A stretch of DNA of 64,000 bases from Escherichia phage 236Ecol005PP, in sequence record PP434423.1. One strand, given 5' to 3'. Below the pieces are notes generated by a model that was not told where the DNA came from, made no database searches, and worked only from the letters and a program-made list of their open reading frames with translations. Of this stretch, positions 1 through 64,000 are shown one piece after another; within the stretch, counting starts at the first letter, position 1, and each line of letters starts with the position of its first letter. The position numbers and the translations under genes are program-made.

Positions 1-2178
1 TTAGGCCGCAAGGGCCTTCATAGTTTTAGCGATTTGGGAAACTTCATCATCACTTAAAGAGTTGCGATAACCGATAAAGTCGGAAACAATACGGAATTTC
101 TTGGTAAACTCAGCAACCATTTTATCACTGTTTTTTGAAGCATTATATGATAGTGTTTCAAAAAGATTAGTTACTGTCCAGATGTCATGACCGATGGTAC
201 CTTTTCCACCGTTGAAATATATACCCTGCAATGAACTGACCATATTACCAAGGCGAGTATATTCTTCAGAAACATTATCTGTACTAAAGTACTTCATCAT
301 AAAATCTAGTTCAGGATACTTAATAATTTTATCAATATATCGTTTAGCTGAACTTGAATAACCTACATACTTATCATAATCTACTGCATCAAAAGCATCT
401 ACATATAAATCACGTAGAGTTTCAAAAATACACTGGCACTGACCGAGTTCTTTTACCTTTTTCTGTAAAAGTGGACGAATAACATAAAATTCATTAATGC
501 CAATAAGATTAGCCATACGAGTCAAAATACTCGTAGACGGATTACAAAGCGATGTAGTACCATCCATAGAGAAAATATCAGAACGATGCATGTATGCTAC
601 ATAACCAGTAATTTCATCTGCTTCTGATGTGAGCGTAAACAATTCCTCTTTTTCCCAGCGCCCGTCTTTAATTTCAAACTTAAATGCAGTAGCAGCTTTA
701 GGACGAGGAGCTGCACTTTTTACTACCTTTGGAATATAACTTTTAACTAAAGCTTCGATTTCTGACAAATAATGAATGTTAACTTCATCACTTTCAAACA
801 TTGCCATAATATCAGGAAGCAAATCAATCTGCGATTCTACTTCTGGATTAATAAACAGAAGACGCTCATTGTGATGAATATTTAAAGTGTTATTAAATTC
901 ACTATCATCTAATGCACGTGCTAATCCACGGACAATATTAACGCGATTTTTAATATTATCAATAACAATATTAATTTTTGTCGTATTAATACCAAACAGA
1001 CGATAGCTTGACGCAACGGCTGAAGTTTCATGACTTTGTTTAATGCGTTTCAGTCGAGGGTCAAGATTTACTTCATACACAACCCCTGCATTGCATAACT
1101 TACTGTCAGGTTCAAACATGCTCTGCATCTTTTTATATGACAGATTTTTAGTCGTGAATTTGACTGAATTGCTAATCATATAATCTCGAGCAGAATATCC
1201 CATCTTCATCAATTCACGGTATGTATGACGAGGAGATGTAGATTCTTTAAATCGTTTTACATCTTCATTAAACGCCTTTTCACTGAGCTCTTTAACACGC
1301 TCAATAATATTTTTACGAGTACGATCATCCAGCGAAAGAGCCTCACGCGATGGAGCAATATCAAGTGAACCCATTGGAAACTTAATGTAATTCACTTCAT
1401 TACGAATGCTTAACCAGTTACGGTCTCTAATAACGCCATCAATAGGATAAACAATACCACCATAGATAGCATATAATCCACCACGATCTGGCCAGTATCT
1501 TTCTGGATTTACACCGTAATAGTCATCAAAATCCGGAAAATAATCAATTTCGCGGTCAAGACCATTAATGATAGCCAAATCTTTGAATGGTCGCATGATA
1601 TAAGAAACTTCATAAGCAAAGTTTCTAAAGTCTTTTTCTTCAACTGGAACTACGATTTCAATACCAGTTTTATCATCTGGACCCATTTCTTTTACGAATG
1701 TAGGTTTAATTTGCGGACCATCGCCATCCATGTAAGCTACATAACCACGAATTTCACCTTTATGGTATGAAGTAATACTAAACGTATCAGTATAACTAAA
1801 CGGAGATTTAGAACCTAAACCAAATCCGCCAATGAAATCGTTAGATTCAGCCTTAGATGAACTGAAGTATGAATTATACAAACCAGGAGAATTATCATCA
1901 CCCTGAATATCAAAATCACTCATACCCGGACCAAAATCTCGACAAACAAATCGTGGATCTAAACGTCCAGGAACTTGTATGATAAATTTTTCAGGATTTC
2001 CATTAAGAGCATGGGCATCAATCATGTTGGTAATCAATTCACGGACTACTGCGCGAATCTTGTTTGTATACAAATCAGATGACAGAATTTTAAATACTTT
2101 AGGAGACGCTGTGATGCTAAATGCTTTTGATTTAGAACCATTACCAAGAATTGTTTCTTTTTCAGTGGTGATAATCAT
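1..2178 (-). CDS. rIIA: rIIA protein (membrane-associated, GHKL-type ATPase-like N-terminus)
   Basis: 725-aa ORF, stop at 1-3; length and N-terminal sequence match recalled T-even rIIA. Confidence 0.9.
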
Positions 2179-2188
2179 AATTTCCTCA

Positions 2189-2392
2189 TTAATTCATATT
2201 GCGTTTAATAACTTCAGCAACTTCTAGTAGTTCATCTTTAGTTGCGGTGTCGGATTGAATTTTATCTCTAATATCCTTAAAGCGGTTTTTAAACTCTTCG
2301 GCTTCTCCCATATCGAAAAAGCGCTGAATGATTCTATATTCTCGATGAACTGCTTTATCAAAAAGTTCTAAATTTACTTTATATGATTTCAT
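2189..2392 (-). CDS. small hypothetical protein (rIIA.1 position)
   Basis: 67-aa ORF immediately upstream of rIIA, preceded by early promoter. Confidence 0.55.
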
Positions 2393-2414
2393 TTCAATAT
2401 CCTCATTTGCCCAA

Positions 2415-2450
2415 TTAATTATACCACATCCTTGTGGTAAAGTAAACTAC
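2415..2450 (-). promoter_or_regulatory. T4-type early promoter (minus-strand GTTTAC -35, ~18 bp spacer, TATAAT -10)
   Basis: plus gtaaac at 2442-2447 and attata at 2418-2423; palindromic spacer ccacaaggatgtgg. Confidence 0.55.
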
Positions 2451-4264
2451 TGTCTCATCCATTCTTTACGAAGGTCAGCATTATCTCCCATGAGCATTTC
2501 AAAAAGCTCTTTCCAATTCTCAGGAAGTTTAACAACATCATATACTGGATTTTGAATCATCTCACGATATTCAGATTTTTCCAGAGAGCCAAGTCCCTTA
2601 ATATAACGGATGCTATGTTTAGGTAGAGCATCTTTGGCACTCTCATATTCAGCGACTGTATAAAACCATTCTTGTTTTTTACCGACCTGAGCGATGATTA
2701 CAGGAGTTTTGACAAAGCGAATTCTTCCTTGTTCAAACAGTTCTGGCCAATTACTAAAAAATCCGAGCAGAGAAGGATAAATGCTTCCTAGACCATCATG
2801 GTCAGCATCGGTCATAATAGCAATATTATGATAATTCAAGTTTTCAGCCTTTTCACCAAGAACTAATCCAGTGATTGCGCAAATATCAAACAGTTCTTTG
2901 TTTTTAAGCATATCAGCATATGACATACCCCAACTGTTAAGAACTTTACCGCGCAATGGATAACCACCATGAAGTTCTTTATCACGAACATCAATAAGAT
3001 ATCCAATAGCCGAATCACCCTCAGTCAAGAAAAGAGTAGTGTCAGCATCTTTACCACAAAGATTCGCTTTAATATGTTTATGAACCTTAGCTTTAGAAAC
3101 CTTTTTAGCTGCTTTAGTTTCTGCTGCTTTTTCTGCCGCCAATTTACGAGCCAAGGCAGCTTCAATAATCGGCATTAAAATTGCTTCATTATTTAGAATA
3201 GCACGTGAAATCTTTTTAGCATCAAGCTGAATATGACTACGGATTTCACCAAATGGAGAAGTCAAACGCTCTTTAGTTTGAGAATCAAATCGCATGTTTT
3301 TCATATCACGAACAAACATAACGATAGTCAAACATTCTTTAACACGTGCTTTAGTTACATCAATTTTGAACTTGCGTTTGATTTGTGGAATAAGGTCTTC
3401 ACAAATATCATCCATAACACAGTCAATGTGATGGCCACCATTCTTAGTATGAATGTTATTGACGTACGTCAACTGACGAAAACCATCAGGTGAACGACCA
3501 ACCGCAATAGAACAATTTTCTTGTTCTTGAACGATAGCATGTTCATCATACTGCCGTGCATATTTCTTAAAATTACCCTGAACTTTTTTACCATTAAAGG
3601 TAAATTGAATATCAGGATAAACTACTGCAAGTGTCTGGAGACGATCTAATGTAATGTCAAGATAAACCTGAGATAGCTCATTAGTTTCAAATGACATAAA
3701 ATCAGGAATGAAAGTAACGCGAGTTCCTTTCCATTTTCCAGGAATATCTTCCCATGATTTATTTTCCATGCCATTTGAACAACGAACTACAATATTATTT
3801 TGACCATCACCAGTTTCACCAACAAACATCACAGAAAAAATGTTTGTCAAACTAGAACCAACACCATTCATACCGCCAGTGACGCGTTCTTTATCATCAC
3901 CGAAGTTACCACCTGCTTTTGGAATAGTCCATGCAGCAACAGGACCAGGAATTTCTTCGCCGGTAGGTGTTTTAACCATCGCCTGTGGAATACCGCGACC
4001 GTTATCTTCAACTGTTACTTGATTGTTTTTAATAGTAACATTAATTTTATTTGCGAATTTAAACTTAGTACGAATACCTTCATCTACTGAGTTATCGATA
4101 ATTTCATCAATAAGCTTAACAAGACCAGGTACATACTGAACACTTTCCCATTTACCAAACAGAAAGCGCTCATGCATTTCATTAGCTGAAGAGCCAATGT
4201 ACATGCCGCTACGCTTTTTGATATGTTCAATATCGCTCAGAATTTTAATTTCATTCTTAATCAT
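2447..4264 (-). CDS. 39: DNA topoisomerase II large subunit, GyrB-like ATPase plus Toprim in one uninterrupted ORF
   Basis: 605 aa from ATG at 4264 (GAGGA SD 6 nt upstream); ELVDNSVDE-like ATPase motif and LTEGDSA Toprim motif. Confidence 0.9.
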   Translation of the reverse strand: MIKNEIKILSDIEHIKKRSGMYIGSSANEMHERFLFGKWESVQYVPGLVKLIDEIIDNSVDEGIRTKFKFANKINVTIKNNQVTVEDNGRGIPQAMVKTPTGEEIPGPVAAWTIPKAGGNFGDDKERVTGGMNGVGSSLTNIFSVMFVGETGDGQNNIVVRCSNGMENKSWEDIPGKWKGTRVTFIPDFMSFETNELSQVYLDITLDRLQTLAVVYPDIQFTFNGKKVQGNFKKYARQYDEHAIVQEQENCSIAVGRSPDGFRQLTYVNNIHTKNGGHHIDCVMDDICEDLIPQIKRKFKIDVTKARVKECLTIVMFVRDMKNMRFDSQTKERLTSPFGEIRSHIQLDAKKISRAILNNEAILMPIIEAALARKLAAEKAAETKAAKKVSKAKVHKHIKANLCGKDADTTLFLTEGDSAIGYLIDVRDKELHGGYPLRGKVLNSWGMSYADMLKNKELFDICAITGLVLGEKAENLNYHNIAIMTDADHDGLGSIYPSLLGFFSNWPELFEQGRIRFVKTPVIIAQVGKKQEWFYTVAEYESAKDALPKHSIRYIKGLGSLEKSEYREMIQNPVYDVVKLPENWKELFEMLMGDNADLRKEWMRQ

Positions 4265-4316
4265 CACTTATCCTCGTTTGGTTTCGGGAATATTATACTC
4301 CAATAATCATAAAGCT

Positions 4317-4334
4317 AAAGGCCCGAAGGCCTTT
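4317..4334 (-). terminator. UUCG-tetraloop hairpin (terminator-like)
   Basis: aaaggcc-cgaa-ggccttt palindrome; U-rich 3' flank on minus strand. Confidence 0.45.
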
Positions 4335-4606
4335 TATTTAAAACGAATAGTTGAATCCTTAAAGAACAGCCCAGAACATACAGTTCCTTCTACTTTCTGC
4401 CCGGTAGGTCCAATAGCACGAAATCCAGTGTGTTGGAAATCATTTTCAGAGCAACCGAACCAATTATATCCAGTGATTTCAATATTAGTAAAACCACTTG
4501 AAGACAAAACTTTGGTTGCATTATCAGCATCAGTACATCCTATTAAAGACACTGCTAATACTAATGCTGCGATAGAACGATTAACATATTTCATAATTTC
4601 ACTCAA
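4334..4606 (-). CDS. putative secreted/lipoprotein
   Basis: 90-aa ORF with hydrophobic signal-like N-terminus followed by Cys (LIGC). Confidence 0.5.
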   Translation of the reverse strand: MSEIMKYVNRSIAALVLAVSLIGCTDADNATKVLSSSGFTNIEITGYNWFGCSENDFQHTGFRAIGPTGQKVEGTVCSGLFFKDSTIRFK

Positions 4607-4970
4607 ATTTAATGGCTTGAAGCAGACTAATAACTCTCAAGCGACTTCTTTCATCTTTAACTGTAAAGGAAAGAGGGTCACCAGATTTCATAGTGATAGT
4701 GCATCCAAAATCAAAATTTTCGGGAACTTCTTCGAAGAAGTCAAATTCTTCAGCATAAATTAGAACATTACTCTGCATACTGTGAAGAATTTTTCCGTCA
4801 TTTCCAGATGCTGTACTAATCATCGTAACATTATGACCTTTCATATCTTCAACGATAAATTCGCTTGTAGATATTACAGCATTAATAGAACCATTCCTAT
4901 AAATAGCAGACATTAGATATTTCTTTTCTTCGCCTTCGCGAATACGATATTTCTTACCGATTTTAAACAT
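4599..4970 (-). CDS. hypothetical protein
   Basis: ORF-track ORF; ATG at 4970 is third codon of the GTG-initiated track ORF. Confidence 0.5.
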   Translation of the reverse strand: MFKIGKKYRIREGEEKKYLMSAIYRNGSINAVISTSEFIVEDMKGHNVTMISTASGNDGKILHSMQSNVLIYAEEFDFFEEVPENFDFGCTITMKSGDPLSFTVKDERSRLRVISLLQAIKFE

Positions 4971-4973
4971 AAT

Positions 4974-5149
4974 CACCCTTTAAGTAAGTCGTAAAATCCA
5001 CCATTCACATGCTTAGGAGCGGAAACTAACCGAATAGCAATCCGATGACAATCAGGACATACATCAGTATCCCTTTCAGAAATTTTCTTGATTTTTTCGT
5101 ATTCTTTTGCACAGTCTTTGGATTGACATTTATAATCATAAAGAGGCAT
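4974..5149 (-). CDS. small zinc-ribbon protein (CxxC...CxxC), below the 60-aa track cutoff
   Basis: hand translation MPLYDYKCQSKDCAKEYEKIKKISERDTDVCPDCHRIAIRLVSAPKHVNGGFYDLLKG; fills otherwise empty gap. Confidence 0.4.
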
Positions 5150-5151
5150 AA

Positions 5152-5571
5152 TTATTCCTTAAAGTGAGCTTTCAACATCTGATACAAAGACCATGCTTGT
5201 TCATTATTTTCAATAGTAACTTTCATTACCGGGAATTCTGTGAAATCTTCTATTTGTTCTTGCTCTTCCTGCTCTTGTTCTTCAGCAGCCTGATATGGAT
5301 TTTCAACTTCATCAAAGAACCCAGCTTCGTTAGTAGAGAGCCAGATAAAGTTTTCATCAAGGATATCACCGCCGGCACAACGTTTGAGTACACCTATGGA
5401 TGTCATAATTTTAGTAGGACGCCCAAGATAATCAGCATCTAAAATTTTAAAAGGCTCCATACCTAAACGTCGTGCATAGATTCCGTTATCAGTATGGTCT
5501 TTAATAAAATTTTCTTGAGCTTGTTTATTTTTAAATTGATACCATTTATTAACTTCAAATTTAATAGTCAT
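5152..5571 (-). CDS. hypothetical acidic protein (goF-like position and size)
   Basis: 139-aa ORF with [10 protein letters not shown] acidic stretch; name by position only. Confidence 0.5.
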
Positions 5572-5786
5572 TAATAAATTTCCTTCCAGTAAGTTGTGCC
5601 ATCTTCAGTAATTTCACGAAATACACCGTAAATTGGCTGTTTATCGCCGACTTTCTCATACACATAAACAGAAGTCAAGTGAGTAAACTTGCTAGTATGT
5701 TCCTTTTGAACTACTACCAAATCTGGATCGAATAATACATCTTCAAATTCGTCATTAGTGCAGTTCTGAACAGTTTTACGTTTCAT
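5571..5786 (-). CDS. hypothetical protein (cef-like position and size)
   Basis: 71-aa ORF, start overlaps downstream gene (ATGA). Confidence 0.45.
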
Positions 5787-5799
5787 TACAATTTCCTCA

Positions 5800-6081
5800 T
5801 TAATTGAACAGTGGAGCGATGCGTTTCAGAAGAGTAGCAGCACCTTTGGCGAATTTTACATCATGAAAAACAGTTTCTTCTTCTGTTACAACACGAACTT
5901 TAATGTTTTCACAATCCCAATTTTTGCGAACAATCTTCAAAAGCTGCAGTAAATCTTTACATTCAGCAATATCGATAACACATCCACGAGAATCTTCCAT
6001 TATCGCACGATAACCATAAGCCATACTATAATCGTTGAAAGACTGTTCGATGATAATTAAGTTTTCCATTTTATTCTCCAA
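5800..6081 (-). CDS. hypothetical protein
   Basis: 93-aa ORF with GGAG SD; conserved early leader TTGGAGAATAAAATG. Confidence 0.5.
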   Translation of the reverse strand: MENKMENLIIIEQSFNDYSMAYGYRAIMEDSRGCVIDIAECKDLLQLLKIVRKNWDCENIKVRVVTEEETVFHDVKFAKGAATLLKRIAPLFN

Positions 6082-6166
6082 GTTGTTTTCTGTATCAGTA
6101 GTTGATATTGATATAGTACCATAATCAACTACTGATGTATATAGTTTTATGAAAAAATTTTAAACT

Positions 6167-6655
6167 TTATGCATAGAGAGCTTTGCTATAGTGTTTAATC
6201 CAGCTTTCAGGAATGACTTTGTATGTTCCTAAAAATACCACATTATACAGCTTAACACCGTCTTCTACCCACTGATCGGTAATGTATGCGCACATAGCGC
6301 GAGTATAAACAGCCACACCATCATCTTTGATAAATTTAAATTCACAGGGAGCAATGAACTTAATAGCCTGACCGAGTTTCCACTTAAAGTCTACACCTAC
6401 ATGCGAAGTATCAATCGTTTCAATTCCTTTAGCAGGAACAGCTTTCAAAAACGCAGACTCAAGAAATTTCGCACGAACATAGCCAAACTGAGGTTTAGAC
6501 TTTCCATCTTTAGGAATGATACGCACTTTTACTTCAGAATCTTCGTCTTTAACACCACATTTAAGCTGAATGCTTACAATTTCAACCAATTTTCCTGCTG
6601 CTTTAGAACGGGATTTATCAGATACACGAGCAATTTCACCAATATTAATAATCAT
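6167..6655 (-). CDS. motB: MotB-like protein
   Basis: 162-aa ORF matching recalled T4 motB size and position. Confidence 0.5.
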   Translation of the reverse strand: MIINIGEIARVSDKSRSKAAGKLVEIVSIQLKCGVKDEDSEVKVRIIPKDGKSKPQFGYVRAKFLESAFLKAVPAKGIETIDTSHVGVDFKWKLGQAIKFIAPCEFKFIKDDGVAVYTRAMCAYITDQWVEDGVKLYNVVFLGTYKVIPESWIKHYSKALYA

Positions 6656-6731
6656 AGTTATCTCTCACTTGTTAAAAAGATTTTATACTCCACGGGACCA
6701 TTATACTCTGGTCCCAAGAGTTTGTAAACTA

Positions 6732-7271
6732 TTAATTCAAAATAGCTACCACTGCACTACGAGGTACTACGCTAAAATCGCCTGCATGAACAACGTTCAG
6801 AAGTTCAACACCATCTTCAATCCATTGGTCAGTTACCCAACCACAGACCGAAATAAATGGGGTCTTAATAGCTACTGCACGAGTCAAAAGGTCAGTAGGA
6901 TCAACTTCTTTGAAGAGGATAAGCTCTGCTTCAAAGACTATAGTTTTAATTACTTCATCATTATCTAAGCGTTGTGCTCGAATCACGTAAGCTTTATTCT
7001 TATCATGCCAGTTACTTTTTGAAAAGCTTTTAACCACAAACTCGCCTTCACCAAAAACATTAGTCAATGCTTTATAACCCAAATTTAGTTCAGTAGTTTT
7101 AATTTCAGTTTCAACCAGTTTATAGGTTTTGCCGATTTCAATAGCGGTAGTCATAGTAGGTTCCTTAATTTCCAGTGGTTTAACAGGGCATACATAAGTG
7201 CTTACAACATCAAAATCAATCAGTTTAGCTACCGGATTTGGTGTGTATTCAGGATTATAATTAAATTTCAT
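6732..7271 (-). CDS. MotB paralog (shared C-terminal TDQW(I/V)EDGV(E/K)L(L/Y)NVV motif)
   Basis: 179-aa ORF; C-terminal motif shared with 6167-6655. Confidence 0.5.
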   Translation of the reverse strand: MKFNYNPEYTPNPVAKLIDFDVVSTYVCPVKPLEIKEPTMTTAIEIGKTYKLVETEIKTTELNLGYKALTNVFGEGEFVVKSFSKSNWHDKNKAYVIRAQRLDNDEVIKTIVFEAELILFKEVDPTDLLTRAVAIKTPFISVCGWVTDQWIEDGVELLNVVHAGDFSVVPRSAVVAILN

Positions 7272-7273
7272 AA

Positions 7274-7774
7274 TTATCTCATTTCAATAAAATCTATGAG
7301 TTCAGCATGCGATTTGCGGAACATTACTTGGTGCCCGCCAATGATAACTTCATCTTCAGGAACTTCGTATACAGCGAGATAAAATCCTTTAGAAGATAAT
7401 TCTTCCCGCTCTTCTCGTGTGAACCATCTCATCATATCATATTCACTAGCGAAAGCAAAATGATAAAGAGCTATAAACCATCCTGGAATATGATATTCTA
7501 CTCCAACATAATCTTTCTTGAACTTAGTATTAATTAATATATTAGCGTTTTTAACTAATAGTTTATCTTCGTGTGGTAAAGGAATTCTTTTATTATTATC
7601 ACTATGATGCATAAAATTAGGTCTATCATAACCTACGTGTAATAACCACTCTTCGCTCCATGAATCTATTATACTCCTGTACGGCGTTATTTGAACACAA
7701 AGATTTCGACGTATTGTTATAGCATCTTCATAATTAAGAATACTAAAAGATGATTCAACACGATAAATTTTCAT
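7274..7774 (-). CDS. hypothetical protein
   Basis: track ORF trimmed to ATG at 7774 (MKIYRVESS, SD GAGGA) because an early promoter lies inside the longer ORF. Confidence 0.45.
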   Translation of the reverse strand: MKIYRVESSFSILNYEDAITIRRNLCVQITPYRSIIDSWSEEWLLHVGYDRPNFMHHSDNNKRIPLPHEDKLLVKNANILINTKFKKDYVGVEYHIPGWFIALYHFAFASEYDMMRWFTREEREELSSKGFYLAVYEVPEDEVIIGGHQVMFRKSHAELIDFIEMR

Positions 7775-7799
7775 TTTATTATCCTCAGTAGCTATGGTG

Positions 7800-7832
7800 T
7801 TATAATACCACAACTAACCGAGGAAGTAAACA
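7800..7832 (-). promoter_or_regulatory. T4-type early promoter
   Basis: plus gtaaac 7826-7831, ataata 7802-7807. Confidence 0.45.
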
Positions 7833-7837
7833 ACTTT

Positions 7838-8521
7838 TTATCGTTTTGTTGGAAGAGAAAGAGGATCGCACTCTTCCTCTGATGGAGCATCTTCAAGACC
7901 CATAGCATATCGCAAAGCATACTTCATCATCAGGATGTCTTTCGCACAGTCATGAATAGAATCATGTGCAACGAATCCATCTAAAGTTCCCTTTGGAAGA
8001 GGACATGTGGTCATATCACGAACAAGCAGAAGTGCTTCAATTCTGGTACGAATATCACGCTGATTCCAGAATTTACATGGTTCTAACTTAAATGTGTCAA
8101 GTTCATTCTCAGAAACGCCATTAAGACGTTGAATATCGCGAATGAGATCGATTAAAATTGGAAAATCAAACGACATTCCACGGCACCAGCCTTGAGATTT
8201 CCAAGGATCGATGTTATGTGCATTGATGTAATCATTAAATTTTACAATACCATCGATAGTGCTTACATCTTCATCTGATGGTGCAATATTTTTTCGAGCT
8301 TCAGGAGATTGATTTTTCCACCATTCGATAGTGCTTTTAGTAAAAAGACGATGTCCTTTTTGGCTTTTTAAATCAAACTTGATTTTAATGCCGCGTGAAA
8401 CTAATTCATCGAATGTTTCAACTACTTCTGGGTTAGGGTCAAAGGCAATAACAGCCAAATCAATAACAGCTGCCTTTTCACCGCTTCCCATTGTTTCAAA
8501 ATCTATAATAAAATCAAACAT
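7838..8521 (-). CDS. dexA: exonuclease A (DnaQ-like 3'-5' exonuclease)
   Basis: FIIDFETMG exonuclease motif; 227 aa from internal ATG matches recalled DexA length. Confidence 0.8.
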   Translation of the reverse strand: MFDFIIDFETMGSGEKAAVIDLAVIAFDPNPEVVETFDELVSRGIKIKFDLKSQKGHRLFTKSTIEWWKNQSPEARKNIAPSDEDVSTIDGIVKFNDYINAHNIDPWKSQGWCRGMSFDFPILIDLIRDIQRLNGVSENELDTFKLEPCKFWNQRDIRTRIEALLLVRDMTTCPLPKGTLDGFVAHDSIHDCAKDILMMKYALRYAMGLEDAPSEEECDPLSLPTKR

Positions 8522-8774
8522 TAATAATCGCCTTATAAAGATGGCTAATTTCACCTAAAATATAATCACTGATTGTAACAGTTTTCACTCTACCGCAAAA
8601 GAATTCTAACGCAGTCAAATCTCGTTCAATTTCTTCCAATTGAAGCATTAACTTACTAGACTCAATTTTTACAGTTTCATAATTTTTACTGTAAGATATT
8701 TCATAAATTTCGCTTACTTTATCTTGAAGCAGATAAAACTGGTCTTTAGTTATTTCCACGAATAGCTTCCTCAA
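8514..8774 (-). CDS. hypothetical protein (dexA.1 position)
   Basis: 86-aa ORF. Confidence 0.45.
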   Translation of the reverse strand: MRKLFVEITKDQFYLLQDKVSEIYEISYSKNYETVKIESSKLMLQLEEIERDLTALEFFCGRVKTVTISDYILGEISHLYKAIINV

Positions 8775-8780
8775 ATTTAA

Positions 8781-10100
8781 TCATACGTAAAACACATCAT
8801 AACGACCACGAGTGACACCAACATAAAGAAGCTGCTGAGCCAATTCAGCGTCTGCATAATGAATACAAGGCGTATAGATAAAAGCACGGTCTACAGACAT
8901 GCCCTGAGCTTTATGGAATGTTGATGCAGGAAGTGCTTTCACTTTACTAAACTGCGATTTAGCATCCCAAAAATCACTCCACGGAGCTTTTCCACCTTTA
9001 TTCCAATTTTTATAAGTTTCTGCCGTTTTACCTAAAAATAGGTTAAATTTATACAGCTCTTCATCAGATGAAATTATTTTAATCTTTTCACGATAATATT
9101 CATCATCGCCGTAAGTTTCTACTGTTAAATCCCAATGACGAATTAGATATTCTCCAGAAACACCACGAGCTTTAACAAATGTTGATGTATACTCTGCTTC
9201 TATAATACGAACTAATTGTCCGTTATTAAAAATAATTTCTGACACAGGCTTTCCATCAATTTTATATGTTTTAATTAATGGTTCCTGCATTACAATAATT
9301 TCACCAACGATAAAATCTTTATCAGTTTCAAAAATCTTTTTACGAATAATGCTATTTAACTTGTCAACAGATTTATTCGTAAATGCCATTACACGATTTT
9401 CAAACAAATCATCTAGTGATTTTACGATTGAAAAATAATTTACCATAAAATCGCGTAAAGCGGTATCACCAGTAAATCCACGTACTCCATGTCCGTCAAC
9501 AATTTTATCATAAATCCACTTACCATTACGAACATCAGTAGCTACATCAATAATAGGAGCATTACTGCGTTTAACTTCAGTGAGTTCACACTGATAAAAA
9601 TCTTTGTGCGTAAAGAATGGACTGATATAAGCAGTGTTTTCTCCTGGGTCAACAGGTCTAATTTGCTTATTATCGCCTATTCCAATTATAGTACACCAAG
9701 GTGGAATAGTTGAAAGCAGAATTTTAAATAGCTTTCTATCATACATTGATACTTCGTCGCAGATTAATACTCTGCATTTAGCCAAATCCGGTACTTCTTT
9801 TTGCTCAAAAAGAACATTTTCTTCGTATGTTACTGGGTTAATTTTAAGAATACTGTGAATAGTACTCGCTTCTTTCCCTGATAGTTTTGAAAGAATCTTT
9901 TTAGCTGCATGTGTAGGAGCTGCTAAAATAATGCCAGTTTCGCCCGTAGATATTAAGGCTTCAATGATGAATTTAGTAAGAGTAGTCTTACCAGTACCGG
10001 CAGGTCCATTAATAGTTACATGATGTTTCTTTTCTTTGATAGCCCTCATAACGATGTTAAAGGCATTTTTCTGGCCTTCGGTCAAATCATCAAATGTCAT
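8781..10100 (-). CDS. dda: Dda DNA helicase (SF1)
   Basis: 439 aa; Walker A GPAGTGKT and SF1 helicase motifs. Confidence 0.9.
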   Translation of the reverse strand: MTFDDLTEGQKNAFNIVMRAIKEKKHHVTINGPAGTGKTTLTKFIIEALISTGETGIILAAPTHAAKKILSKLSGKEASTIHSILKINPVTYEENVLFEQKEVPDLAKCRVLICDEVSMYDRKLFKILLSTIPPWCTIIGIGDNKQIRPVDPGENTAYISPFFTHKDFYQCELTEVKRSNAPIIDVATDVRNGKWIYDKIVDGHGVRGFTGDTALRDFMVNYFSIVKSLDDLFENRVMAFTNKSVDKLNSIIRKKIFETDKDFIVGEIIVMQEPLIKTYKIDGKPVSEIIFNNGQLVRIIEAEYTSTFVKARGVSGEYLIRHWDLTVETYGDDEYYREKIKIISSDEELYKFNLFLGKTAETYKNWNKGGKAPWSDFWDAKSQFSKVKALPASTFHKAQGMSVDRAFIYTPCIHYADAELAQQLLYVGVTRGRYDVFYV

Positions 10101-10408
10101 CGTAAATTCCCTGCAATTGGTATACTAACAATACGCCCAGTATCTAAAATTCGCCGATATAATCTTTGCGTGTCTACATCAGGCTTAACATGTTTAACTT
10201 CTATTTTATTAAACCAAAACTTGCGTGGAGTCTCAACTAATCTCGGAATTCCCATACCTAAAGCTAGTTTATATTGGTCTTTGAGAGTAGTAAAAACTCT
10301 ATCAGCAATCTCCCTTTCAAAAAATACAGCAGGACGATGTTCATCAAGAGGAACAGGCACCGCAAATCCATCTTTATCTCTATACACTATCGCATATACA
10401 TGAAACAT
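10097..10408 (-). CDS. hypothetical protein (dda.1 position)
   Basis: 103-aa ORF. Confidence 0.45.
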   Translation of the reverse strand: MFHVYAIVYRDKDGFAVPVPLDEHRPAVFFEREIADRVFTTLKDQYKLALGMGIPRLVETPRKFWFNKIEVKHVKPDVDTQRLYRRILDTGRIVSIPIAGNLR

Positions 10409-10409
10409 A

Positions 10410-11156
10410 TTATCCTCGGATAAGTTTAAAAATTGAACAATTTAGCGGGTATCCTCTTTTCAGTTTAAGTTTATCAATAAAAGACAAGTTTTGATACCGC
10501 TCTACACCTTGAATAATTTTATCACACATATCATATTGCATTTCTGCTTCTGACAACTTTTTCACAGTTTTCCAATCCGAGCCTTTAAGAAGAACGTTCA
10601 ATTTAACAACTTCAGCGCCTTCTGCTATACGAGAACCATCAATACGAGCTTTGAGTGCTATAATCATTAGCTTAACGTCAGAAGTTTGTTTTGATTTAGA
10701 AAGCTGAGAAATGTGCTCAATTCGGTTTTCACGTTTTTTCTGTATAGCTTTAATTTGATTATAAGTCTTTTTGATTTTAGCCCATTTCTTTTCATCTAAA
10801 TTTAGTTTATGAACTTTTTTCGCAGATGAACGACCAATTCGCAAAGCAAATAAATCACGCTTTTCAATCAACTCTTCTAAAGTATAATCAGAACGAAATG
10901 TATTATACTTTTTCTTTACTGCAATAACATTCCCTTTAATGTATCCAACGTTATTATCAAAACGTTCTAACGATAATTTCTCTCCTTCAATACGATTATC
11001 AAAAGGTTCTCCTGAGTAAGCGCAAACTTTCTGATCTAAAATGTTCTTAATGTAATTGAAGTCTAAGTTAAAATCTTTAGAACGTCTTTTGGCAGATGCC
11101 TGAGTATGCTCTAAACGACGTGTAATTTTACGAATTTGATTTTTAGACAGTTTCAT
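10410..11156 (-). CDS. srd: Srd-like protein
   Basis: 248-aa basic protein; size and position match recalled T4 srd. Confidence 0.5.
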   Translation of the reverse strand: MKLSKNQIRKITRRLEHTQASAKRRSKDFNLDFNYIKNILDQKVCAYSGEPFDNRIEGEKLSLERFDNNVGYIKGNVIAVKKKYNTFRSDYTLEELIEKRDLFALRIGRSSAKKVHKLNLDEKKWAKIKKTYNQIKAIQKKRENRIEHISQLSKSKQTSDVKLMIIALKARIDGSRIAEGAEVVKLNVLLKGSDWKTVKKLSEAEMQYDMCDKIIQGVERYQNLSFIDKLKLKRGYPLNCSIFKLIRG

Positions 11157-11183
11157 ATTTTTCTCACGAACGGTTAACTACTT

Positions 11184-11217
11184 ATACTATATCATTTTTA
11201 CTTCAGCTTGTAAACAA
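11184..11217 (-). promoter_or_regulatory. T4-type early promoter (GTTTAC / TATAGT)
   Basis: plus gtaaac 11210-11215, actata 11186-11191. Confidence 0.45.
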
Positions 11218-11271
11218 CTTTATGAAAAATGCTTTAAAACTTTCATGGTATAATGAATCTAAGTCCTTCCA

Positions 11272-11874
11272 TTATAGATTAAATCCTTCAAAATCAAGAG
11301 TATAGATAGTGTATGTTGAATACTTTTTATACTCATATCTATCTGCAATTCTAAATACACTTCCAGCTGGTATCATTACTTCTTGTTCATCTGAAACTAA
11401 TTCCATATTACGATAGCGATGGCTATCCGGAAACTTAAAACTTGGACTGTATTCTTTACAACGTAGAGCTTTTATAGCATACTCCTGAAAATTAAATACC
11501 ATAGGAGCTTTGAATTCAAAAATAACTTGTGTGTTGTATTCTAATCCAGAAGCAAAATGCAGAGCTATATTTTTATCATATGAAGCTGATACTACTTTAT
11601 CGAATGTAATAATATCAATTCCTTGATTTAACGCCTGCTTAGTCTCAACTGGAACACCTCTCCAAAGAGGTTTATCATTTGGAACCAAACGAGATTTGAT
11701 TATTTCATTTAACCAAGAATGATCGTCTGGCTTATTAGTAATACAATGAATTAAAAGTTCAATTTCAGATAAATTAAATCCTTCAGAAAGTAATTCTTCA
11801 CGAATAGAAGCACGCACCGATGCATCCATTGATTTGATTTTAAAATCTTTTAATTGCATTGCTGAATATTTCAT
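11272..11874 (-). CDS. modA: ADP-ribosyltransferase ModA
   Basis: 200 aa; R ... S-x-S ... EQEVMIP (R-S-EXE ART motifs). Confidence 0.6.
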   Translation of the reverse strand: MKYSAMQLKDFKIKSMDASVRASIREELLSEGFNLSEIELLIHCITNKPDDHSWLNEIIKSRLVPNDKPLWRGVPVETKQALNQGIDIITFDKVVSASYDKNIALHFASGLEYNTQVIFEFKAPMVFNFQEYAIKALRCKEYSPSFKFPDSHRYRNMELVSDEQEVMIPAGSVFRIADRYEYKKYSTYTIYTLDFEGFNL

Positions 11875-12494
11875 TCAACTACCTCAATATCATACACTTT
11901 AAATGTTCCAAACGAATCGTGTAATTTTTCTTTTGAAATAGAAGTTATTTTATACTTTCCAATTGGAATCATCCATTCTTGTTCATGTACAATCATCATT
12001 AAGTTATCAGTACGTTCTGAATCTAATCCATCAGTATCTTCATATGTATACTTAAACTCAGTATTAGGAGAAGAAAGTATAATATCGCTGATATGGTCAG
12101 AGTAATTAAAAGCTTTATCAGTTTTTAAGCGAAGTACTATTTCAGTGAAATATTCAGCATAAGAAAAAGAACACGCTGTATGCAAACTAGTAGTAAATGA
12201 ATCTACTCTGTTCGTTGAAAACACTTCTCCAACTTGTAAATCTTTAATGAGTTCTTTTGTCGATTTTGATATACCACGATATAGCTGATAAGGCGATTTA
12301 GTTAAATGCTTTTTAACGATTTTATTCAACTGCCGATGAAGAGCTTCATTCTTTTTGGCTTCCATGCATTGCCAAAGAACTGACTGCTCAAAGTCAGTAA
12401 ATTTTTCACAGACCTTTTTATACATATCATATTGAAAATCAACGCTTTCAGCTTTTATAGATAACTGTTCAACATCTGCGGGATTAATAATCAT
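11871..12494 (-). CDS. modB: ADP-ribosyltransferase ModB
   Basis: 207 aa from second ATG; R ... STT ... EQEWMIP motifs; paralog of modA. Confidence 0.6.
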   Translation of the reverse strand: MIINPADVEQLSIKAESVDFQYDMYKKVCEKFTDFEQSVLWQCMEAKKNEALHRQLNKIVKKHLTKSPYQLYRGISKSTKELIKDLQVGEVFSTNRVDSFTTSLHTACSFSYAEYFTEIVLRLKTDKAFNYSDHISDIILSSPNTEFKYTYEDTDGLDSERTDNLMMIVHEQEWMIPIGKYKITSISKEKLHDSFGTFKVYDIEVVE

Positions 12495-12514
12495 GATAGC
12501 CTCCATATACTTCA

Positions 12515-12553
12515 GAAGCTATCATATCATTGTTAGAAAGGAAAGTAAACAAC
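12515..12553 (-). promoter_or_regulatory. T4-type early promoter (GTTTAC / TATGAT)
   Basis: plus gtaaac 12545-12550. Confidence 0.4.
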
Positions 12554-12561
12554 TTTTTGAA

Positions 12562-12744
12562 TTATTTTGCCCAGGGAGCCCAGGGCGGAGGGTCAAGATG
12601 GTATGAAGCTAGTTCTTCTAGAAGAGCATCTGGGGCTTCAATTCCATAATTCTGTAATACTATACGGTACTCTTTCTTATAATCACTAGAATCATTCTGG
12701 ATATTCGTAGAATGATTATCTTCTAACATCTCAAATAAATCCAT
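12562..12744 (-). CDS. hypothetical protein
   Basis: 60-aa ORF. Confidence 0.4.
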   Translation of the reverse strand: MDLFEMLEDNHSTNIQNDSSDYKKEYRIVLQNYGIEAPDALLEELASYHLDPPPWAPWAK

Positions 12745-12752
12745 ATTAATTC

Positions 12753-13223
12753 CTAGCGATAAAAACCAAAATAACGATTAGCTTCAATAATCTTTCTTTC
12801 TTCTTCGGACATTCTCCAGCGTAGTCCAACATCAAAATGAGCCCAGACCATCTTAACGAATGCATTTATATCTTTAATATCTTCAATAATGAATGTTTTA
12901 CTTTTAGAAGGTTGACTCGCTAATTTAACTTTATCGTCTTCAAACAGGTCAAAAAGACCATATTCATGAGCTCTTTTATAGCCTTTAATAGTTAAAGCTT
13001 CAGAAGAAGAAAATGGTGAATCAGTATTCTGCAAAATATCTTCAGTATGCTTTATAATTAGAATAACATTTTCTGGATATTTTCTTTCTTTTATATCTTT
13101 AATTAAAATATCCGGATTTTCTGCTAAAGGAATAATTAATGAGCACTCTTTATCAAGTGTATTTACTGATTTACCTTCTTTAGACATAAATTCTATTGAA
13201 TAATGTTTTGCTACTTCAATCAT
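12753..13223 (-). CDS. hypothetical protein
   Basis: 156-aa ORF. Confidence 0.5.
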
Positions 13224-13380
13224 GTGATTTCCTCTTGCCTACTAATGGGCCGTCAGGAATTTTGTTTTCCTGGATATATTTCTCATTTTCTTCCATCATT
13301 TTACTGCCAATTTTAAGAAGCAAATCCAATGCTTCATTTGCTTTAGCCTTGGCCTCTTCTAGCATCATATCTCTGTTCAT
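13216..13380 (-). CDS. small hypothetical protein (sub-threshold ORF)
   Basis: 54 codons, ATGA overlaps with both neighbours. Confidence 0.3.
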
Positions 13381-13580
13381 GATTTATCCCCATAGATGTC
13401 TCTCATCAATTTAAGCGCTGAGCGTTCTAATTTCTTTTCTTTCTCAACGCTAATCATTGATTTCATCCATTCTTCTGATTCGTTCTGCATTTCTTTATTT
13501 GCCTGTTCAACCCAACCATCATCAATGTACATTGAGTTTGGTCTACTGAACCATTCAAACATTTTCTTCAGAACTTTCAT
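13377..13580 (-). CDS. hypothetical protein
   Basis: 67-aa ORF. Confidence 0.4.
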
Positions 13581-14052
13581 TTGTTTTACCTAAAACAACA
13601 GTAGGAGCATCATCAAATTCATGAATTTTTAGCAAATTTGGATGTAAACTATTCCATACAGAAGAAATAAAGTATGATAAAGCATCTTCACTCACAATTA
13701 TAAATTTATTTCCTTTATCTATTTTCCAGCTATATAGTGAATCGTACGAATAAAAAGATAAAGGATTATCATTATATTGTTCTGCGCTAACATTAATGTA
13801 TTCGGATTTAGTAAATGCTTCAATTGCTCTAAACGGAATATTTGGTACAGTTTCAATGATACCAATCTTTTTAAGCTTTATTTCAGCATCTTCTGGAACT
13901 GGCATTGAAACGAAATTTTCTACGAGATACATTGGGTCACAATAACCCTTATCAATCATTACTGCTACTGTAATTGGAACATCTTTAGCAAACGACATGC
14001 TATCACTGCTAATATACATTTCAAACAAAATCGCTTCCATAATTTTCCTCAA
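13555..14052 (-). CDS. hypothetical protein
   Basis: 165-aa ORF. Confidence 0.5.
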
Positions 14053-14390
14053 TCACAAGATGTAGATGAACAACTAGAATCACAAGAACTTCCACACGAA
14101 TCGCCCGTCCATACATGAACAGGAACATTAGTGTCATATGAATCAGAACTAGACTGTGTATTCTGTGTATTAGATGATGTAGTAGGTGTTGACCAGCGCC
14201 AAGGATTTTTATAATATTCTTGGGCTTCTTCATAAGTCATAGTAACTGCTTCTACTGTTCCATCTCCCATATAAACATATTCAACTACAGTTAAAGGAAG
14301 GTAGTCATTTGAAATAGGAACTACGCCTTCTCCAGGAGCTGTAGAGAAAAAATCCGTAAAGAAACTTTTAAACCAGTTAAAGATAAACAT
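14049..14390 (-). CDS. hypothetical protein with Ser/Cys-rich C-terminal tail
   Basis: 113 aa; tail [18 protein letters not shown]. Confidence 0.5.
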
Positions 14391-14596
14391 TACAAAAAGC
14401 CTCTTTTGAATTCAACTTGCTTCTCGCCATAATCATATCGAATCTCTGCATTAAATTCGACAGAACCATCTGCATACATCATAAATGAATGCACAATAAC
14501 TTCTGTAGACCATGGCTGTAGTTCATATTTCTTCATTACATGCCGTGAAATGATAATATCTAAATCTTCATTTGGTTTAATCCAGCGATTTAACAT
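14390..14596 (-). CDS. hypothetical protein
   Basis: 68-aa ORF with GAGGAG SD, directly downstream of early promoter. Confidence 0.5.
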   Translation of the reverse strand: MLNRWIKPNEDLDIIISRHVMKKYELQPWSTEVIVHSFMMYADGSVEFNAEIRYDYGEKQVEFKRGFL

Positions 14597-14619
14597 AGTG
14601 CTCTCCTCTATAAGATAAT

Positions 14620-14655
14620 TCTATTATACCATACTCATTTTGGAAAGTAAACCGG
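14620..14655 (-). promoter_or_regulatory. T4-type early promoter (GTTTAC / TATAAT)
   Basis: plus gtaaac 14647-14652, attata 14623-14628. Confidence 0.55.
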
Positions 14656-14662
14656 TAAAATG

Positions 14663-14687
14663 AAAAAAGGACTCCCGAAGGAGTCCT
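14663..14687 (-). terminator. rho-independent terminator after soc (UUCG hairpin plus U-run)
   Basis: ggactcc-cgaa-ggagtcc with A-run on plus strand. Confidence 0.6.
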
Positions 14688-14694
14688 TGAATTA

Positions 14695-14940
14695 TTAACC
14701 GCCAGTTACTTTCCACAAATCTTCGTTTGCAGCAATCCATTCAGTACGTTGATTTTCTTCATATACAGTAGTATATGCTGCTTTTTCTGAAGGGAACGTC
14801 TGGTAATGAGCGCCAGAAATTTTGTGAACGTCAGAATAAAGAGGGAAAGCTACAGAAATTTCCTTTCCTTCAATTTTCTTATTTCCATCTAATTTCTGCT
14901 CAAACGTTTTGATATTAACATAACCGCGAGTACTAGCCAT
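14695..14940 (-). CDS. soc: small outer capsid protein Soc
   Basis: 80 aa; sequence MASTRGYVNIKTFEQKLDGNKK... matches recalled T4 Soc. Confidence 0.9.
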   Translation of the reverse strand: MASTRGYVNIKTFEQKLDGNKKIEGKEISVAFPLYSDVHKISGAHYQTFPSEKAAYTTVYEENQRTEWIAANEDLWKVTGG

Positions 14941-14970
14941 GTAATTCTCCTTTTATTTAAATTACATGAT

Positions 14971-14978
14971 TATTTATA
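14971..14978 (-). promoter_or_regulatory. late promoter TATAAATA (for soc)
   Basis: plus tatttata about 30 nt upstream of soc ATG. Confidence 0.55.
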
Positions 14979-15648
14979 CATCTTCTTTTCTGAATAAGTA
15001 AATTAAATTCTTAAGAGCTGAACTTGTTACATCATATTTTCCTTTAAGCGCCTTTACAACCGGGCCTGTTGCTGGTTTACCTAAAGAAACCCATAACTCG
15101 TGTATTTCGCTTTTAAGTGGTTCATGCCAATGCGGTGCTTTTCTTTGCGCCCTTGAAGTTCCTTCTGAAATCTTTTTATTTCCGCCATTTGAATAAAACT
15201 TTTTCATTACTTCAGATTGCCGAGCTTTTCGTTCTGCTCTATTTTGGGCTATACGTTGTGAATTCTTCATCCGAGTTTTTGTTTCAGGGTTGTTTAATCT
15301 AAGTTTATGTTCTAATCGTTGTTGCTCAGTCCATTTTCTTCCTTCTCCACCCTGACCACCAGGAGAAATATTAATGCAAGTATCTGGGTGTTTACGTTTT
15401 AATGCAGATATTAGCTCGCGTTCAACTTCATATGATTTTTCTCTAGAACCATGGCATTTTGACCAACGTATTTTATAATTAAAACCATACTTACGATATA
15501 TGTTCCATAGTATTTTGCCTGAACCCGGATATTTATCATCATATGGATTTACAATAAATGATTCATGTTTTCCAGCGTACCAAAAGACGCCTTTCGGCGT
15601 CCTAACTTTTACTATATATGTTCTATAAAATTTTTGTTTAATACCCAT
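14974..15648 (-). CDS. segF: GIY-YIG homing endonuclease (SegF-like)
   Basis: GIY-YIG N-terminal motifs; 224 aa from internal ATG; lies between soc and 56 as segF does in T4. Confidence 0.65.
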   Translation of the reverse strand: MGIKQKFYRTYIVKVRTPKGVFWYAGKHESFIVNPYDDKYPGSGKILWNIYRKYGFNYKIRWSKCHGSREKSYEVERELISALKRKHPDTCINISPGGQGGEGRKWTEQQRLEHKLRLNNPETKTRMKNSQRIAQNRAERKARQSEVMKKFYSNGGNKKISEGTSRAQRKAPHWHEPLKSEIHELWVSLGKPATGPVVKALKGKYDVTSSALKNLIYLFRKEDV

Positions 15649-16153
15649 TATCTTGACGTTCAAAATTATGTTTATTTTTCAAATAATAAAGTTTAAAAAT
15701 TTCTTCCGCATTCATTCCAAGGCCAGCAAACATATTTAATACGAAATGAAATATATCCACAAGCTCAAATTTAATTTCGAGCTGATCTTCTGGGGACATT
15801 TCATCAATGCGTTTTTCTTGCGCTTCAATATAACGTGCTTTCCATTTTTTCCAAACTGCCGATGCATCTTTTTCACCACGTGACATTTCACCAAGAGAAG
15901 TCAGAAGTTCGCGGAATTCATCATCAATACAGTCTTTTTGTTCACGCATCCAAGAAACAACATCACCGGCAGTTTCTAATTTATCTGGATGATAGCAGTA
16001 TTCGCGGTCATTTGCTAAACGAACTTGCAGAGATTTCTGCATATCAAGCATAACTTGCAGTGGGTCTTTTTCATCACCGAGAATATCCCAGTATTCGTTT
16101 TGAGCTTTATCAGCGCCTTCGATCAGTTGACTACATTCGTTAAAGTATGCCAT
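15638..16153 (-). CDS. 56: dCTPase/dCDPase
   Basis: 171 aa from ATG at 16153 (MAYFNECSQL); matches recalled gp56 size and position. Confidence 0.8.
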   Translation of the reverse strand: MAYFNECSQLIEGADKAQNEYWDILGDEKDPLQVMLDMQKSLQVRLANDREYCYHPDKLETAGDVVSWMREQKDCIDDEFRELLTSLGEMSRGEKDASAVWKKWKARYIEAQEKRIDEMSPEDQLEIKFELVDIFHFVLNMFAGLGMNAEEIFKLYYLKNKHNFERQDNGY

Positions 16154-16184
16154 TATTTTTCCTTTCAATTCATGAGTTAGTAGA

Positions 16185-16216
16185 TTAATTATACAATAAA
16201 TATATAAAGCAATAAG
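16185..16216 (-). promoter_or_regulatory. middle promoter (MotA box ATTGCTTTA plus TATAAT) upstream of gene 56
   Basis: plus aagcaa 16207-16212 and attata 16188-16193. Confidence 0.45.
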
Positions 16217-16224
16217 GAGGATAT

Positions 16225-16425
16225 ATGGTACAAAAATTAATGGCACTTGTTAATGCCATAAAAGGTAATAAAAAACGTATAGCTTTTACTATTTCTGCTA
16301 TGATAGGAATTTTACTTTGGAATTTTGTTTTATCGCCAGTTGCTATTGCTCATGGCGTTAGTATTCCAGTAGTTACTCTTGATACATTCGTAGATTTAGC
16401 ATTTGCTTTAGTTGGGTTAATTTAA
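16225..16425 (+). CDS. small membrane protein on the plus strand
   Basis: 66 aa, two hydrophobic segments; strong SD AAGGAGG 6 nt before ATG; stop overlaps gene 61 stop region. Confidence 0.5.
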   Translation: MVQKLMALVNAIKGNKKRIAFTISAMIGILLWNFVLSPVAIAHGVSIPVVTLDTFVDLAFALVGLI

Positions 16426-17450
16426 ATCTTAGCATATTTAGATAGCCGCATTTTAGCCATTAACCCCTGGGCAATATTATTTTTCATATATTCCATAATT
16501 TGTTCAGGGGTTGCACCTTCCTTTCTAATCATATCATTAACATCTTTTGATTTCCAGGGAGATTTATCCCAAAACATAACCCTTTCTCCTGCATCAACTA
16601 ATTTAGTCATTCGTTTAATAGTGTCAGGGTGACGAGGTTCATTATCTAAGACCCACACTCGTCTATCTTTAAATGGAACAACTTCTAGGTCTAATTGACC
16701 ACCCGTAATAGCTATACCATTTTCAATAAAAAGTGAATCTATAGGTCCTTCTAGAACATATACATCACCATTTTTAACTCGTTCGACTCCATATATTTTT
16801 GTTGCCTCAGGATAAGCTTTGATGGTGATATATTTTTGAGGAGCATCTTTCTTTAATGCACGTCCTTGAAAAGACTCAGCTTTTCCATTAGCATTATAAA
16901 TTGGAATAACAAGACGAGGCTCAGGTATTTCCTTTTTATATGTTCCCGGTGCTATGCTATTAACTAATTTAGGCCATTCGGTTGTAAACCAAAGATATTT
17001 CCATTTGTCCTTTGGAATACAACGAGCTTTTACGTATTTTATAATTGGATGGTCTTCCGCCAGTTTATCTAATCTAATGCATGACGGAAGAGATTTAATT
17101 ATTTTCTTCTCAGGTTGTTTAGGAAGTTCTTTAGGTTTTTCTACTGGACGACTTTTACCTTTTTCTTTTCTTATTTCAAAGATATACTCACGATATAAAT
17201 CAGGTTCAAACTCCTTTAAATATATTCCGATTGGTGCATGATAGTTGCAGTTATAACAATGAATATTTCCTTCATTATTATCGCCATAATACCATCCACG
17301 GGCTTTATTTTGGTCGGTTTTTGAATCTCCACAAACAGGGCATCTAAACCGCAATTTAAAAGTTGAACTATTATTTACTTGTGTGAATTTAGGTAAATGA
17401 GCTAATGCACGGTATGCAAACTCATTATCAATCCAAGGTATTGATGACAT
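16422..17450 (-). CDS. 61: DNA primase
   Basis: 342 aa; N-terminal zinc-binding CPVCGDS...CYNC and Toprim-like core. Confidence 0.9.
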   Translation of the reverse strand: MSSIPWIDNEFAYRALAHLPKFTQVNNSSTFKLRFRCPVCGDSKTDQNKARGWYYGDNNEGNIHCYNCNYHAPIGIYLKEFEPDLYREYIFEIRKEKGKSRPVEKPKELPKQPEKKIIKSLPSCIRLDKLAEDHPIIKYVKARCIPKDKWKYLWFTTEWPKLVNSIAPGTYKKEIPEPRLVIPIYNANGKAESFQGRALKKDAPQKYITIKAYPEATKIYGVERVKNGDVYVLEGPIDSLFIENGIAITGGQLDLEVVPFKDRRVWVLDNEPRHPDTIKRMTKLVDAGERVMFWDKSPWKSKDVNDMIRKEGATPEQIMEYMKNNIAQGLMAKMRLSKYAKI

Positions 17451-17452
17451 TT

Positions 17453-17617
17453 TTACTCTTCTTTTTCTTTAGATTCCTCTTTTTTCTTTTTAGGAATCTG
17501 TTCAGGACCTTTATTTACTACAGCGCCTGACGTTGTTCCGGTAGAGATATTTTCAGGATTACCGCCTGAATCTCCAGCGACCATATCTTCTTTAATAAAT
17601 TCTTTATATGTTTTCAT
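17453..17617 (-). CDS. small hypothetical protein (61.1 position, sub-threshold ORF)
   Basis: 54 codons, MKTYKEFIKEDMVAGDSGG...; stop 2 nt before gene 61 start. Confidence 0.35.
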   Translation of the reverse strand: MKTYKEFIKEDMVAGDSGGNPENISTGTTSGAVVNKGPEQIPKKKKEESKEKEE

Positions 17618-17618
17618 A

Positions 17619-18230
17619 TTAACCTCTATTCATAAAAGCATTAAAAATTTGGTCATCAATAGACTGTTTTTCTGATGGTAATTCATATCCACATATTACA
17701 ATTTTGTGATCAATATCAAAATACACAGAAGCAATATGATTAATGATGTTTTCAGTAAAGTCTAAATCAACATCAATATCTTTTTGACCACAGCCCAAAG
17801 GATAAATAATGCGAGTAATTCGATTATCTTTAACAAAGATTCCACCGACATACTCTGTGCTGCGTTTAAAGTCTACACGCCGACGAAATGAAAAATATTC
17901 AGGCTCTTTATGAGCTCGGCTCATAGGACACAACGAGTAACTAGAATAAGAGATGTCAAATCCTACGCCTTCAATATGAGCCAAAGTATCATGATTAAAC
18001 CAATTATAATCGTACGCCAAATCCATTAAATTATAATATGTAAAAGGCACCGGATTAACATCATTAGTCACAAGCATGTAATTAGCAACTGCTATAATTT
18101 CATTGTTTTTAACGAATACAAACCGCGATTGATGTGAATGACCTGGACCCGCGTTTTCACGATTAATGATATAACACTGGGCACCTTTATATTTGTATGT
18201 ATCTTTGCACTTGTGCATTTGATAGAGCAT
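17619..18230 (-). CDS. hypothetical protein (61.2 position)
   Basis: 203-aa ORF. Confidence 0.5.
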   Translation of the reverse strand: MLYQMHKCKDTYKYKGAQCYIINRENAGPGHSHQSRFVFVKNNEIIAVANYMLVTNDVNPVPFTYYNLMDLAYDYNWFNHDTLAHIEGVGFDISYSSYSLCPMSRAHKEPEYFSFRRRVDFKRSTEYVGGIFVKDNRITRIIYPLGCGQKDIDVDLDFTENIINHIASVYFDIDHKIVICGYELPSEKQSIDDQIFNAFMNRG

Positions 18231-18523
18231 TATTCACCTACCACTTCAGCAATGATATTTTTATTATTAAAGTTTTTATCGCAATATAGAACATAATTAT
18301 ACTGCATTACACCACCAGACTTAAGCTGTTTTTGCACTTCAGCTTTCATTTCAGGACGATCACGCTCAACGATATTCATAATATCCGCTTCAATTTGAGT
18401 TTCAACTTCAGTCTGATCTGCAGTCATAGACCATTCACACAAATCTTTGTCATAACCCGCCATAGCAGGCTGAGCAGCACAAGAAGATAAAGCAAAAATT
18501 GCAGCAAAGATAAATTTTTTCAT
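18230..18523 (-). CDS. sp: Spackle periplasmic protein
   Basis: 97 aa with signal peptide MKKFIFAAIFALSSCAAQPAMA; matches recalled T4 Sp. Confidence 0.8.
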   Translation of the reverse strand: MKKFIFAAIFALSSCAAQPAMAGYDKDLCEWSMTADQTEVETQIEADIMNIVERDRPEMKAEVQKQLKSGGVMQYNYVLYCDKNFNNKNIIAEVVGE

Positions 18524-18583
18524 GATAATCTCCTCAGTAGTTTATGTTTATAAAGTATCTCAATTTCCAATAAAAGTAAACAG

Positions 18584-18841
18584 TTATTTTAAAACTTCTG
18601 CATAATCACATGTTACAAACTGTTTCTCTAACTTGGCGATTTTACGAAAGTATCTTTTGCATTGGCGAATCTGCCGCTTCGTAGGGCGCACAGCAAACTT
18701 AATAAATTCCACTCGACCAAATGGAGGACTTTCTTCTGCTGGAATATCTAACACCAATTCCCATGTATCTGCAACAAGTGCTTTGAATTGAGTATTTTTC
18801 CTGACATTATACGGAGTAGGTTTAAATAAAACAATGCGCAT
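18584..18841 (-). CDS. hypothetical protein (61.4 position)
   Basis: ORF trimmed to internal ATG to avoid 41-nt overlap with dmd. Confidence 0.4.
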   Translation of the reverse strand: MRIVLFKPTPYNVRKNTQFKALVADTWELVLDIPAEESPPFGRVEFIKFAVRPTKRQIRQCKRYFRKIAKLEKQFVTCDYAEVLK

Positions 18842-18842
18842 A

Positions 18843-19025
18843 TTATCCTCGGCAATCCACTTCGCATACTTTCTTGTCATCAATGAAAGCTTTAACTAGT
18901 GCTTTATTAACTTCAGCATATTGAGTAGTAGCCCATTGAACGTCATCTTTCATCATTGTGATTTCTTTAGTAAACATGCTTTCATTCTTAAACCACCCCA
19001 TAAAAACTACCTTTACCAATTCCAT
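18843..19025 (-). CDS. dmd: Dmd (discriminator of mRNA degradation; antitoxin against RnlA/LsoA)
   Basis: 60 aa MELVKVVFMGWFKNESMF...; matches recalled T4 Dmd. Confidence 0.7.
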   Translation of the reverse strand: MELVKVVFMGWFKNESMFTKEITMMKDDVQWATTQYAEVNKALVKAFIDDKKVCEVDCRG

Positions 19026-19083
19026 AACAATCTCCTCATTTAACCAACAAGACTACTATACCATAGTCTTGTCAGCTTGTAAA

Positions 19084-20511
19084 CTAAAATTTTAATTCAT
19101 TTGCCAAAGCATCTAACTGAGCTCGGGCCGATTCATTTCTTTGATAGCGGTTCTGTTCAGCCTGAATCTGCTGTGAACCTGCTACTTCGTTCACTTCAGT
19201 TGGAGTAGAATCTTGTTCAATTTCTACCCATTTCTGATTTCCTTTTTGAACACCCATCAAAAACTTATTCCATTTATTCTTATCACCATATCGTGATTTG
19301 ATTTGCTTGATGAGTTGTTGTTCAGCAGCTGCTAACTCCTCGGTTTCAATGACCGCAAGCATAAAATCGGCTGTTGCTGGAAGACCGGCAGATTCTGCAA
19401 TATCGCTCATGTTAACATCAGAAGAATCCCAAGCTTGCTTACCAACCTGCGCTGCAGTCCAAAGAACAGTTTCGGTTTCAACAGCCAGAGCACGCAATTC
19501 CTCTGCAATGGCTTTAACAGTTGTGTAACTATTTTCTGAGTAAACCCTGATGCGACAAGATTTACAAATACCTAGATAGTCAACAATAATGATTGTTGGA
19601 ACAAAATTCTTCTTGAGCTTCAATTCGTTCAAAAGAGAACGAAATGTATTAGCGTCTGCTCCACCAGTAGGATACTGTTTAACGATTAAACGTCCAAGAG
19701 TAGATTTCTCACGCCATTTTTCCATTTTTCCTTTATATTCAGCGTAAGAAATATGCCCATCATCAATGTCATCAAGAGAAACATCAAGCATATTAGCATC
19801 AATACGCTTAGCACAGACTTCTTCTGCCATTTCCATGGAAATGTAAAGAACATTATGTCCGAGCTGCAAATAATCTGCTGCCAATGAACACAATCCTAAT
19901 GACTTACCAACGTTAACACCAGCCATTAAAACGTTCAGTGTTCCAGTTTCAGCTCCGCCTTTAGTAATTTTATTTAGAATTTTGAGTTTAAATGGAACCT
20001 TACGAGCTTTATTCATATAAGATAGCCAACGTGCTTCGTAGTCATCCATCCAATCATGACCAACGTAGCTATCAAATGAAACTGATAATGCTTGGCGCAT
20101 GATGTCAGGAATAGCACCTACATCTGGCATTTTCTTATTTCGTTTTTCTGGAGGAAGCTCAGCATTAGTTTGAATTTCAATTATTTTAGACGTAGCATTA
20201 AACATCGCCCTTTGCTGAACATATTTTTCTGTTTCTTTTACTAACCAGCTATGGTCTTCCGGAGAATCAGCTAGTTTTGAAATAAGTGTTTTTACACCAG
20301 AATATTCTGTTTCAGTAAATGAACTATTTTCTAATGCAACATTTAACGCATTAATAGATGGAACGCTATGGTACTCATTAACATGAGATTTAATTAATTT
20401 GAATGTATTTTTAGCTGGACCACTTTCAAAATATTCTGAATCCATATATGGCCAAACTTTTGAAAAATAAGCTTGATCAAATATGAGATGAGAAAGAATA
20501 ATTTCTACCAC
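19084..20511 (-). CDS. 41: replicative DNA helicase (DnaB-like)
   Basis: 475 aa; Walker A GVNVGKS. Confidence 0.9.
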   Translation of the reverse strand: MVEIILSHLIFDQAYFSKVWPYMDSEYFESGPAKNTFKLIKSHVNEYHSVPSINALNVALENSSFTETEYSGVKTLISKLADSPEDHSWLVKETEKYVQQRAMFNATSKIIEIQTNAELPPEKRNKKMPDVGAIPDIMRQALSVSFDSYVGHDWMDDYEARWLSYMNKARKVPFKLKILNKITKGGAETGTLNVLMAGVNVGKSLGLCSLAADYLQLGHNVLYISMEMAEEVCAKRIDANMLDVSLDDIDDGHISYAEYKGKMEKWREKSTLGRLIVKQYPTGGADANTFRSLLNELKLKKNFVPTIIIVDYLGICKSCRIRVYSENSYTTVKAIAEELRALAVETETVLWTAAQVGKQAWDSSDVNMSDIAESAGLPATADFMLAVIETEELAAAEQQLIKQIKSRYGDKNKWNKFLMGVQKGNQKWVEIEQDSTPTEVNEVAGSQQIQAEQNRYQRNESARAQLDALANELKF

Positions 20512-20520
20512 ACTTACTCC

Positions 20521-20883
20521 TTAAAAGAATTTAAATTTTTTCTTTGACCTTTTATTAAATGCATCTTGTAGTTGCATTGTAATACACTTTTCTACATGAG
20601 GAGCTAGCTCAGCTTTTCTTTCTTGGTCAAGAACAGCAAAGTCCATTACGACTTTTCCATCAACCCAATCTAATTTTGTCACATACACAATGTGTGTAGA
20701 ACCATCTTCTAGTTTAATGACAATCTCCTGGATAACATTTTCCATGGCAGATTTAATTATCTTAAGAGATTCATTAAAAAGACGTTCTTTTCTTTCTTCT
20801 TCCCCCTCCGAAGAGGGGGATTCATCGATAATTTCTAGATCTAAATCTAAATCATCTTTATTCATTAAATTCTTCCATATCAC
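20521..20883 (-). CDS. 40: gp40-like protein (head vertex assembly chaperone position)
   Basis: 120-aa acidic protein between 41 and uvsX. Confidence 0.45.
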   Translation of the reverse strand: MIWKNLMNKDDLDLDLEIIDESPSSEGEEERKERLFNESLKIIKSAMENVIQEIVIKLEDGSTHIVYVTKLDWVDGKVVMDFAVLDQERKAELAPHVEKCITMQLQDAFNKRSKKKFKFF

Positions 20884-22039
20884 TTAACTGATCTAGGTCA
20901 GTTTCTAAATCAGCTGCTGATTTACTTTTACTTTCTGGAGATTTAAATTTTTCAACCTTTGAGTTAATCAATTCATCAACTTCAGCTTCAACAATTTCAT
21001 TACTATCAATAGCACCTAACTGATAAGCACGTTTAATAGCATCTCGGAATGGTTGATGCTTAAATAAAGGACCCCAGAATGTAGTGCAATTGGTATCTTT
21101 TGCACGCCAAGATTTTTCTTCGCGAATCATCTCACCGGTTTCTTCGTCAAGAAATTCACGAGCATACCAACCATTTTTAGGTTTTACTACAAATCCTAAT
21201 TCAAGAGCCATATCTAACAATCCAGAATAAGGATCGATGCCACCGTCAAATTTAACATCAATAAAGAATTTACTTTTTTCTTTAACGGTACGAGATTTTT
21301 CTACATTTAGAACAAATTGATACCCCTGAAGATCAGAACCATCTTTAATCTGGCGCTTACCGATAATGAATACAGTATCAGCCGAATACATTACGCCTGT
21401 ACCGCCTGTCATCACGGTTTTACTAAACATTTCAATTGTTTCAATTGTATGGTTAACCGCAACGCACGGAATGTTTTTAATACTAAAATAAGGAGTAACA
21501 ATACGGAATAATGACTTCAGTGATTTAGCACGAGTCATATCTGCCACAGATTTTTCATTCAAGGCATCTTCCGTTTCTTTCTTAGAAGCCATATTACCGA
21601 TTGAGTCGATGAATACAATAACTTTTTCACCGCGCTCAATAGCTTCAAGCTGATTCACCATATCAATTTTCAGCTGTTCAACTGACTGGATTGGTGTATG
21701 AATTACTCGTTCCGGGTCAACTCCCATGGATCGCAAATAAGCTGGAGTAATACCAAATTCGCTATCATAGAATAGACACACCGCGTCAGGATATTTGTTC
21801 AAATACGCCGCAACCATAGTCAAAGACATATTTGATTTAAAGTGTTTAGAAGGACCTGCAAAAATGGTTAAACCAGACTGCATACCACCATCAATCGCAC
21901 CTGAAATAGCAATATTAAGCATCGGGATTTTTGTACGGATTACATCCTTTTCATTAAAGAATTTAGATGTAGTCAGTTCAGCAGTCATTTTAGAAGTGGA
22001 AGCTTTAATCAAACGGGATTTTAAATCTGCAATAGACAT
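20858..22039 (-). CDS. uvsX: UvsX recombinase (RecA-like)
   Basis: 393 aa; close to but not identical with recalled T4 UvsX (MSIADLKSRLIKAST...). Confidence 0.9.
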   Translation of the reverse strand: MSIADLKSRLIKASTSKMTAELTTSKFFNEKDVIRTKIPMLNIAISGAIDGGMQSGLTIFAGPSKHFKSNMSLTMVAAYLNKYPDAVCLFYDSEFGITPAYLRSMGVDPERVIHTPIQSVEQLKIDMVNQLEAIERGEKVIVFIDSIGNMASKKETEDALNEKSVADMTRAKSLKSLFRIVTPYFSIKNIPCVAVNHTIETIEMFSKTVMTGGTGVMYSADTVFIIGKRQIKDGSDLQGYQFVLNVEKSRTVKEKSKFFIDVKFDGGIDPYSGLLDMALELGFVVKPKNGWYAREFLDEETGEMIREEKSWRAKDTNCTTFWGPLFKHQPFRDAIKRAYQLGAIDSNEIVEAEVDELINSKVEKFKSPESKSKSAADLETDLDQLSDMEEFNE

Positions 22040-22338
22040 TCATTTTTTCCATAAGCATCATTATATTTTCCTCACGGTTTAATAGAGGGTTTATACTTAG
22101 AGTAACTACATTAAAACTTATTTAAGATAGAATAATTTTATCACTCAATCTTTTAGCATTATCGCTTGAAGTCTCAGTTAACTGGGCGTTTGGCTATTCG
22201 ATGAAATTCTCTCTTTTCTAACCAACATAACAAAAAGTCCCAAAAAAGCAAACAGACCTAAACCGATAAAGCAACAAAGGTCCTAACATTTATTCCACCG
22301 GTTAAAGATAAATAACTTTCTAATAATAGTTCATAATT

Positions 22339-23393
22339 TTATAAGTCAATAGCTTTTTTGAACGCATCTTGCCATTCGGCTTTCTTTGCACGAGTTTTAT
22401 TTAAAATATCATGTTGAATAGAAAGCATCTCTTTACGTAAAGCATCACTGCGTTTTAACTCATTGACTCTATCAATGAGTTCAGCACGATTATTTACATA
22501 AAAACGAGCATCATTAATAATTCGATGTTTGGTATCAAATTCTTCATCAATTAGCATCACCGCATCAGATGCCATTGTTTCCCAGACGCGTAAGGTAATA
22601 AAGTTGTCATTGTAATTCTTGTCACCAATAATTAATGCAACGATAGCTTGACTATTCTTTTCAGATACCATTTCATAGGAATTTTTCCAGTGAACACTGG
22701 AGCTTTGGTCCAAGGATATTTAGGATTTTTAAATTGTTTTTCTCGTGCAGTGCCAAAAAACTCAATATTTAAACCTGTGTCAAATAAGAATTCTACCATC
22801 TTGGATTCGCGTTGACCAGACCGAAATGAACCACCATAAATAACATCCAAAGTTTTCTTGGTAGGCTTAGATATTTGAAAATCGTTTATATGAATTTTAT
22901 ATTGTTCAATAGGAAAATATTCGAATTCAATAACATTATCAACTTTCTTATGCGCAGCCTTAGCAATGTTTAAATTTATACCTTGGGAAATCACTTTAAT
23001 TGGTGATTTAATTAATAGCTCTTCTTCAGTGTACAAATATGCCCATGGTCTATTTTTAACATTTGGCCAAGACTGAGAAAATGGCAAACGTATATCTGTA
23101 AATAAATAATAAATTTTACTTTTGTATTTTGCCATAAATTTTTGCGCAGATAAAACTGCTAAATTAGGTTTACCACCAAAAAAGTTAATAGAAGAATTAA
23201 CAACTATCAAACGGTCATAATCATTAACATCTACTTCATCAAAAGATTTAGTGTAAACATCATTTTTAAGAGAAATAATGTCGACATTAAGACCCATTTC
23301 AGAAATAGCTTTAAAAAGATAAATAGTTTCAGAAGATGAAATAGTTTTAAAATCAATAACATTATTACCCATATTAATTATAGCAATTTTCAT
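22339..23393 (-). pseudogene. bgt: DNA beta-glucosyltransferase, apparently disrupted by a -1 frameshift near 22670-22676
   Basis: two adjacent-frame ORFs (253 aa N-terminal, 124 aa C-terminal) whose joined length is about 351 aa; junction KIPM / MVSEKNSQ. Confidence 0.6.
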
Positions 23394-23416
23394 ATTATTC
23401 CTTTTATATTAAACGA

Positions 23417-24157
23417 TTAAGCGTATTTTCCTATATAATCTTTTTTCGAAATATGTGTTTCGCCAGTTTTCCACCAATGGTCAACCAAATAAAAATGACG
23501 AGAATACACATGAAGGCTTCCGACATTCCATATAATGGAACCTGCTTTATACTGGCGAGTTGAATCACCTGCGTTCAAATCAGATACTAATTTATCTAGT
23601 ACGTATTTTTGCCACGCATAATCATTACGGAATCCGAAGACCACGTCATTTGAACGCATATTAACCACTGCATTGACTTTCTTATCACGAATCAGGTACT
23701 GTACTGTATTAGTACACATGAAATCTGACATGCCATCTTTATTGTAGTCAAACTGCATAGATGGACGAGTATAAATCATGATACCACGTCGAGAATCAGG
23801 ATTTTGACCAAGTTCAGCTAAACACATATCATACTGGGCATAGTTATCTTCTGACCAGATAGCCCAACCATAATTTGAGTTAATTTCACCTTTAGAAGAT
23901 GCTACTTGTTGCCAAATCTTCGGTGTTTCACCCGGAATATCTTTAACGAACAAGCTCTTAGATTTATACCATTCAAGTTCACGCTGAATGTATTCATCAT
24001 TAAGAGCGCCAAAAATAAACGGTTCATCTGCTACAAATGATGCGCCAATAATTTCAATAGTTTTAACACCAGTTTTATCAACTACGAAATCTTTTTCCTT
24101 TAATGCAGTTCCCAAATGAAGACGGATTTCTTCAACTGTCATAGAGTCACTAATCAT
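23417..24157 (-). CDS. 42: dCMP hydroxymethylase
   Basis: 246 aa; thymidylate-synthase-like fold motifs. Confidence 0.9.
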   Translation of the reverse strand: MISDSMTVEEIRLHLGTALKEKDFVVDKTGVKTIEIIGASFVADEPFIFGALNDEYIQRELEWYKSKSLFVKDIPGETPKIWQQVASSKGEINSNYGWAIWSEDNYAQYDMCLAELGQNPDSRRGIMIYTRPSMQFDYNKDGMSDFMCTNTVQYLIRDKKVNAVVNMRSNDVVFGFRNDYAWQKYVLDKLVSDLNAGDSTRQYKAGSIIWNVGSLHVYSRHFYLVDHWWKTGETHISKKDYIGKYA

Positions 24158-24164
24158 TTAAACC

Positions 24165-24314
24165 TCAATTGATACATTCATATTTAACTTGTAACAGTAA
24201 TAAACCCCAACCTAAAATAATAGTTGGAATCATAAGAGGAACCGTTACACTATAGTATATACTTATTATAATCATCAAGATTAAAAGCAATGCTGCTATA
24301 ATTTTGCTTTTCAT
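24165..24314 (-). CDS. small hydrophobic protein (sub-threshold ORF)
   Basis: 49 aa MKSKIIAALLLILMIIISIYYS...; ATGA overlap with imm stop. Confidence 0.3.
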   Translation of the reverse strand: MKSKIIAALLLILMIIISIYYSVTVPLMIPTIILGWGLLLLQVKYECIN

Positions 24315-24562
24315 TCCTTCTCTCTGATGATAATTACCTGATTTGGCTGCGCAGACTTTTTAGTTTCACCTGCAATTGACCAAATAAATGTAATAAACCA
24401 ACCAATAATTGACCAGTTAAACAGTAAAGATGTGAAAAAGATTCCTACTGTCGATTTTGACCCGCGCATCAAGGCGATAAACCATGGAAGCATGTATATA
24501 ATAATAGCCAACACGCCTGAAACTAAAACCATAAAAATTGAACCTGCTACTAAAGTTTCCAT
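24311..24562 (-). CDS. imm: Imm, immunity to superinfection membrane protein
   Basis: 83-aa two-TM protein; size and position match recalled T4 Imm. Confidence 0.75.
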   Translation of the reverse strand: METLVAGSIFMVLVSGVLAIIIYMLPWFIALMRGSKSTVGIFFTSLLFNWSIIGWFITFIWSIAGETKKSAQPNQVIIIREKE

Positions 24563-24569
24563 GTTTTCC

Positions 24570-24947
24570 TCACTTAGTCAAATTTTTTACACATAAATTA
24601 TAAGAATTTACTACATACTCCATCGGAGCATTTTTACCAGTACGCCACTGGTAATTATTAGCCCAATTTGCCCAAAGTTCTGCACAGTAGTTTTCAATTT
24701 TTTCTTCGCGTGTAATTACATCCGAATTACGATATGCTTGAGCAGATTCATCTGGACGAATAGCTTCGTCAAAATTCGCCTGCATTTGTTCTACTGTCTG
24801 TTTTGGAGCTTCTTTATAACACTTGACATTAGGATTATAAAATTTGCTTGAACAGTTTACAATTTTTCCTACATCAGACTGATTTACTACCGGTCCTTGA
24901 GCTACACAACCAGCAAGACCTAATGCAATAACCAAAATAGCGATTTT
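24570..24947 (-). CDS. putative lipoprotein
   Basis: 125 aa from ATG at 24947 (MKIAILVIALGLAGC lipobox); GGAG SD. Confidence 0.5.
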   Translation of the reverse strand, partial: KIAILVIALGLAGCVAQGPVVNQSDVGKIVNCSSKFYNPNVKCYKEAPKQTVEQMQANFDEAIRPDESAQAYRNSDVITREEKIENYCAELWANWANNYQWRTGKNAPMEYVVNSYNLCVKNLTK

Positions 24948-24984
24948 CATTTCATTCTCCAAATCCGTATCAGTAGTTGATAGT

Positions 24985-25020
24985 TGTATAGTACCACAGA
25001 GGAACGGTCTTGTAAACAGT
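24985..25020 (-). promoter_or_regulatory. T4-type early promoter (GTTTAC / TACTAT) with conserved upstream AAAATTTTTTCACAAA
   Basis: plus gtaaac 25012-25017, atagta 24988-24993. Confidence 0.55.
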
Positions 25021-25098
25021 TTTGTGAAAAAATTTTTAATGAATTCACAGGGCCCAGAATCATCTATTTTTCCTAAGTATAGATTTATATTACTTGTA

Positions 25099-25121
25099 TG
25101 AAAAAGGGACCTGGAGGTCCC
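25099..25121 (-). terminator. rho-independent terminator after gene 43
   Basis: gggacc-tgga-ggtccc hairpin with A-run on plus strand. Confidence 0.55.
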
Positions 25122-25134
25122 TAGATTTATTCTA

Positions 25135-27831
25135 TCAGCCAAACAGGAAGTCTAACGAAGCTTTTTCTTCATAGTCCATGCCAGCCGATTCACACATACC
25201 AGCAAGCGGTTTAACAAACGATTTTTGGAACAAAGTTGAGTAGTCAATCCAAGATAGTACGTCAGAACGAATTTCTTTTGGAAGTTCTGTGCCTGATGGC
25301 CAAGCAATGCACTTGTCACCAAATGGATTTCCTTCACGTAATGGAAGAACCATTACCTTATTTCCATCCAAAATTGGAGCTACACCTAAACCGCTAACAG
25401 CTCGACGATAAGTTAGCACACCACGAATATGGAACGGACATTTAAATCCTGGCCAACCTTTATCATCATATTTCGCTATATCGTTCGCAGTTTTTACTTC
25501 AGCAATAACTTTATAGTCAAGTTGACGATATTCTTTCTCAAAGTTCTTGTAGTATTCTTGGACAGACTCTTCACCTTCCTGAAGAATACGACGAATACTT
25601 TCTTCGAGAGCTTCTTGTACTGCTTTTGGTGTTGAACTCTGTTGAGTTTCCATACCCATGATTTTTAGATGTGGTTCAGCAAATCGCTTATCTTCCATAT
25701 CATAAACGTTCAGAGCATAACGTTTTTTCGCTTTCCAAAATCCACCAACACCCTTTGAACCAAGCGGAGGGCAAGAAATAGCTTCACGGTCCATATGCAT
25801 CAGATGCTCACGGTTATTCATATAATCACATAACTCACGATATGCAACATCAATCATAGGTTCCATCTTTTTCTTACCAAACTGATTCATGAATTCAACT
25901 AAATCATTTTGTTCTTTAAAGCGGTCAAGACCTACTTTTTCAATTACTTTATCTACACAAACATATACCGAATCAGTATCACCTGCTGCGATGAAATCTT
26001 CACCATCAGTTCCACACACTTTATTTAGATATTCATTAATTTTACGAGCAATCCACTGAATACCGACTTGACCGAAAATTGTGATAGCAGTAGCATTTCG
26101 CAAATCATAGTAACGGAAATGAATATTACCAAGAGCACCATAAAGACTGTTGATAAGAATTTTACGGTTCAGCTGATTTGTGTTAGCGAGTGTAGCAGCT
26201 TTTTCACATTCTTCGATCAGACTATTAAGAACAGATTCGGTGTAATTCGATAATTCGTTTAAGAAATCATCATTGAACTTAACATATCGTTCAACTTCTG
26301 GTTTAGTTGAACAAGACCCTGCACCTTTCATAATAATCTTTTTAATAGCTTCGGCATTCATTTCTTCAGCGAACATTTTCTTTTTCCAATCTTTACGCTG
26401 GAAAAATACTTTAGCGATTTCCTTTGGAATGATACCTTCTTGGTGCTTATCATACATCCATCCATTCGGAGAACAAGAATATTCATCACTTGGCTTAGGA
26501 GCTGTTCCTGCGATATATTCATGAATTGGATGAACTTTGAACTGTCCACGAATAGTCTCAGGACTAATGTTAACCTGACGAATAATGCTAGGATACAGAG
26601 ACGTCAAGTCAAAACTCATAATGTATCGACGAGCAATCGGTTTAGGTTCAAACACAAATGCACCTGGAAAACTTTGTTTAACGTGCGAACCTTGTTGAGG
26701 AATAACCTTGTGTTCACCTTTCAATGAGTTAAAAATAATAGCATCCCAAGTTTTAATAGGACTCATTACACCAGAAAAAGGCATTTTAGCATAATAAGAC
26801 ATACTTAAAACTAGATCGATAAACCCACGAATTTTATCAATTGCTTGAACTGATTCTACGTCAATGATGTTATAACTAATGTATCGTTGATGATTAGTCT
26901 CACGAAGTTTATTAATAGGACCGTCGTATGGTAATTTACCTTTTTTGGTTTCATGTTGAGCAACTGATTCCAAAGAGAATGACGGCAAATTAGTAAATGC
27001 GAATTTCTTGTACAAATCTAAATAATCAAGAATAGATACGCCATCAATAGAATAAATTTCTTTGCTACCGTACACATTTTGAATTAGTTTAGATTTTACC
27101 CGACCGATTGGAGAGAAACGTTTCATACTGCGTTCGCCGAGAACCATTTTAACGCGATTCATGATATACGGAACGTCAAATCCCTCAATATTCCAACCGG
27201 TAAAAATAGCCGGTCGTTTCTGTTCCCAGAGATTAATATATTCCATGAGCATATCACGCTCATTATCGAATGGCATATAAATTACTCGGTCAAGAATTTC
27301 TTGAGGAACTTCATCACCACCTTCACAGTCAAGCTTAGCAGCTAACTTTGCATCCCATTTTGATACTGAACCGTACATTGAATTCAACAAATCAAAGACG
27401 TAAAAACGGTCGTCAATTGAATCATAATGAGTGATAGCATCAATTTCATATTCTGCTTTCATTGGGTCAGGAAATTTATCGCCAGTAACCTCAATGTCAC
27501 AGTTAGCTACACGAACAAATTTTCGGTCATAAACAATTTCTGAACCATACGTATCACTGATATAAGCGAGTTTAAAATCGTTCATACCGAGAGCTTCGAG
27601 ACCGATGTCTTCCATTCGCTTCATCCAGTCTCGTGCATCTTTCATTGATGGAAATTTTTGAGGAGCACAATTTTTACCATAAATGTCTTTGTATTTTGAC
27701 TCTTCCTTACAATGCCTAAACATAGTCGGAAGATATTCTACTTCGCGAGTACGTTCCTTTCCATTTTCATCAATATAACGTTCAACAATATTATTTCCGA
27801 CTGTTTCGATAGAGATATAAAATTCTTTCAT
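25135..27831 (-). CDS. 43: DNA polymerase (family B) with 3'-5' exonuclease
   Basis: 898 aa; exo and pol motifs (YGG, DTDS). Confidence 0.95.
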   Translation of the reverse strand: MKEFYISIETVGNNIVERYIDENGKERTREVEYLPTMFRHCKEESKYKDIYGKNCAPQKFPSMKDARDWMKRMEDIGLEALGMNDFKLAYISDTYGSEIVYDRKFVRVANCDIEVTGDKFPDPMKAEYEIDAITHYDSIDDRFYVFDLLNSMYGSVSKWDAKLAAKLDCEGGDEVPQEILDRVIYMPFDNERDMLMEYINLWEQKRPAIFTGWNIEGFDVPYIMNRVKMVLGERSMKRFSPIGRVKSKLIQNVYGSKEIYSIDGVSILDYLDLYKKFAFTNLPSFSLESVAQHETKKGKLPYDGPINKLRETNHQRYISYNIIDVESVQAIDKIRGFIDLVLSMSYYAKMPFSGVMSPIKTWDAIIFNSLKGEHKVIPQQGSHVKQSFPGAFVFEPKPIARRYIMSFDLTSLYPSIIRQVNISPETIRGQFKVHPIHEYIAGTAPKPSDEYSCSPNGWMYDKHQEGIIPKEIAKVFFQRKDWKKKMFAEEMNAEAIKKIIMKGAGSCSTKPEVERYVKFNDDFLNELSNYTESVLNSLIEECEKAATLANTNQLNRKILINSLYGALGNIHFRYYDLRNATAITIFGQVGIQWIARKINEYLNKVCGTDGEDFIAAGDTDSVYVCVDKVIEKVGLDRFKEQNDLVEFMNQFGKKKMEPMIDVAYRELCDYMNNREHLMHMDREAISCPPLGSKGVGGFWKAKKRYALNVYDMEDKRFAEPHLKIMGMETQQSSTPKAVQEALEESIRRILQEGEESVQEYYKNFEKEYRQLDYKVIAEVKTANDIAKYDDKGWPGFKCPFHIRGVLTYRRAVSGLGVAPILDGNKVMVLPLREGNPFGDKCIAWPSGTELPKEIRSDVLSWIDYSTLFQKSFVKPLAGMCESAGMDYEEKASLDFLFG

Positions 27832-27835
27832 AGAT

Positions 27836-27870
27836 ATTCCTTAGTTTATAGCCCGAGTTATTAGGCTCTT
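27836..27870 (-). promoter_or_regulatory. gene 43 translational operator (hairpin plus SD)
   Basis: minus-strand AGCCU-AAUAACUC-GGGCU hairpin 5' of AAGGA SD and ATG. Confidence 0.5.
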
Positions 27871-27887
27871 GATATATTATACTCCAA

Positions 27888-27907
27888 ATAAGGGGCCGAA
27901 GCCCCTT
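27888..27907 (-). terminator. UUCG-tetraloop hairpin after regA
   Basis: ggggc-cgaa-gcccc; U-rich downstream on minus strand. Confidence 0.5.
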
Positions 27908-27909
27908 GC

Positions 27910-28278
27910 TTAATTACCAATCGTATATTTAGGAACGAGTTTCCATTCATGTTTTTGTTTAAAAGAAATAACTCGGAAGTTATTAGTTAAATCTTTCATA
28001 AAAGTTCTTTGACCAGGAACGATTTCAATCAGTCCCCAATCTTCTAACAGCCATGCAATCGAATCACGACGAACTTCATCTTCTTCTGTCATTTCAACTT
28101 GACGACCATCCATACGAAGCATTTCTTTAAAATGAACGATATAATATAGTCCTTTTTTCTGAAGAATGTGGCAGGACTGATATAGAACTTTATCTTTATT
28201 ATTAGCAATTCCCATACGAGTCAGAGTTTCTTTAACTTTCAGAAAATCTTCAGGTTTTTTAAGAGTAATTTCAATCAT
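27910..28278 (-). CDS. regA: RegA translational repressor
   Basis: 122 aa; size and position between 62 and 43. Confidence 0.85.
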   Translation of the reverse strand: MIEITLKKPEDFLKVKETLTRMGIANNKDKVLYQSCHILQKKGLYYIVHFKEMLRMDGRQVEMTEEDEVRRDSIAWLLEDWGLIEIVPGQRTFMKDLTNNFRVISFKQKHEWKLVPKYTIGN

Positions 28279-28279
28279 T

Positions 28280-28843
28280 TTACCATTCCAATGCTAGTTT
28301 TTTGAGTTGTTTCTGTTCTTTTACGTTCTTAGTCACTTCTTTCAAAAAATCATCCGTGACTAAACCTTTTAGTTCTTTTAATACTAAAGGAAGTTTTCCA
28401 TTTTTAGTAAGAATTGATTTATAGTTAATTGCATCATTTGTATTAACTTGATACCGCTTAGCAAGTAACTTAATAATCAATACTTCAGTAGAATCTTCAA
28501 CCAGTTTTGCCCATTTACCATATCTTTTACCCCGAGGAACAGCAGCCATCAGATAATTAAAATGAGCTTCATCGCTTAAACCTGATCCAATTAAATTCAT
28601 AGCATATACAGCTGACATGCACTCAGGAAATTGTGATAATGCATTCTCAACCATGTATTTTGAATAATCTTTTTGAGCAATAGAGCAATTAGTTTTATTA
28701 TTAATAGCTCCAATTATTTCAAAAAATTCATTTTCAGCTTTTTCTTTAAAAGAATCAGCAGCAGATTGGACAGCTGTCCAATCTTTTGAATACCAAGCAA
28801 CTTGATGCTCGTTTAATTGAATATCATCTTCAAATAAGCTCAT
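28280..28843 (-). CDS. 62: clamp loader small subunit
   Basis: 187 aa. Confidence 0.85.
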
Positions 28844-28844
28844 A

Positions 28845-29804
28845 TCACTTCCACTGCATTTCGCATGCCAATTGAATGAAAAGATATGCTAAATGTAATT
28901 CAGTATTAGCCGCAATTCCATGATACTGGTTATTTTCACCAACAATTTCATACATACGAATAATACTCTGTGGAGTTACGCGTGTATAGATTTCTTCGGC
29001 AAGTTTACCTACGAACCACGAATAATCAGCTGCATATTTTGGTGCTAAAGCTCTGAGCTGTTTAACATCTTTATTTTTGAGAGATTCAAGAACATCATCA
29101 ATAGCACCACGATCGTTAGTAACCAGTGATAAAATACCAGCATCCAAAACACCTTTAGATGAATAACTATCGAGCTCACCAATAGTTTTACGAAAATCAG
29201 GAAAATTCTTTTTAACCAAAGCTGCTACAACTTTCATATCAGCTATAGCAATTCCTTCATGCTTACAGATTTCAGTCAATCGACGAATCATCTGCTTCAT
29301 CATTTCAATTTTATCTTCATCAGTCGGTTGACCGAATGTAATAACTCGGCAGCGTGACTGAAGTGGTTTAATAATACCATCAATATTGTTAGCAGTAATA
29401 ATAATACTGCAGTTTGAACTATAAGCTTCCATAAAGGAACGAAGATGTCGCTGAGACTCTGCTAACCCTGAACGGTCAAATTCATCAATGACGATTACTT
29501 TTTGACGACCATCAAATGAAGCTGCACTAGCAAAATTAGTCAAAGGACCACGAACGAAATCAATTTTACAATCTGACCCATTCACAAACATCATATCAGC
29601 ATTTACATCATGACACAATGCTTTTGCTACAGTTGTTTTACCTGTTCCTGGAGAAGGAGAATGAAGAATAATATGTGGAATCTTACCTTTACTCGTAATA
29701 GATTTAAAGGTTTCTTTATCAAAGGCAGGAAGAATACATTCATCGATAGTAGATGGACGATATTTCTGTTCAAGAATGTGTTCTTTTTCATTTACAGTAA
29801 TCAT
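28845..29804 (-). CDS. 44: clamp loader large subunit (AAA+)
   Basis: 319 aa from ATG at 29804; Walker A GTGKTT. Confidence 0.9.
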
Positions 29805-29855
29805 AATTTCCTCATTCAAGTTTTAGTGTAAATTATAAAGGGCCGAAGCCCTCTA

Positions 29856-30542
29856 TTAAAAATCGTGGGTAGAATCAGCTTCAAGAGCTACTACATAATT
29901 CGCGTGTTCACCTTCAAATTTAGCAGCGCCTTGTTTACCTTTTGCCCAGAGCAGAAGTTTATAATTTCCTGGTTGCATTTTCATATTTGCCATATTGATA
30001 ATGAAATTAAATGTATTTTCACCATCATAATCACCAAGAGTCAAAGAATATTTAACACGGGTCAGAGCAGAATCTTCTACTTTATTAAAACCGTTAATTA
30101 CGATTTTACCTTCTTTTACCGTGATAGCAATTGTATCAATTTGCAGACCACGAGATACACGCAACAGTTGTTGAAGGTCTTCAGCTTTAATTTCAGTAAC
30201 AACAGATGCTACCGGGAATGGAATTGGTTTATTAGGAGCAACTACTGTACTCGGATCGGCTGCTGGCCAAAAAATTGTTGAACGGGCATCAGCAATTTTA
30301 ATATTACCATCTTCTGACTGGGAAATTTCTGCATCATCATTAACTAGAGACAGAATACCGAGAAAACCGTTCAAATCGTAAATTGCTACATCAAAATCAA
30401 TAGTGTCAGAAATATTTGCTTCCGCATAAGTTGTACCATTAACCGCGCGAGTCATAATAAATTGACCGGATTTAAGCATAATACCGGAGTTAATAGTAGC
30501 GAAATTTTTAAGCAGAGCAGTAGTATCTTTAGACAGTTTCAT
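29856..30542 (-). CDS. 45: sliding clamp
   Basis: 228 aa. Confidence 0.9.
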   Translation of the reverse strand: MKLSKDTTALLKNFATINSGIMLKSGQFIMTRAVNGTTYAEANISDTIDFDVAIYDLNGFLGILSLVNDDAEISQSEDGNIKIADARSTIFWPAADPSTVVAPNKPIPFPVASVVTEIKAEDLQQLLRVSRGLQIDTIAITVKEGKIVINGFNKVEDSALTRVKYSLTLGDYDGENTFNFIINMANMKMQPGNYKLLLWAKGKQGAAKFEGEHANYVVALEADSTHDF

Positions 30543-30564
30543 GTAATTTCCTTCAATTCAAATG

Positions 30565-30600
30565 AGATTTAATTTTATAACTAATTTAATAAAGCAATTA
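30565..30600 (-). promoter_or_regulatory. middle promoter (MotA box AATTGCTTTA plus TAAAAT) upstream of gene 45
   Basis: plus taaagcaat 30591-30599. Confidence 0.45.
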
Positions 30601-30987
30601 ACGATTAAAATCAGCAGCAATTGTTTCCGCAACAATTTGAGCAGCAACAATTAGACGTTCATCTGCATTATCGCAATAATCATCTTCAAGGCGTTCACCG
30701 CATGAAGTTATAATAAATTTAGCACCAGCATTTAAAGATTCTGCCGTATGTTTGCGCATCAGTTCAATCCATTTATCACTAACTTCACGATCGATAGCTT
30801 CATAATACGCATGACGAGCAGGTGCAGATTTAATTTTGCTCTGAATAACTTCCATCGCGTTATCAGAAAGAGACAAAACCCATGCTCGACGAATTTTATT
30901 TTGGTTTTGTGGATTTGATTCAGAACGCACGTGTTTTGGCTGAATATCTTTTACATCAACAGTATAATTCACAGTAATTTTAGTCAT
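30598..30987 (-). CDS. rpbA: RNA polymerase-binding protein RpbA
   Basis: 129 aa; size and position. Confidence 0.65.
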
Positions 30988-30996
30988 AATACACCT

Positions 30997-31185
30997 TTAG
31001 TCATAATAATCAGTAACAGTCCAAGCTTCATTTCTGTTGGACATTATTTTCGTATATTCTGATTTAAATGCATTCTTAAGCATAGATTCAGTAACTATAT
31101 GTTCTTCATTAGAAAAATTATTTCTCAGAATATATCGTTTTATTTCAGGAATAGTTAATAGATGCTGTCCAGTTGAATATTCCAT
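30997..31185 (-). CDS. hypothetical protein (45.2 position)
   Basis: 62-aa ORF. Confidence 0.45.
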   Translation of the reverse strand: MEYSTGQHLLTIPEIKRYILRNNFSNEEHIVTESMLKNAFKSEYTKIMSNRNEAWTVTDYYD

Positions 31186-31199
31186 GTTTTTCCTCCATA

Positions 31200-31232
31200 G
31201 AGATTATACTCTAATAAATTAAAGCATAATCT
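31200..31232 (-). promoter_or_regulatory. middle promoter (MotA box TATGCTTTAA plus TATAAT)
   Basis: plus aaagcataa 31222-31230, attata 31203-31208. Confidence 0.4.
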
Positions 31233-31240
31233 CTTATAAA

Positions 31241-32923
31241 TTAAACCATTACAGTAAACCGACCAACTTTCTTCATTTGAAGATGCTGACCATATTCTTG
31301 CGGGTCATGGTCTTTATGCGAAATTATAAAAACATTAGTATTTTTCATTGAATTTATAATATTAGCTACGCCTTTAATACCTTCGGCATCAAATGACCCA
31401 TCAAACACTTCATCAAGAATTAATGTACTAATACTAACACCAGATACGATAGAAGCAATATCACGCCAAGTAAATAAAAGAGCAATATCGATTCGTGCTT
31501 TTTCACCTTCACTAAATGAAGCATAACTAAAATCTTCACGACCACGTGATTTAATTGTCTCATTAAATTCTTCATCTAATGTAAACACATAATCCGCTTC
31601 CATTATTTTAAGATAATGGTTAATCTGCTTATTAAATAATGGAATGTACTTTTTAATAATAGCGCCTTTAATACCAGAATCTTTGAGCATATCAGTCAAA
31701 ATTCCTCTATGGTATTTTTCCATTACTAAATTAGTTTTTGTCTTAACAATTTTATCAAGTTCTTCTTGAAGCAGTGCTATTTCATCAGCATGGTCAATAA
31801 ACTCAGATGATGCTTTTTCTATAGCTGCTTTAACTTTTTTAGCTTTATCTACCGTCGTGATTAAGGATTGCTTTTTATTGCGAATATCATTTGCCAACGT
31901 CTGCTGGGTTTTAATATTATCTCGGTATTCATCAACAAGAACTTTTAAATTATCACGATGTGTTGAAAGCTGTTCAAATGAATGCGTACATTCAGAAACT
32001 TTATCTTTAATTTTAGAAACAACTTTATCACCGGAACTTAATTGTGACAAACAGGTTGGACATAATCCACCTTCGTGATACATATTAATGACTTTATTAT
32101 ACGAATCAATTTTTGATTTAATTAAAAATGCTTCTTGACCGATTTTATTAAATGCATCAGTCGGGTCTTCATCCAAAACAATATTAACTAATCTTTCATT
32201 AGCTTCTTCTATTTCCGATTTTAACGTTTTAGCTTCTTTCGCCAAATCATCATACATATTCTGCAGACGAGTAAGGTTATCACCAGTTAATTTTTTCTGG
32301 CGTTCAACGTTATCATTATATATTTTAATTTGTTGGATAATACTATCTTTTTTAACATCAAGCACTTGGTTTTGTGAATTTAATTCACGTATTAGTGCTT
32401 TATTAAGCTTATCCATTTCAGCTAATGTTCCTACCTCAAGCAGGTCTTCCACAAGCTTTCTTCGCGCAGGGGTCGACAAACCCATGAAAGGGGTATACCC
32501 TGCTGTACCAAGGACAACAATCTGCTTGAAACTGGCATATGACATTCCGATAAGCTGTTCAAATTCTGCTTGGAAATCTTTACTGCTGGCAGATTCATTA
32601 AGACGTGTACCGTTAACGGTGATTTCGAAAACGTTTGGTTTTTGTCCTCTTTTGATATAGTACTTTTTCTCATCATATTCCATCCACAGTTCAACTAAAA
32701 GTTCTTTCTTATTTGTGCTGTTTATTAATTGACCTTTCTTTACATCACGAAATGGCTTGCCAAAAAGCCCAAATGTGATGGCTTCTAACATAGTAGACTT
32801 ACCACCGCCATTTCGTCCAGTAATAAGAGTTTTTTGAACCTTATCTAGTTGAATGTCAATAGGATTTCCACCTACTGACATTATATTTTGATACCTAACT
32901 CGGTTTAGTTTAAAATTCTTCAC
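31241..32923 (-). CDS. 46: recombination nuclease subunit (Rad50/SbcC-like ATPase)
   Basis: 560 aa; Walker A GRNGGGKST; coiled-coil with CPTC zinc hook. Confidence 0.9.
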   Translation of the reverse strand: MKNFKLNRVRYQNIMSVGGNPIDIQLDKVQKTLITGRNGGGKSTMLEAITFGLFGKPFRDVKKGQLINSTNKKELLVELWMEYDEKKYYIKRGQKPNVFEITVNGTRLNESASSKDFQAEFEQLIGMSYASFKQIVVLGTAGYTPFMGLSTPARRKLVEDLLEVGTLAEMDKLNKALIRELNSQNQVLDVKKDSIIQQIKIYNDNVERQKKLTGDNLTRLQNMYDDLAKEAKTLKSEIEEANERLVNIVLDEDPTDAFNKIGQEAFLIKSKIDSYNKVINMYHEGGLCPTCLSQLSSGDKVVSKIKDKVSECTHSFEQLSTHRDNLKVLVDEYRDNIKTQQTLANDIRNKKQSLITTVDKAKKVKAAIEKASSEFIDHADEIALLQEELDKIVKTKTNLVMEKYHRGILTDMLKDSGIKGAIIKKYIPLFNKQINHYLKIMEADYVFTLDEEFNETIKSRGREDFSYASFSEGEKARIDIALLFTWRDIASIVSGVSISTLILDEVFDGSFDAEGIKGVANIINSMKNTNVFIISHKDHDPQEYGQHLQMKKVGRFTVMV

Positions 32924-33135
32924 AAAAGATTCCTTTTAATGTATCTTTTAGACCATTCTATCATATCATCATAATCTAAAAAGTATTCATCAAATTCAGC
33001 CATGCAAACAACACCTTGCGCTGCTTTTGATGTGATATAAATTATTCCAACATATCTAGAATCTTCTTCGGTGTAATCAATATTTGCTATGAATTCATCA
33101 TTAATGTCAAATGTCGAAAACTTCACAGTATGCAT
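32920..33135 (-). CDS. hypothetical protein (46.1 position)
   Basis: ORF from ATG at 33135 (MHTVKF...). Confidence 0.4.
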   Translation of the reverse strand: MHTVKFSTFDINDEFIANIDYTEEDSRYVGIIYITSKAAQGVVCMAEFDEYFLDYDDMIEWSKRYIKRNLL

Positions 33136-33370
33136 CCTTAATACAAGATACAGCCATATCTTGTAATGATTTAGGTGTGTCATTATCTAAAATGTTGAAG
33201 TTAAAAGATACAGCCCAGTCAGTGCAGACCGTAACCTTTTTAATACAATTATCTTCAACTTCTAGCGGTTCAAACCAATATTCAATAATTTCTTTATGCC
33301 CAATATCATCTTTTACTTCGCATTCAAAATGCTGACTCATCATATCATTTTTAAATTCATCAAAAGTCAT
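33107..33370 (-). CDS. hypothetical protein (46.2 position)
   Basis: 87-aa ORF. Confidence 0.45.
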   Translation of the reverse strand: MTFDEFKNDMMSQHFECEVKDDIGHKEIIEYWFEPLEVEDNCIKKVTVCTDWAVSFNFNILDNDTPKSLQDMAVSCIKDAYCEVFDI

Positions 33371-34386
33371 TGTGTTGCCTCTACATATAGCTGATTTGCA
33401 TATTGAATAAGTGCTTCGCGGTCAGAATCAGTGATGTCTGGAATTGCATTAATGTATTCTTCCATCAACGTCTGAAGAGATTGAACTTCAACTTCTTCAC
33501 TATCATCTGACTCGACAGAGTTATCAATCTTTGACACAACTCGTAATGAATGCACAACTTTTTCTAGTTCAGATTCGAACTTCGTTAGATTTTTGTCTAC
33601 TTCAGTTACTATAACACGTACTGATAGATTTGTAAAATCTTTATAGTCAATTTTTCCCTTAAATGGATATTGAATTCGACGATGCCAGGTAGTGTTGTTT
33701 GGAATAAATTCCATTCGTTCTGTTTCTGTATCAAACATCCAGAACCCGCGAGGGTCATTCTCGTCACCTGCAGTTAGTGTCCATGGTGTCCCAATATATC
33801 TGACGTTAGCAGCCTCAGAGATAGTATGGAAGTGACCAGACCACACCTCTTTATAAGTCTTAAGGAAATCAGGTTCAAGACCGTGAGATTTCATTCCTTT
33901 ATAAAAATAAAATCCATTCAGCTCCCAGTGACCAACACAAAAAGAAGCAGATGAAGTTTTGATGTGTTCAAGAATTTCACCAGTATTTTCTTCGCACATC
34001 CAAGGAATTAAATCAATCAAACATCCGTCAAAATCTACTGTAGTAGGCTTATCATATACTTTAACATTAGGATATTTAGCCAAAAGCTCAGTAGAAGCAT
34101 TTGGATGCATTACATTTTTATAGTGGAGATCGTGATTTCCTACAATAGTATGTAATGTGATTCCAGCGGCATCAAGCATTTGAACTATTTCACGAGCAAA
34201 CTCCATAGTTTTATGCGTGATCGCTTTTCGTACATCAAAAATATCACCGTATTGAATCCATGTAGTAATTCCATTTTTCTTAGAATATTCTATCGCTTGT
34301 TTAATTCCATCAATTTGAATACCGCGAATCCATTCATCATCAGCTTTAACGCCTAAATGCCAATCACCCAAGTTTAGTATTTTCAT
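33367..34386 (-). CDS. 47: recombination nuclease subunit (Mre11/SbcD-like phosphoesterase)
   Basis: 339 aa; MKILNLGDWHLG and GNHD phosphoesterase motifs. Confidence 0.9.
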   Translation of the reverse strand: MKILNLGDWHLGVKADDEWIRGIQIDGIKQAIEYSKKNGITTWIQYGDIFDVRKAITHKTMEFAREIVQMLDAAGITLHTIVGNHDLHYKNVMHPNASTELLAKYPNVKVYDKPTTVDFDGCLIDLIPWMCEENTGEILEHIKTSSASFCVGHWELNGFYFYKGMKSHGLEPDFLKTYKEVWSGHFHTISEAANVRYIGTPWTLTAGDENDPRGFWMFDTETERMEFIPNNTTWHRRIQYPFKGKIDYKDFTNLSVRVIVTEVDKNLTKFESELEKVVHSLRVVSKIDNSVESDDSEEVEVQSLQTLMEEYINAIPDITDSDREALIQYANQLYVEATQ

Positions 34387-34987
34387 GGTGTCTTTTCCAT
34401 CCTAATTTAGCTGCTTTTGAAACTAGTTCTTTAATTTTTCCTTTTGTCCATTCAGGACCAGGAGGTTCATGACATAACATTTGCTTAACTCCGTTATTAT
34501 ACCATTTTTTACCTTTATTATGTGATGAAGCTTTAAATTTATTTGACCTTCCTTTTACATAACCTTCTGGAATATACGGTAAAAAGGCAGATTTTCCTGT
34601 TAATGGGTCATGTGAATGTATGTTTCCTTTACAATTATGAGAACCATATAATGGATGATTTTGTCCTTTAATATCTCTTCCAAATGAACCTTTTGGAGCA
34701 GCATATGACATATTAAAGAATAATGGATTTTTAACCGCATTATGCAAACGTTGATAATATAGCTCGCATTTAATAGCTTCTTCGCGCGTATCAAATTCAT
34801 CTAAAATGCATGAATCAAATAAATGTGGGTTATTTGAAAGTTCTTCATTATAAATTTTCTTATACTTTTTAGATAAAACTGATCCATGATAGCCGGCTAA
34901 ATGCCTATCTAAAGATGTAGATCCAATATAAAAAGGAGGAAGTTTATCTCCACTATATATTGTTAAATAAGTTATATATTTTTTCAT
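34364..34987 (-). CDS. GIY-YIG homing endonuclease (Seg-like)
   Basis: 207 aa; LTIY ... FYIGST GIY-YIG motif; C-terminal KKWYNNG motif. Confidence 0.65.
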   Translation of the reverse strand: MKKYITYLTIYSGDKLPPFYIGSTSLDRHLAGYHGSVLSKKYKKIYNEELSNNPHLFDSCILDEFDTREEAIKCELYYQRLHNAVKNPLFFNMSYAAPKGSFGRDIKGQNHPLYGSHNCKGNIHSHDPLTGKSAFLPYIPEGYVKGRSNKFKASSHNKGKKWYNNGVKQMLCHEPPGPEWTKGKIKELVSKAAKLGWKRHHENTKLG

Positions 34988-35147
34988 ATATCAAGAACCG
35001 TCATTGAAATGCAAAATAAAATTATTGAAATAAATCCATCTGGAGTACTAAAGAACCCAATCCAACATGCTCTAGCAAATAGATAAAATGCAAGAAAAAG
35101 TATCACATATCCAAGAAATATCATTATATCAAACTCCATATAAAGCT

Positions 35148-35165
35148 AAAGGGCCGAAGCCCTTT
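35148..35165 (-). terminator. UUCG-tetraloop hairpin after agt
   Basis: aaagggc-cgaa-gcccttt overlapping agt stop codon. Confidence 0.45.
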
Positions 35166-36366
35166 ATTTTGTAATAATGTCAAACTGTTCTTTAAAGCAG
35201 AAGCTTGAATCTTGGTGCTGATACAAAAATTCATAAGCTTTTTCACGTTCACGGTCATAAAGAGCTCGGTCAGATGACAGTTCTTTAATACGTTCGAGTG
35301 TCGATTCCATGTCATTTTCATCAAACCAAATGATACCGCTATCATGCGAGGTCAAAGGAGTATTATCAACACGGAATTTCAAATTATCACCCGTTGATTT
35401 CCAGAAAACAGGAATTGTACCACAAGCACCTAATTCAAGATGAGTATATTCGAGTGAGCGTTGTAAGTATTTCTGGTTAAGTTTACTCAACTGATATCCA
35501 AAGCCAGATTTACTCATTCGTTCAAGCATTTCACTATTAATATAACAATCTAGGATTTGTGCCGGTTGATTCGGCGCGAGATTCATTTTATCAATCTCAC
35601 GATTACCGTAATATTCATGCGGAATACCTTTTTCCTTAATTGCAATAAAAGCAGGGGAACGTTCAAGACCTTCCATTACAGTGGATTTACCAGCAGGTTT
35701 TAAGAATTTTTCATGAAAATCAAACATCTGATAAAAACCTTTCCATGTAGTCGTACGACCAATCCAACGGTTGATGTTCATGTTAATTTCAGAAACATCT
35801 TTCCAATAAGTTGACCGAACCTTCGCAATATCCATAGGAGGCTGAAAATTATATACTGTTGGTGCTTCTTCAATATCATCAAACAGAGAAACAGTTTCTG
35901 GATACCATTCTTTCATCAGAACTTTATTAAAATCACCATTATCAGAATGGCTAAAAATAACATCAGCTCGACGAACAGTTTCTTCTAATCCCAAATTTCG
36001 ACGCAAAGAAAGCACAGAATGATCATGCTGATAAACTACAACACGAATAGAAGGTTTAATATTATCTAAGAGTTTTTTATAGTTATTAATCGTAGCTTCT
36101 TGAACGGAAGTAGCAGGAACAGAATTAATAATTAGAATATCACAATCATTAATCAATTTAAGTGCTTTATCGTATTCTTTAGCTAAAATAACTGGAATTG
36201 AAAATGATTTGTGGTCATGAGAACTTGTACGAGTAAATGATTTATCTTTAGCATAAACCAGAGTTACTTCATGACCATTTTTAATGAACCAATCACGTTG
36301 CTCAAGAGAAAATTTAGTTACGCCGCAACCTTCAAGACCCCGAGCCATAAAAATGCATACTTTCAT
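35164..36366 (-). CDS. agt: DNA alpha-glucosyltransferase
   Basis: 400 aa; sequence MKVCIFMARGLEGCGVTKFSLEQRDWF... matches recalled T4 Agt. Confidence 0.9.
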   Translation of the reverse strand: MKVCIFMARGLEGCGVTKFSLEQRDWFIKNGHEVTLVYAKDKSFTRTSSHDHKSFSIPVILAKEYDKALKLINDCDILIINSVPATSVQEATINNYKKLLDNIKPSIRVVVYQHDHSVLSLRRNLGLEETVRRADVIFSHSDNGDFNKVLMKEWYPETVSLFDDIEEAPTVYNFQPPMDIAKVRSTYWKDVSEINMNINRWIGRTTTWKGFYQMFDFHEKFLKPAGKSTVMEGLERSPAFIAIKEKGIPHEYYGNREIDKMNLAPNQPAQILDCYINSEMLERMSKSGFGYQLSKLNQKYLQRSLEYTHLELGACGTIPVFWKSTGDNLKFRVDNTPLTSHDSGIIWFDENDMESTLERIKELSSDRALYDREREKAYEFLYQHQDSSFCFKEQFDIITK

Positions 36367-36384
36367 TTAATATCCTCATTGTTT

Positions 36385-36418
36385 TGGTTTATTTTACAAA
36401 AAATTTATAAAGCAATAT
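36385..36418 (-). promoter_or_regulatory. middle promoter (MotA box ATTGCTTTA plus TAAAAT) upstream of agt
   Basis: plus taaagcaat 36408-36416. Confidence 0.45.
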
Positions 36419-36432
36419 AGGAGCAGAAGCTC

Positions 36433-36606
36433 CTATCCGCATAATACACCATACAGAGGCTCATTAGAGCTTCTAAATTTTATACGTTTATATGTTATAG
36501 TTCCTTCCGCTTTAGCTTTATCATGAGCCTCTTTAAAGCGTCTCATCATTTCCTCTTTAGAGGAACGAATTTTATTATAATCTATTTCAGAAGTCTGGAT
36601 GTTCAT
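36433..36606 (-). CDS. small hypothetical protein (sub-threshold ORF)
   Basis: 57 aa MNIQTSEIDYNKIRSSKEEMMRRF... Confidence 0.3.
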   Translation of the reverse strand: MNIQTSEIDYNKIRSSKEEMMRRFKEAHDKAKAEGTITYKRIKFRSSNEPLYGVLCG

Positions 36607-36609
36607 CTT

Positions 36610-36816
36610 TCACAGTTGCCACCATTTTTTGACTTGATAAGAATCAACCCACACTTTCATATTAGGGTCTGCTCTTACAATAGGAGGATTAACTTCTTTA
36701 ATTGAACTATCATGGTATTCTTTTTCAGAAATTTTCACACAAAGATGACCATTCAAAGATTCAGTAAATCCTGCATTAATTTTAAGACGCTTGAATTTTA
36801 CGTGTGTAAGCATCAA
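36610..36816 (-). CDS. hypothetical protein
   Basis: 68-aa ORF. Confidence 0.4.
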   Translation of the reverse strand: MMLTHVKFKRLKINAGFTESLNGHLCVKISEKEYHDSSIKEVNPPIVRADPNMKVWVDSYQVKKWWQL

Positions 36817-37099
36817 TCATATCCTCAATCTGCGATCTAGTAGTCTTCCAAAGAATACTAATGAGTTCATCGTTATATGGCTGTTTTAGAATATCCCGAC
36901 TTTTCTTGATAGCATATTCGTATTGAGCAAAATTATTGTTTTCAGCTGCAATCTGAGCGTGTTTATAAAGACGGTTCAGTTCGCGCTTATTTTTAGACAA
37001 TAACTTATTTGCTTTTCTTTCTGCTTCAAGACGGTTCTTTTCTTCAATAGAAGAAATAAGCTTTTCCACTTCATCATTAATTTCGGGTTTATCAGTCAT
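36782..37099 (-). CDS. hypothetical protein
   Basis: 105-aa ORF. Confidence 0.45.
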   Translation of the reverse strand: MTDKPEINDEVEKLISSIEEKNRLEAERKANKLLSKNKRELNRLYKHAQIAAENNNFAQYEYAIKKSRDILKQPYNDELISILWKTTRSQIEDMIDAYTRKIQAS

Positions 37100-37100
37100 A

Positions 37101-37319
37101 TTATTTCTCTAATATAAAATAAAAATCATCATCTGTTAAATGATACCGATAGTTTAATTCTACACCATTAGATTTAAAAGCGGTATCATACGGATTTTCT
37201 GGATCAATATCAATGTCAAGAGCTAAAACTTCCCTGAGATACATTTTAAGTAAATAGGGAATAGCTTCAACTTCAGGTATTTCTTCCAAGAATCCGGAGA
37301 GGTTAATCGTTAGCCTCAT
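37101..37319 (-). CDS. hypothetical protein
   Basis: 72-aa ORF. Confidence 0.45.
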
Positions 37320-37860
37320 ATAAAAAATCCAAACTAGGAGAATCGTCTACAACACTTTTCTTTTCAGCCCCTGGTGTTCTATAGGTTGATTCTTCGTAAT
37401 GCGTCATTTTATCGTAGATGTCTTGAATAAAAGTTTCATCTACTAACGCAACCATATCGTCGTCACGACTGTCATAGACATTGTGAACGAAGTAACTATA
37501 TTTCTTTGCAACTTCCTTACGTTCTTTTTTAATACGTTGGACGAATGCATTAAAACAAGCTTGAGTTATATATGCATGCGGGTTTTTATATTTCGTTTCA
37601 TCAAAATTATGAAGCCCCTTAATAGAAGCTTCTATACCATCTGCAATCATTTCTTGTTTCCAAGACTGGGTGTATCCTGAAAAGTTGAAACGTTTAGATA
37701 AGCCTTCTGCAATAAGCATAATGGCTAATCCGATAGTATCATTCTGACGAACTACTTTATTTGGGTCTTTATTATTTGCTAATTCTGTTTTCCAATCAAT
37801 AATAGCTTGTAAAAGCTCTTTATTGTTTACGTAATTATATTTAGGCTTAGTTTCTGACAT
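37303..37860 (-). CDS. 55: late-transcription sigma factor gp55
   Basis: 185 aa from ATG at 37860; [24 protein letters not shown] matches recalled gp55. Confidence 0.9.
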
Positions 37861-37938
37861 TTTCACCTCTTAGCTCAATTCATAGATCTATTATATCATA
37901 ATATTTGAAGATCTATCTTAAAGCATAGAGGATATCAG

Positions 37939-38208
37939 TTATCTAAGTAAACAGTATGCTTGGAATACTTTCTCCATCATCTTTTTAAATTCATGAATAT
38001 CTATATAATGATCATTAATATCAGCACGATATAAAAAGTCTAAAAACTTTTTATGGGTGTTAGAATATTTACTTCCAGTTAATTCAGAAACATGGCTTTC
38101 CCAATATCCAACACCAGTCTTATTTGGGAAAAATGAAATTTTCATATATTGGTCAACATAGAAAATACCAAAATTTTCAATAGCAATAGAAATATTAATT
38201 AATTTCAT
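37939..38208 (-). CDS. hypothetical protein
   Basis: 89-aa ORF. Confidence 0.45.
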   Translation of the reverse strand: MKLINISIAIENFGIFYVDQYMKISFFPNKTGVGYWESHVSELTGSKYSNTHKKFLDFLYRADINDHYIDIHEFKKMMEKVFQAYCLLR

Positions 38209-38426
38209 GCATTCATCAACTTAGCCGCTTCAAGAGCTGCATCTAGTGAATCAAATTGGTCAACGTATTCAATCAATTCGCCGTAATTAACATATAACCA
38301 CCATTGGCTAAATTCATACTCAAGGATGAATCCATTTCCTTCAATTTGAGTTAAACCAATGCCATTTGTATTTACTTCATATCCGGCAAGACGCAAATCG
38401 TTAATAAGAGCTTCATTCATATTCAT
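38205..38426 (-). CDS. hypothetical protein
   Basis: 73-aa ORF. Confidence 0.45.
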   Translation of the reverse strand: MNMNEALINDLRLAGYEVNTNGIGLTQIEGNGFILEYEFSQWWLYVNYGELIEYVDQFDSLDAALEAAKLMNA

Positions 38427-38749
38427 ACCTTAGTAATTTTCAGATCAGCAAATTTTTTCTTGCGTTGATTTTTCATACGACGAATAGTTTTATCAGAAAT
38501 TTCATGCTTTTGATAAGCTTTAGATTCTACACCAAAAGCTTTAACATCAAATTCTGACAAGATATATTGAACCATCAATTCACGGACAGTATTTCGTCCA
38601 ATCTTCTGATCATTCTGTTTCATCGTCTGATGAAGCTCTTTTTCCCATTTATCCAAAATTTGAGGAGTTACAATATCGCCTTTTTCTAGCAAAGAAACTA
38701 CTTTATCATATGCATAAGAATTGATGGCGTTTTTAATTTGAATAGTCAT
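38423..38749 (-). CDS. hypothetical protein
   Basis: 108-aa ORF. Confidence 0.45.
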   Translation of the reverse strand: MTIQIKNAINSYAYDKVVSLLEKGDIVTPQILDKWEKELHQTMKQNDQKIGRNTVRELMVQYILSEFDVKAFGVESKAYQKHEISDKTIRRMKNQRKKKFADLKITKV

Positions 38750-38787
38750 ACATTATCCTCAATTACATTAAAATTTTATTATCCAAA

Positions 38788-38803
38788 AAGGGCCGAAGCC
38801 CTT
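38788..38803 (-). terminator. rho-independent terminator (UUCG hairpin plus UUUUU)
   Basis: aagggc-cgaa-gccctt then A-run on plus strand. Confidence 0.5.
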
Positions 38804-39002
38804 AGCTAAACTTTTTGGCACCCTTCCAGCCTTCGTACATCATTGCGGCTGACATTAATATTGCTCCTGAGCAACTTGAATATTTGTGATTCCAAAACCA
38901 ATTTAGAAAAACTTCGTCATCAATACCTTGAGCTATCATATTTTCAAAGAACTGACGACGAGCTTCAGCAATTCGTTGTGATAATTTAGATTCAGGATTC
39001 AT
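38802..39002 (-). CDS. hypothetical protein
   Basis: 66-aa ORF. Confidence 0.45.
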   Translation of the reverse strand: MNPESKLSQRIAEARRQFFENMIAQGIDDEVFLNWFWNHKYSSCSGAILMSAAMMYEGWKGAKKFS

Positions 39003-39218
39003 TTAAATTTTCCAGTTACCGTTTTCATCAATGAATTTAATCCAGTCATTTACTGACCACTTGGTCGTATCGCCTTTTGGAGCAACATTTAAAGTGTATA
39101 ATCCTTGTTTAAAAAGCATACGTTTGATATTCATATTTTCCTCAGCTGTAACGATAACACTCGTTTGATTTACGTTTAGCAACTCGTTGAGAAGTATTGT
39201 AATCAAAATCATCGTCAA
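39003..39218 (-). CDS. hypothetical protein
   Basis: 71-aa ORF. Confidence 0.45.
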   Translation of the reverse strand: MTMILITILLNELLNVNQTSVIVTAEENMNIKRMLFKQGLYTLNVAPKGDTTKWSVNDWIKFIDENGNWKI

Positions 39219-39435
39219 TGTAAACTGATTTTTTCAACTTTCTTACTTCACTACGTAATTGACGATTTAGCTCATCTTTAACTTCTGAATCAATGCCTTT
39301 CATTCTACGCCATTTATCAGAGCGAAAAATGTTTTCAACCATATCTTTATGACTTACACCATCAGGAGCTTTACGCTTTCCGAAATAGTCATAATCACGT
39401 ACTTTTAAATCTTTACGACGATACGTTTTACCCAT
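39142..39435 (-). CDS. hypothetical basic protein
   Basis: ORF from ATG at 39435 (MGKTYRRKDLK...). Confidence 0.4.
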   Translation of the reverse strand: MGKTYRRKDLKVRDYDYFGKRKAPDGVSHKDMVENIFRSDKWRRMKGIDSEVKDELNRQLRSEVRKLKKSVYIDDDFDYNTSQRVAKRKSNECYRYS

Positions 39436-39604
39436 GGAGTTTAATTTCCTTAGCAACTGAACTAAATACAGCACGGTCACAAATCATGCGTTTGTTCCAT
39501 TTAAGTACAGTATAATGAACATCTAGATCATCTACTGCTGTAACAATAACAATATGTCCGTTAACACGATAATACTGGTCCCTTTTAATCTCTTTATCAA
39601 CCAT
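39428..39604 (-). CDS. small hypothetical protein (sub-threshold ORF)
   Basis: 58 aa MVDKEIKRDQYYRVNGHIVIV... Confidence 0.3.
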   Translation of the reverse strand: MVDKEIKRDQYYRVNGHIVIVTAVDDLDVHYTVLKWNKRMICDRAVFSSVAKEIKLHG

Positions 39605-39631
39605 ATCAATTCCTCAAAGGCAATTCATATG

Positions 39632-39667
39632 TTAATAATACCACAGTTTGAACTTCTTGTAAACAAC
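39632..39667 (-). promoter_or_regulatory. T4-type early promoter (GTTTAC / TATTAT)
   Basis: plus gtaaac 39659-39664, ataata 39635-39640. Confidence 0.45.
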
Positions 39668-39762
39668 TTTGTGAAAATTATTTTAGGGAATGATAAGAAG
39701 GGAACGATAGCTTAGAATGGTAATATACAGAATGTGAGAAAGAAAGGCCCAGAGGGCCCGTC

Positions 39763-40060
39763 TTAGTCTTCTATGATATCTCTATCATATCCAAGTGAAA
39801 TGAGAGTTTCTTTGAAGTGTTTAATGTTCTTTTGTCTAGAATCATTGATGAAAATGACTGGATAACGAATGTTAAGAGATGTGAATCCAGCTCGTTTAGC
39901 AAGAGATACAATCAGTGGGCGATCATACTCAATCTTACCATTATTTGTAAGAACTTTATAGAAAGTAAAAGGAGCATTGAGCTCCTTTAGAAGTTTTGTA
40001 ACTGATTGACATCCAGGACAACGACCTACTTCATCTGGAATTCCATAGACTTCAATCTTA
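39763..40060 (-). CDS. nrdH: glutaredoxin-like NrdH redoxin (start codon uncertain)
   Basis: CPGC redox motif in KIEVYGIPDEVGRCPGCQ context; no obvious ATG right before the fold. Confidence 0.5.
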
Positions 40061-40369
40061 TTCTTTAAGTTCGAGTTTTGTTCCACGAGAAATAATTCCT
40101 TGATAAGCCCAGTATGGCGGGTTAACAGAATCATCGCCAGAATTTTCTTCAGGAAAATAAACCTGGATAACAAATCCAGATGCATCAAAGGTAAAATAAA
40201 CCGTAGGTAATTCACCTAACAATTCAGCACGGTTATTAATTTCTTCAAGTTCTCGTTCTCGTCCAGCCCAAAAACTAGGATTTAGACTACATTCATAGAA
40301 ATAATAGTCATTACCGAACATATCAAAACCCTTCCAACTCTCTACCACGTACCGCTCAAAACTAATCAT
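40058..40369 (-). CDS. hypothetical protein
   Basis: 103-aa ORF. Confidence 0.4.
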   Translation of the reverse strand: MISFERYVVESWKGFDMFGNDYYFYECSLNPSFWAGRERELEEINNRAELLGELPTVYFTFDASGFVIQVYFPEENSGDDSVNPPYWAYQGIISRGTKLELKE

Positions 40370-40371
40370 AA

Positions 40372-40587
40372 TTAAGCCTTTTTATCAAGAACAGCATTCA
40401 GTTTGTTAGTAATTTTATCCAGACGCTCATTAAACTCGCTAGAAGATAAGCCTTTTTCTGGAGAAATTAAGCTAATCACGAAAAATATAGCAATAAAAGG
40501 AATAAGGAAAATAGCTCCAACTGCCATAAACAAAAAGAATGTTACGGTTGTAAGAAAATCAGCTAAACCTTTACGAAATTTATACAT
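40372..40587 (-). CDS. small membrane protein
   Basis: 71 aa from ATG at 40587; one strongly hydrophobic segment. Confidence 0.45.
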   Translation of the reverse strand: MYKFRKGLADFLTTVTFFLFMAVGAIFLIPFIAIFFVISLISPEKGLSSSEFNERLDKITNKLNAVLDKKA

Positions 40588-40701
40588 ATTTACCCTTAAT
40601 TGATTAACCAAGCATTGATAAGCACTAAACTATACTGCGAATAAAATTCTGGACCAAAATGAAAAATCATATCATTTATAGTGTCCATAATATAATTCAA
40701 T

Positions 40702-41172
40702 TTAATCATGTTTCCACACCCCATCGGTATTTGACCAAAGTCGCTGATTATCTGAACCTCGCCACAGCTTTTTGGTCGGAAGATTTTTCTCATACTTCCC
40801 ATCAATAATAACATCAACATATTTAAGCATTTCTAGTTGTTTAATATCTTCAAACTTATATCCTGTCCACAACCAAATGCTTTTATTCGGATAAAGATTT
40901 TTTACTGTTTGAACAATGCAATGAACAACATCTCGGTTATCAGGATAAAGAGGGTCACCTCCAGTTATAGTTAATCCTTCTATATAATCATTATTCAAAC
41001 ATTCAATTAATTGTTCTAGTGTTTCACCAGTGAATGGAACGCCATTTCTAGCATTCCAAGTACTACGATTATAACAACCTTCACATTTATGCAAACAACC
41101 TGTAACGAAAAGAACGACCCTGCATCCAGGGCCATTCACAAAATCGCAAGGATAAAATCTATCATAATTCAT
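40702..41172 (-). CDS. nrdG: anaerobic ribonucleotide reductase activating protein (radical SAM)
   Basis: 156 aa; CLHKCEGC radical-SAM cysteine cluster. Confidence 0.9.
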   Translation of the reverse strand: MNYDRFYPCDFVNGPGCRVVLFVTGCLHKCEGCYNRSTWNARNGVPFTGETLEQLIECLNNDYIEGLTITGGDPLYPDNRDVVHCIVQTVKNLYPNKSIWLWTGYKFEDIKQLEMLKYVDVIIDGKYEKNLPTKKLWRGSDNQRLWSNTDGVWKHD

Positions 41173-42448
41173 TGGTGTTTAACCCTATGCATGATTTCTT
41201 TATTTTTGCCGAGATTAAATCCACGTTCGTTCGGATTTCCCAAATAACCACAAGTTCTTCTTATTGTGTTCATCTTTTTAGGATCAGTTTCTCCACAAAT
41301 AGAACAAACAAATCCGTTTTCAGTAGGAGTCATTTCATGAGTGCTTCCACACGTAAAACATTTATCTACTGGCATGTTAACACCAAAATAATCTAAATGT
41401 TGTGCAGCATAATCCCATACAGCCTCAAGACCTTTTAGGTTATTTTTCATATCAGGAAGTTCAACATAAGAAATGTGACCGCCTGTTGCAATGAAATGAT
41501 ACGGGGCTTCGCGAGAAATCTTTTCAAACGGAGTAATATTTTCTTCTACTGAAACGTGGAAACTGTTAGTGTACCAGCCTTTATCAGTAACATCCTTTAC
41601 ACTTCCATATTTTTCTGTATCAAGTTTACAGAAGCGATAGCAAAGGTTTTCAGCAGGAGTAGAATACAAGCTAAAAGCAAAACCGGTTCTTTCAGTCCAC
41701 TGCTTAAGACGAGCATTCATTTTAGTTAAAATTTCCTGTCCAATATCACGACCGACAAGAATATTCAATTCGTGAATACCAATGTATCCTAGGGACACTG
41801 AACTTCTACCGTTTTTAAATAACTCAATTATGTCGTCATCAGGTTTAAGACGAACCCCGAATGCACCTTCTTGGTAAAGAATAGGAGCAACAGTCGCTTT
41901 AACTCCTTTTAAGGAACTAATTCTACACATCAATGCTTCAAAACACAAATCCATTCGTTCATTGAACAATTCGGCAAATTTCTGTTCATTGAACTGTGTT
42001 CCAATATAAGAATCTAATGCAATACGAGGAAGATTCAGTGTTACAACACCAAGATTATTACGTCCATCAAGAATTTCATTACCAGTCGAATCTTTCCATA
42101 CGCCCAAGAAACTACGGCAACCCATTGGAGAAACAGGAATAGATGAACCAGTGATAGCTTTATTGTTCTTAGCTGAAATAATATCAGGATACATTCTTTT
42201 ACTTGCACACTCTAGAGCAAGCTGCTTAATATCATAGTTCGGATCGTCTTTATAAAGATTAACACCTTCTTCAACGAACATAACAAGTTTAGGGAAAATA
42301 GGAGTTATCCCATCACGACCAAGACCTTTAATACGATTTTTCAGAATTGCTTTCTGAATCATTCGTTCAGTCCAGTCAGTTCCCGTACCAAATGTAATTG
42401 TTACAAAAGGCGTTTGTCCGTTAGAGCTGAAAAGTGTATTTACTTCAT
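41169..42448 (-). CDS. nrdD: anaerobic ribonucleotide reductase NrdD, exon 2 (boundary approximate)
   Basis: glycyl-radical enzyme C-terminal region with C-terminal Cys cluster; 3' splice site placed after a G at 42449 so exon1+exon2 = 605 aa. Confidence 0.65.
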
Positions 42449-42474
42449 CATTATATTCAGCATGAGTCGCAAAT

Positions 42475-43246
42475 TCATGCCCGTTTATATGAAACAACAA
42501 AATTTGGATAGTCCATAGATATGCAACGTTCTTTTATAGTGCTAGGATGAAAATTTAGCGCTTTAGCTGCTTCTATATAAGACGTATACTTAATACCGTC
42601 AACAACCACATATTCAGGAACTTTATGAATAGTAGCCTTAATACTCAAAACAAGAGGATGAGTTTCGACTTCACTTTCAGTGCAATTTAAATATTCCGCT
42701 GCTTTTTTAAAACTTCTAAAAGTTTTATTTTTAAGCTTTATCGATACTTGTTTTTTACTTTTTCGACTATTGATATTATTTTGCACATGTTCCTTAGATC
42801 TTCCGTTTTTAGCATAATATTCAGCTACAGAAGATTTTATATTGTTTTTATGAGATTCGGATAACACTTTACCCTTATGAGCATCTCTTAATTTTTGAAT
42901 ATGTTCCTTCAGTATCCGGATGCTTATAAAACTTTTTACCGCCTATGGATTTATTTAAACATTTTTTGCTATAAAAATATTTACGTATGACCTCTTCTTC
43001 ATGTTTTAATGCATCTTTATAACTATCAAATGTTTTTAAAATTATCCATTTAGTAGGTGTATCAGTTTTTAAGCGTTCATTTATATACTTAGATGACGTT
43101 GTGTAAGTTTTCCAGTTTGTGGGCTTGTTTTTAATTGTTCTAAATTTTTTATAACCGATATAAATGTCGCCATTAGAAAACTTAACTAAGTATGTAAATG
43201 CGTCTTTATCTTTTATTTTAGTACAACGTCTTTTTATCCATTTCAT
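42475..43246 (-). pseudogene. intron-encoded GIY-YIG homing endonuclease (I-TevII-like), apparent frameshift near 42925-42935
   Basis: N-terminal GIY-YIG ORF (123 aa) and C-terminal ORF in adjacent frame; joined length about 257 aa; shift at GGTAAAAAGTTTT run. Confidence 0.55.
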
Positions 43247-43275
43247 TGTTTCACCTCGTATTCATAAGATAATCT

Positions 43276-43283
43276 TATTTATA
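43276..43283 (-). promoter_or_regulatory. late promoter TATAAATA inside intron, upstream of endonuclease ORF
   Basis: plus tatttata about 30 nt upstream of ORF ATG at 43246. Confidence 0.5.
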
Positions 43284-43494
43284 CAAGATGACTGCTGCAT
43301 GTCGCCATGCAGATTAGACTATATCTTCATCTTTCGATGCCGGCCGTTTCGAATAGCATTAGCTTCTATTCTACACCGCTACATTCATCACGGTTAGTCG
43401 TTAGGCATTTAGTTCAAAAGAACATTTAGCACGGGATTGTCTACTAGAGAGGTTCCCCGTTTAGACCGGTTTTACATGAGCCTGAATTAAATTA

Positions 43495-44032
43495 ACTCAT
43501 ACGCCTGGAATGCATCGTATACATCTTTTTCTGTTTTAGATTGGGCATAATTCAATGCATCTGCGATTTGCCATTTTTCCGCGTCCTCAATATGTTTCGC
43601 ATAGGTGCGTTTAACATAAGGAGAAAGTACTTTATCTACATTCGCAAAAGTCGTTCCGCCATATTGATGAGAAGCAACCTGTGCAGTAATTTGTGCCATA
43701 ATTGCAGTAGCAACGCCGATTGATTTAGGGGTTTCAATCTGTGCATTACCGAGCTTAAATCCGTTCTCAAGCATTCCTTTTAAATCTACTAAACAACAAT
43801 TAGTAAATGGAAGAGCAGGGGAATAATCAATATCGTGGAAATGGATAATTCCGCTTTCATGCGCTTTCATAATAAAAGACGGGACCATATTTTTGGCAAT
43901 GTGTTTAGACACAATACCAGCCATAAGGTCCCGTTGAGTTGGAAAAACACGAGAATCTTTATTAGCATTCTCGTTTAAAAGGTCTTTATTAGTTTTATGA
44001 ATCAATCCTTCAATTTCTTTTTCAATTGTCAT
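43495..44032 (-). CDS. nrdD: anaerobic ribonucleotide reductase NrdD, exon 1 (boundary approximate)
   Basis: N-terminal 179 codons; in-frame stop lies just inside intron. Confidence 0.65.
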
Positions 44033-44502
44033 TTTAAACTCTTTCTAAGCTGCTTCTTAAATGAAGCTATTAATTGTGTTTTAGTGTCAGATTCATTATA
44101 TTCAAATCCTCTTTGAAGCATCTCAGCCATCATTTCCTCTTTTCCTAAACGAGAAAATTCCTTTGATTTATCTCCAACAAAGTTAGGGTGAATATTATTT
44201 TGGGTGTAATCGGATTTTAAATAAGTAAGTAAATTTTCTAACCATTCAAGATAATCAACACCTTGTCCCTTTAAGCCAGAACGATTGAATTTATGCTTCA
44301 TTTGACCTTCTGCAGCATTACAGAGATTACATAGCAACCCACGTACCTTTCCTGCTTTTGGTCCATTTAATTCATGGTCATGGTCAAGGTGATTAGCTTG
44401 AACATCAGGATTTAGTTCTCGTTGGCAAATTAAGCATTTACCGTTTTGTGCATTATAAAATTTTTGTTTTTCTTCTTTGTATAATTTGCCAGTCAATAAC
44501 AT
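44029..44502 (-). CDS. 49: endonuclease VII (Holliday junction resolvase)
   Basis: 157 aa; Cys/His zinc site (CLICQ ... HLDHDH ... CNLCN). Confidence 0.9.
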   Translation of the reverse strand: MLLTGKLYKEEKQKFYNAQNGKCLICQRELNPDVQANHLDHDHELNGPKAGKVRGLLCNLCNAAEGQMKHKFNRSGLKGQGVDYLEWLENLLTYLKSDYTQNNIHPNFVGDKSKEFSRLGKEEMMAEMLQRGFEYNESDTKTQLIASFKKQLRKSLK

Positions 44503-44544
44503 AATAAAACCCTTACCTTAAATAGATAAGGGTATTTATTATTT

Positions 44545-44721
44545 TCAAGTATTGTAAAACATTCGATGCAATCGCTTATATTGTCGAATCATCTTTTTAG
44601 TAGGACGAGAATAAGTTCCTACACAAGTAGTCATATTAGGGTCTGTAGAATTTCCTTTAATAAAAAGTTTCCAAACCTTACTACCATTTAGCTTTTCAGT
44701 ATAAATCAATTCAGTTTTCAT
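44545..44721 (-). CDS. small hypothetical protein (sub-threshold ORF)
   Basis: 58 aa MKTELIYTEKLNGSKVWKLF... Confidence 0.3.
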   Translation of the reverse strand: MKTELIYTEKLNGSKVWKLFIKGNSTDPNMTTCVGTYSRPTKKMIRQYKRLHRMFYNT

Positions 44722-45182
44722 TAAAATGCTCGGTCAGAAAAAGAAATTTGAGTTTCAAGCCATTCAATATATTCTGCCGCAGCTTGCATCAAATTTCCTT
44801 CATAACCATCGTTGTTTTCTTGTGCAGCTAATTTAGCTAATGCATATGAAATGCGTTCACCTTGAAAAGCGGCTTTAGGTTTATGAATAGCTTGAACTCG
44901 TTCTACGACTTCTTCAATTTCGCCATTTTCTACTGATTCAGTATTCCACAAGCACCAATACGTAATTGGCTTATCGTAAATGTTAATAATCTTTCCATCA
45001 GAAAGTTCAATTTCAATAATTCCAGTATCAGGTTCTATATCATCTTCACATTCTTTTACAAGTTCACGAACTTTAAAGACAGTACCTGCACTAAGTTCAG
45101 GCCAGTAATTACACAGCCCTTTATCAGCACGATTAATTCTAAACCACTTATCTACTGTAATCATGTCCCATCTCCATATCAA
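44721..45182 (-). CDS. hypothetical protein
   Basis: 153-aa ORF. Confidence 0.45.
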   Translation of the reverse strand: MIWRWDMITVDKWFRINRADKGLCNYWPELSAGTVFKVRELVKECEDDIEPDTGIIEIELSDGKIINIYDKPITYWCLWNTESVENGEIEEVVERVQAIHKPKAAFQGERISYALAKLAAQENNDGYEGNLMQAAAEYIEWLETQISFSDRAF

Positions 45183-45287
45183 TTATGTCATTTATTGTAG
45201 GTTCATTATATACTGTTTCTTCATCAGTGTAAACCGGTTCTTCCGGCTCTGGCTCTACTGTTTCCCATCTAGCCGCCCACCAGGGTT

Positions 45288-45608
45288 TTATAGCGTAATC
45301 CATTCTCGTATTGTCTGAGTTACTACACGTTCACGGGGCTCGACTAATTCAACAGTCGGAACTGCATAATACCAGTCAGAATGGTAAGAACCTGAACGAG
45401 ATTCATTTACGGAAACATGTACGTTATGTTTTGGACTAAAATAAACACACTGCCGATATTGGCATTTGCCGTCTTGCACCCAGTCTTCTATTTCGACAGG
45501 TTTAAGATAATCGGAAAAATCGAAATCATAGTTTTCTGAAAATGCATCATGGTCTTCGATGATTTCACTCAGAACTGCATCAACATCTAATTTATTTTCA
45601 ATAGTCAT
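45288..45608 (-). CDS. hypothetical protein
   Basis: 106-aa ORF. Confidence 0.45.
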   Translation of the reverse strand: MTIENKLDVDAVLSEIIEDHDAFSENYDFDFSDYLKPVEIEDWVQDGKCQYRQCVYFSPKHNVHVSVNESRSGSYHSDWYYAVPTVELVEPRERVVTQTIREWITL

Positions 45609-45618
45609 TTGTCACCAC

Positions 45619-45789
45619 TTAATTTCGCAATTTATTAAGTTCTTCATAATCAATCCAGGATTCTAATCCTGATGGCAAATCAGATTCAATTTCCCAAAGA
45701 AGCTCTTCAATTTTCTGAAGACGATCTAATTCTTCAGCTGGAATAGTAACCATTGACGGAGTTCTTGATACACTAATATCATAAATCAT
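45619..45789 (-). CDS. small hypothetical protein (sub-threshold ORF)
   Basis: 56 aa MIYDISVSRTPSMVTIPAEELDRLQ... Confidence 0.3.
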   Translation of the reverse strand: MIYDISVSRTPSMVTIPAEELDRLQKIEELLWEIESDLPSGLESWIDYEELNKLRN

Positions 45790-45791
45790 AT

Positions 45792-46007
45792 TTACCCCAG
45801 TTTAACCATGCAATCGCCATATTTCCATTTAGAAATAGACTTTTCACCGTTAGAATAATAAACTTCGAGTTTAGCGCGGCCATTTTTAATTTGAATAACC
45901 TTTGCTGTCATCAAAGTTCCATACCCGTAATAAACTGCAACCTCATCACCTACATATACCGCGCTTCCGCGGTAGTCATGGATATAATCAGTTCCTTCAA
46001 GCATCAT
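45792..46007 (-). CDS. hypothetical protein
   Basis: 71-aa ORF. Confidence 0.45.
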   Translation of the reverse strand: MMLEGTDYIHDYRGSAVYVGDEVAVYYGYGTLMTAKVIQIKNGRAKLEVYYSNGEKSISKWKYGDCMVKLG

Positions 46008-46267
46008 TTAAAGTATTCCCGCAATTGGTCAAATCCACCAATATGACTTCCATCAGGAGCAAATACCTGAGGCATCGTCAATCCGGTTTGAGTATCACGA
46101 CCTAGTTTAGTCAGAAGCTCAGCGATTTTCTCATCATCAAAAACACCTTTTTCCGGCATAATATTGATAAATTCAAACGGATGTTTTTTCACAGTCAAGA
46201 GACGTTTTGCATTATCGCAATACACACATTTATGGATGTTGCTATCATAACCATATACTTTAAACAT
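46004..46267 (-). CDS. nrdC: glutaredoxin (T4 thioredoxin)
   Basis: 87 aa MFKVYGYDSNIHKCVYCDNAKRLL... with CVYC active site; matches recalled T4 NrdC. Confidence 0.9.
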   Translation of the reverse strand: MFKVYGYDSNIHKCVYCDNAKRLLTVKKHPFEFINIMPEKGVFDDEKIAELLTKLGRDTQTGLTMPQVFAPDGSHIGGFDQLREYFK

Positions 46268-46268
46268 A

Positions 46269-46511
46269 TTATTCCTTAATTCCTAGTACTTGTTTAAAAG
46301 TCTCGTCGTAATCAAGACTTTGACCTGTTTGTTCTTTATGTTTGTATATAATATCACTTACTTCTGATAGCATATTTTTATATGAACGAGTTAAAGCAGA
46401 TTTAAGCACGCTATATCTATCAGGAAATTTACCGTGTTCATTATAATACGCTATTGCTAATTCACGGACTGCCTTTTCAGCAGTCTCCATATATTCTTTA
46501 CGCTTGGTCAT
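46269..46511 (-). CDS. hypothetical protein
   Basis: ORF from internal ATG ([13 protein letters not shown]...). Confidence 0.4.
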
Positions 46512-46794
46512 TTTCTTCTCGGTTAAATCGGTGTTTGCAATGACGGCATTTATAACGAAGATTACTAGTCTGCCAATGGACCAATTGAACCTGTTCAGTA
46601 CCGCATTCAGGACAATTAGGAACGTTTTTAGAAGCCCTTTCGCGACGTTCAACCATAGCCATAATAGCATCCCAAGCAGGAGGTTTAAAGTCTAGATCGT
46701 CAGTAACTAGCAGTCCTTTATCAAACCCAGCGCATGGAGTCCATTCAGGAAAATCTGAAGCTTCGGCAATATCTTCTAATAAACGCTTTTTCAT
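46498..46794 (-). CDS. hypothetical zinc-finger-like protein
   Basis: 98 aa; CPECG ... CRHCKH. Confidence 0.45.
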
Positions 46795-47717
46795 TTCAGC
46801 ACCTCAATAGCATCACGTAAACCATTTGCTTTGGCGGTTAAAGCCTTAATAACTTTAGTATGCTCTTCAATCTGTTTTTCAACTTCAATCAAACGGGCAC
46901 TGAGATATTCGCGTTCTTCTTTCATAGTATCATTTCCATGATTAGGCTTTGGCGTAGGTTTAAATTTACTAGGGTCCTTTAACTTAATAACAACTTTAGT
47001 TTCAAACAGTGAAAGACCATAATTCGTATTATCATCAAAGGATTCAACTACGTCCATTTTAGACAATAACGTACGAAGATTATAAGTCAAAGAGCGAATC
47101 GTTTTATTATGTTTATTAGCTTCACGCGGTTTCATATATGGAAGATTTTTATATATTTCGTGTGGAGCACAAACAATAATTGACAATTCAAATGGTCCAT
47201 TCTGTGATGATGGAACGAATTTAGCCGTAACCCAATCTTTTACATTTACATTAATAGTACGGTCATCGCCATGACAAAACAGTCTACGAGAATGCTTAAA
47301 AAGCATATTCACATTATTATTAAATTCATGTGAAAACTCACTAGCAAATTTTTCTTTACTATTTTTAGAAAACCATTCTTCTAAATAAGTTCTTTTCACG
47401 TCATTAATAATATTAAATGTAACAACATTAGCATTTGATACATTAGTCTCAATGTAGCTTGGATACATAAATTTTTTAACATTATTAACAGCTATCACAG
47501 AAGATAGTAATCGAGAACGTTTGAACCACTCTAGCAAAGAACCAAGAGAATGTGAATACGCATTTTGTGTATCTTTACAAATATGGTTTTCCCATCCAAT
47601 ATAGTCTAAAAAATCACGAAGAATATTATTGATTACTGCTCTATGTCCTATCTGATAATTACGATGTTTAGTAATAAGACTGTCAAAATAATCAATATAA
47701 TGTTTACGAGTTTTCAT
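46791..47717 (-). CDS. hypothetical protein with C-terminal coiled coil (paralog family member A)
   Basis: 308-aa ORF. Confidence 0.5.
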   Translation of the reverse strand: MKTRKHYIDYFDSLITKHRNYQIGHRAVINNILRDFLDYIGWENHICKDTQNAYSHSLGSLLEWFKRSRLLSSVIAVNNVKKFMYPSYIETNVSNANVVTFNIINDVKRTYLEEWFSKNSKEKFASEFSHEFNNNVNMLFKHSRRLFCHGDDRTINVNVKDWVTAKFVPSSQNGPFELSIIVCAPHEIYKNLPYMKPREANKHNKTIRSLTYNLRTLLSKMDVVESFDDNTNYGLSLFETKVVIKLKDPSKFKPTPKPNHGNDTMKEEREYLSARLIEVEKQIEEHTKVIKALTAKANGLRDAIEVLK

Positions 47718-47769
47718 GTTCTTCTCACTTGGTTAATGATTTATACTCCGAGCCATCCTTGGCTTTAAA

Positions 47770-48771
47770 TTACTTAATTAACTGTAAAGCTTGTTCAAGA
47801 CGATCCAGACGATTAACAGATTCTTCCCAAATCCTTTTAGCCTGCTCATATTCTTTCTGTGCTTTATTAGAAATTTCTAGAGCTTCTTTATAAGCTTTTT
47901 CTAATGCAATAACTTCTGGACGAATTTCTACCGGTTCAGGCGAATCATCAAGATTATCCATTAGTTCCTCAAGTGTAGTTTCTTCTTTAGGAGTATTCAC
48001 AATTTCATCACATTTTTGTTGGTAAATTTCTTTATCAGTCGGTGAATAAGCACATTTCACTTCACGAAGACTAACTACAATTTTATATCCTTCCCAACCG
48101 CATATATTCTTAAAAGGATACGTATGAATATTTTCTACTGTTTCCATACAAAGTAATGCGGTTTCTAATTGACGAGTTATAGTGCTAGCAATTGAGAAAA
48201 ATTTATTAATGTTCTTTTGGCTAGTTTCTGGTGTAAAAAATCCATAATTCACAAAAATAGATACTTTATTTTTATCAAGTTCATATTCTTTTATGATAAT
48301 CATATCAGAAGCCAAAGGATGAATTTGACGATAATCACCATAGCATAATTTAGAAGCTGATTTTAGAATTTGCTTTTTGAAAAGTCTGAAATTACTAATC
48401 CAACGACGAGTAAAAATATTCTCAGGGTCTTCTTTATTATTAAGATGATAAGAATTAACATCACCGAACCAATTATATCCTACTACATCTTTGGTTCGTT
48501 TAATTTCTTTCCCAAAATTACCAAGAATATCCCGATTAACCAAATATGAAAGAAGACGAGACTCTTTAAAGGTTTTCTTGATAACATCTTTATCTACACG
48601 ACTAGAAATTTTACGAATTTCATGAATAAATTTAGTAGAAGAAACAATACCTGCATCAACACTATTGAGCCATTGATTGATAATAGAAATAACGCTATTT
48701 TGACCAAACATCGGTATAGCTTTATCATCAATAACACTATTGAATGATTTGATATATTCGTTACGAGTCAT
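47770..48771 (-). CDS. hypothetical protein with C-terminal coiled coil (paralog family member B)
   Basis: ATG at 48771 (MTRNEYIKSF) with GAGGAG SD, downstream of early promoter. Confidence 0.5.
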   Translation of the reverse strand: MTRNEYIKSFNSVIDDKAIPMFGQNSVISIINQWLNSVDAGIVSSTKFIHEIRKISSRVDKDVIKKTFKESRLLSYLVNRDILGNFGKEIKRTKDVVGYNWFGDVNSYHLNNKEDPENIFTRRWISNFRLFKKQILKSASKLCYGDYRQIHPLASDMIIIKEYELDKNKVSIFVNYGFFTPETSQKNINKFFSIASTITRQLETALLCMETVENIHTYPFKNICGWEGYKIVVSLREVKCAYSPTDKEIYQQKCDEIVNTPKEETTLEELMDNLDDSPEPVEIRPEVIALEKAYKEALEISNKAQKEYEQAKRIWEESVNRLDRLEQALQLIK

Positions 48772-48796
48772 ATTAATCTCCTCAGTAGAAAGTAAG

Positions 48797-48832
48797 AACA
48801 TTATACCACATCCTTGTGGCAAAGTAAACTAG
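48797..48832 (-). promoter_or_regulatory. T4-type early promoter, near-identical to the one at 2415-2450
   Basis: plus gtaaac 48824-48829, attata 48800-48805; palindromic spacer ccacaaggatgtgg. Confidence 0.55.
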
Positions 48833-49857
48833 TTCAGTGCATTTAGTGCATTGTTCAGTTTAGAACGTTGCTTTGTCAGATTTTGAACCCTTGACTGAGC
48901 TTGTTCTAGCATCTTTTCAGCTTCTAGCACTTCATTAGTTGCTTTAACGAGTTCATCATCTACTGCCTTAAGAGACTTCTCAATCGCATCAGCATGCCAT
49001 TTTTCAACAGGTTTAAGACTCGGATTTTCAGTAGGAAGAAAACTCACTTTATTAAGTTTACATGCATCTATATTGCTTGAGCTATACATCCAAAATTTAG
49101 GATCGTTTGATGAGTAATTGGATAAATTTAAATTTAAGTTATCTTGCACTTCCTGCTTTTTCTCTTGCGTGACTTCGTCCTTTCTCAAAAAATCGTATTT
49201 AAATGAAACGATCATATCAAGTTCATATGTTGTTGTGTCTAATTTAAATCGTTCGAAATGTTGTGAAATCTTAGACTGAACAGCGGCAACAACATCCATA
49301 TACTTAAATGCTTCTGTCAACTGCGATTTAAGGCATTCGCAAATTGAAAGAGAATTTTTTGTATTAGGTTTAAAGCTAATTCGTGCAGTTCTGTTATTTT
49401 CTTTTAATGGTCTTACTTCCATCTGAAGAGTATAACCATCAAATTTCAAGTTCTTTAAGTTAATATCAGAACCTTTTAATCGACTCGCAGTTGATAAAAT
49501 TTGCTTTAATTGTCTACGGAACAGAGCAATAAATCTCCATTCAATACGATAATGATTTGGATTGAAAAATCCAGATGATAAATCGACCTTACTTTGACCA
49601 ACGCCTTGAACAAATAGAGGATTTTTATAATCAATAGTTTTACAGAAATCGGTGAGCTGCTCACGAGCCGTCATTTGTGTAATATACCCTGCTTTATTAA
49701 AATTACGCACCCATTCACTGCTATTCGTATACTTAAAGTGATGAATAACACGATTAACTTTATCAGGGTCTAAATTATTTTCACACAAAAATGTCATAAC
49801 ATCACGAGTATAACTGGCATTACGAACCATATCTTCAATTTGAGAACGAGTTTTCAT
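48829..49857 (-). CDS. hypothetical protein with C-terminal coiled coil (paralog family member C)
   Basis: 342-aa ORF. Confidence 0.5.
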   Translation of the reverse strand: MKTRSQIEDMVRNASYTRDVMTFLCENNLDPDKVNRVIHHFKYTNSSEWVRNFNKAGYITQMTAREQLTDFCKTIDYKNPLFVQGVGQSKVDLSSGFFNPNHYRIEWRFIALFRRQLKQILSTASRLKGSDINLKNLKFDGYTLQMEVRPLKENNRTARISFKPNTKNSLSICECLKSQLTEAFKYMDVVAAVQSKISQHFERFKLDTTTYELDMIVSFKYDFLRKDEVTQEKKQEVQDNLNLNLSNYSSNDPKFWMYSSSNIDACKLNKVSFLPTENPSLKPVEKWHADAIEKSLKAVDDELVKATNEVLEAEKMLEQAQSRVQNLTKQRSKLNNALNALN

Positions 49858-49865
49858 GGTGTTCC

Positions 49866-50756
49866 TTAAGATTTAAGTAAATCAACAATTTTAATTAACT
49901 TTTCACGCTCAGATTTAGCTTTACTACTCAATCCAGATAGTCTGAAAATTTCATCGTCATATTGTTGAATAGAAATATTCAGCTCTTCAATCTGCTTATT
50001 AAAATAATCAATTTGTTCAGAATGTTTTTCGTTACTACGAACTGGTACAGGTTTCGTAGGCAATGTAGTTGAACTGGATTCATTCGGGCGATAAATTAAA
50101 ATACAACTTGAACCAATAGGGCATTTTGCACCAGATGAATATTCTAATGTTCCAGCTTCTTTTAAAACTTCAAAAGCTAAACAGAGATGATGCCCCATAT
50201 TAACATAATCTGTAGAGCGAGCTCTGATGTAATAATCATCTCCACGAATACTAAATTTAAAGCATTTAAGGTCTTCTGTATTATTGGTCTTAAAAATCAT
50301 TTGTTTATCTAGACCTTTAGCTAATCGAGCACCTAATGCTAATAATCGTCGTTGATTTTCCCACAAATCCGTTATCATTTGATCGAATGATAATTTTGGC
50401 ATTAGTCGACCATAAAGGTCATATCCTTTATTATAATTACGAAGGATTTCGCTCGCATTAATACGAGACAACGCTCCAATTTTATTAAGGGCTTTCATAA
50501 TGCGATTAGATAAACTCATTCCAGACCCGGTTGTTCGCTGCAAATGTTTTTCTAATCCAAATCCAATATCAACTTTAAACTTATCTAAAATTTCTGCATG
50601 AACATCTTTGTCGATAACATTCAAATCCAAAGTTGGGTTAAATCTATGAAAAAATTTATCTGGCTCTCCACGGCGAAGTACAGTCCATTCATTCATCATT
50701 TTTTTATTAACTAATGATTTAATTACTGCATTGACATTATTAATTACTACTGACAT
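49866..50756 (-). CDS. hypothetical protein with C-terminal coiled coil (paralog family member D)
   Basis: ORF from ATG at 50756. Confidence 0.45.
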   Translation of the reverse strand: MSVVINNVNAVIKSLVNKKMMNEWTVLRRGEPDKFFHRFNPTLDLNVIDKDVHAEILDKFKVDIGFGLEKHLQRTTGSGMSLSNRIMKALNKIGALSRINASEILRNYNKGYDLYGRLMPKLSFDQMITDLWENQRRLLALGARLAKGLDKQMIFKTNNTEDLKCFKFSIRGDDYYIRARSTDYVNMGHHLCLAFEVLKEAGTLEYSSGAKCPIGSSCILIYRPNESSSTTLPTKPVPVRSNEKHSEQIDYFNKQIEELNISIQQYDDEIFRLSGLSSKAKSEREKLIKIVDLLKS

Positions 50757-50763
50757 ATTTTCC

Positions 50764-51171
50764 TCACTCAATTTCAATTTTACTAAATACACAGAATATG
50801 ATTGAACAGACTACATAAGCGCCACACACGGATTGAACTAATACCATTCCAAAGAACCAAACAATATTATCAAACAGTGTCTGTTTTACGTCGAAAGGAC
50901 GTAAACTTACAGTAATATTATCACCCTTTTCTATTGAAGAATACATCTCTGGGGAAATATATTCACTAAATCTATAACCGTCTTTGAGTTCATATACGGC
51001 AATAAACGATAAACTAGACCCTTTTCCTTGTGTTCCTGTAATGGTATTAACTACAGTAACATCATAATCTTTATAATGCATATAATCATTAATTGCGTAA
51101 TAACCGTATGCAACTACTACACATAAACAGCATATCAATAAATTCAATCTTTTAATTATCAACTGTTTCAT
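50764..51171 (-). CDS. membrane protein
   Basis: 135 aa with N- and C-terminal hydrophobic segments. Confidence 0.5.
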   Translation of the reverse strand: MKQLIIKRLNLLICCLCVVVAYGYYAINDYMHYKDYDVTVVNTITGTQGKGSSLSFIAVYELKDGYRFSEYISPEMYSSIEKGDNITVSLRPFDVKQTLFDNIVWFFGMVLVQSVCGAYVVCSIIFCVFSKIEIE

Positions 51172-51232
51172 AATAATAATAATCTCAATTAAAAGGGCTT
51201 AGAACCATTATACCATCCTTGGTATAAAGCGG

Positions 51233-51760
51233 TTATGCGAGTACCGTCTTTAACCGTTCTTCAAACTTCCGAAGAGTATTTTGGCGTTCAGCTCTTTGCT
51301 TTTTGTAAGTTTCAATACGCTCTGAAATGAGAGTGTATCGTTCATTTACTGATTCTTTCATAAAATCAGGAATTTCACGAGAAGCTTTAATCTCATCAAA
51401 TTTATCAATAACAGCTTGCTCTTCAGCAATTAAGTTATCATACATTAAAATATCTTTCTTGATGAACTCAATATCTTCTTGAGTTACACGAGATAATTTA
51501 GATGCTTTATCCTTTTTGTACTGTTCGTTAGTATCACGAGACCAGTGTAATGTACGATTTTTATTCGTATTCTTGTAAATTTCTACAATACCAATTTCAT
51601 CAATAATAACGATCCAATTCCAACGGGATTTGTAAATTTGTCCTCCATCAACTGTGATTTCACCTCCGATTGAGATGTCGTTAAAGAACTTACTCTGTGC
51701 TTCAGATTTAAATTTACCATCGTTGTAATTTACCAAGTTGAAAATATCTTTAGCGTTCAT
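51233..51760 (-). CDS. hypothetical protein
   Basis: 175-aa ORF with GGAGG SD directly downstream of early promoter. Confidence 0.5.
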   Translation of the reverse strand: MNAKDIFNLVNYNDGKFKSEAQSKFFNDISIGGEITVDGGQIYKSRWNWIVIIDEIGIVEIYKNTNKNRTLHWSRDTNEQYKKDKASKLSRVTQEDIEFIKKDILMYDNLIAEEQAVIDKFDEIKASREIPDFMKESVNERYTLISERIETYKKQRAERQNTLRKFEERLKTVLA

Positions 51761-51785
51761 TTTGTGTTCCTCCGTAGTTGATAGT

Positions 51786-51821
51786 TGTATAGTACCACAG
51801 AGGAACAGTCTTGTAAACCAC
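51786..51821 (-). promoter_or_regulatory. T4-type early promoter (GTTTAC / TACTAT)
   Basis: plus gtaaac 51813-51818, atagta 51789-51794. Confidence 0.5.
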
Positions 51822-52135
51822 TAAAAGAAACTTCTTTCACAATTTTTTCCACTGAACCATGCGCTTACCGCTTTCTTAGTCTTGGGAGCAGTGTTATCCA
51901 TAAACCATTCAAAGGCAGCCTTTTTATGATTCTGGAGGGCTTCTCGGGCTTTAATCTGCTCACGGTCTATTAACACTAACATATGAGCCTTTCTTGTCAC
52001 CATGGGCTTCTTATGATTTTTTGAATACTCCCAGTCATTTGTCCATCGCATTGTTGTTGCGAATTGAAATACAGCTTCTTTAATTTTAGTTTCGTAAATT
52101 TCACGAGCCTTTGAGTATAACATCACTACCTCCAT
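51821..52135 (-). CDS. hypothetical protein
   Basis: 104-aa ORF. Confidence 0.45.
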   Translation of the reverse strand: MEVVMLYSKAREIYETKIKEAVFQFATTMRWTNDWEYSKNHKKPMVTRKAHMLVLIDREQIKAREALQNHKKAAFEWFMDNTAPKTKKAVSAWFSGKNCERSFF

Positions 52136-52206
52136 TCACCAGTTTAATTCTAGTCATCTTTTTGATGGCAGTCCATATAATCTATTTCTGAACTGCCTTT
52201 TTTGTC

Positions 52207-52926
52207 TTAGGATTCTTCTAAATGTCTTTTCTGAAAAGTTGATACCATACTACGATACGGTTCATTTGGATATCCGTGTTTTATAGCTTCCTTTGTAAAT
52301 TTTCTCCATCCATATTTAGTTTCTTTCCAAAGCTCGAATAATTCATCTTCATACTGCCATATAGTTAAATGAGAACGCTTTGCAGCTTTAATTCCATTAA
52401 TATGCTTTTCTTTTACTGCAGGATTGCTTAGTTTCTTTTTAATAATATTACTAACTTTTCTAACAAAAACTGGGTCCTTATATCGTTGCGAAGTTTTTAT
52501 TGAAGTGTTTAATTTAACTTCCGGCGTGGATGTAACCTCTTTCATCTTTTTCTTCATATGCTGTATATGATTAGGATTTTTCCATAAATTTATAGAATGC
52601 TTTTTGCATTTTATCCTAGTTTCATCTGCAACCTTTCCTCCTTCACCCCCGTATGACAGGTTAACACAGTTTTTTCCATATTTCAATTTACCTGCCATGA
52701 TATATAATATTTCAGCTTGTACCATTTTATCATAATTATCAAAAACTTCTAAAACCGTTTTTGATAATATGTGGTCATTTGACACTTTTACACGTTCTAT
52801 ATAATTTCCACTACCAACATACGAATCATTGATGTTATTAGTTATATGTCGACCATAATAGTATTTCTTAATACCTGTCTTTAAATTTAATATTTCAGTT
52901 TTATAGATAGTAAAATATTTTTTCAT
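52207..52926 (-). CDS. GIY-YIG homing endonuclease-like protein
   Basis: 239 aa; KYYYGRH ... SYVGSG motif and basic C-terminal half. Confidence 0.55.
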   Translation of the reverse strand: MKKYFTIYKTEILNLKTGIKKYYYGRHITNNINDSYVGSGNYIERVKVSNDHILSKTVLEVFDNYDKMVQAEILYIMAGKLKYGKNCVNLSYGGEGGKVADETRIKCKKHSINLWKNPNHIQHMKKKMKEVTSTPEVKLNTSIKTSQRYKDPVFVRKVSNIIKKKLSNPAVKEKHINGIKAAKRSHLTIWQYEDELFELWKETKYGWRKFTKEAIKHGYPNEPYRSMVSTFQKRHLEES

Positions 52927-53891
52927 TTTAATAATACCGTTTCAGCAATTTCTTCCCAACCGTTTTTGTCGGTCATAATAAAGTCAGCAAGATAAAGAGC
53001 AGTACGCAGTGAAACATTGCGTAAACGATTAACATTGACTTTCATCCATGATAATGCTTTATAAGTTTCTTCATCAGAAAGACCGCGCTTTTGCATCATG
53101 TCGGTTGAAAGAATAACATCTTCAACCCTGACCATAATTTCTTCATTAGTGTGAACACCCAAATCCAAATAAACTGAGCGGGACACTAATGCTTGTAAGT
53201 GTGGGGCAAGTTTAGTACCACGGTCTAATTCGCGGTCAATGTCAACGTTTGTGATAAAAACAATCGTTCCTTTAAATTCAAACTCACGGTCAATGCCTTT
53301 TTCTTCTAAGTAAGAAGATGCAGTGCTCCAGCAGACTTTACGGGTCTCTCCAGTGTCCAGAGCAGCTTTTAGAAGATTAAGAATGTCCATATCAGAGAAA
53401 ACATCCACATCATCAATCAAAAGGACAGAATTCTCTTCACGATTATTCCAAAGCTGCTCATAAAGACCAATACCAGAGATTTTACCATTAATGCTTTTAT
53501 ATTCAATGTATCCAATATCATTTGCTTTATTTAAAGCTTTATCTAAAGAATACGTTTTACCAATACCTGCTGCGCCAGAGATAATTAATGAACGAATATT
53601 TCCATTAATAATACCATTCGTCATCATTCCCATAACATTAAATCTTTTATTAATGCGGGTTTTCATATCTTCATATGATTCTTTAACTTCTTCAACTTTT
53701 ACACCATCATATGAAATATCTGATTTGTAAACCCAAACACCGCGACGTTTACCGTCAATTTCAACAAAAACTTTACCATCTCCTTGTGCATCTACCGGAG
53801 CATTATCTGGGAACCATTCGCCTAAGAGCTCAAAAGTTCCAGAGATTTCTTTACCGAAGTAGATACCCTTATTGATAGTTACAGTTTTCAT
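52923..53891 (-). CDS. P-loop ATPase (AAA-like)
   Basis: 322 aa from ATG at 53891 (GGAG SD); Walker A GAAGIGKT, Walker B LLIDDVD. Confidence 0.6.
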   Translation of the reverse strand: MKTVTINKGIYFGKEISGTFELLGEWFPDNAPVDAQGDGKVFVEIDGKRRGVWVYKSDISYDGVKVEEVKESYEDMKTRINKRFNVMGMMTNGIINGNIRSLIISGAAGIGKTYSLDKALNKANDIGYIEYKSINGKISGIGLYEQLWNNREENSVLLIDDVDVFSDMDILNLLKAALDTGETRKVCWSTASSYLEEKGIDREFEFKGTIVFITNVDIDRELDRGTKLAPHLQALVSRSVYLDLGVHTNEEIMVRVEDVILSTDMMQKRGLSDEETYKALSWMKVNVNRLRNVSLRTALYLADFIMTDKNGWEEIAETVLLK

Positions 53892-53922
53892 TTTATTCTC
53901 CAAATCCGTATCAGTTGATAGT

Positions 53923-53958
53923 TGTATAGTACCATAAAGCTTTATGCTTGTAAACCGT
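53923..53958 (-). promoter_or_regulatory. T4-type early promoter (GTTTAC / TACTAT)
   Basis: plus gtaaac 53950-53955, atagta 53926-53931. Confidence 0.55.
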
Positions 53959-53980
53959 TTTGTGAAAAAATTTTTGAAAT

Positions 53981-54005
53981 AAAAAAAGGGAGCCCGAAGG
54001 CTCCC
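53981..54005 (-). terminator. rho-independent terminator (UUCG hairpin plus U-run)
   Basis: gggagcc-cgaa-ggctccc preceded by A-run on plus strand. Confidence 0.55.
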
Positions 54006-54007
54006 TA

Positions 54008-55021
54008 TCATTTATAATAACTTCGGTGGTTTTCAAGATAAACCCTCTCAAGGAAGTCATCCCAGAAACCCATGTCTACTTTTTGCTGCATACCGTTCTT
54101 AGAAGCTTCAATGGATGCTGCTTCTACTTGATCGACCACATCTTCCAAAAACTCTTGAACAGTTTTAAATGGGTGTTTACCCAGCTTCACGTCGAGAATA
54201 AATGGAGCGTCTTGAAGTGGATAGACTAAGTCACCAGTTTTGTAAATTTCCAATAGTTGGAGTCCACCACGACAAGCATGACTCAGAGCTTTCCAATCAA
54301 TGCCTTCATTAGCTTCAGCTTTACGAGCACGTTCACCATATTCAGCATCAAGTTTATTCAAAGACTGCTTAAGCTCAATAAGAGAAAGTGTTGTCTGATA
54401 TTTACGACCCAACACAGTGTAGAACGTTTGTGGGCCTGTTTTCTCATGATTATGGAATACCCATTCACAGAATTCGTTTTCTGGAAGACGGTGTTTAATA
54501 TCTTCAACTTTAGTGCGACGTTGTCCTTGTGTTCCATCTTCTCGGTAATCAACCCACTGGTCAGGGATTTGATTAACTACTTTCAATACATCACGTAATG
54601 CGGCCAAACGAGAACCCTTGACACCGTATTTAGAAGCTTGCTTGCGAACATATCCTAAATAGGATTTCATGTTAGTCGTATAAAAACGAGAACGATTGTC
54701 TTGAATAAACTTCCATACATCAGGCAAATCAGATTTAACTACCAGTTCAGGTGGAGTGTGGAGCATATCCAATGCTACAGTTTCACCATCTGCTGCTAAT
54801 TTAAAGAAATACTTAAGACTGTATAGTTCATGGTCAATATCATCTTTAGTGTTTTTAGATGATGTGTTATTAGTGTTTTTACTCATATGCTCTTTAACAT
54901 TTCCGATAAGAATATCGCGAGCAGGAGGAACAAAGATTTCTTTAAAATCTACATCAGATTCTGGAGTAGAAGTTCCATAAAGATGACTACCAAAATAGCT
55001 TTTCATTACTGTTTTCATCAT
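54008..55021 (-). CDS. putative nucleotidyltransferase-fold protein
   Basis: 337 aa; N-terminal GS-x9-SDVD motif (FGSHLYGTSTPESDVDF). Confidence 0.45.
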   Translation of the reverse strand: MMKTVMKSYFGSHLYGTSTPESDVDFKEIFVPPARDILIGNVKEHMSKNTNNTSSKNTKDDIDHELYSLKYFFKLAADGETVALDMLHTPPELVVKSDLPDVWKFIQDNRSRFYTTNMKSYLGYVRKQASKYGVKGSRLAALRDVLKVVNQIPDQWVDYREDGTQGQRRTKVEDIKHRLPENEFCEWVFHNHEKTGPQTFYTVLGRKYQTTLSLIELKQSLNKLDAEYGERARKAEANEGIDWKALSHACRGGLQLLEIYKTGDLVYPLQDAPFILDVKLGKHPFKTVQEFLEDVVDQVEAASIEASKNGMQQKVDMGFWDDFLERVYLENHRSYYK

Positions 55022-55479
55022 TCAGCCTTATATTCAATAACAGGACATACTTTAGCTTTACGCGCTTTTAAAAATTCGACGATAATAGATTTCTTGGGTT
55101 GAATAGGAGGTAAACCTTTATACGCCCTATCAATATTTTCTACATGTAAAGCATAATCCTTTTTCCATTTATAATCTTTATATTTTTCATGCAATTGTGC
55201 AGGAATAACAAATGAACCAATAATAAGTAAAACAAGCAAAATAGCAAGTATAAATGCTGATGGAATAAGAGTCCATAAACTACCAAAAATAAGCCATTTC
55301 TGTATGATTTCTGCACAGATGATAGTTAGACCTGCGAGTATAGTACATCCGAAAAAAGAAACGAAAAATGTAGGAATGACAATAGACCAAAAGTATGCAC
55401 ATAGTGTCTTAGGTCGTTTCCATTCATCATTAAACATTTTGAATAATTTATAGTGCCAAGAGCTTTCATTAATAATCAT
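55018..55479 (-). CDS. membrane protein
   Basis: 153 aa, three to four predicted TM segments. Confidence 0.5.
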   Translation of the reverse strand: MIINESSWHYKLFKMFNDEWKRPKTLCAYFWSIVIPTFFVSFFGCTILAGLTIICAEIIQKWLIFGSLWTLIPSAFILAILLVLLIIGSFVIPAQLHEKYKDYKWKKDYALHVENIDRAYKGLPPIQPKKSIIVEFLKARKAKVCPVIEYKAE

Positions 55480-55481
55480 AA

Positions 55482-56003
55482 TTATCCTTTCATTGAAGGT
55501 GTAACAGTTGTTAAATACTTAATCATAGCTTCAGCTTCTGATTTTGATAATGAAATTTCTCCATTGTTTTGACGAATAGAAATAAAATCCGGATGACGGT
55601 CACCACCAGCTTTTAAAATACACATATAAGTATCAGTTTCATCTTCAATATCTGAAATGATTGAAGCAGTTCCGCATGAATGTGGTTTTTGATAAATCAA
55701 TGCAGCTTTTCTTCCACCGTTTGACTGTTCATAAACTTTTAACACATCAAACAAATCGCTTCTTTTATCAATAGCTAAGATGTTGTTTTCATCTTCAATG
55801 TTAAATCCTTCGGATACTTCATAAAGTGTCACCCATAAATCGCCAATATCAATGACAGCATTCACCTTTCCATGATTTTCAAGAGCATTACAAATTTTCT
55901 TGATTTCGTCATAACTCATTTTAATAATATCATCTCCTTGAATAAGGAAGATGTCATTTTTAAATTCAACACGAATTAAACCGCTTTCACTTGAAATAAA
56001 CAT
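55482..56003 (-). CDS. hypothetical protein (tandem paralog 1)
   Basis: 173 aa; C-terminal motif shared with next ORF. Confidence 0.5.
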   Translation of the reverse strand: MFISSESGLIRVEFKNDIFLIQGDDIIKMSYDEIKKICNALENHGKVNAVIDIGDLWVTLYEVSEGFNIEDENNILAIDKRSDLFDVLKVYEQSNGGRKAALIYQKPHSCGTASIISDIEDETDTYMCILKAGGDRHPDFISIRQNNGEISLSKSEAEAMIKYLTTVTPSMKG

Positions 56004-56009
56004 ATTTCC

Positions 56010-56576
56010 TCACTTTGAAATCATAGTTGGAATGACAGAATCAAGATAAGTCTTTAGCGCAATAGCTTCGTCTTTGGTAAATGTGACAATATGTGATCGA
56101 AAATCGTCAATTTGGCGAATAGTTAAGACATCTCCATCTTCATAACATTTTGATACGTTTAAAACAGTTTCATCATTCTGATCGCACTGATCGCAAGCGT
56201 TAGTAATAATAGCATTGCAATTTTTGAGCCATTTTAAACTATGTTTTCTTTCATTAGAATAATAAAAATATTTAATCTTAGCTATAAAACTATCCCAATG
56301 AATAACTGATAAACACATTGACTCACTTTTAATATTAAATCCTGGGCATGAAGAATAAAAATGAATTTTATGCTCATCATTGATGCTTACTATTTTATCA
56401 GTATAAGGATATTCAATTTGGGTTAAATGAATGATTTCACTAGGCGTAAAATACAGCATATCGTCTTCTTGCGTCAAACGATACATGTTATTTACTTTTT
56501 CTATAGCCAATTCACCAAAAAGCGGACTAACTTCTAATACTAATCGTTTCATATTGATTCTCTTCGACTCACTCAC
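56010..56576 (-). CDS. hypothetical protein (tandem paralog 2)
   Basis: 188 aa; GTG start 9 nt after AAAGGAG SD. Confidence 0.5.
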   Translation of the reverse strand: MSESKRINMKRLVLEVSPLFGELAIEKVNNMYRLTQEDDMLYFTPSEIIHLTQIEYPYTDKIVSINDEHKIHFYSSCPGFNIKSESMCLSVIHWDSFIAKIKYFYYSNERKHSLKWLKNCNAIITNACDQCDQNDETVLNVSKCYEDGDVLTIRQIDDFRSHIVTFTKDEAIALKTYLDSVIPTMISK

Positions 56577-56709
56577 AATTACATACTCCTTTGAATAATA
56601 TCAATAATGTTGTTCACTAGATTATAAGTAAACATTGGGTGATAATATTGAATCATCACATACACAACAAACAAAATTTTCATTCTCTTCTCCTTGGCAG
56701 TTGACAAGA

Positions 56710-56743
56710 TTACTATATCATAACCTTGCCAACTTGTAAACCA
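56710..56743 (-). promoter_or_regulatory. T4-type early promoter (GTTTAC / TATAGT)
   Basis: plus gtaaac 56736-56741, actata 56712-56717. Confidence 0.4.
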
Positions 56744-56899
56744 TTAAATGACGTTTTCAATAAAATTCTGAAGCTTTGTGTGAGCATCAACCATGATTTT
56801 CATTTCTTCCTTTGCGAAAGCTGTACCTCTTTCACGAGAAGAATACTCATAGTCAGAAACTGCATTAGCGTATTCTTCAATTAGCTTCATTAAAAACAT
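56744..56899 (-). CDS. small hypothetical protein (sub-threshold ORF)
   Basis: 51 aa MFLMKLIEEYANAVSDYEYSS... Confidence 0.3.
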   Translation of the reverse strand: MFLMKLIEEYANAVSDYEYSSRERGTAFAKEEMKIMVDAHTKLQNFIENVI

Positions 56900-56906
56900 C
56901 TGCTTT

Positions 56907-57101
56907 TCAGTTTTCACTATTCCACCTAATCATTTCAAGATATTGAACTAACTTAGCTTTGGATTTATCCAAATCCTTTTTAGCTGCTTCTATACCATCG
57001 TACGAATATCCTTCACAATGCTCAACTGCCAATTGGTATGAATCTATTTCAATATCACGTGCTAATTTAATGATTTTTTCAAACTGTTCACGTGTTAGCA
57101 T
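56907..57101 (-). CDS. hypothetical protein
   Basis: 64-aa ORF. Confidence 0.4.
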   Translation of the reverse strand: MLTREQFEKIIKLARDIEIDSYQLAVEHCEGYSYDGIEAAKKDLDKSKAKLVQYLEMIRWNSEN

Positions 57102-57103
57102 AC

Positions 57104-57307
57104 TTAAACTCTCGTATTATGATCGATAATTTCATCAAGAAACATATCTAAAGCTTCTACAGCATTATCAACTTTAGCTTCAAATTCTTCAATACCTTTA
57201 TTTGCAATGCCTGACGAAAACCAAGCAAAGTCACTAAGTTCCTCATCTGCTTTGCGAATTAAAGCTACCAATTCTTTAATTTTATCTGCTTGTTTTATAC
57301 TAATCAT
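57104..57307 (-). CDS. hypothetical protein
   Basis: ORF from internal ATG at 57307. Confidence 0.35.
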   Translation of the reverse strand: MISIKQADKIKELVALIRKADEELSDFAWFSSGIANKGIEEFEAKVDNAVEALDMFLDEIIDHNTRV

Positions 57308-57492
57308 TATTCCACCACATATGAAAGAGAGAATATTGCACACGCCATATGAATTGCAGCTTCATCACACATATCATAACGTTTCTTAAGAAGTTCTACA
57401 AGTTCTTCACTAGTAACTTCATCCATGTCGACGAAAAAATCACCATTAATGATGACGTAGATATTTCCTTCTTGATTAAGTGCTTCAATTTT
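57307..57492 (-). CDS. hypothetical protein
   Basis: 61 aa from ATG at 57492 ([10 protein letters not shown]) with GAGGAG SD, downstream of early promoter. Confidence 0.4.
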
Positions 57493-57520
57493 CATGATGT
57501 TCTCCTCTTTATCCGATGGT

Positions 57521-57556
57521 TGTATAGTATCACAGCTCAAATGGAAAGTAAACCGG
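57521..57556 (-). promoter_or_regulatory. T4-type early promoter (GTTTAC / TACTAT)
   Basis: plus gtaaac 57548-57553, atagta 57524-57529. Confidence 0.55.
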
Positions 57557-57563
57557 TAAAATG

Positions 57564-57585
57564 AAAAAAGTCTCCCGAAGGAGAC
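57564..57585 (-). terminator. rho-independent terminator (UUCG hairpin plus U-run)
   Basis: gtctcc-cgaa-ggagac preceded by A-run on plus strand. Confidence 0.55.
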
Positions 57586-57590
57586 TAATG

Positions 57591-57977
57591 TTATTCGAGG
57601 GAAAGAAGATATTTACTTTGATAAAACATTCCAGTAATATCATCTATCGTGCTTTGAATGGCTGGAGGCATTTCTTTGTAAATGCTGTTAGATTGGTCTA
57701 GTATGCGATCAATCATTTTAATTGTGTCGGTAGGAAGTTTACTGGCATCTGGAATAGAAGGTGTGTATTTTCTACCAGAATACCCCAAATATTGCTCACC
57801 AAATTTATCAATCAAATCTGGCAACTCAGAGAAAATAAAATCGTATGCTTTGTGTCTAGCATAACTTTTAGTTTCAAAATGCGCAGAATGAAAATAAGCT
57901 TGTGCAGCCATTAATAAACCTAAGTATTCATCTGCCTTTGAAGGTTTTCCACTTTGTGAAAAGTCGCTGAATTTCAT
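57591..57977 (-). CDS. hypothetical protein (rI.-1 position)
   Basis: 128-aa ORF. Confidence 0.5.
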
Positions 57978-58267
57978 TCAGTCTCCAATTTAATGTTCAT
58001 AATTCTAGCGTATGATTGTGCCATCTCCGCGCCTCGTTCTATACATTCAAAATCGGAAGAGCACGGGTCATTTTTATAGGTCGTTCTCATAAAACTATAG
58101 AATTGTTCAGATGATTCTACGCTTTTATTTTCAAAAAGCATATAAACGTGTCTAATACCAGATTCCATAAATTTATCAAAATGAGGATCGACATTCGCTT
58201 CAATCGATGGAGATAAAACAAATGACAATCCTAGCATGGCAAATAGTGCCGTTGCTTTTAAGGCCAT
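57974..58267 (-). CDS. rI: lysis inhibition regulator RI
   Basis: 97 aa with signal-anchor MALKATALFAMLGLSFVLSPSIEA; matches recalled T4 RI. Confidence 0.8.
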   Translation of the reverse strand: MALKATALFAMLGLSFVLSPSIEANVDPHFDKFMESGIRHVYMLFENKSVESSEQFYSFMRTTYKNDPCSSDFECIERGAEMAQSYARIMNIKLETE

Positions 58268-58279
58268 AAAGGCCTCCTA

Positions 58280-58492
58280 TCATTTTTGCCCTGTATTTAC
58301 TTTATGCCGATGCACGGCCTTAACTTTATCAAGGTATTTTTCAAAATTTCGCAATCTAGTATAGTCTGCCGGAGATTGGTTGAGTGATACTTCTCGACGC
58401 AAAGCTGAAATGATATTTCCAACTTCCCTACGAATTTCATCTAATTGAAGAACAGTAAGATTGCGAAGTTGCTTTTCAGTTAATTGTAGCAT
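58280..58492 (-). CDS. hypothetical protein (rI.1 position)
   Basis: 70-aa ORF. Confidence 0.45.
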
Positions 58493-58517
58493 ATATACCC
58501 CTTTAGTTAGATAAACC

Positions 58518-58525
58518 TATTTATA
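58518..58525 (-). promoter_or_regulatory. late promoter TATAAATA
   Basis: plus tatttata 26 nt upstream of ORF start at 58492. Confidence 0.45.
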
Positions 58526-58534
58526 ACTTTTGCA

Positions 58535-59116
58535 CTAACCGAGCTTTTTAGTTAATTCATTCCAATGTTTTCTACACAAAGAAACATAAATTTCATCACC
58601 AATACAGATTTGATTACCTTCTTTAACTGGTGTTCCATCTTCCATTAATCGAGCCGTCATAATAGCTTTTTTACCACAATGACAAACTGCTTTTAGTTCA
58701 ATAAGTTTATCTGCAATCGCTAAAAGTTCTTTAGAACCTTCAAATAATTTTCCAGCGAAATCAGTCCTTAGACCATAAGCCATAACAGGAACATTGTATG
58801 TATCGACAATTCGGCTTAATTGATGCACCTGTTCAGTTTTTAAAAACTGGGCTTCATCTACAAATACGCAATGAATATCTTTTTGTGCTTCAGCCCATTT
58901 ATAGAACTCGAAAATATCCATATCATCTGTAATAATATTCGCTTCCTGCTTAATTCCAATGCGAGAAACGACTTCACAGACAGAATCACGAGTATCAATA
59001 GCAGGCTTAAGAACTAATACACTCATTCCACGTTCTTTATAATTATGCGCAGCAGTCAAAAGAGAAGCAGATTTTCCAGCATTCATTGCTGCATAAGTAA
59101 AAATTAAACTCGCCAT
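58535..59116 (-). CDS. tk: thymidine kinase
   Basis: 193 aa; P-loop AAMNAGKS and C-terminal zinc-binding cysteines. Confidence 0.9.
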   Translation of the reverse strand: MASLIFTYAAMNAGKSASLLTAAHNYKERGMSVLVLKPAIDTRDSVCEVVSRIGIKQEANIITDDMDIFEFYKWAEAQKDIHCVFVDEAQFLKTEQVHQLSRIVDTYNVPVMAYGLRTDFAGKLFEGSKELLAIADKLIELKAVCHCGKKAIMTARLMEDGTPVKEGNQICIGDEIYVSLCRKHWNELTKKLG

Positions 59117-59125
59117 ATCACCTTC

Positions 59126-59332
59126 TTAAAGCGTATTCACATAAGCTATTAATTCGTTTTCTTTCTTATCAAACCGGTCAGCAAATTCTTCTTGCTGTTC
59201 GGGAGATAGCGGGCCGTATTCATCATAAAAGGTGTTTGCTTCTGTATGCTCATCTAGAAGTTCATGGATAAGCTCAAACAATTTATCTTTTTGTTCTTTA
59301 CTCAGACTCATAACCATGTAACCTTTAAGCAA
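59126..59332 (-). CDS. hypothetical protein
   Basis: 68-aa ORF. Confidence 0.4.
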   Translation of the reverse strand: MLKGYMVMSLSKEQKDKLFELIHELLDEHTEANTFYDEYGPLSPEQQEEFADRFDKKENELIAYVNTL

Positions 59333-59520
59333 TATTCTTCTACATGTTGTTTACGACCTTTCTTATCAATAAAGGTATATTCAACGAATGTTCCAATGTA
59401 GTCTTTATCTACATCATGTGGACTATTAATTGGGCATTTAGTGCGGCAAATGCGTTCCCATTGACGAATAATTACTGCTTTGTTTTTAGGATCAAATGGA
59501 TGAGGGTAATGTACTTTCAT
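59308..59520 (-). CDS. hypothetical protein
   Basis: 70-aa ORF. Confidence 0.4.
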   Translation of the reverse strand: MKVHYPHPFDPKNKAVIIRQWERICRTKCPINSPHDVDKDYIGTFVEYTFIDKKGRKQHVEEYCLKVTWL

Positions 59521-59971
59521 AATCCACCACTATTAAATCAATATCAGGAGTAAACATGTCGATTAATTTAGAAACCTTATCCCAATCACCGCCAGCAATA
59601 CCACAACCTATGCGTGGGATGTAAATTACTGGTTTAAACAAAAGGGTCTCTGCCTGTAGATTTAATTCTATCATGCAGTTTACTAAAGCACCATAATCAA
59701 GATTAGGACCTGGTTCGTATTGTGTATACAGATTATAGCATATACCAAATCCCGCAGGACTATGTTTAAAAACAATAGACATATCGCCTAATTTATCACG
59801 AGAACCATATTCAGTAGTGGTTTTATCTATTTCTAAAATTTTAGGATAGGCCCTTGCTAATTGACCCGCTACGCCTGAACCCATAGTATGAAAACAATTG
59901 CATCCATGCGCAATATTTTTACCTTCAGTGAAAAGGGCGACAATATCGCCCTTGATATATTTTACAATCAT
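59492..59971 (-). CDS. macro-domain protein (ADP-ribose binding/hydrolase fold)
   Basis: 159 aa; NIAHGCNCFHTMGSGVAGQL and IGCGIAGG motifs. Confidence 0.55.
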   Translation of the reverse strand: MIVKYIKGDIVALFTEGKNIAHGCNCFHTMGSGVAGQLARAYPKILEIDKTTTEYGSRDKLGDMSIVFKHSPAGFGICYNLYTQYEPGPNLDYGALVNCMIELNLQAETLLFKPVIYIPRIGCGIAGGDWDKVSKLIDMFTPDIDLIVVDYESTLPSSI

Positions 59972-60309
59972 TTAGTACTCAATCCTCGATTATAAGAATC
60001 TACCAAACGGTCAACCATTGAATGACAAGCGGCTTTATCTTTCTCCTCCGCAACTGAACATTCTAAGGTATTCCACTTTTTAGCATATCGTTTTAATAAA
60101 GTATCGTTCTTGTATCTGCTTGATTTATCTCTTTCTCCGTCTTTATATGCATATATTAATTTCTGCGCAAATTCAGCTTGGCATGCTTTATTTTTCCCAC
60201 AGTAATCTGCCGCAGTGCGATTTACATATTCTCTAATTTCAGTATATGATGTATCTGCTAACGCAGAAAATGAAATTAATCCTATACATAAAACCAAAAT
60301 TTTAGTCAT
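59968..60309 (-). CDS. secreted hypothetical protein
   Basis: 113 aa with N-terminal signal peptide. Confidence 0.45.
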   Translation of the reverse strand: MTKILVLCIGLISFSALADTSYTEIREYVNRTAADYCGKNKACQAEFAQKLIYAYKDGERDKSSRYKNDTLLKRYAKKWNTLECSVAEEKDKAACHSMVDRLVDSYNRGLSTK

Positions 60310-60847
60310 TTACTATTTCCAACAGTTTATTATTTTTAAGGTAGTTAGCCTTTTCTAGGACTTCAGAAGCATATTTAGAACCTGCTTTAACATTCCATCC
60401 CGAATTATAAGAGGATATTGCCTTTCTTATATCTCCCTTATGTATATTTAACCAATAAGAAAGTTCAATGTACGCCCAGGAAGCTGAATTGGACCGTTTA
60501 TTCAACATTCTTTTTATTTCGGCATCGGTCATATTATAACCAAGTTCCTTAACTCTTGCACGCATGGTCGGCAAATAGTTTTGGAACATTCCGTAGGCAT
60601 GATGCTTTGGTTTAGATTTTAAATTAACTCCGGCAGAGCTTTCTTGCCATAAAATAGCAGCCATTATATGACCTAATCCGCTCTTGTGGATATTTTTATG
60701 TGTTTTATATTTTCCATCCTTGGAAAATTGTTCCCCGAATTGATACGCGTAACGCATGTTATCGAGTTGGACATTACTGAAAGTATGCTCGGAGCTATGT
60801 GCCATCATTGAAATGGCCAATAGACCAGCGAGTAGTGCTTTTCTCAT
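60302..60847 (-). CDS. secreted lytic-transglycosylase-like protein
   Basis: 181 aa; signal peptide; ILWQESS and SYNSG motifs. Confidence 0.5.
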   Translation of the reverse strand: MRKALLAGLLAISMMAHSSEHTFSNVQLDNMRYAYQFGEQFSKDGKYKTHKNIHKSGLGHIMAAILWQESSAGVNLKSKPKHHAYGMFQNYLPTMRARVKELGYNMTDAEIKRMLNKRSNSASWAYIELSYWLNIHKGDIRKAISSYNSGWNVKAGSKYASEVLEKANYLKNNKLLEIVND

Positions 60848-60854
60848 GCTTACC

Positions 60855-61316
60855 TCATTGAGTTTTAATTACTGCTTTAGAAGCCTTTCCTGGTAAACGA
60901 CGACTGTTGATAATTGCCATCCTACACTGAAGTGACGGGTCTTTGAACTTCGCATTAGGTTTACAAACTGTAAATCCAAGCCAAAGATTTCCATCTGTGA
61001 TTTCTAAACGTCCAGGACGATATTCAACCCCATCAATAAAATCCTCGTCAATGTCAGGACGCGGAGGCATACTCAGGAATTCATTAACTTCTAAAACATG
61101 GTCTTTTATTTTGTGGAATAATTCAAAAACATATGTCTCATCAATCTCCCGCTGAATTGCACGATCAAGAAGATGCTGAGAATATTTTAGATGAAACGAT
61201 GAGACTCCTGCTGCTTTTGATGCCTCACGAATCTCATTGTTAATTTGACGAAACTCCGACTCAAAGTGACGACGGAGCTTATTTCGACGGATAAAAACTT
61301 CTGTGTTGATAGTCAT
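60855..61316 (-). CDS. regB: RegB endoribonuclease
   Basis: 153 aa; size and position; preceded by early promoter. Confidence 0.75.
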   Translation of the reverse strand: MTINTEVFIRRNKLRRHFESEFRQINNEIREASKAAGVSSFHLKYSQHLLDRAIQREIDETYVFELFHKIKDHVLEVNEFLSMPPRPDIDEDFIDGVEYRPGRLEITDGNLWLGFTVCKPNAKFKDPSLQCRMAIINSRRLPGKASKAVIKTQ

Positions 61317-61340
61317 GTTATTCTCCTCTTAACTGATAGA

Positions 61341-61376
61341 AAAATTATACTACAGTCAAGAGGAAAAGTAAACAGT
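61341..61376 (-). promoter_or_regulatory. T4-type early promoter (GTTTAC / TATAAT) upstream of regB
   Basis: plus gtaaac 61368-61373, attata 61344-61349. Confidence 0.5.
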
Positions 61377-61654
61377 TATTCTTTAAATCTAATCAATTTA
61401 TTCATAGACTTTGTAACTTCTGCACGAACCTCATGTAGGTTTTTAAGCTGTTCAAGACGTTGCTCATAGTAAGCAATTTCATCTTCTTCGAGACAGTCCT
61501 GCGAATCTTCTTTAAGATAACGCGCATAGTCCTGGAAAGCTTTACGGACTACTTCCTGGAAGTCATCAAGACTTTGAATTTTCTTAGGAGCAACAGATAC
61601 ACGACGAGGGGCAGTATAATACTCATAACCAAACCCTGCGCTTAATTGAGCCAT
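61376..61654 (-). CDS. hypothetical protein
   Basis: ORF from internal ATG at 61654. Confidence 0.4.
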
Positions 61655-61920
61655 TAATATTTTTCCTCTGGTTGGAACACAGCACGACAAGCCCACATAC
61701 TGGCTTCTTTGAGTTTCGTTTTAGCAATAGTTAACTGATCAAGACTTTCAGCATAATTCTTCGCGAATTCACAGTCTTCACAATTATCTAGTGCTTCCCA
61801 GAATTCATCATATAAAGCATCAAAGATAAGTCCTAAACGAACTTCAGCATCTTTGATAGCATTCACTTTACCGATTTTCTCTTCAGTATGTGGCTTATAA
61901 CCCTTAATATCTTCAATCAT
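61654..61920 (-). CDS. hypothetical protein
   Basis: 88-aa ORF. Confidence 0.4.
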
Positions 61921-62134
61921 ATTTTACTTCCTCACCAGTACCTAAATCATATTCAACTAAACGAATAGGTTCATGAATGCCATATCCCTGAACAGAAATT
62001 TCTGTCGTAGGATAAATTCCATCAATATCACCCATATTCCATGCTTCATTAAATTGCTGTTCGCCTGAATTACTAAACCACTCGGCGAAAGCATTTAGCA
62101 CATCTTTAGAACCTTCAATAATTATCTTTGCCAT
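61913..62134 (-). CDS. hypothetical protein
   Basis: 73-aa ORF. Confidence 0.4.
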   Translation of the reverse strand: MAKIIIEGSKDVLNAFAEWFSNSGEQQFNEAWNMGDIDGIYPTTEISVQGYGIHEPIRLVEYDLGTGEEVKYD

Positions 62135-62508
62135 TACAGACTCTCAGTAAAGGTACGAGCGATAACGTCGCGCTGCTGTTCCGGAGTCAGAGAGTTAAAG
62201 CGAACTGCATAACCGGATACACGGATGGTCAGCTGCGGATATTTTTCCGGATGCTTAACTGCATCTTCCAGAGTTTCACGACGCAGAACATTAACGTTCA
62301 AGTGTTGACCACCTTCAATTTTAACTGTAGGTTGTGTTTCAATTTCAATTTCACGGGCATGCAAACCGTAGAAAATTTCTGGGTCTACAAAAGAGTCCTC
62401 TTTAAAGGTTTTAGAGACAATAATTCGTGCTTGAATACCGTCTTCAAAATAAATAGTACCTTTATGTGTGCCTTCAAGAATTTGATATGCTTTCATATAA
62501 CCTCTCAA
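62134..62508 (-). CDS. autonomous glycyl-radical cofactor (GrcA/YfiD-like; cf. T4 Y06I)
   Basis: C-terminal [29 protein letters not shown] glycyl-radical motif; 3' half is GC-rich relative to surroundings. Confidence 0.6.
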
Positions 62509-62834
62509 TTAGAAAATAAATTTATCCAAGATTGCTCTTTAATTAAAAATGGCTCAGAATCATATGCCATTAAACTTTGGGTAATTAGTCCTTTAAAAGG
62601 CCCATCAATAAATTCCATGGTAAAATATGGAATTTTATTCATTAATCTTGCATTAGGAGCAGTGCACAAAACTCTGCATCCTTTGAATACGCCTTTTTGT
62701 AATTTGTATTGCTTAGGATAAAATTCGCTCAAGACGTTGTTATTTGCCAAAATTTCAAAATGATTCACCAATTTATTTTTAATAGTTTTTGGCGAAAAAT
62801 AAAGATATTCGAAAAGTTGCGTGTCTGTCATCAT
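62505..62834 (-). CDS. hypothetical protein
   Basis: ORF from internal ATG ([10 protein letters not shown]). Confidence 0.4.
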
Positions 62835-63373
62835 TGCATTCCGATTACGAAAAACTGCGGACGAGTAATACCACCAATGCAACAATTACTATTGCAACAG
62901 TGGTGCACAGTTTCAATATGAATATCGTAAATTTTATCCATATCAGGAGATTTAACAGGCTCATCAATTATATACAAAATCCGCGAAAGCGATAAACCTC
63001 TGAACTTGCTACCTCTATTACCAACAAAACTACGGACAGAATCAGTAAATAAACGGAATCGAATATCATCGCCAGAATAACGAGAAAATTCTTTTTTAAT
63101 GTGGCCCGCAGAAATTTTAGCATAAGATGAAGTATTAGAAAGAACAATAACCGTTCCACCGTCATACAACCAATTAGCAGCAAAGTTAGTCACAGCAGTT
63201 GATTTACCTGATTGTCTGCCGCCATCTAAACGAAGTGTGCAGTATTCTTTAAATAAATGCGGCGAATCAGGTACATAAAATCCACTGTTACAAATTTCTT
63301 CTACTCTAGCATCAGAATGGTGTGTAAAAGCATTCATCAGGGATAGATAAGGACCAGTTAAAAATGTTCTCAT
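62831..63373 (-). CDS. P-loop NTPase-like protein
   Basis: ORF from ATG at 63373 (MRTFLTGPYLS); Walker A GGRQSGKST. Confidence 0.45.
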   Translation of the reverse strand: MRTFLTGPYLSLMNAFTHHSDARVEEICNSGFYVPDSPHLFKEYCTLRLDGGRQSGKSTAVTNFAANWLYDGGTVIVLSNTSSYAKISAGHIKKEFSRYSGDDIRFRLFTDSVRSFVGNRGSKFRGLSLSRILYIIDEPVKSPDMDKIYDIHIETVHHCCNSNCCIGGITRPQFFVIGMQ

Positions 63374-63550
63374 TTTATTCTCTCTAAATTTGGGCCATTC
63401 CATGGCGCATGAATTGTCCATTTCTGTATTTACCCATTACCGCACTTGGGCTCGACCTTATTACAGGTTGGCGGGAATCCCTCATAGAATCATGAGGTCC
63501 AGGTTGTTCCCATGTTATTTGAATGTAAATAGGCCTAAGTATCGGCCTTA

Positions 63551-64000
63551 TTAATTACCACGGGCTGCATTAGCAACGGCGTAAGCGTACTGAACATTAG
63601 CGTCTTTAAACGTACCTTTAGAGGTATCTAGTTCTGCCTTAAAGCCGCCTTTAGCCATAACATCGGCAAATTCTTTACGGAAAGCCATTGCATCAAGACC
63701 TTTCCATGATGATTTGTGCTTGGCGAATTCAAGACCAGCGTAGTTGACAGCCTTAGCTAATTTATTATCAATAACCCATTTACCAGCTTTAGGTACAAAT
63801 ACCGGGCCTTTCTGTTTAGAGAATAGTTTTAAATTCCAGCGACGAAGGTCACCGTCAGCTTTAACAAAAGCTGCGTCCAAGTTACTAGCAACAACATCTT
63901 GGATATGGGCAAATTTAAGCCCATCAGCTTCAATATTTAGGTCGTTACGCCAGCGAAGTCCTTCCCAGGCGAAAGCTTTAAAGTCAGAAGCCTTTGTAGC
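63551..64000 (-). CDS. Ala/Lys-rich protein, 5'-partial (runs off right edge of window)
   Basis: frame open from 64000 to stop at 63551; no confirmed start inside window. Confidence 0.4.
   Translation of the reverse strand, partial: ATKASDFKAFAWEGLRWRNDLNIEADGLKFAHIQDVVASNLDAAFVKADGDLRRWNLKLFSKQKGPVFVPKAGKWVIDNKLAKAVNYAGLEFAKHKSSWKGLDAMAFRKEFADVMAKGGFKAELDTSKGTFKDANVQYAYAVANAARGN

Follow-up and report, generated by a model that had tools for sequence, protein, structure and literature searches.

What is the hairpin-and-promoter module that separates nrdC.11 from nrdC.10 in Escherichia phage 236Ecol005PP (PP434423.1), and are the repeats that it shares with other sites only regulatory signals, or are they also places at which small genes are exchanged? 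The window, as we call the whole 64,000-nucleotide stretch of DNA analysed here, covers the opening 64 kb of a Tequatrovirus genome, from rIIA onwards. Its position 1 is position 1 of RB32 (rIIA), it is collinear with RB32 and T4 throughout by local blastn, and its minus strand carries all of its genes. The 3-kb region around the focal site, at 53.9k, has matches in 785 phage records, the best being Tequatrovirus (T4-like) at 96-98% identity; the annotations of RB32 and T4 place nrdC.11 upstream and nrdC.10 downstream of the site, on the minus strand. The T4 orthologues of the sites lie at T4 55,079-55,677 and 26,963-27,222. Neither NC_000866 nor AF158101 has a promoter or terminator feature at these sites, and no Rfam family matches anywhere in the window, which is thus without known structured RNA. 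It seems very likely to us that the elements are T4-type early promoters, several of them directly behind a predicted terminator, that the composite is the published T4/PST-type PeSL, and that its conserved blocks act as crossover points. The regulatory interpretation is already published for Tequatrovirus, and so is the hypothesis that PeSLs recombine.

On the minus strand the focal interval matches its description in the first-pass annotation: a hairpin, a T-run, an upstream element, GTTTAC, TACTAT and a leader. The nrdC.11 stop codon (54010-54008) is followed, 2 nt on, by a predicted intrinsic-terminator hairpin, AGGGAGCC-UUCG-GGCUCCCU in RNA and AGGGAGCC-TTCG-GGCTCCCT in DNA (53987..54006), and by a U7 run (T7 in DNA; 53987-53981). 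As RNA the hairpin folds at -17.1 kcal/mol (z = -3.7), and none of 200 shuffles is equally stable. Next comes an A/T-rich, UP-element-like block, TTTTTTATTTCAAAAATTTTTTCACAAAACG (53956..53986), inside which lies the 16-mer upstream element AAAATTTTTTCACAAA (53974-53959); together with the -35, this block is the 35-nt direct repeat that borders a unit called D in phages T2 and FT. The core early promoter (53926..53955) reads TTTACA-17-TACTAT with TG present. Its -35, GTTTAC, occupies 53955-53950 and its -10, TACTAT, 53931-53926, the latter preceded by TGG (TGn); the 18-nt spacer between them contains an AT-rich palindrome of 14 nt, CATAAAGCTTTATG, and ends in that TGG. The leader ACAACTATCAACTGATACGGATTTGGAGAATAAA with the nrdC.10 ATG spans 53889..53925. 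It is 35 nt long, ends in TTGGAGAATAAAATG, and includes GGAGAATAAAA, the Shine-Dalgarno of nrdC.10 (53901-53891), with the ATG at 53891. This leader sequence recurs at the 25.0k locus and also before an unrelated ORF in the phage locus L011. The depositors of Yersinia phage fPS-90 annotated a 'terminator' and a 'predicted early promoter' at the orthologous site.

All seven sites that had been listed as copies are present where they were placed, on the minus strand. Four besides the focal one combine hairpin and promoter (the gene named first in each pair lies upstream). The 25.0k cassette, between gene 43 and imm.1 (24947..25122), has a hairpin with loop UCCA and then a T-run (25122-25105; -12.0 kcal/mol, z = -3.2), the upstream element at 25036-25021, GTTTAC at 25017-25012, TACTAT at 24993-24988 and an ATG at 24950; its spacer appears to have been converted to the type found at 51.8k. 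The 57.5k cassette, between rI.-1 and mobD.5 (57492..57586), has a UUCG hairpin with T-run (57586-57569; -10.8 kcal/mol, z = -5.05), GTTTAC at 57553-57548, TACTAT at 57529-57524 and an ATG at 57495, and shares 29 identical nucleotides with the 14.6k copy. The latter, between soc and mrh.2 (14593..14688), likewise has a UUCG hairpin with T-run (14688-14667; -15.1 kcal/mol, z = -4.9), followed by GTTTAC at 14652-14647, TATAAT at 14628-14623 and an ATG at 14596. At 39.7k, between nrdH and 55.6 (39601..39762), the hairpin has loop UCU and a weaker, C/U-rich tail (about 39759-39745; -15.7 kcal/mol, z = -3.5), and there follow a degenerate upstream element (39683-39668), GTTTAC (39664-39659), TATTAT (39640-39635) and an ATG at 39604. 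The remaining two are promoter-only 'half' copies without a terminator. One stands at 51.8k between nrdC.9 and nrdC.8 (51757..51818), with a -35 at 51818-51813 that abuts the nrdC.9 stop, TACTAT at 51794-51789 and an ATG at 51760. The other, weaker one stands at 6.1k between motB and a small ORF before cef (6066..6161); it has the upstream element with one mismatch (6161-6146), a degenerate -35, ATATAC (6142-6137), TGG-TACTAT with the -10 at 6118-6113, GGAGAATAAAA at 6079-6069 and an ATG at 6069.

The resemblance among the copies is real and patchier than the first-pass annotation had it. The UUCG tetraloop holds for three of the five hairpins and fails at 25.0k and 39.7k. Of the 16-mer upstream element, exact copies stand only at 25.0k and 53.9k; the 39.7k version differs at three positions, and 14.6k, 57.5k and 51.8k lack it, which leaves it in 3-4 of the seven copies. 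A UP-like AAAATTTTTTCACAAA is found at 53.9k, 25.0k and, with its single mismatch, 6.1k. A near-identical leader ending TTGGAGAAT(A/G)AAATG, described as frequent, occurs at three of the seven sites and not at the remainder. TGG precedes the -10 at 53.9k, 25.0k, 51.8k, 39.7k, 14.6k and 6.1k, and TGA does so at 57.5k. The claim that the copies are dispersed repeats as well as regulatory sites stands: 48 nt agree at 96% between 24970-25017 and 51771-51818, 29 nt at 100% between 14641-14669 and 57542-57570, and blocks of 29-31 nt at 97% between the 25.0k and 53.9k copies. The example offered for it, 24961-25030 against 53890-53960, is out of register and only 79% identical over the overlap, where an unrelated spacer and a 3-nt indel stand between identical blocks. 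Across 522 records, a 261-bp query taken from the 25.0k copy finds 3-5 places per genome.

The window has about 18 early promoters, of which the listed copies turn out to be the subset most like one another; about 11 further promoters of the same type lie at 2.4k, 6.7k, 7.8k, 11.2k, 12.5k, 18.6k, 19.1k, 39.2k, 45.2k, 48.8k, 56.7k and 61.4k. The pattern GTTTAC-N18-TAnnnT occurs 18 times in the window, always on the minus strand, against 0.90 +/- 0.92 in shuffled sequence, and none of 100 shuffles reaches 18; for 16-17 of the 18 matches, a Shine-Dalgarno and ATG follow 26-45 nt downstream on the same strand. Because a scan with the generic sigma-70 consensus shows no enrichment in this AT-rich DNA (89 matches against 85.5 +/- 9.7 shuffled), it cannot support the observation, and the extended T4 motif was used instead. 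A hairpin with T-run lies no more than 90 nt upstream of five promoters (14.6k, 25.0k, 39.7k, 53.9k and 57.5k), the five hairpins ranging from -10.8 to -17.1 kcal/mol with z = -3.2 to -5.1, and terminator-like sites in 44-64 kb number 21 against 9.6 +/- 3.2 in shuffles, about a twofold excess. Within the focal, 25.0k and 51.8k promoters themselves, no significant structure is seen (z = +0.46, -0.33 and +1.12).

These sites carry what is expected of T4-type promoters, namely TTTACW, a 17-nt spacer, TAYWAT, TGn, an A/T-rich UP region and a co-oriented early gene downstream, and five of them carry the sequence marks of a terminator, with a stem-loop, a U-run and a stop codon upstream. T4 early promoters are of a UP/-35/TGn/-10 'uber' type: their consensus is extended, and they win out over host promoters (Hinton 2010, PMC2988021). 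Judging from this literature and the sequence, host sigma-70 RNA polymerase, unmodified or Alt-modified, would start about 7 nt downstream of the -10 as soon as infection begins, and the promoter would drive the gene that begins 26-45 nt downstream through a GGAG Shine-Dalgarno. At the five sites with an upstream hairpin and U-run, the focal one among them, the preceding transcription unit would end there; since a Rho-independent terminator would then stand before the promoter, the downstream gene block should be transcriptionally insulated. The end of the focal leader, GGAGAATAAAA, matches GGAGRAYARAA, the strong RegB/S1 cleavage consensus (GG*AGRAYARAA; PMC3014915), at 11 of 11 positions, and could serve both as ribosome-binding site and as an optimal RegB/S1 site at which cleavage would switch early mRNAs off within minutes. 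The 11-mer is exact at 53.9k and 6.1k; at 25.0k the window departs from it at one position, and relatives carry it unchanged. We reject it as a statistically supported motif, since the window holds two exact copies against 0.44 expected (p about 0.09), and keep it as a plausible inference. In relatives whose nrdC.10 proteins are 60-78% identical, GGAGAATAAAATG is retained upstream of the gene, which a RegB constraint on the leader would explain; such a constraint is plausible.

A second class of promoter, absent from the first-pass list, has strong stems that straddle the -10, at 6729, 19084, 56741 and 61373 (-19 to -24 kcal/mol, z = -3.3 to -5.5); in the stem at 61373 the Shine-Dalgarno lies within the 3' arm. 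Among 37 nrdC.10 loci, 35 have a promoter-associated stem: 18 have it upstream, 11 have it spanning the -10, and in six (the RB49-like group, L031-L037) it spans the -35. The sequences of the stem arms are unrelated between lineages yet always pair, which suggests that these stems are under selection for structure. Their positions agree with the PeSL subclasses of Arbiol et al. (PMC2839356).

At the focal junction itself the recombination idea fares well. In the wider panel nrdC.11|nrdC.10 is among the most variable junctions, with 61 of 68 loci rearranged in 24 arrangements, and of 60 records sampled evenly from the 524 of Tequatrovirus, roughly one-third have an insert there of one to four extra small ORFs, in size classes of +33, +260, +430, +480, +620, +740 and +1358 bp. 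Read from one example per main size class, the inserts are composed of three promoter-led units: D, a 486-bp ORF with a period of 619 bp; AB, ORFs of 150 and 264 bp, B encoding a DUF4031 protein, with a period of 479 bp; and C, a 201-bp ORF with a period of 269 bp. They occur in six combinations with the order D-AB-C constant: none in the window and T4, D only in T2, AB only in fPS-90, C only in FriedrichZschokke, AB + C in slur03, and D + AB + C in vB_EcoM_FT. Direct repeats in the full FT array are spaced 619, 479 and 269 bp, the sizes of the units, and their sums reproduce the observed size classes.

The junctions can be placed within the repeats. The repeat that borders D extends over 53 nt at 87%, with a spacing of 619 bp in L118; its first 35 nt, TTTTTATTTCAAAAATTTTTCACAAAGTTGTTTAC, are identical and consist of the 16-mer upstream element plus the -35. 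A crossover inside this perfect repeat turns the T2 arrangement into that of the window and T4, in which the nrdC.11 terminator leads into the promoter body found ahead of A in FT. FriedrichZschokke is slur03 minus AB, joined within the common CTATCAAAACAAA, and the fPS-90 promoter that lies between B and nrdC.10 has its join within TTGGAGA, so that chimeric junctions fall in the UP/-35 repeat, in CTATCAAAACAAA and in TTGGAGA. One further allele (L004/SP21535) has lost the hairpin 3' arm and the -35 through a 3-nt microhomology. T4 recombination operates on short homologies, and Singer, in 1982, is reported by Arbiol et al. to have put the requirement under 50 bp. Since the blocks are identical over 13-35 nt, they could act as crossover points, with T4 general recombination on these homologies as the probable route. 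Exchange within the blocks appears to have added or removed whole promoter-led ORF units at nrdC.11|nrdC.10, both locally and between phage genera, and from these data the events may be read as insertions or as deletions. That small genes are gained and lost by recombination inside the promoter is, in our judgement, well supported at the focal site, and not for promoters in general; the same grade attaches to the cassette-crossover mechanism proposed for this array.

Two of the units have evidently moved between genera. Unit D is 95-96% identical in protein and 94% in DNA among loci whose flanking nrdC.10 is about 74-77% identical, and the patch of high identity runs from the -35 of D's own promoter to inside the leader of the next; in L011 this T4-type leader stands before an unrelated ORF, which it would drive. 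Units A and B are 94-96% identical in genomes in which nrdC.10 is 72-74% identical, and more diverged A/B-like pairs sit in a different slot in other phages, downstream of nrdC.10. The AB patch in L023 starts at an ATG that has no promoter, so not every boundary is a cassette.

At the scale of the window the picture is different. The window was compared, by chained blastn HSPs, with RB32, with part of T4 and with five or six closely related Tequatrovirus contigs from IMG/VR that tile it, and about 29 separate indels or replacements emerged. A promoter junction is touched by five of them, of which the focal cassette has two and 25.0k, 18.6k and 6.1k have one each; this amounts to about 0.26 events per promoter junction against a per-junction background of 0.24. 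In a synteny test anchored on stop codons in 108 IMG/VR loci, which counts arrangements and not events, junctions that bear a promoter are no more variable than others (broken fraction 0.50 against 0.48; Mann-Whitney p = 0.46). The proposal that indels concentrate at cassettes is rejected at this scale, and with it the expectation from the first-pass annotation that cassette-bounded ORFs would prove to be the variable ones in relatives; its suggestion that the cassettes are recombination substrates survives at the focal cassette, with its six unit combinations and its junctions in promoter blocks, but does not extend to the window as a whole. Between gene 43 and gene 55 (25-39 kb) lies a conserved block without early promoters; outside it the early region is plastic as a whole. 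We also rejected the polymorphisms at 25.0k and 6.1k as cassette-to-cassette exchange. Both are deletions through microhomology of 5-8 nt (ATGAAAAT or GAAAA) that remove ORF sequence behind the promoter: at 25.0k an ORF of ~80 aa was lost through ATGAAAAT between two start codons, and at 6.1k the deletion is internal to the ORF.

For about 24 of the 29 indels, neither edge carries an early promoter or a terminator. Among these are a seg-like (52944-52219) and a mobB-like homing-endonuclease gene, a replacement of mobD, the nrdD intron (43497-42448) and ORF-precise indels, and homing endonucleases together with microhomology deletions account for most differences in the 64-kb early region. On a rival account, promoters and terminators are passengers, as in a moron: homing endonucleases and illegitimate or microhomology recombination would drive gain and loss, the regulatory signals would travel with those insertions that survive because they are self-expressed and insulated, and cassette and unit boundaries would coincide without the cassettes causing exchange. 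The lack of enrichment at promoter junctions and the use of 3-8 nt microhomologies at several junctions fit this account. At the focal site it has to contend with unit-flanking repeats of perfect identity over 13-35 nt, with an empty allele that is exactly the product of a crossover in the 35-nt repeat, with a unit order preserved in all six combinations, and with high-identity patches between genera that end within promoter blocks. As the dominant explanation for the region we consider it somewhat unlikely.

Could the copies instead be alike merely through selection for the early-promoter, Shine-Dalgarno and RegB consensus, with no role in recombination? Each conserved block is indeed a known functional element (UP, -35, TGn/-10, and GGAG with the RegB consensus; PMC2988021, PMC3014915). 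The retention of GGAGAATAAAATG at low nrdC.10 identity and the absence of any excess of synteny breaks at promoter junctions agree with such convergence. It is the spacers that weaken it, for we know of no sequence requirement in promoter spacers, yet 17 of 18 positions are identical between unlinked promoters in two cases, 25.0k/51.8k and 2.4k/48.8k. In the window the 25.0k spacer, AAGACCGTTCCTCTGTGG, is identical at 18 of 18 positions to the 51.8k promoter allele of T4 and of contig c2932, and thus matches a paralogue and not its orthologues: those of T4 and six close relatives are different, with four changed positions in RB32 and c9101, the nearest. Only HMD-9, the nearest GenBank record (99.6%), has the same 25.0k spacer, and the chimeric allele finds no match in IMG/VR. 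This is best read as a short-patch ectopic conversion between promoters 26.8 kb apart, and contig c7500 has a similar patch between its 51.8k and nrdC.10 promoters; conversion of this kind would homogenise distant promoters. Convergence also does not predict focal indel sizes that equal the repeat periods or junctions that fall within the repeats, and we think it quite unlikely.

The least credible account, which we judge very improbable, makes the hairpin/UP block an att-like site for a phage-encoded protein acting in the manner of an integron: Arbiol et al. raised a dedicated system of this kind for RB49/phi1, where PeSL mini-circles were detected (PMC2839356), and the focal junction resembles an ordered cassette array, but the crossovers spread over at least three blocks (UP/-35, the +1 region and the Shine-Dalgarno) instead of one core site, the copies have different hairpin sequences, the annotation of the region includes no integrase-like gene, and T4 general recombination is sufficient in principle.

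We therefore return to the reading of these elements as T4/PST PeSLs whose conserved blocks serve as crossover points. The dispersed-repeat and recombination aspect of T4 promoters reportedly originates with Repoila in 1994, together with the PeSL papers, and Miller et al. are said to have covered T4 early promoters as well in 2003. The sites described here share the UP/-35/TGn/-10 design with T4 early promoters and are orthologous to them; the promoter literature treats them as regulatory sites. As described in the text of their paper, the T4/PST PeSLs of Comeau, Arbiol and Krisch (2014, Genome Biol Evol 6:1611; PMC4122927) consist of an AT-rich region, a TTTACW-N17-TAYWAT promoter with a stem-loop just upstream, and a Shine-Dalgarno and ATG at the 3' end, lie in hyperplastic early regions near indels, and are proposed to take part in homologous exchange. 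The label PeSL-like in the first-pass annotation was thus apt. The same architecture is present at 14.6k, 25.0k, 39.7k, 53.9k and 57.5k, and crossovers within the element are visible as chimeric junctions and as the spacer conversion. Genus, architecture, location near indels and proposed crossover role all agree, and nothing essential is different; the text of that paper mentions neither the nrdC.11|nrdC.10 array of D, AB and C nor the conversion of the 25.0k spacer to the 51.8k type, which are specific illustrations. The stems here begin AG... and end ...CT (AGGGAGCC/GGCTCCCT, AGTCTCC/GGAGACT, AGGGACC/GGTCCCT), and the consensus published for the PST pair, AGNA-loop-TCNT, is too loosely worded for scoring.

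The PeSLs of RB49/phi1 (Arbiol et al. 2010, Genome Biol Evol 2:140; PMC2839356) are of the same composite type and have the same kinds of junction, with crossovers between the -10 and the ATG, in the loop and in the AT-rich region. They are dispersed, conserved over about 100 bp, and differ in their boxes and in the placement of the stem: near-perfect TTGACA/TATAAT with polyG/polyC stems within or across the promoter, as against GTTTAC/TACTAT, an upstream UUCG hairpin and only a weak spacer palindrome (z = +0.46) at the focal site. Mini-circles were demonstrated in RB49/phi1. Arbiol et al. called the T-even elements analogues, not homologues, of the RB49 PeSLs (PMC2839356), and the focal element likewise appears to work like an RB49 PeSL without being its sequence homologue. 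Integron arrays and phage 'morons' are also small self-contained units at a fixed site with their own expression signals. Integrons depend on an integrase and attC, neither of which is present here, where general homology between regulatory sequences seems to be what exchange relies on; morons are usually regarded as illegitimate insertions that lack conserved flanks, unlike the focal units.

What the finding means may be stated at several levels. Phage engineers would find in the nrdC.11|nrdC.10 junction an insertion site that is permissive by nature and self-insulated. More tentatively, and we hold this to be doubtful, the promoter-associated stems may tell read-through RNA from promoter-initiated RNA, structured blocks may be preferred entry points for recombination, and hot spots may be recombinase-free cassette arrays. 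If so, read-through RNA, having both arms, would be folded and either attenuated or translationally masked, promoter-initiated RNA, having the 3' arm only, would stay open, and hot spots such as nrdC.11|nrdC.10 would exchange units between phage genera. The PeSL hypothesis itself is tempered, since promoters are not statistically special as breakpoints in the 64-kb early region. With many more genomes than were available in 2010-2014, it is also confirmed in its essential point that regulatory cassettes can be crossover points for small accessory genes in T4-like phages, and the focal array, with three units, six combinations and sizes that equal the repeat periods, provides a worked example.

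The spacer of the early promoter at the gene 43-imm.1 junction (window 24988-25017, minus strand) is identical to an allele of the type belonging to the early promoter at the nrdC.9-nrdC.8 junction (51789-51818, minus strand). The orthologous spacers of T4, RB32, and five further relatives differ from it, and the allele is common to phage HMD-9 only (PV287714 24163-24423). From these alignments, the gene 43-imm.1 spacer looks like the result of a recent short-patch ectopic conversion. A second pair of early promoters, 2418-2449 (upstream of rIIA.1) and 48800-48831 (upstream of nrdC.4), is 97% identical over 32 nt, with 46 kb lying between them, and the shared identity takes in the spacer hairpin CCACAAGGATGTGG.

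Exact GTTTAC-N18-TAnnnT sites also occur at 18552-18581, 39196-39225, and 45205-45234. One of the three is intergenic, lying upstream of sp with a weak -10 (TACTTT); the other two fall within coding sequence, the next start codon being 40-60 nt downstream. These sites may be functional internal early promoters, comparable to the copy at the nrdC.9-nrdC.8 junction.

The window holds a second class of early promoter, in which strong stems straddle the -10 hexamer, at four minus-strand sites (6660-6734, 19020-19089, 56690-56746, and 61310-61378; dG -18.9 to -23.7, z -3.3 to -5.5). In the 61373 promoter the Shine-Dalgarno sequence AAGAGGAG is part of the 3′ arm of the stem; masking is therefore possible in read-through RNA only. 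Across 37 nrdC.10 loci the stem is upstream, over the -10, or over the -35, depending on the locus, and the arm sequences are unrelated. UUCG hairpins also occur apart from early promoters: those at 4309-4339 (after 39.1) and 35140-35170 (after a-gt), both intergenic, share 87% identity with their flanks included, and neither has an adjacent early promoter.

Some differences among relatives are homing-endonuclease-type variation: a seg-like gene in the nrdC.10 to nrdC.9 interval (52207-52926; missing from T4 and four relatives), the nrdD intron (42448-43497; missing from RB32 and four relatives), and RB32ORF096c, which replaces T4 mobD (55022-55985). Between gene 47 and a-gt, a 594-bp segment that the window has (34386-34981) is missing from RB32 and from all five close IMG/VR contigs spanning the region; its edges carry neither promoter nor terminator. 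At 59307-59312, four close IMG/VR relatives are longer by approximately 367 bp, and a fifth arrangement has 740 bp in place of 190 bp. This appears to be a lineage-specific deletion in the window, and the boundary between genes where it lies has no cassette.

The promoter-led units D and AB of the nrdC.11-nrdC.10 junction are carried by phage vB_EcoM_FT (MT682710 160533-162591), and copies of units also occur at two further loci (L011, 8997-9707; L023, 9520-10004). Other phages have more diverged A/B-like pairs in a different slot, downstream of nrdC.10. Since the D and AB proteins are 94-96% identical where the neighboring nrdC.10 is only 72-77% identical, their sequences indicate transfer between genera.

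Follow-up and report, generated by a model that had tools for sequence, protein, structure and literature searches.

In phage T4, a transposon screen on a DarTG2 host returned tk.4 as the single significant match, and a clean tk.4 knock-out was sensitised to DarTG2; the gene was renamed adfM, for anti-DarT factor Macrodomain (bioRxiv 10.1101/2025.11.20.689424). That its product removes ADP-ribose from DNA is the same authors' inference from structural similarity to Mycobacterium tuberculosis DarG (bioRxiv 10.1101/2025.11.20.689424). T4 lacking both adfA and adfN (gp30.3) is still DarTG2-resistant (PMC11825919), which fits the sensitivity of the tk.4 knock-out. The gene is therefore not new: its macro/A1pp annotation is decades old, the T4 GenBank label reading 'phosphatase; contains A1pp phosphatase motif', and the anti-DarTG2 role of the T4 ortholog was reported in 2025.

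The name AdfM has also been given to PhiKZ gp104, a solitary phage macrodomain that counters DarTG2 and removes thymidine-linked ADP-ribose in vitro, with reduced activity in the N23A mutant (PMC13309987, Cell Rep 2026). Human TARG1 also reverses thymidine ADP-ribosylation by DarT (PMC9411070). The Streptomyces coelicolor protein SCO6735 (PDB 5E3B) takes thymidine-linked ADP-ribose off DNA and rescues E. coli from DarT (PMC9411070), frees PARP1 of Glu/Asp-linked mono-ADP-ribose in vitro (PMC5087735, PMC9411070), and shows no activity towards guanosine-linked or 2'-OH-linked RNA ADP-ribose (PMC11833690). With BT1257 of Bacteroides (2FG1/2AFC) it forms a subclass defined by a Gln/Ala pair (Gln85/Ala130 in SCO6735, Gln82/Ala128 in BT1257); Ala130, in the phosphate loop RIGCGLAGG, replaces Asp125 (PMC5087735). 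SCO6735 Q85A and Q85E are dead and N27S is nearly inactive, while the dead Q85A still inhibits DarT by binding, and does so more strongly than DarG K80A or TARG1 K84A (PMC9411070). In the authors' proposal, the Gln places the distal ribose and cleavage starts with a water held by the backbone (PMC9411070).

We analysed a window (the whole stretch under study, 64,000 nucleotides) of Escherichia phage 236Ecol005PP, sequence record PP434423.1, in which the original prediction, made from the letters and their open reading frames, had placed a 159-aa macro-domain protein upstream of tk. The ORF finder lists this ORF on the minus strand with an ATG start (Table 1), and the motifs quoted for it match the translation exactly, namely GDIVALF (residues 8-14), NIAHGCNCFHTMGSGVAGQL (19-38) and IGCGIAGG (121-128). 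It is no chance ORF, because it matches Pfam Macro PF01661 (E=1.1e-7; 32.2 bits, where the gathering score is 22; positions 2-117 of the 118 in the profile) and PHROG 335 (E=3.5e-71, labelled 'phosphatase'), has 790 homologs in the protein collection and has relatives in 2771 phage records by tblastn. Over a 3-kb stretch around the ORF, identity to T4-like Escherichia phages is 98.5%. T4 proteins mapped onto the window keep their T4 order, with flanking genes 96-100% identical to T4 in unchanged order, and the ORF fills the T4 tk.4 slot between vs and tk.3, aligning over its full length with T4 Tk.4. From this position we assign it as the tk.4 ortholog of Tequatrovirus type (Tk.4/AdfM). Its location upstream of tk holds in the transcriptional sense but not as adjacency, since two small ORFs (tk.2-like and tk.3) intervene.

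Table 1. Features of the tk.4 locus and of other ADP-ribosylation genes in the window, with identities to T4 proteins
Feature	Position	Strand	Remarks
ModA ortholog	11275-11874	-	T4 ModA match, 97%
ModB ortholog	11874-12494	-	T4 ModB match, 96%
AdfA (T4 gp61.2 ortholog), Anti-DarT factor A	17619-18230	-	Pfam PF23813, 431.9 bits
tk, thymidine kinase	58535..59116	-	99.5% identical to T4 Tk
Second mosaic patch	59060-59311	-	T4 tk.1 absent; tk.2 ortholog (Pfam DUF7438) 54% identical; bounds 59060-59300 in the sliding comparison
tk.2-like ORF	59126-59311		between tk and tk.3
tk.3 (DUF7202), immediately downstream of tk.4	59308..59520	-	95.7% identical to T4 Tk.3; Pfam DUF7202 132 bits
CDS of macrodomain protein (tk.4/adfM ortholog), 159 aa	59492..59971	-	
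Overlap of tk.4 3' end and tk.3 start	59492-59520	-	29 nt
Divergent tk.4 segment, ~codon 38 to end	59521..59860	-	~50% nt identity to T4; sliding identity and alignment; flanks ~97%
Phosphate-binding loop P119-R-I-G-C-G-I-A-G-G128	59588..59617	-	A126 at TARG1 Asp125 position
N80-L-Y-T-Q84	59720..59734	-	Q at catalytic Lys position of TARG1 (K84) and DarG (K80)
Gly-rich loop M30-G-S-G-V-A35 after strand 2	59867..59884	-	G33 and A35 119/119; M30 115/119; G31 111/119
HGCNC motif, codons H22-G23-C24-N25-C26	59894..59908	-	H22, G23, N25, C26 invariant 119/119
ATGA overlap, vs stop codon and tk.4 start codon	59968..59971	-	TCAT on + strand
vs (valyl-tRNA synthetase modifier), immediately upstream of tk.4	59968..60309	-	96.5% identical to T4 Vs, and annotation
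Sigma-70 promoter-like site TTTACT-17-TATAAT, upstream of regB	61344..61372	-	consensus scan; consensus match only
rI.-1, rI, rI.1, vs.4			100% identical to T4
vs.1			99.4% identical to T4
regB			99.3% identical to T4
vs.6			98.3% identical to T4
vs.3			96.7% identical to T4

The genes regB, vs.1, vs, tk.4, tk.3, tk.2 and tk form an unbroken minus-strand run. The stop codon of vs and the start codon of tk.4 share an ATGA, and translation of tk.4 is probably coupled to that of vs; at the other end tk.4 runs 29 nt into tk.3, against 4 nt in T4, because the C-terminus of the window allele is longer (…YESTLPSSI). Consensus scans, which returned no more promoter or terminator sites than in shuffled sequence, placed a promoter-like site upstream of regB, a candidate early promoter of the regB-vs.1-vs-tk.4-...-tk run, and no minus-strand terminator-like site between it and tk. 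We infer that tk.4 is expressed early. Farther out, the alignment to T4 breaks at 62540-62600 and at 57440-57500 (21-27 gap columns), which suggests that more indels separate the window from T4 past vs.6 and around mobD.5/rI.-1.

The AF2 model of the protein (pLDDT 94.3, pTM 0.89) has the three-layer alpha/beta/alpha macro fold, and Foldseek with this model returned TARG1 at the top (E 4.9e-10), with BT1257, Poa1p and DarG at 1e-7 to 1e-9. Structure prediction had been proposed as the check on the macro-domain reading, to be abandoned if another fold emerged; a macro fold was obtained, and HMM, high-confidence structure prediction and fold searches agree. The protein is a macrodomain of the ALC1/TARG1-like class; its nearest neighbours in structure and sequence are TARG1, DarG, SCO6735/BT1257 and Poa1p, and not the MacroD, PARG or macroH2A types. 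The best PDB neighbours by sequence are of the SCO6735/BT1257 type (phmmer E 2e-10 for BT1257, profile E 3e-20). TARG1/OARD1 (4J5R/4J5S), matched at TM 0.72-0.84, has the motif-1 His and the PRIGCG loop in common with the window protein. The label 'RNase III inhibitor'/YmdB (MacroD type, O-acetyl-ADP-ribose deacetylase), seen in some records, was rejected at 13.6 bits against an NCBIfam cut-off of 291.

For residue-level comparison, the reference sequences were checked against the PDB (the M. tuberculosis DarG macrodomain was identical; TARG1 gave 334.8 bits over residues 2-152). In the alignments Q84 ('LYTQ') stands opposite TARG1 K84 and DarG K80 ('FPTK'), and A126 opposite TARG1 D125, so that the catalytic dyad Lys84/Asp125 of TARG1 becomes Gln84/Ala126. 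The column of Q84 holds Q in BT1257 and K in TARG1, Mtb DarG, Taq DarG and PhiKZ gp104. N25 corresponds to Asn27 of SCO6735 and to Asn23 of PhiKZ gp104. Q84, N25, H22, G23, C26, N80 and Y82 are invariant in all 119 family members, down to ~35% identity; G33, G122 and G124, invariant in alignments of 51-52 sequences, are kept in 119, 118 and 118 of the 119 in the larger set. The GxG loop of MGSGVA type is part of the ADPr-binding cleft in macrodomains (PMC9503650). The Gln/Ala pair, together with the Asn (Asn27 in SCO6735, where it locks the Gln rotamer), is common to the window protein and the SCO6735 subclass. The original prediction had named absent catalytic residues as evidence against itself. 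Judged by the TARG1/DarG set they are indeed replaced (Lys by Gln84, Asp by Ala126), but those of the SCO6735 subclass are present, and because that subclass is active on thymidine-ADPr DNA (PMC9411070) the objection does not apply. What the present analysis adds to the T4-type protein is an active site that, from these alignments, is Gln-type (SCO6735-like) and not Lys-type (DarG-like).

The likeness to SCO6735 has limits. Val/Ile25, a subclass hallmark according to the SCO6735 authors (Ile in BT1257), is Gly23 in the window protein, and this Gly is invariant in the Tk.4 family; the role of Val/Ile25 has been assigned to its backbone carbonyl, and function may therefore survive Gly23. After the Gln, the mobile loop of SCO6735 extends ~5 residues further and bears Lys89/Lys94, which the window protein lacks; aligned with BT1257, the window protein reads 'TQYE-----PGPNLDY' against 'GQHGIYKDSKGLPPIRY'. 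The absence of these two features of proposed importance, Val/Ile25 and the long loop, counts against the same catalysis. The settings differ as well, an apparently early phage gene here and a DNA-damage-inducible bacterial gene for SCO6735. A Tk.4-type family member (P0117, 41% identical) lies on the chromosome of Pelagimonas phthalicica (L004 6001-6459), where no DarT-like neighbour was found; the gene stands alone in a set of housekeeping genes (redoxin, peptidase M23, Trp halogenase, biotin synthase), which recalls the 'orphan guard' situation of SCO6735. A second homolog (P0105) lies on phage-like contigs, and the two homologs examined in this search for a bacterial homolog beside a DarT gene are too few for generalising.

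Membership in DarG was considered and rejected (structures compared: T. aquaticus 5M31/5M3E, M. tuberculosis 5M3I). On the NCBIfam equivalog NF048014, whose cut-off is 250, the window protein scored 26.6 bits; its Gln84 replaces the catalytic Lys80, and the PADLOC DarG model gave 28.2 bits over only positions 2-144 of 329, the C-terminal DarT-binding domain being absent. No darT lies next to tk.4, whose neighbours are vs and tk.3. PhiKZ gp104, in contrast, is DarG-like, with the Lys in 'MFPTK' and a PADLOC DarG score of 132.9 bits, and BLASTP of the window protein against it gave fragmentary 23-bit matches only. Whereas gp104 is imported into the phage nucleus, T4-like phages build none. Judged by sequence, the T4-type and PhiKZ AdfM proteins are different lineages, probably independent recruitments under one name.

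The window protein and T4 Tk.4 (NP_049723) are of the same length class and fold and have all family-invariant residues in common, but they are only 59% identical in amino acid sequence, the window protein being 4 aa longer, in a neighbourhood of ~97% nucleotide identity. The first ~37 codons of the window gene are T4-like, and the divergent remainder is bounded by the DNA for the conserved GSGVAGQL motif and by the tk.3 start. Conserved tk.3 sits between this segment and the second mosaic patch, the two divergent patches lying ~200 bp apart. Megablast retrieved the divergent tk.4 segment from 343 phage records, and in 301 of these the identity is >=90%; RB10, Sf21, teqdroes and slur13 are among the carriers. 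The window carries a common, non-T4 major tk.4 allele, and there are at least two strongly divergent alleles in Tequatroviruses. The sharp mosaic boundary could reflect selection by different host toxins, with the two alleles differing in the DarT2 variants or ADP-ribose linkages that they neutralise, an idea to which we give a low probability; if it is true, the substrates of Gln-type phage macrodomains might extend beyond thymidine-ADPr DNA to uracil- or phosphate-linked RNA ADP-ribose or to Glu/Asp-linked protein ADP-ribose.

We consider it likely that the window gene encodes an early, single-domain ADP-ribosylglycohydrolase of Gln type that reverses DarT2 marks on phage ssDNA. A role in countering ADP-ribosylating defence, among the options raised in the original prediction, is borne out by the DarTG2 sensitivity of the T4 ortholog knock-out (bioRxiv 10.1101/2025.11.20.689424). 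In the proposed mechanism, tk.4 would be expressed early from a transcript shared with regB, vs.1 and vs, starting at a codon that overlaps the vs stop. The DarT2 of a host DarTG2 system would ADP-ribosylate thymidines of single-stranded phage DNA and so block replication; Tk.4 would hold this ADP-ribose in the cleft formed by its MGSGVA and PRIGCGIAGG (phosphate) loops and would then hydrolyse the ribose-thymine bond, giving the normal base back. Catalysis would be of SCO6735 type, using no nucleophilic lysine: Asn25 would fix Gln84, Gln84 would place the distal ribose, and the attack would come from a water held by the backbone. Tk.4 may, in addition, bind DarT2 directly and inhibit it. The T4 allele, the sole one tested genetically, is the 59%-identical one, and divergence over about two thirds of the protein counts against transfer; by analogy, we presume an activity of the window allele equal to that of T4 Tk.4, and likewise the catalytic details.

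The modA and modB genes that had been said to accompany the macrodomain in this phage are both in the window (Table 1); their coordinates overlap at a single base, the way T4-type ATGA/TGATG junctions do, and no Pfam model matched either ortholog at E<=0.01. AdfA of the window has 95% identity to its T4 counterpart; it lacks five residues (PKVNV) close to the C-terminus and keeps T4's 'NIINHIAS' stretch. AdfN (gp30.3) lies outside the window. The window carries two anti-DarT factors, AdfA and Tk.4/AdfM.

Three other functions were weighed. Were the protein to disarm DarT2 or another toxin chiefly through binding, acting as a stoichiometric inhibitor or as a sponge for ADP-ribose or an NAD derivative, with hydrolysis secondary or absent, it would resemble the dead SCO6735 Q85A that still inhibits DarT (PMC9411070) and AdfA, T4's other anti-DarT factor, which acts by binding (PMC11825919); the mosaic allele, whose divergent part makes up most of the surface, is also a pattern that an interaction-driven arms race could give. 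We nonetheless think this improbable, since Q84, N25, H22, G23 and the phosphate loop are strictly conserved among the 119 homologs, even at identities as low as 35%, which points to conserved catalysis and not to a changing interface, and the window protein lacks the DarT-binding C-terminal domain of DarG.

An equally slight probability goes to a phosphatase acting on the small metabolite ADP-ribose-1''-phosphate (Appr-1''-p), like yeast Poa1p, whose substrate is a by-product of tRNA splicing and 2'-phosphate removal. The T4 GenBank and PHROG 335 labels say as much, and the H-x-C-N-C motif is common to Poa1p (HSCNC), of which an H23A mutant was built for structural study. Those labels, however, are annotation transfer and not an assay; the sole phenotype known for the ortholog is that its loss makes the phage sensitive to a toxin that ADP-ribosylates DNA (bioRxiv 10.1101/2025.11.20.689424), and the Gln84/Asn25 pair is as in the DNA-active SCO6735 (PMC9411070). 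T4 RNA repair by the Pnkp/Rnl1 pathway is not known to leave a 2'-phosphate, so no phage source of Appr>p is expected, which argues against the phosphatase.

Least probable of all is an eraser of protein ADP-ribosylation, whether of Alt/ModA/ModB marks on host proteins or of host toxin marks: ModA and ModB are in the same window and SCO6735 cleaves Glu/Asp-linked mono-ADP-ribose on PARP1 in vitro (PMC5087735, PMC9411070), but Alt, ModA and ModB target arginine, for example RNAP alpha Arg265 (PMC8120803), whereas the characterised relatives of Tk.4 act on thymidine-DNA and Glu/Asp-protein ADP-ribose, which leaves the earlier suggestion that the protein reverses the phage's own ModA/ModB marks without support; Arg-ADPr cleavage is not reported for TARG1/ALC1-like members in the literature considered and is the role of DraG-like enzymes (PMC8120803); 47 kb separates tk.4 from the mod genes, with which it is not co-organised; and in the transposon screen tk.4 was dispensable except on DarTG2 (bioRxiv 10.1101/2025.11.20.689424).

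With removal of DarT2 marks from phage DNA as the likely function, the correct label for this gene would be anti-DarT2 macrodomain (Tk.4/AdfM), and not the 'phosphatase' or 'RNase III inhibitor' of many GenBank records. Since the T4-type AdfM belongs to the Gln-type branch, mutational work belongs on Q84 and N25 and not on a lysine, and with one name, AdfM, for Gln-type T4 Tk.4 and Lys-type gp104, annotation transfer would mislead on mechanism. Because AdfA, ModA, ModB and Tk.4 occur together in one window, the phage stacks several ADP-ribosylation-related functions.
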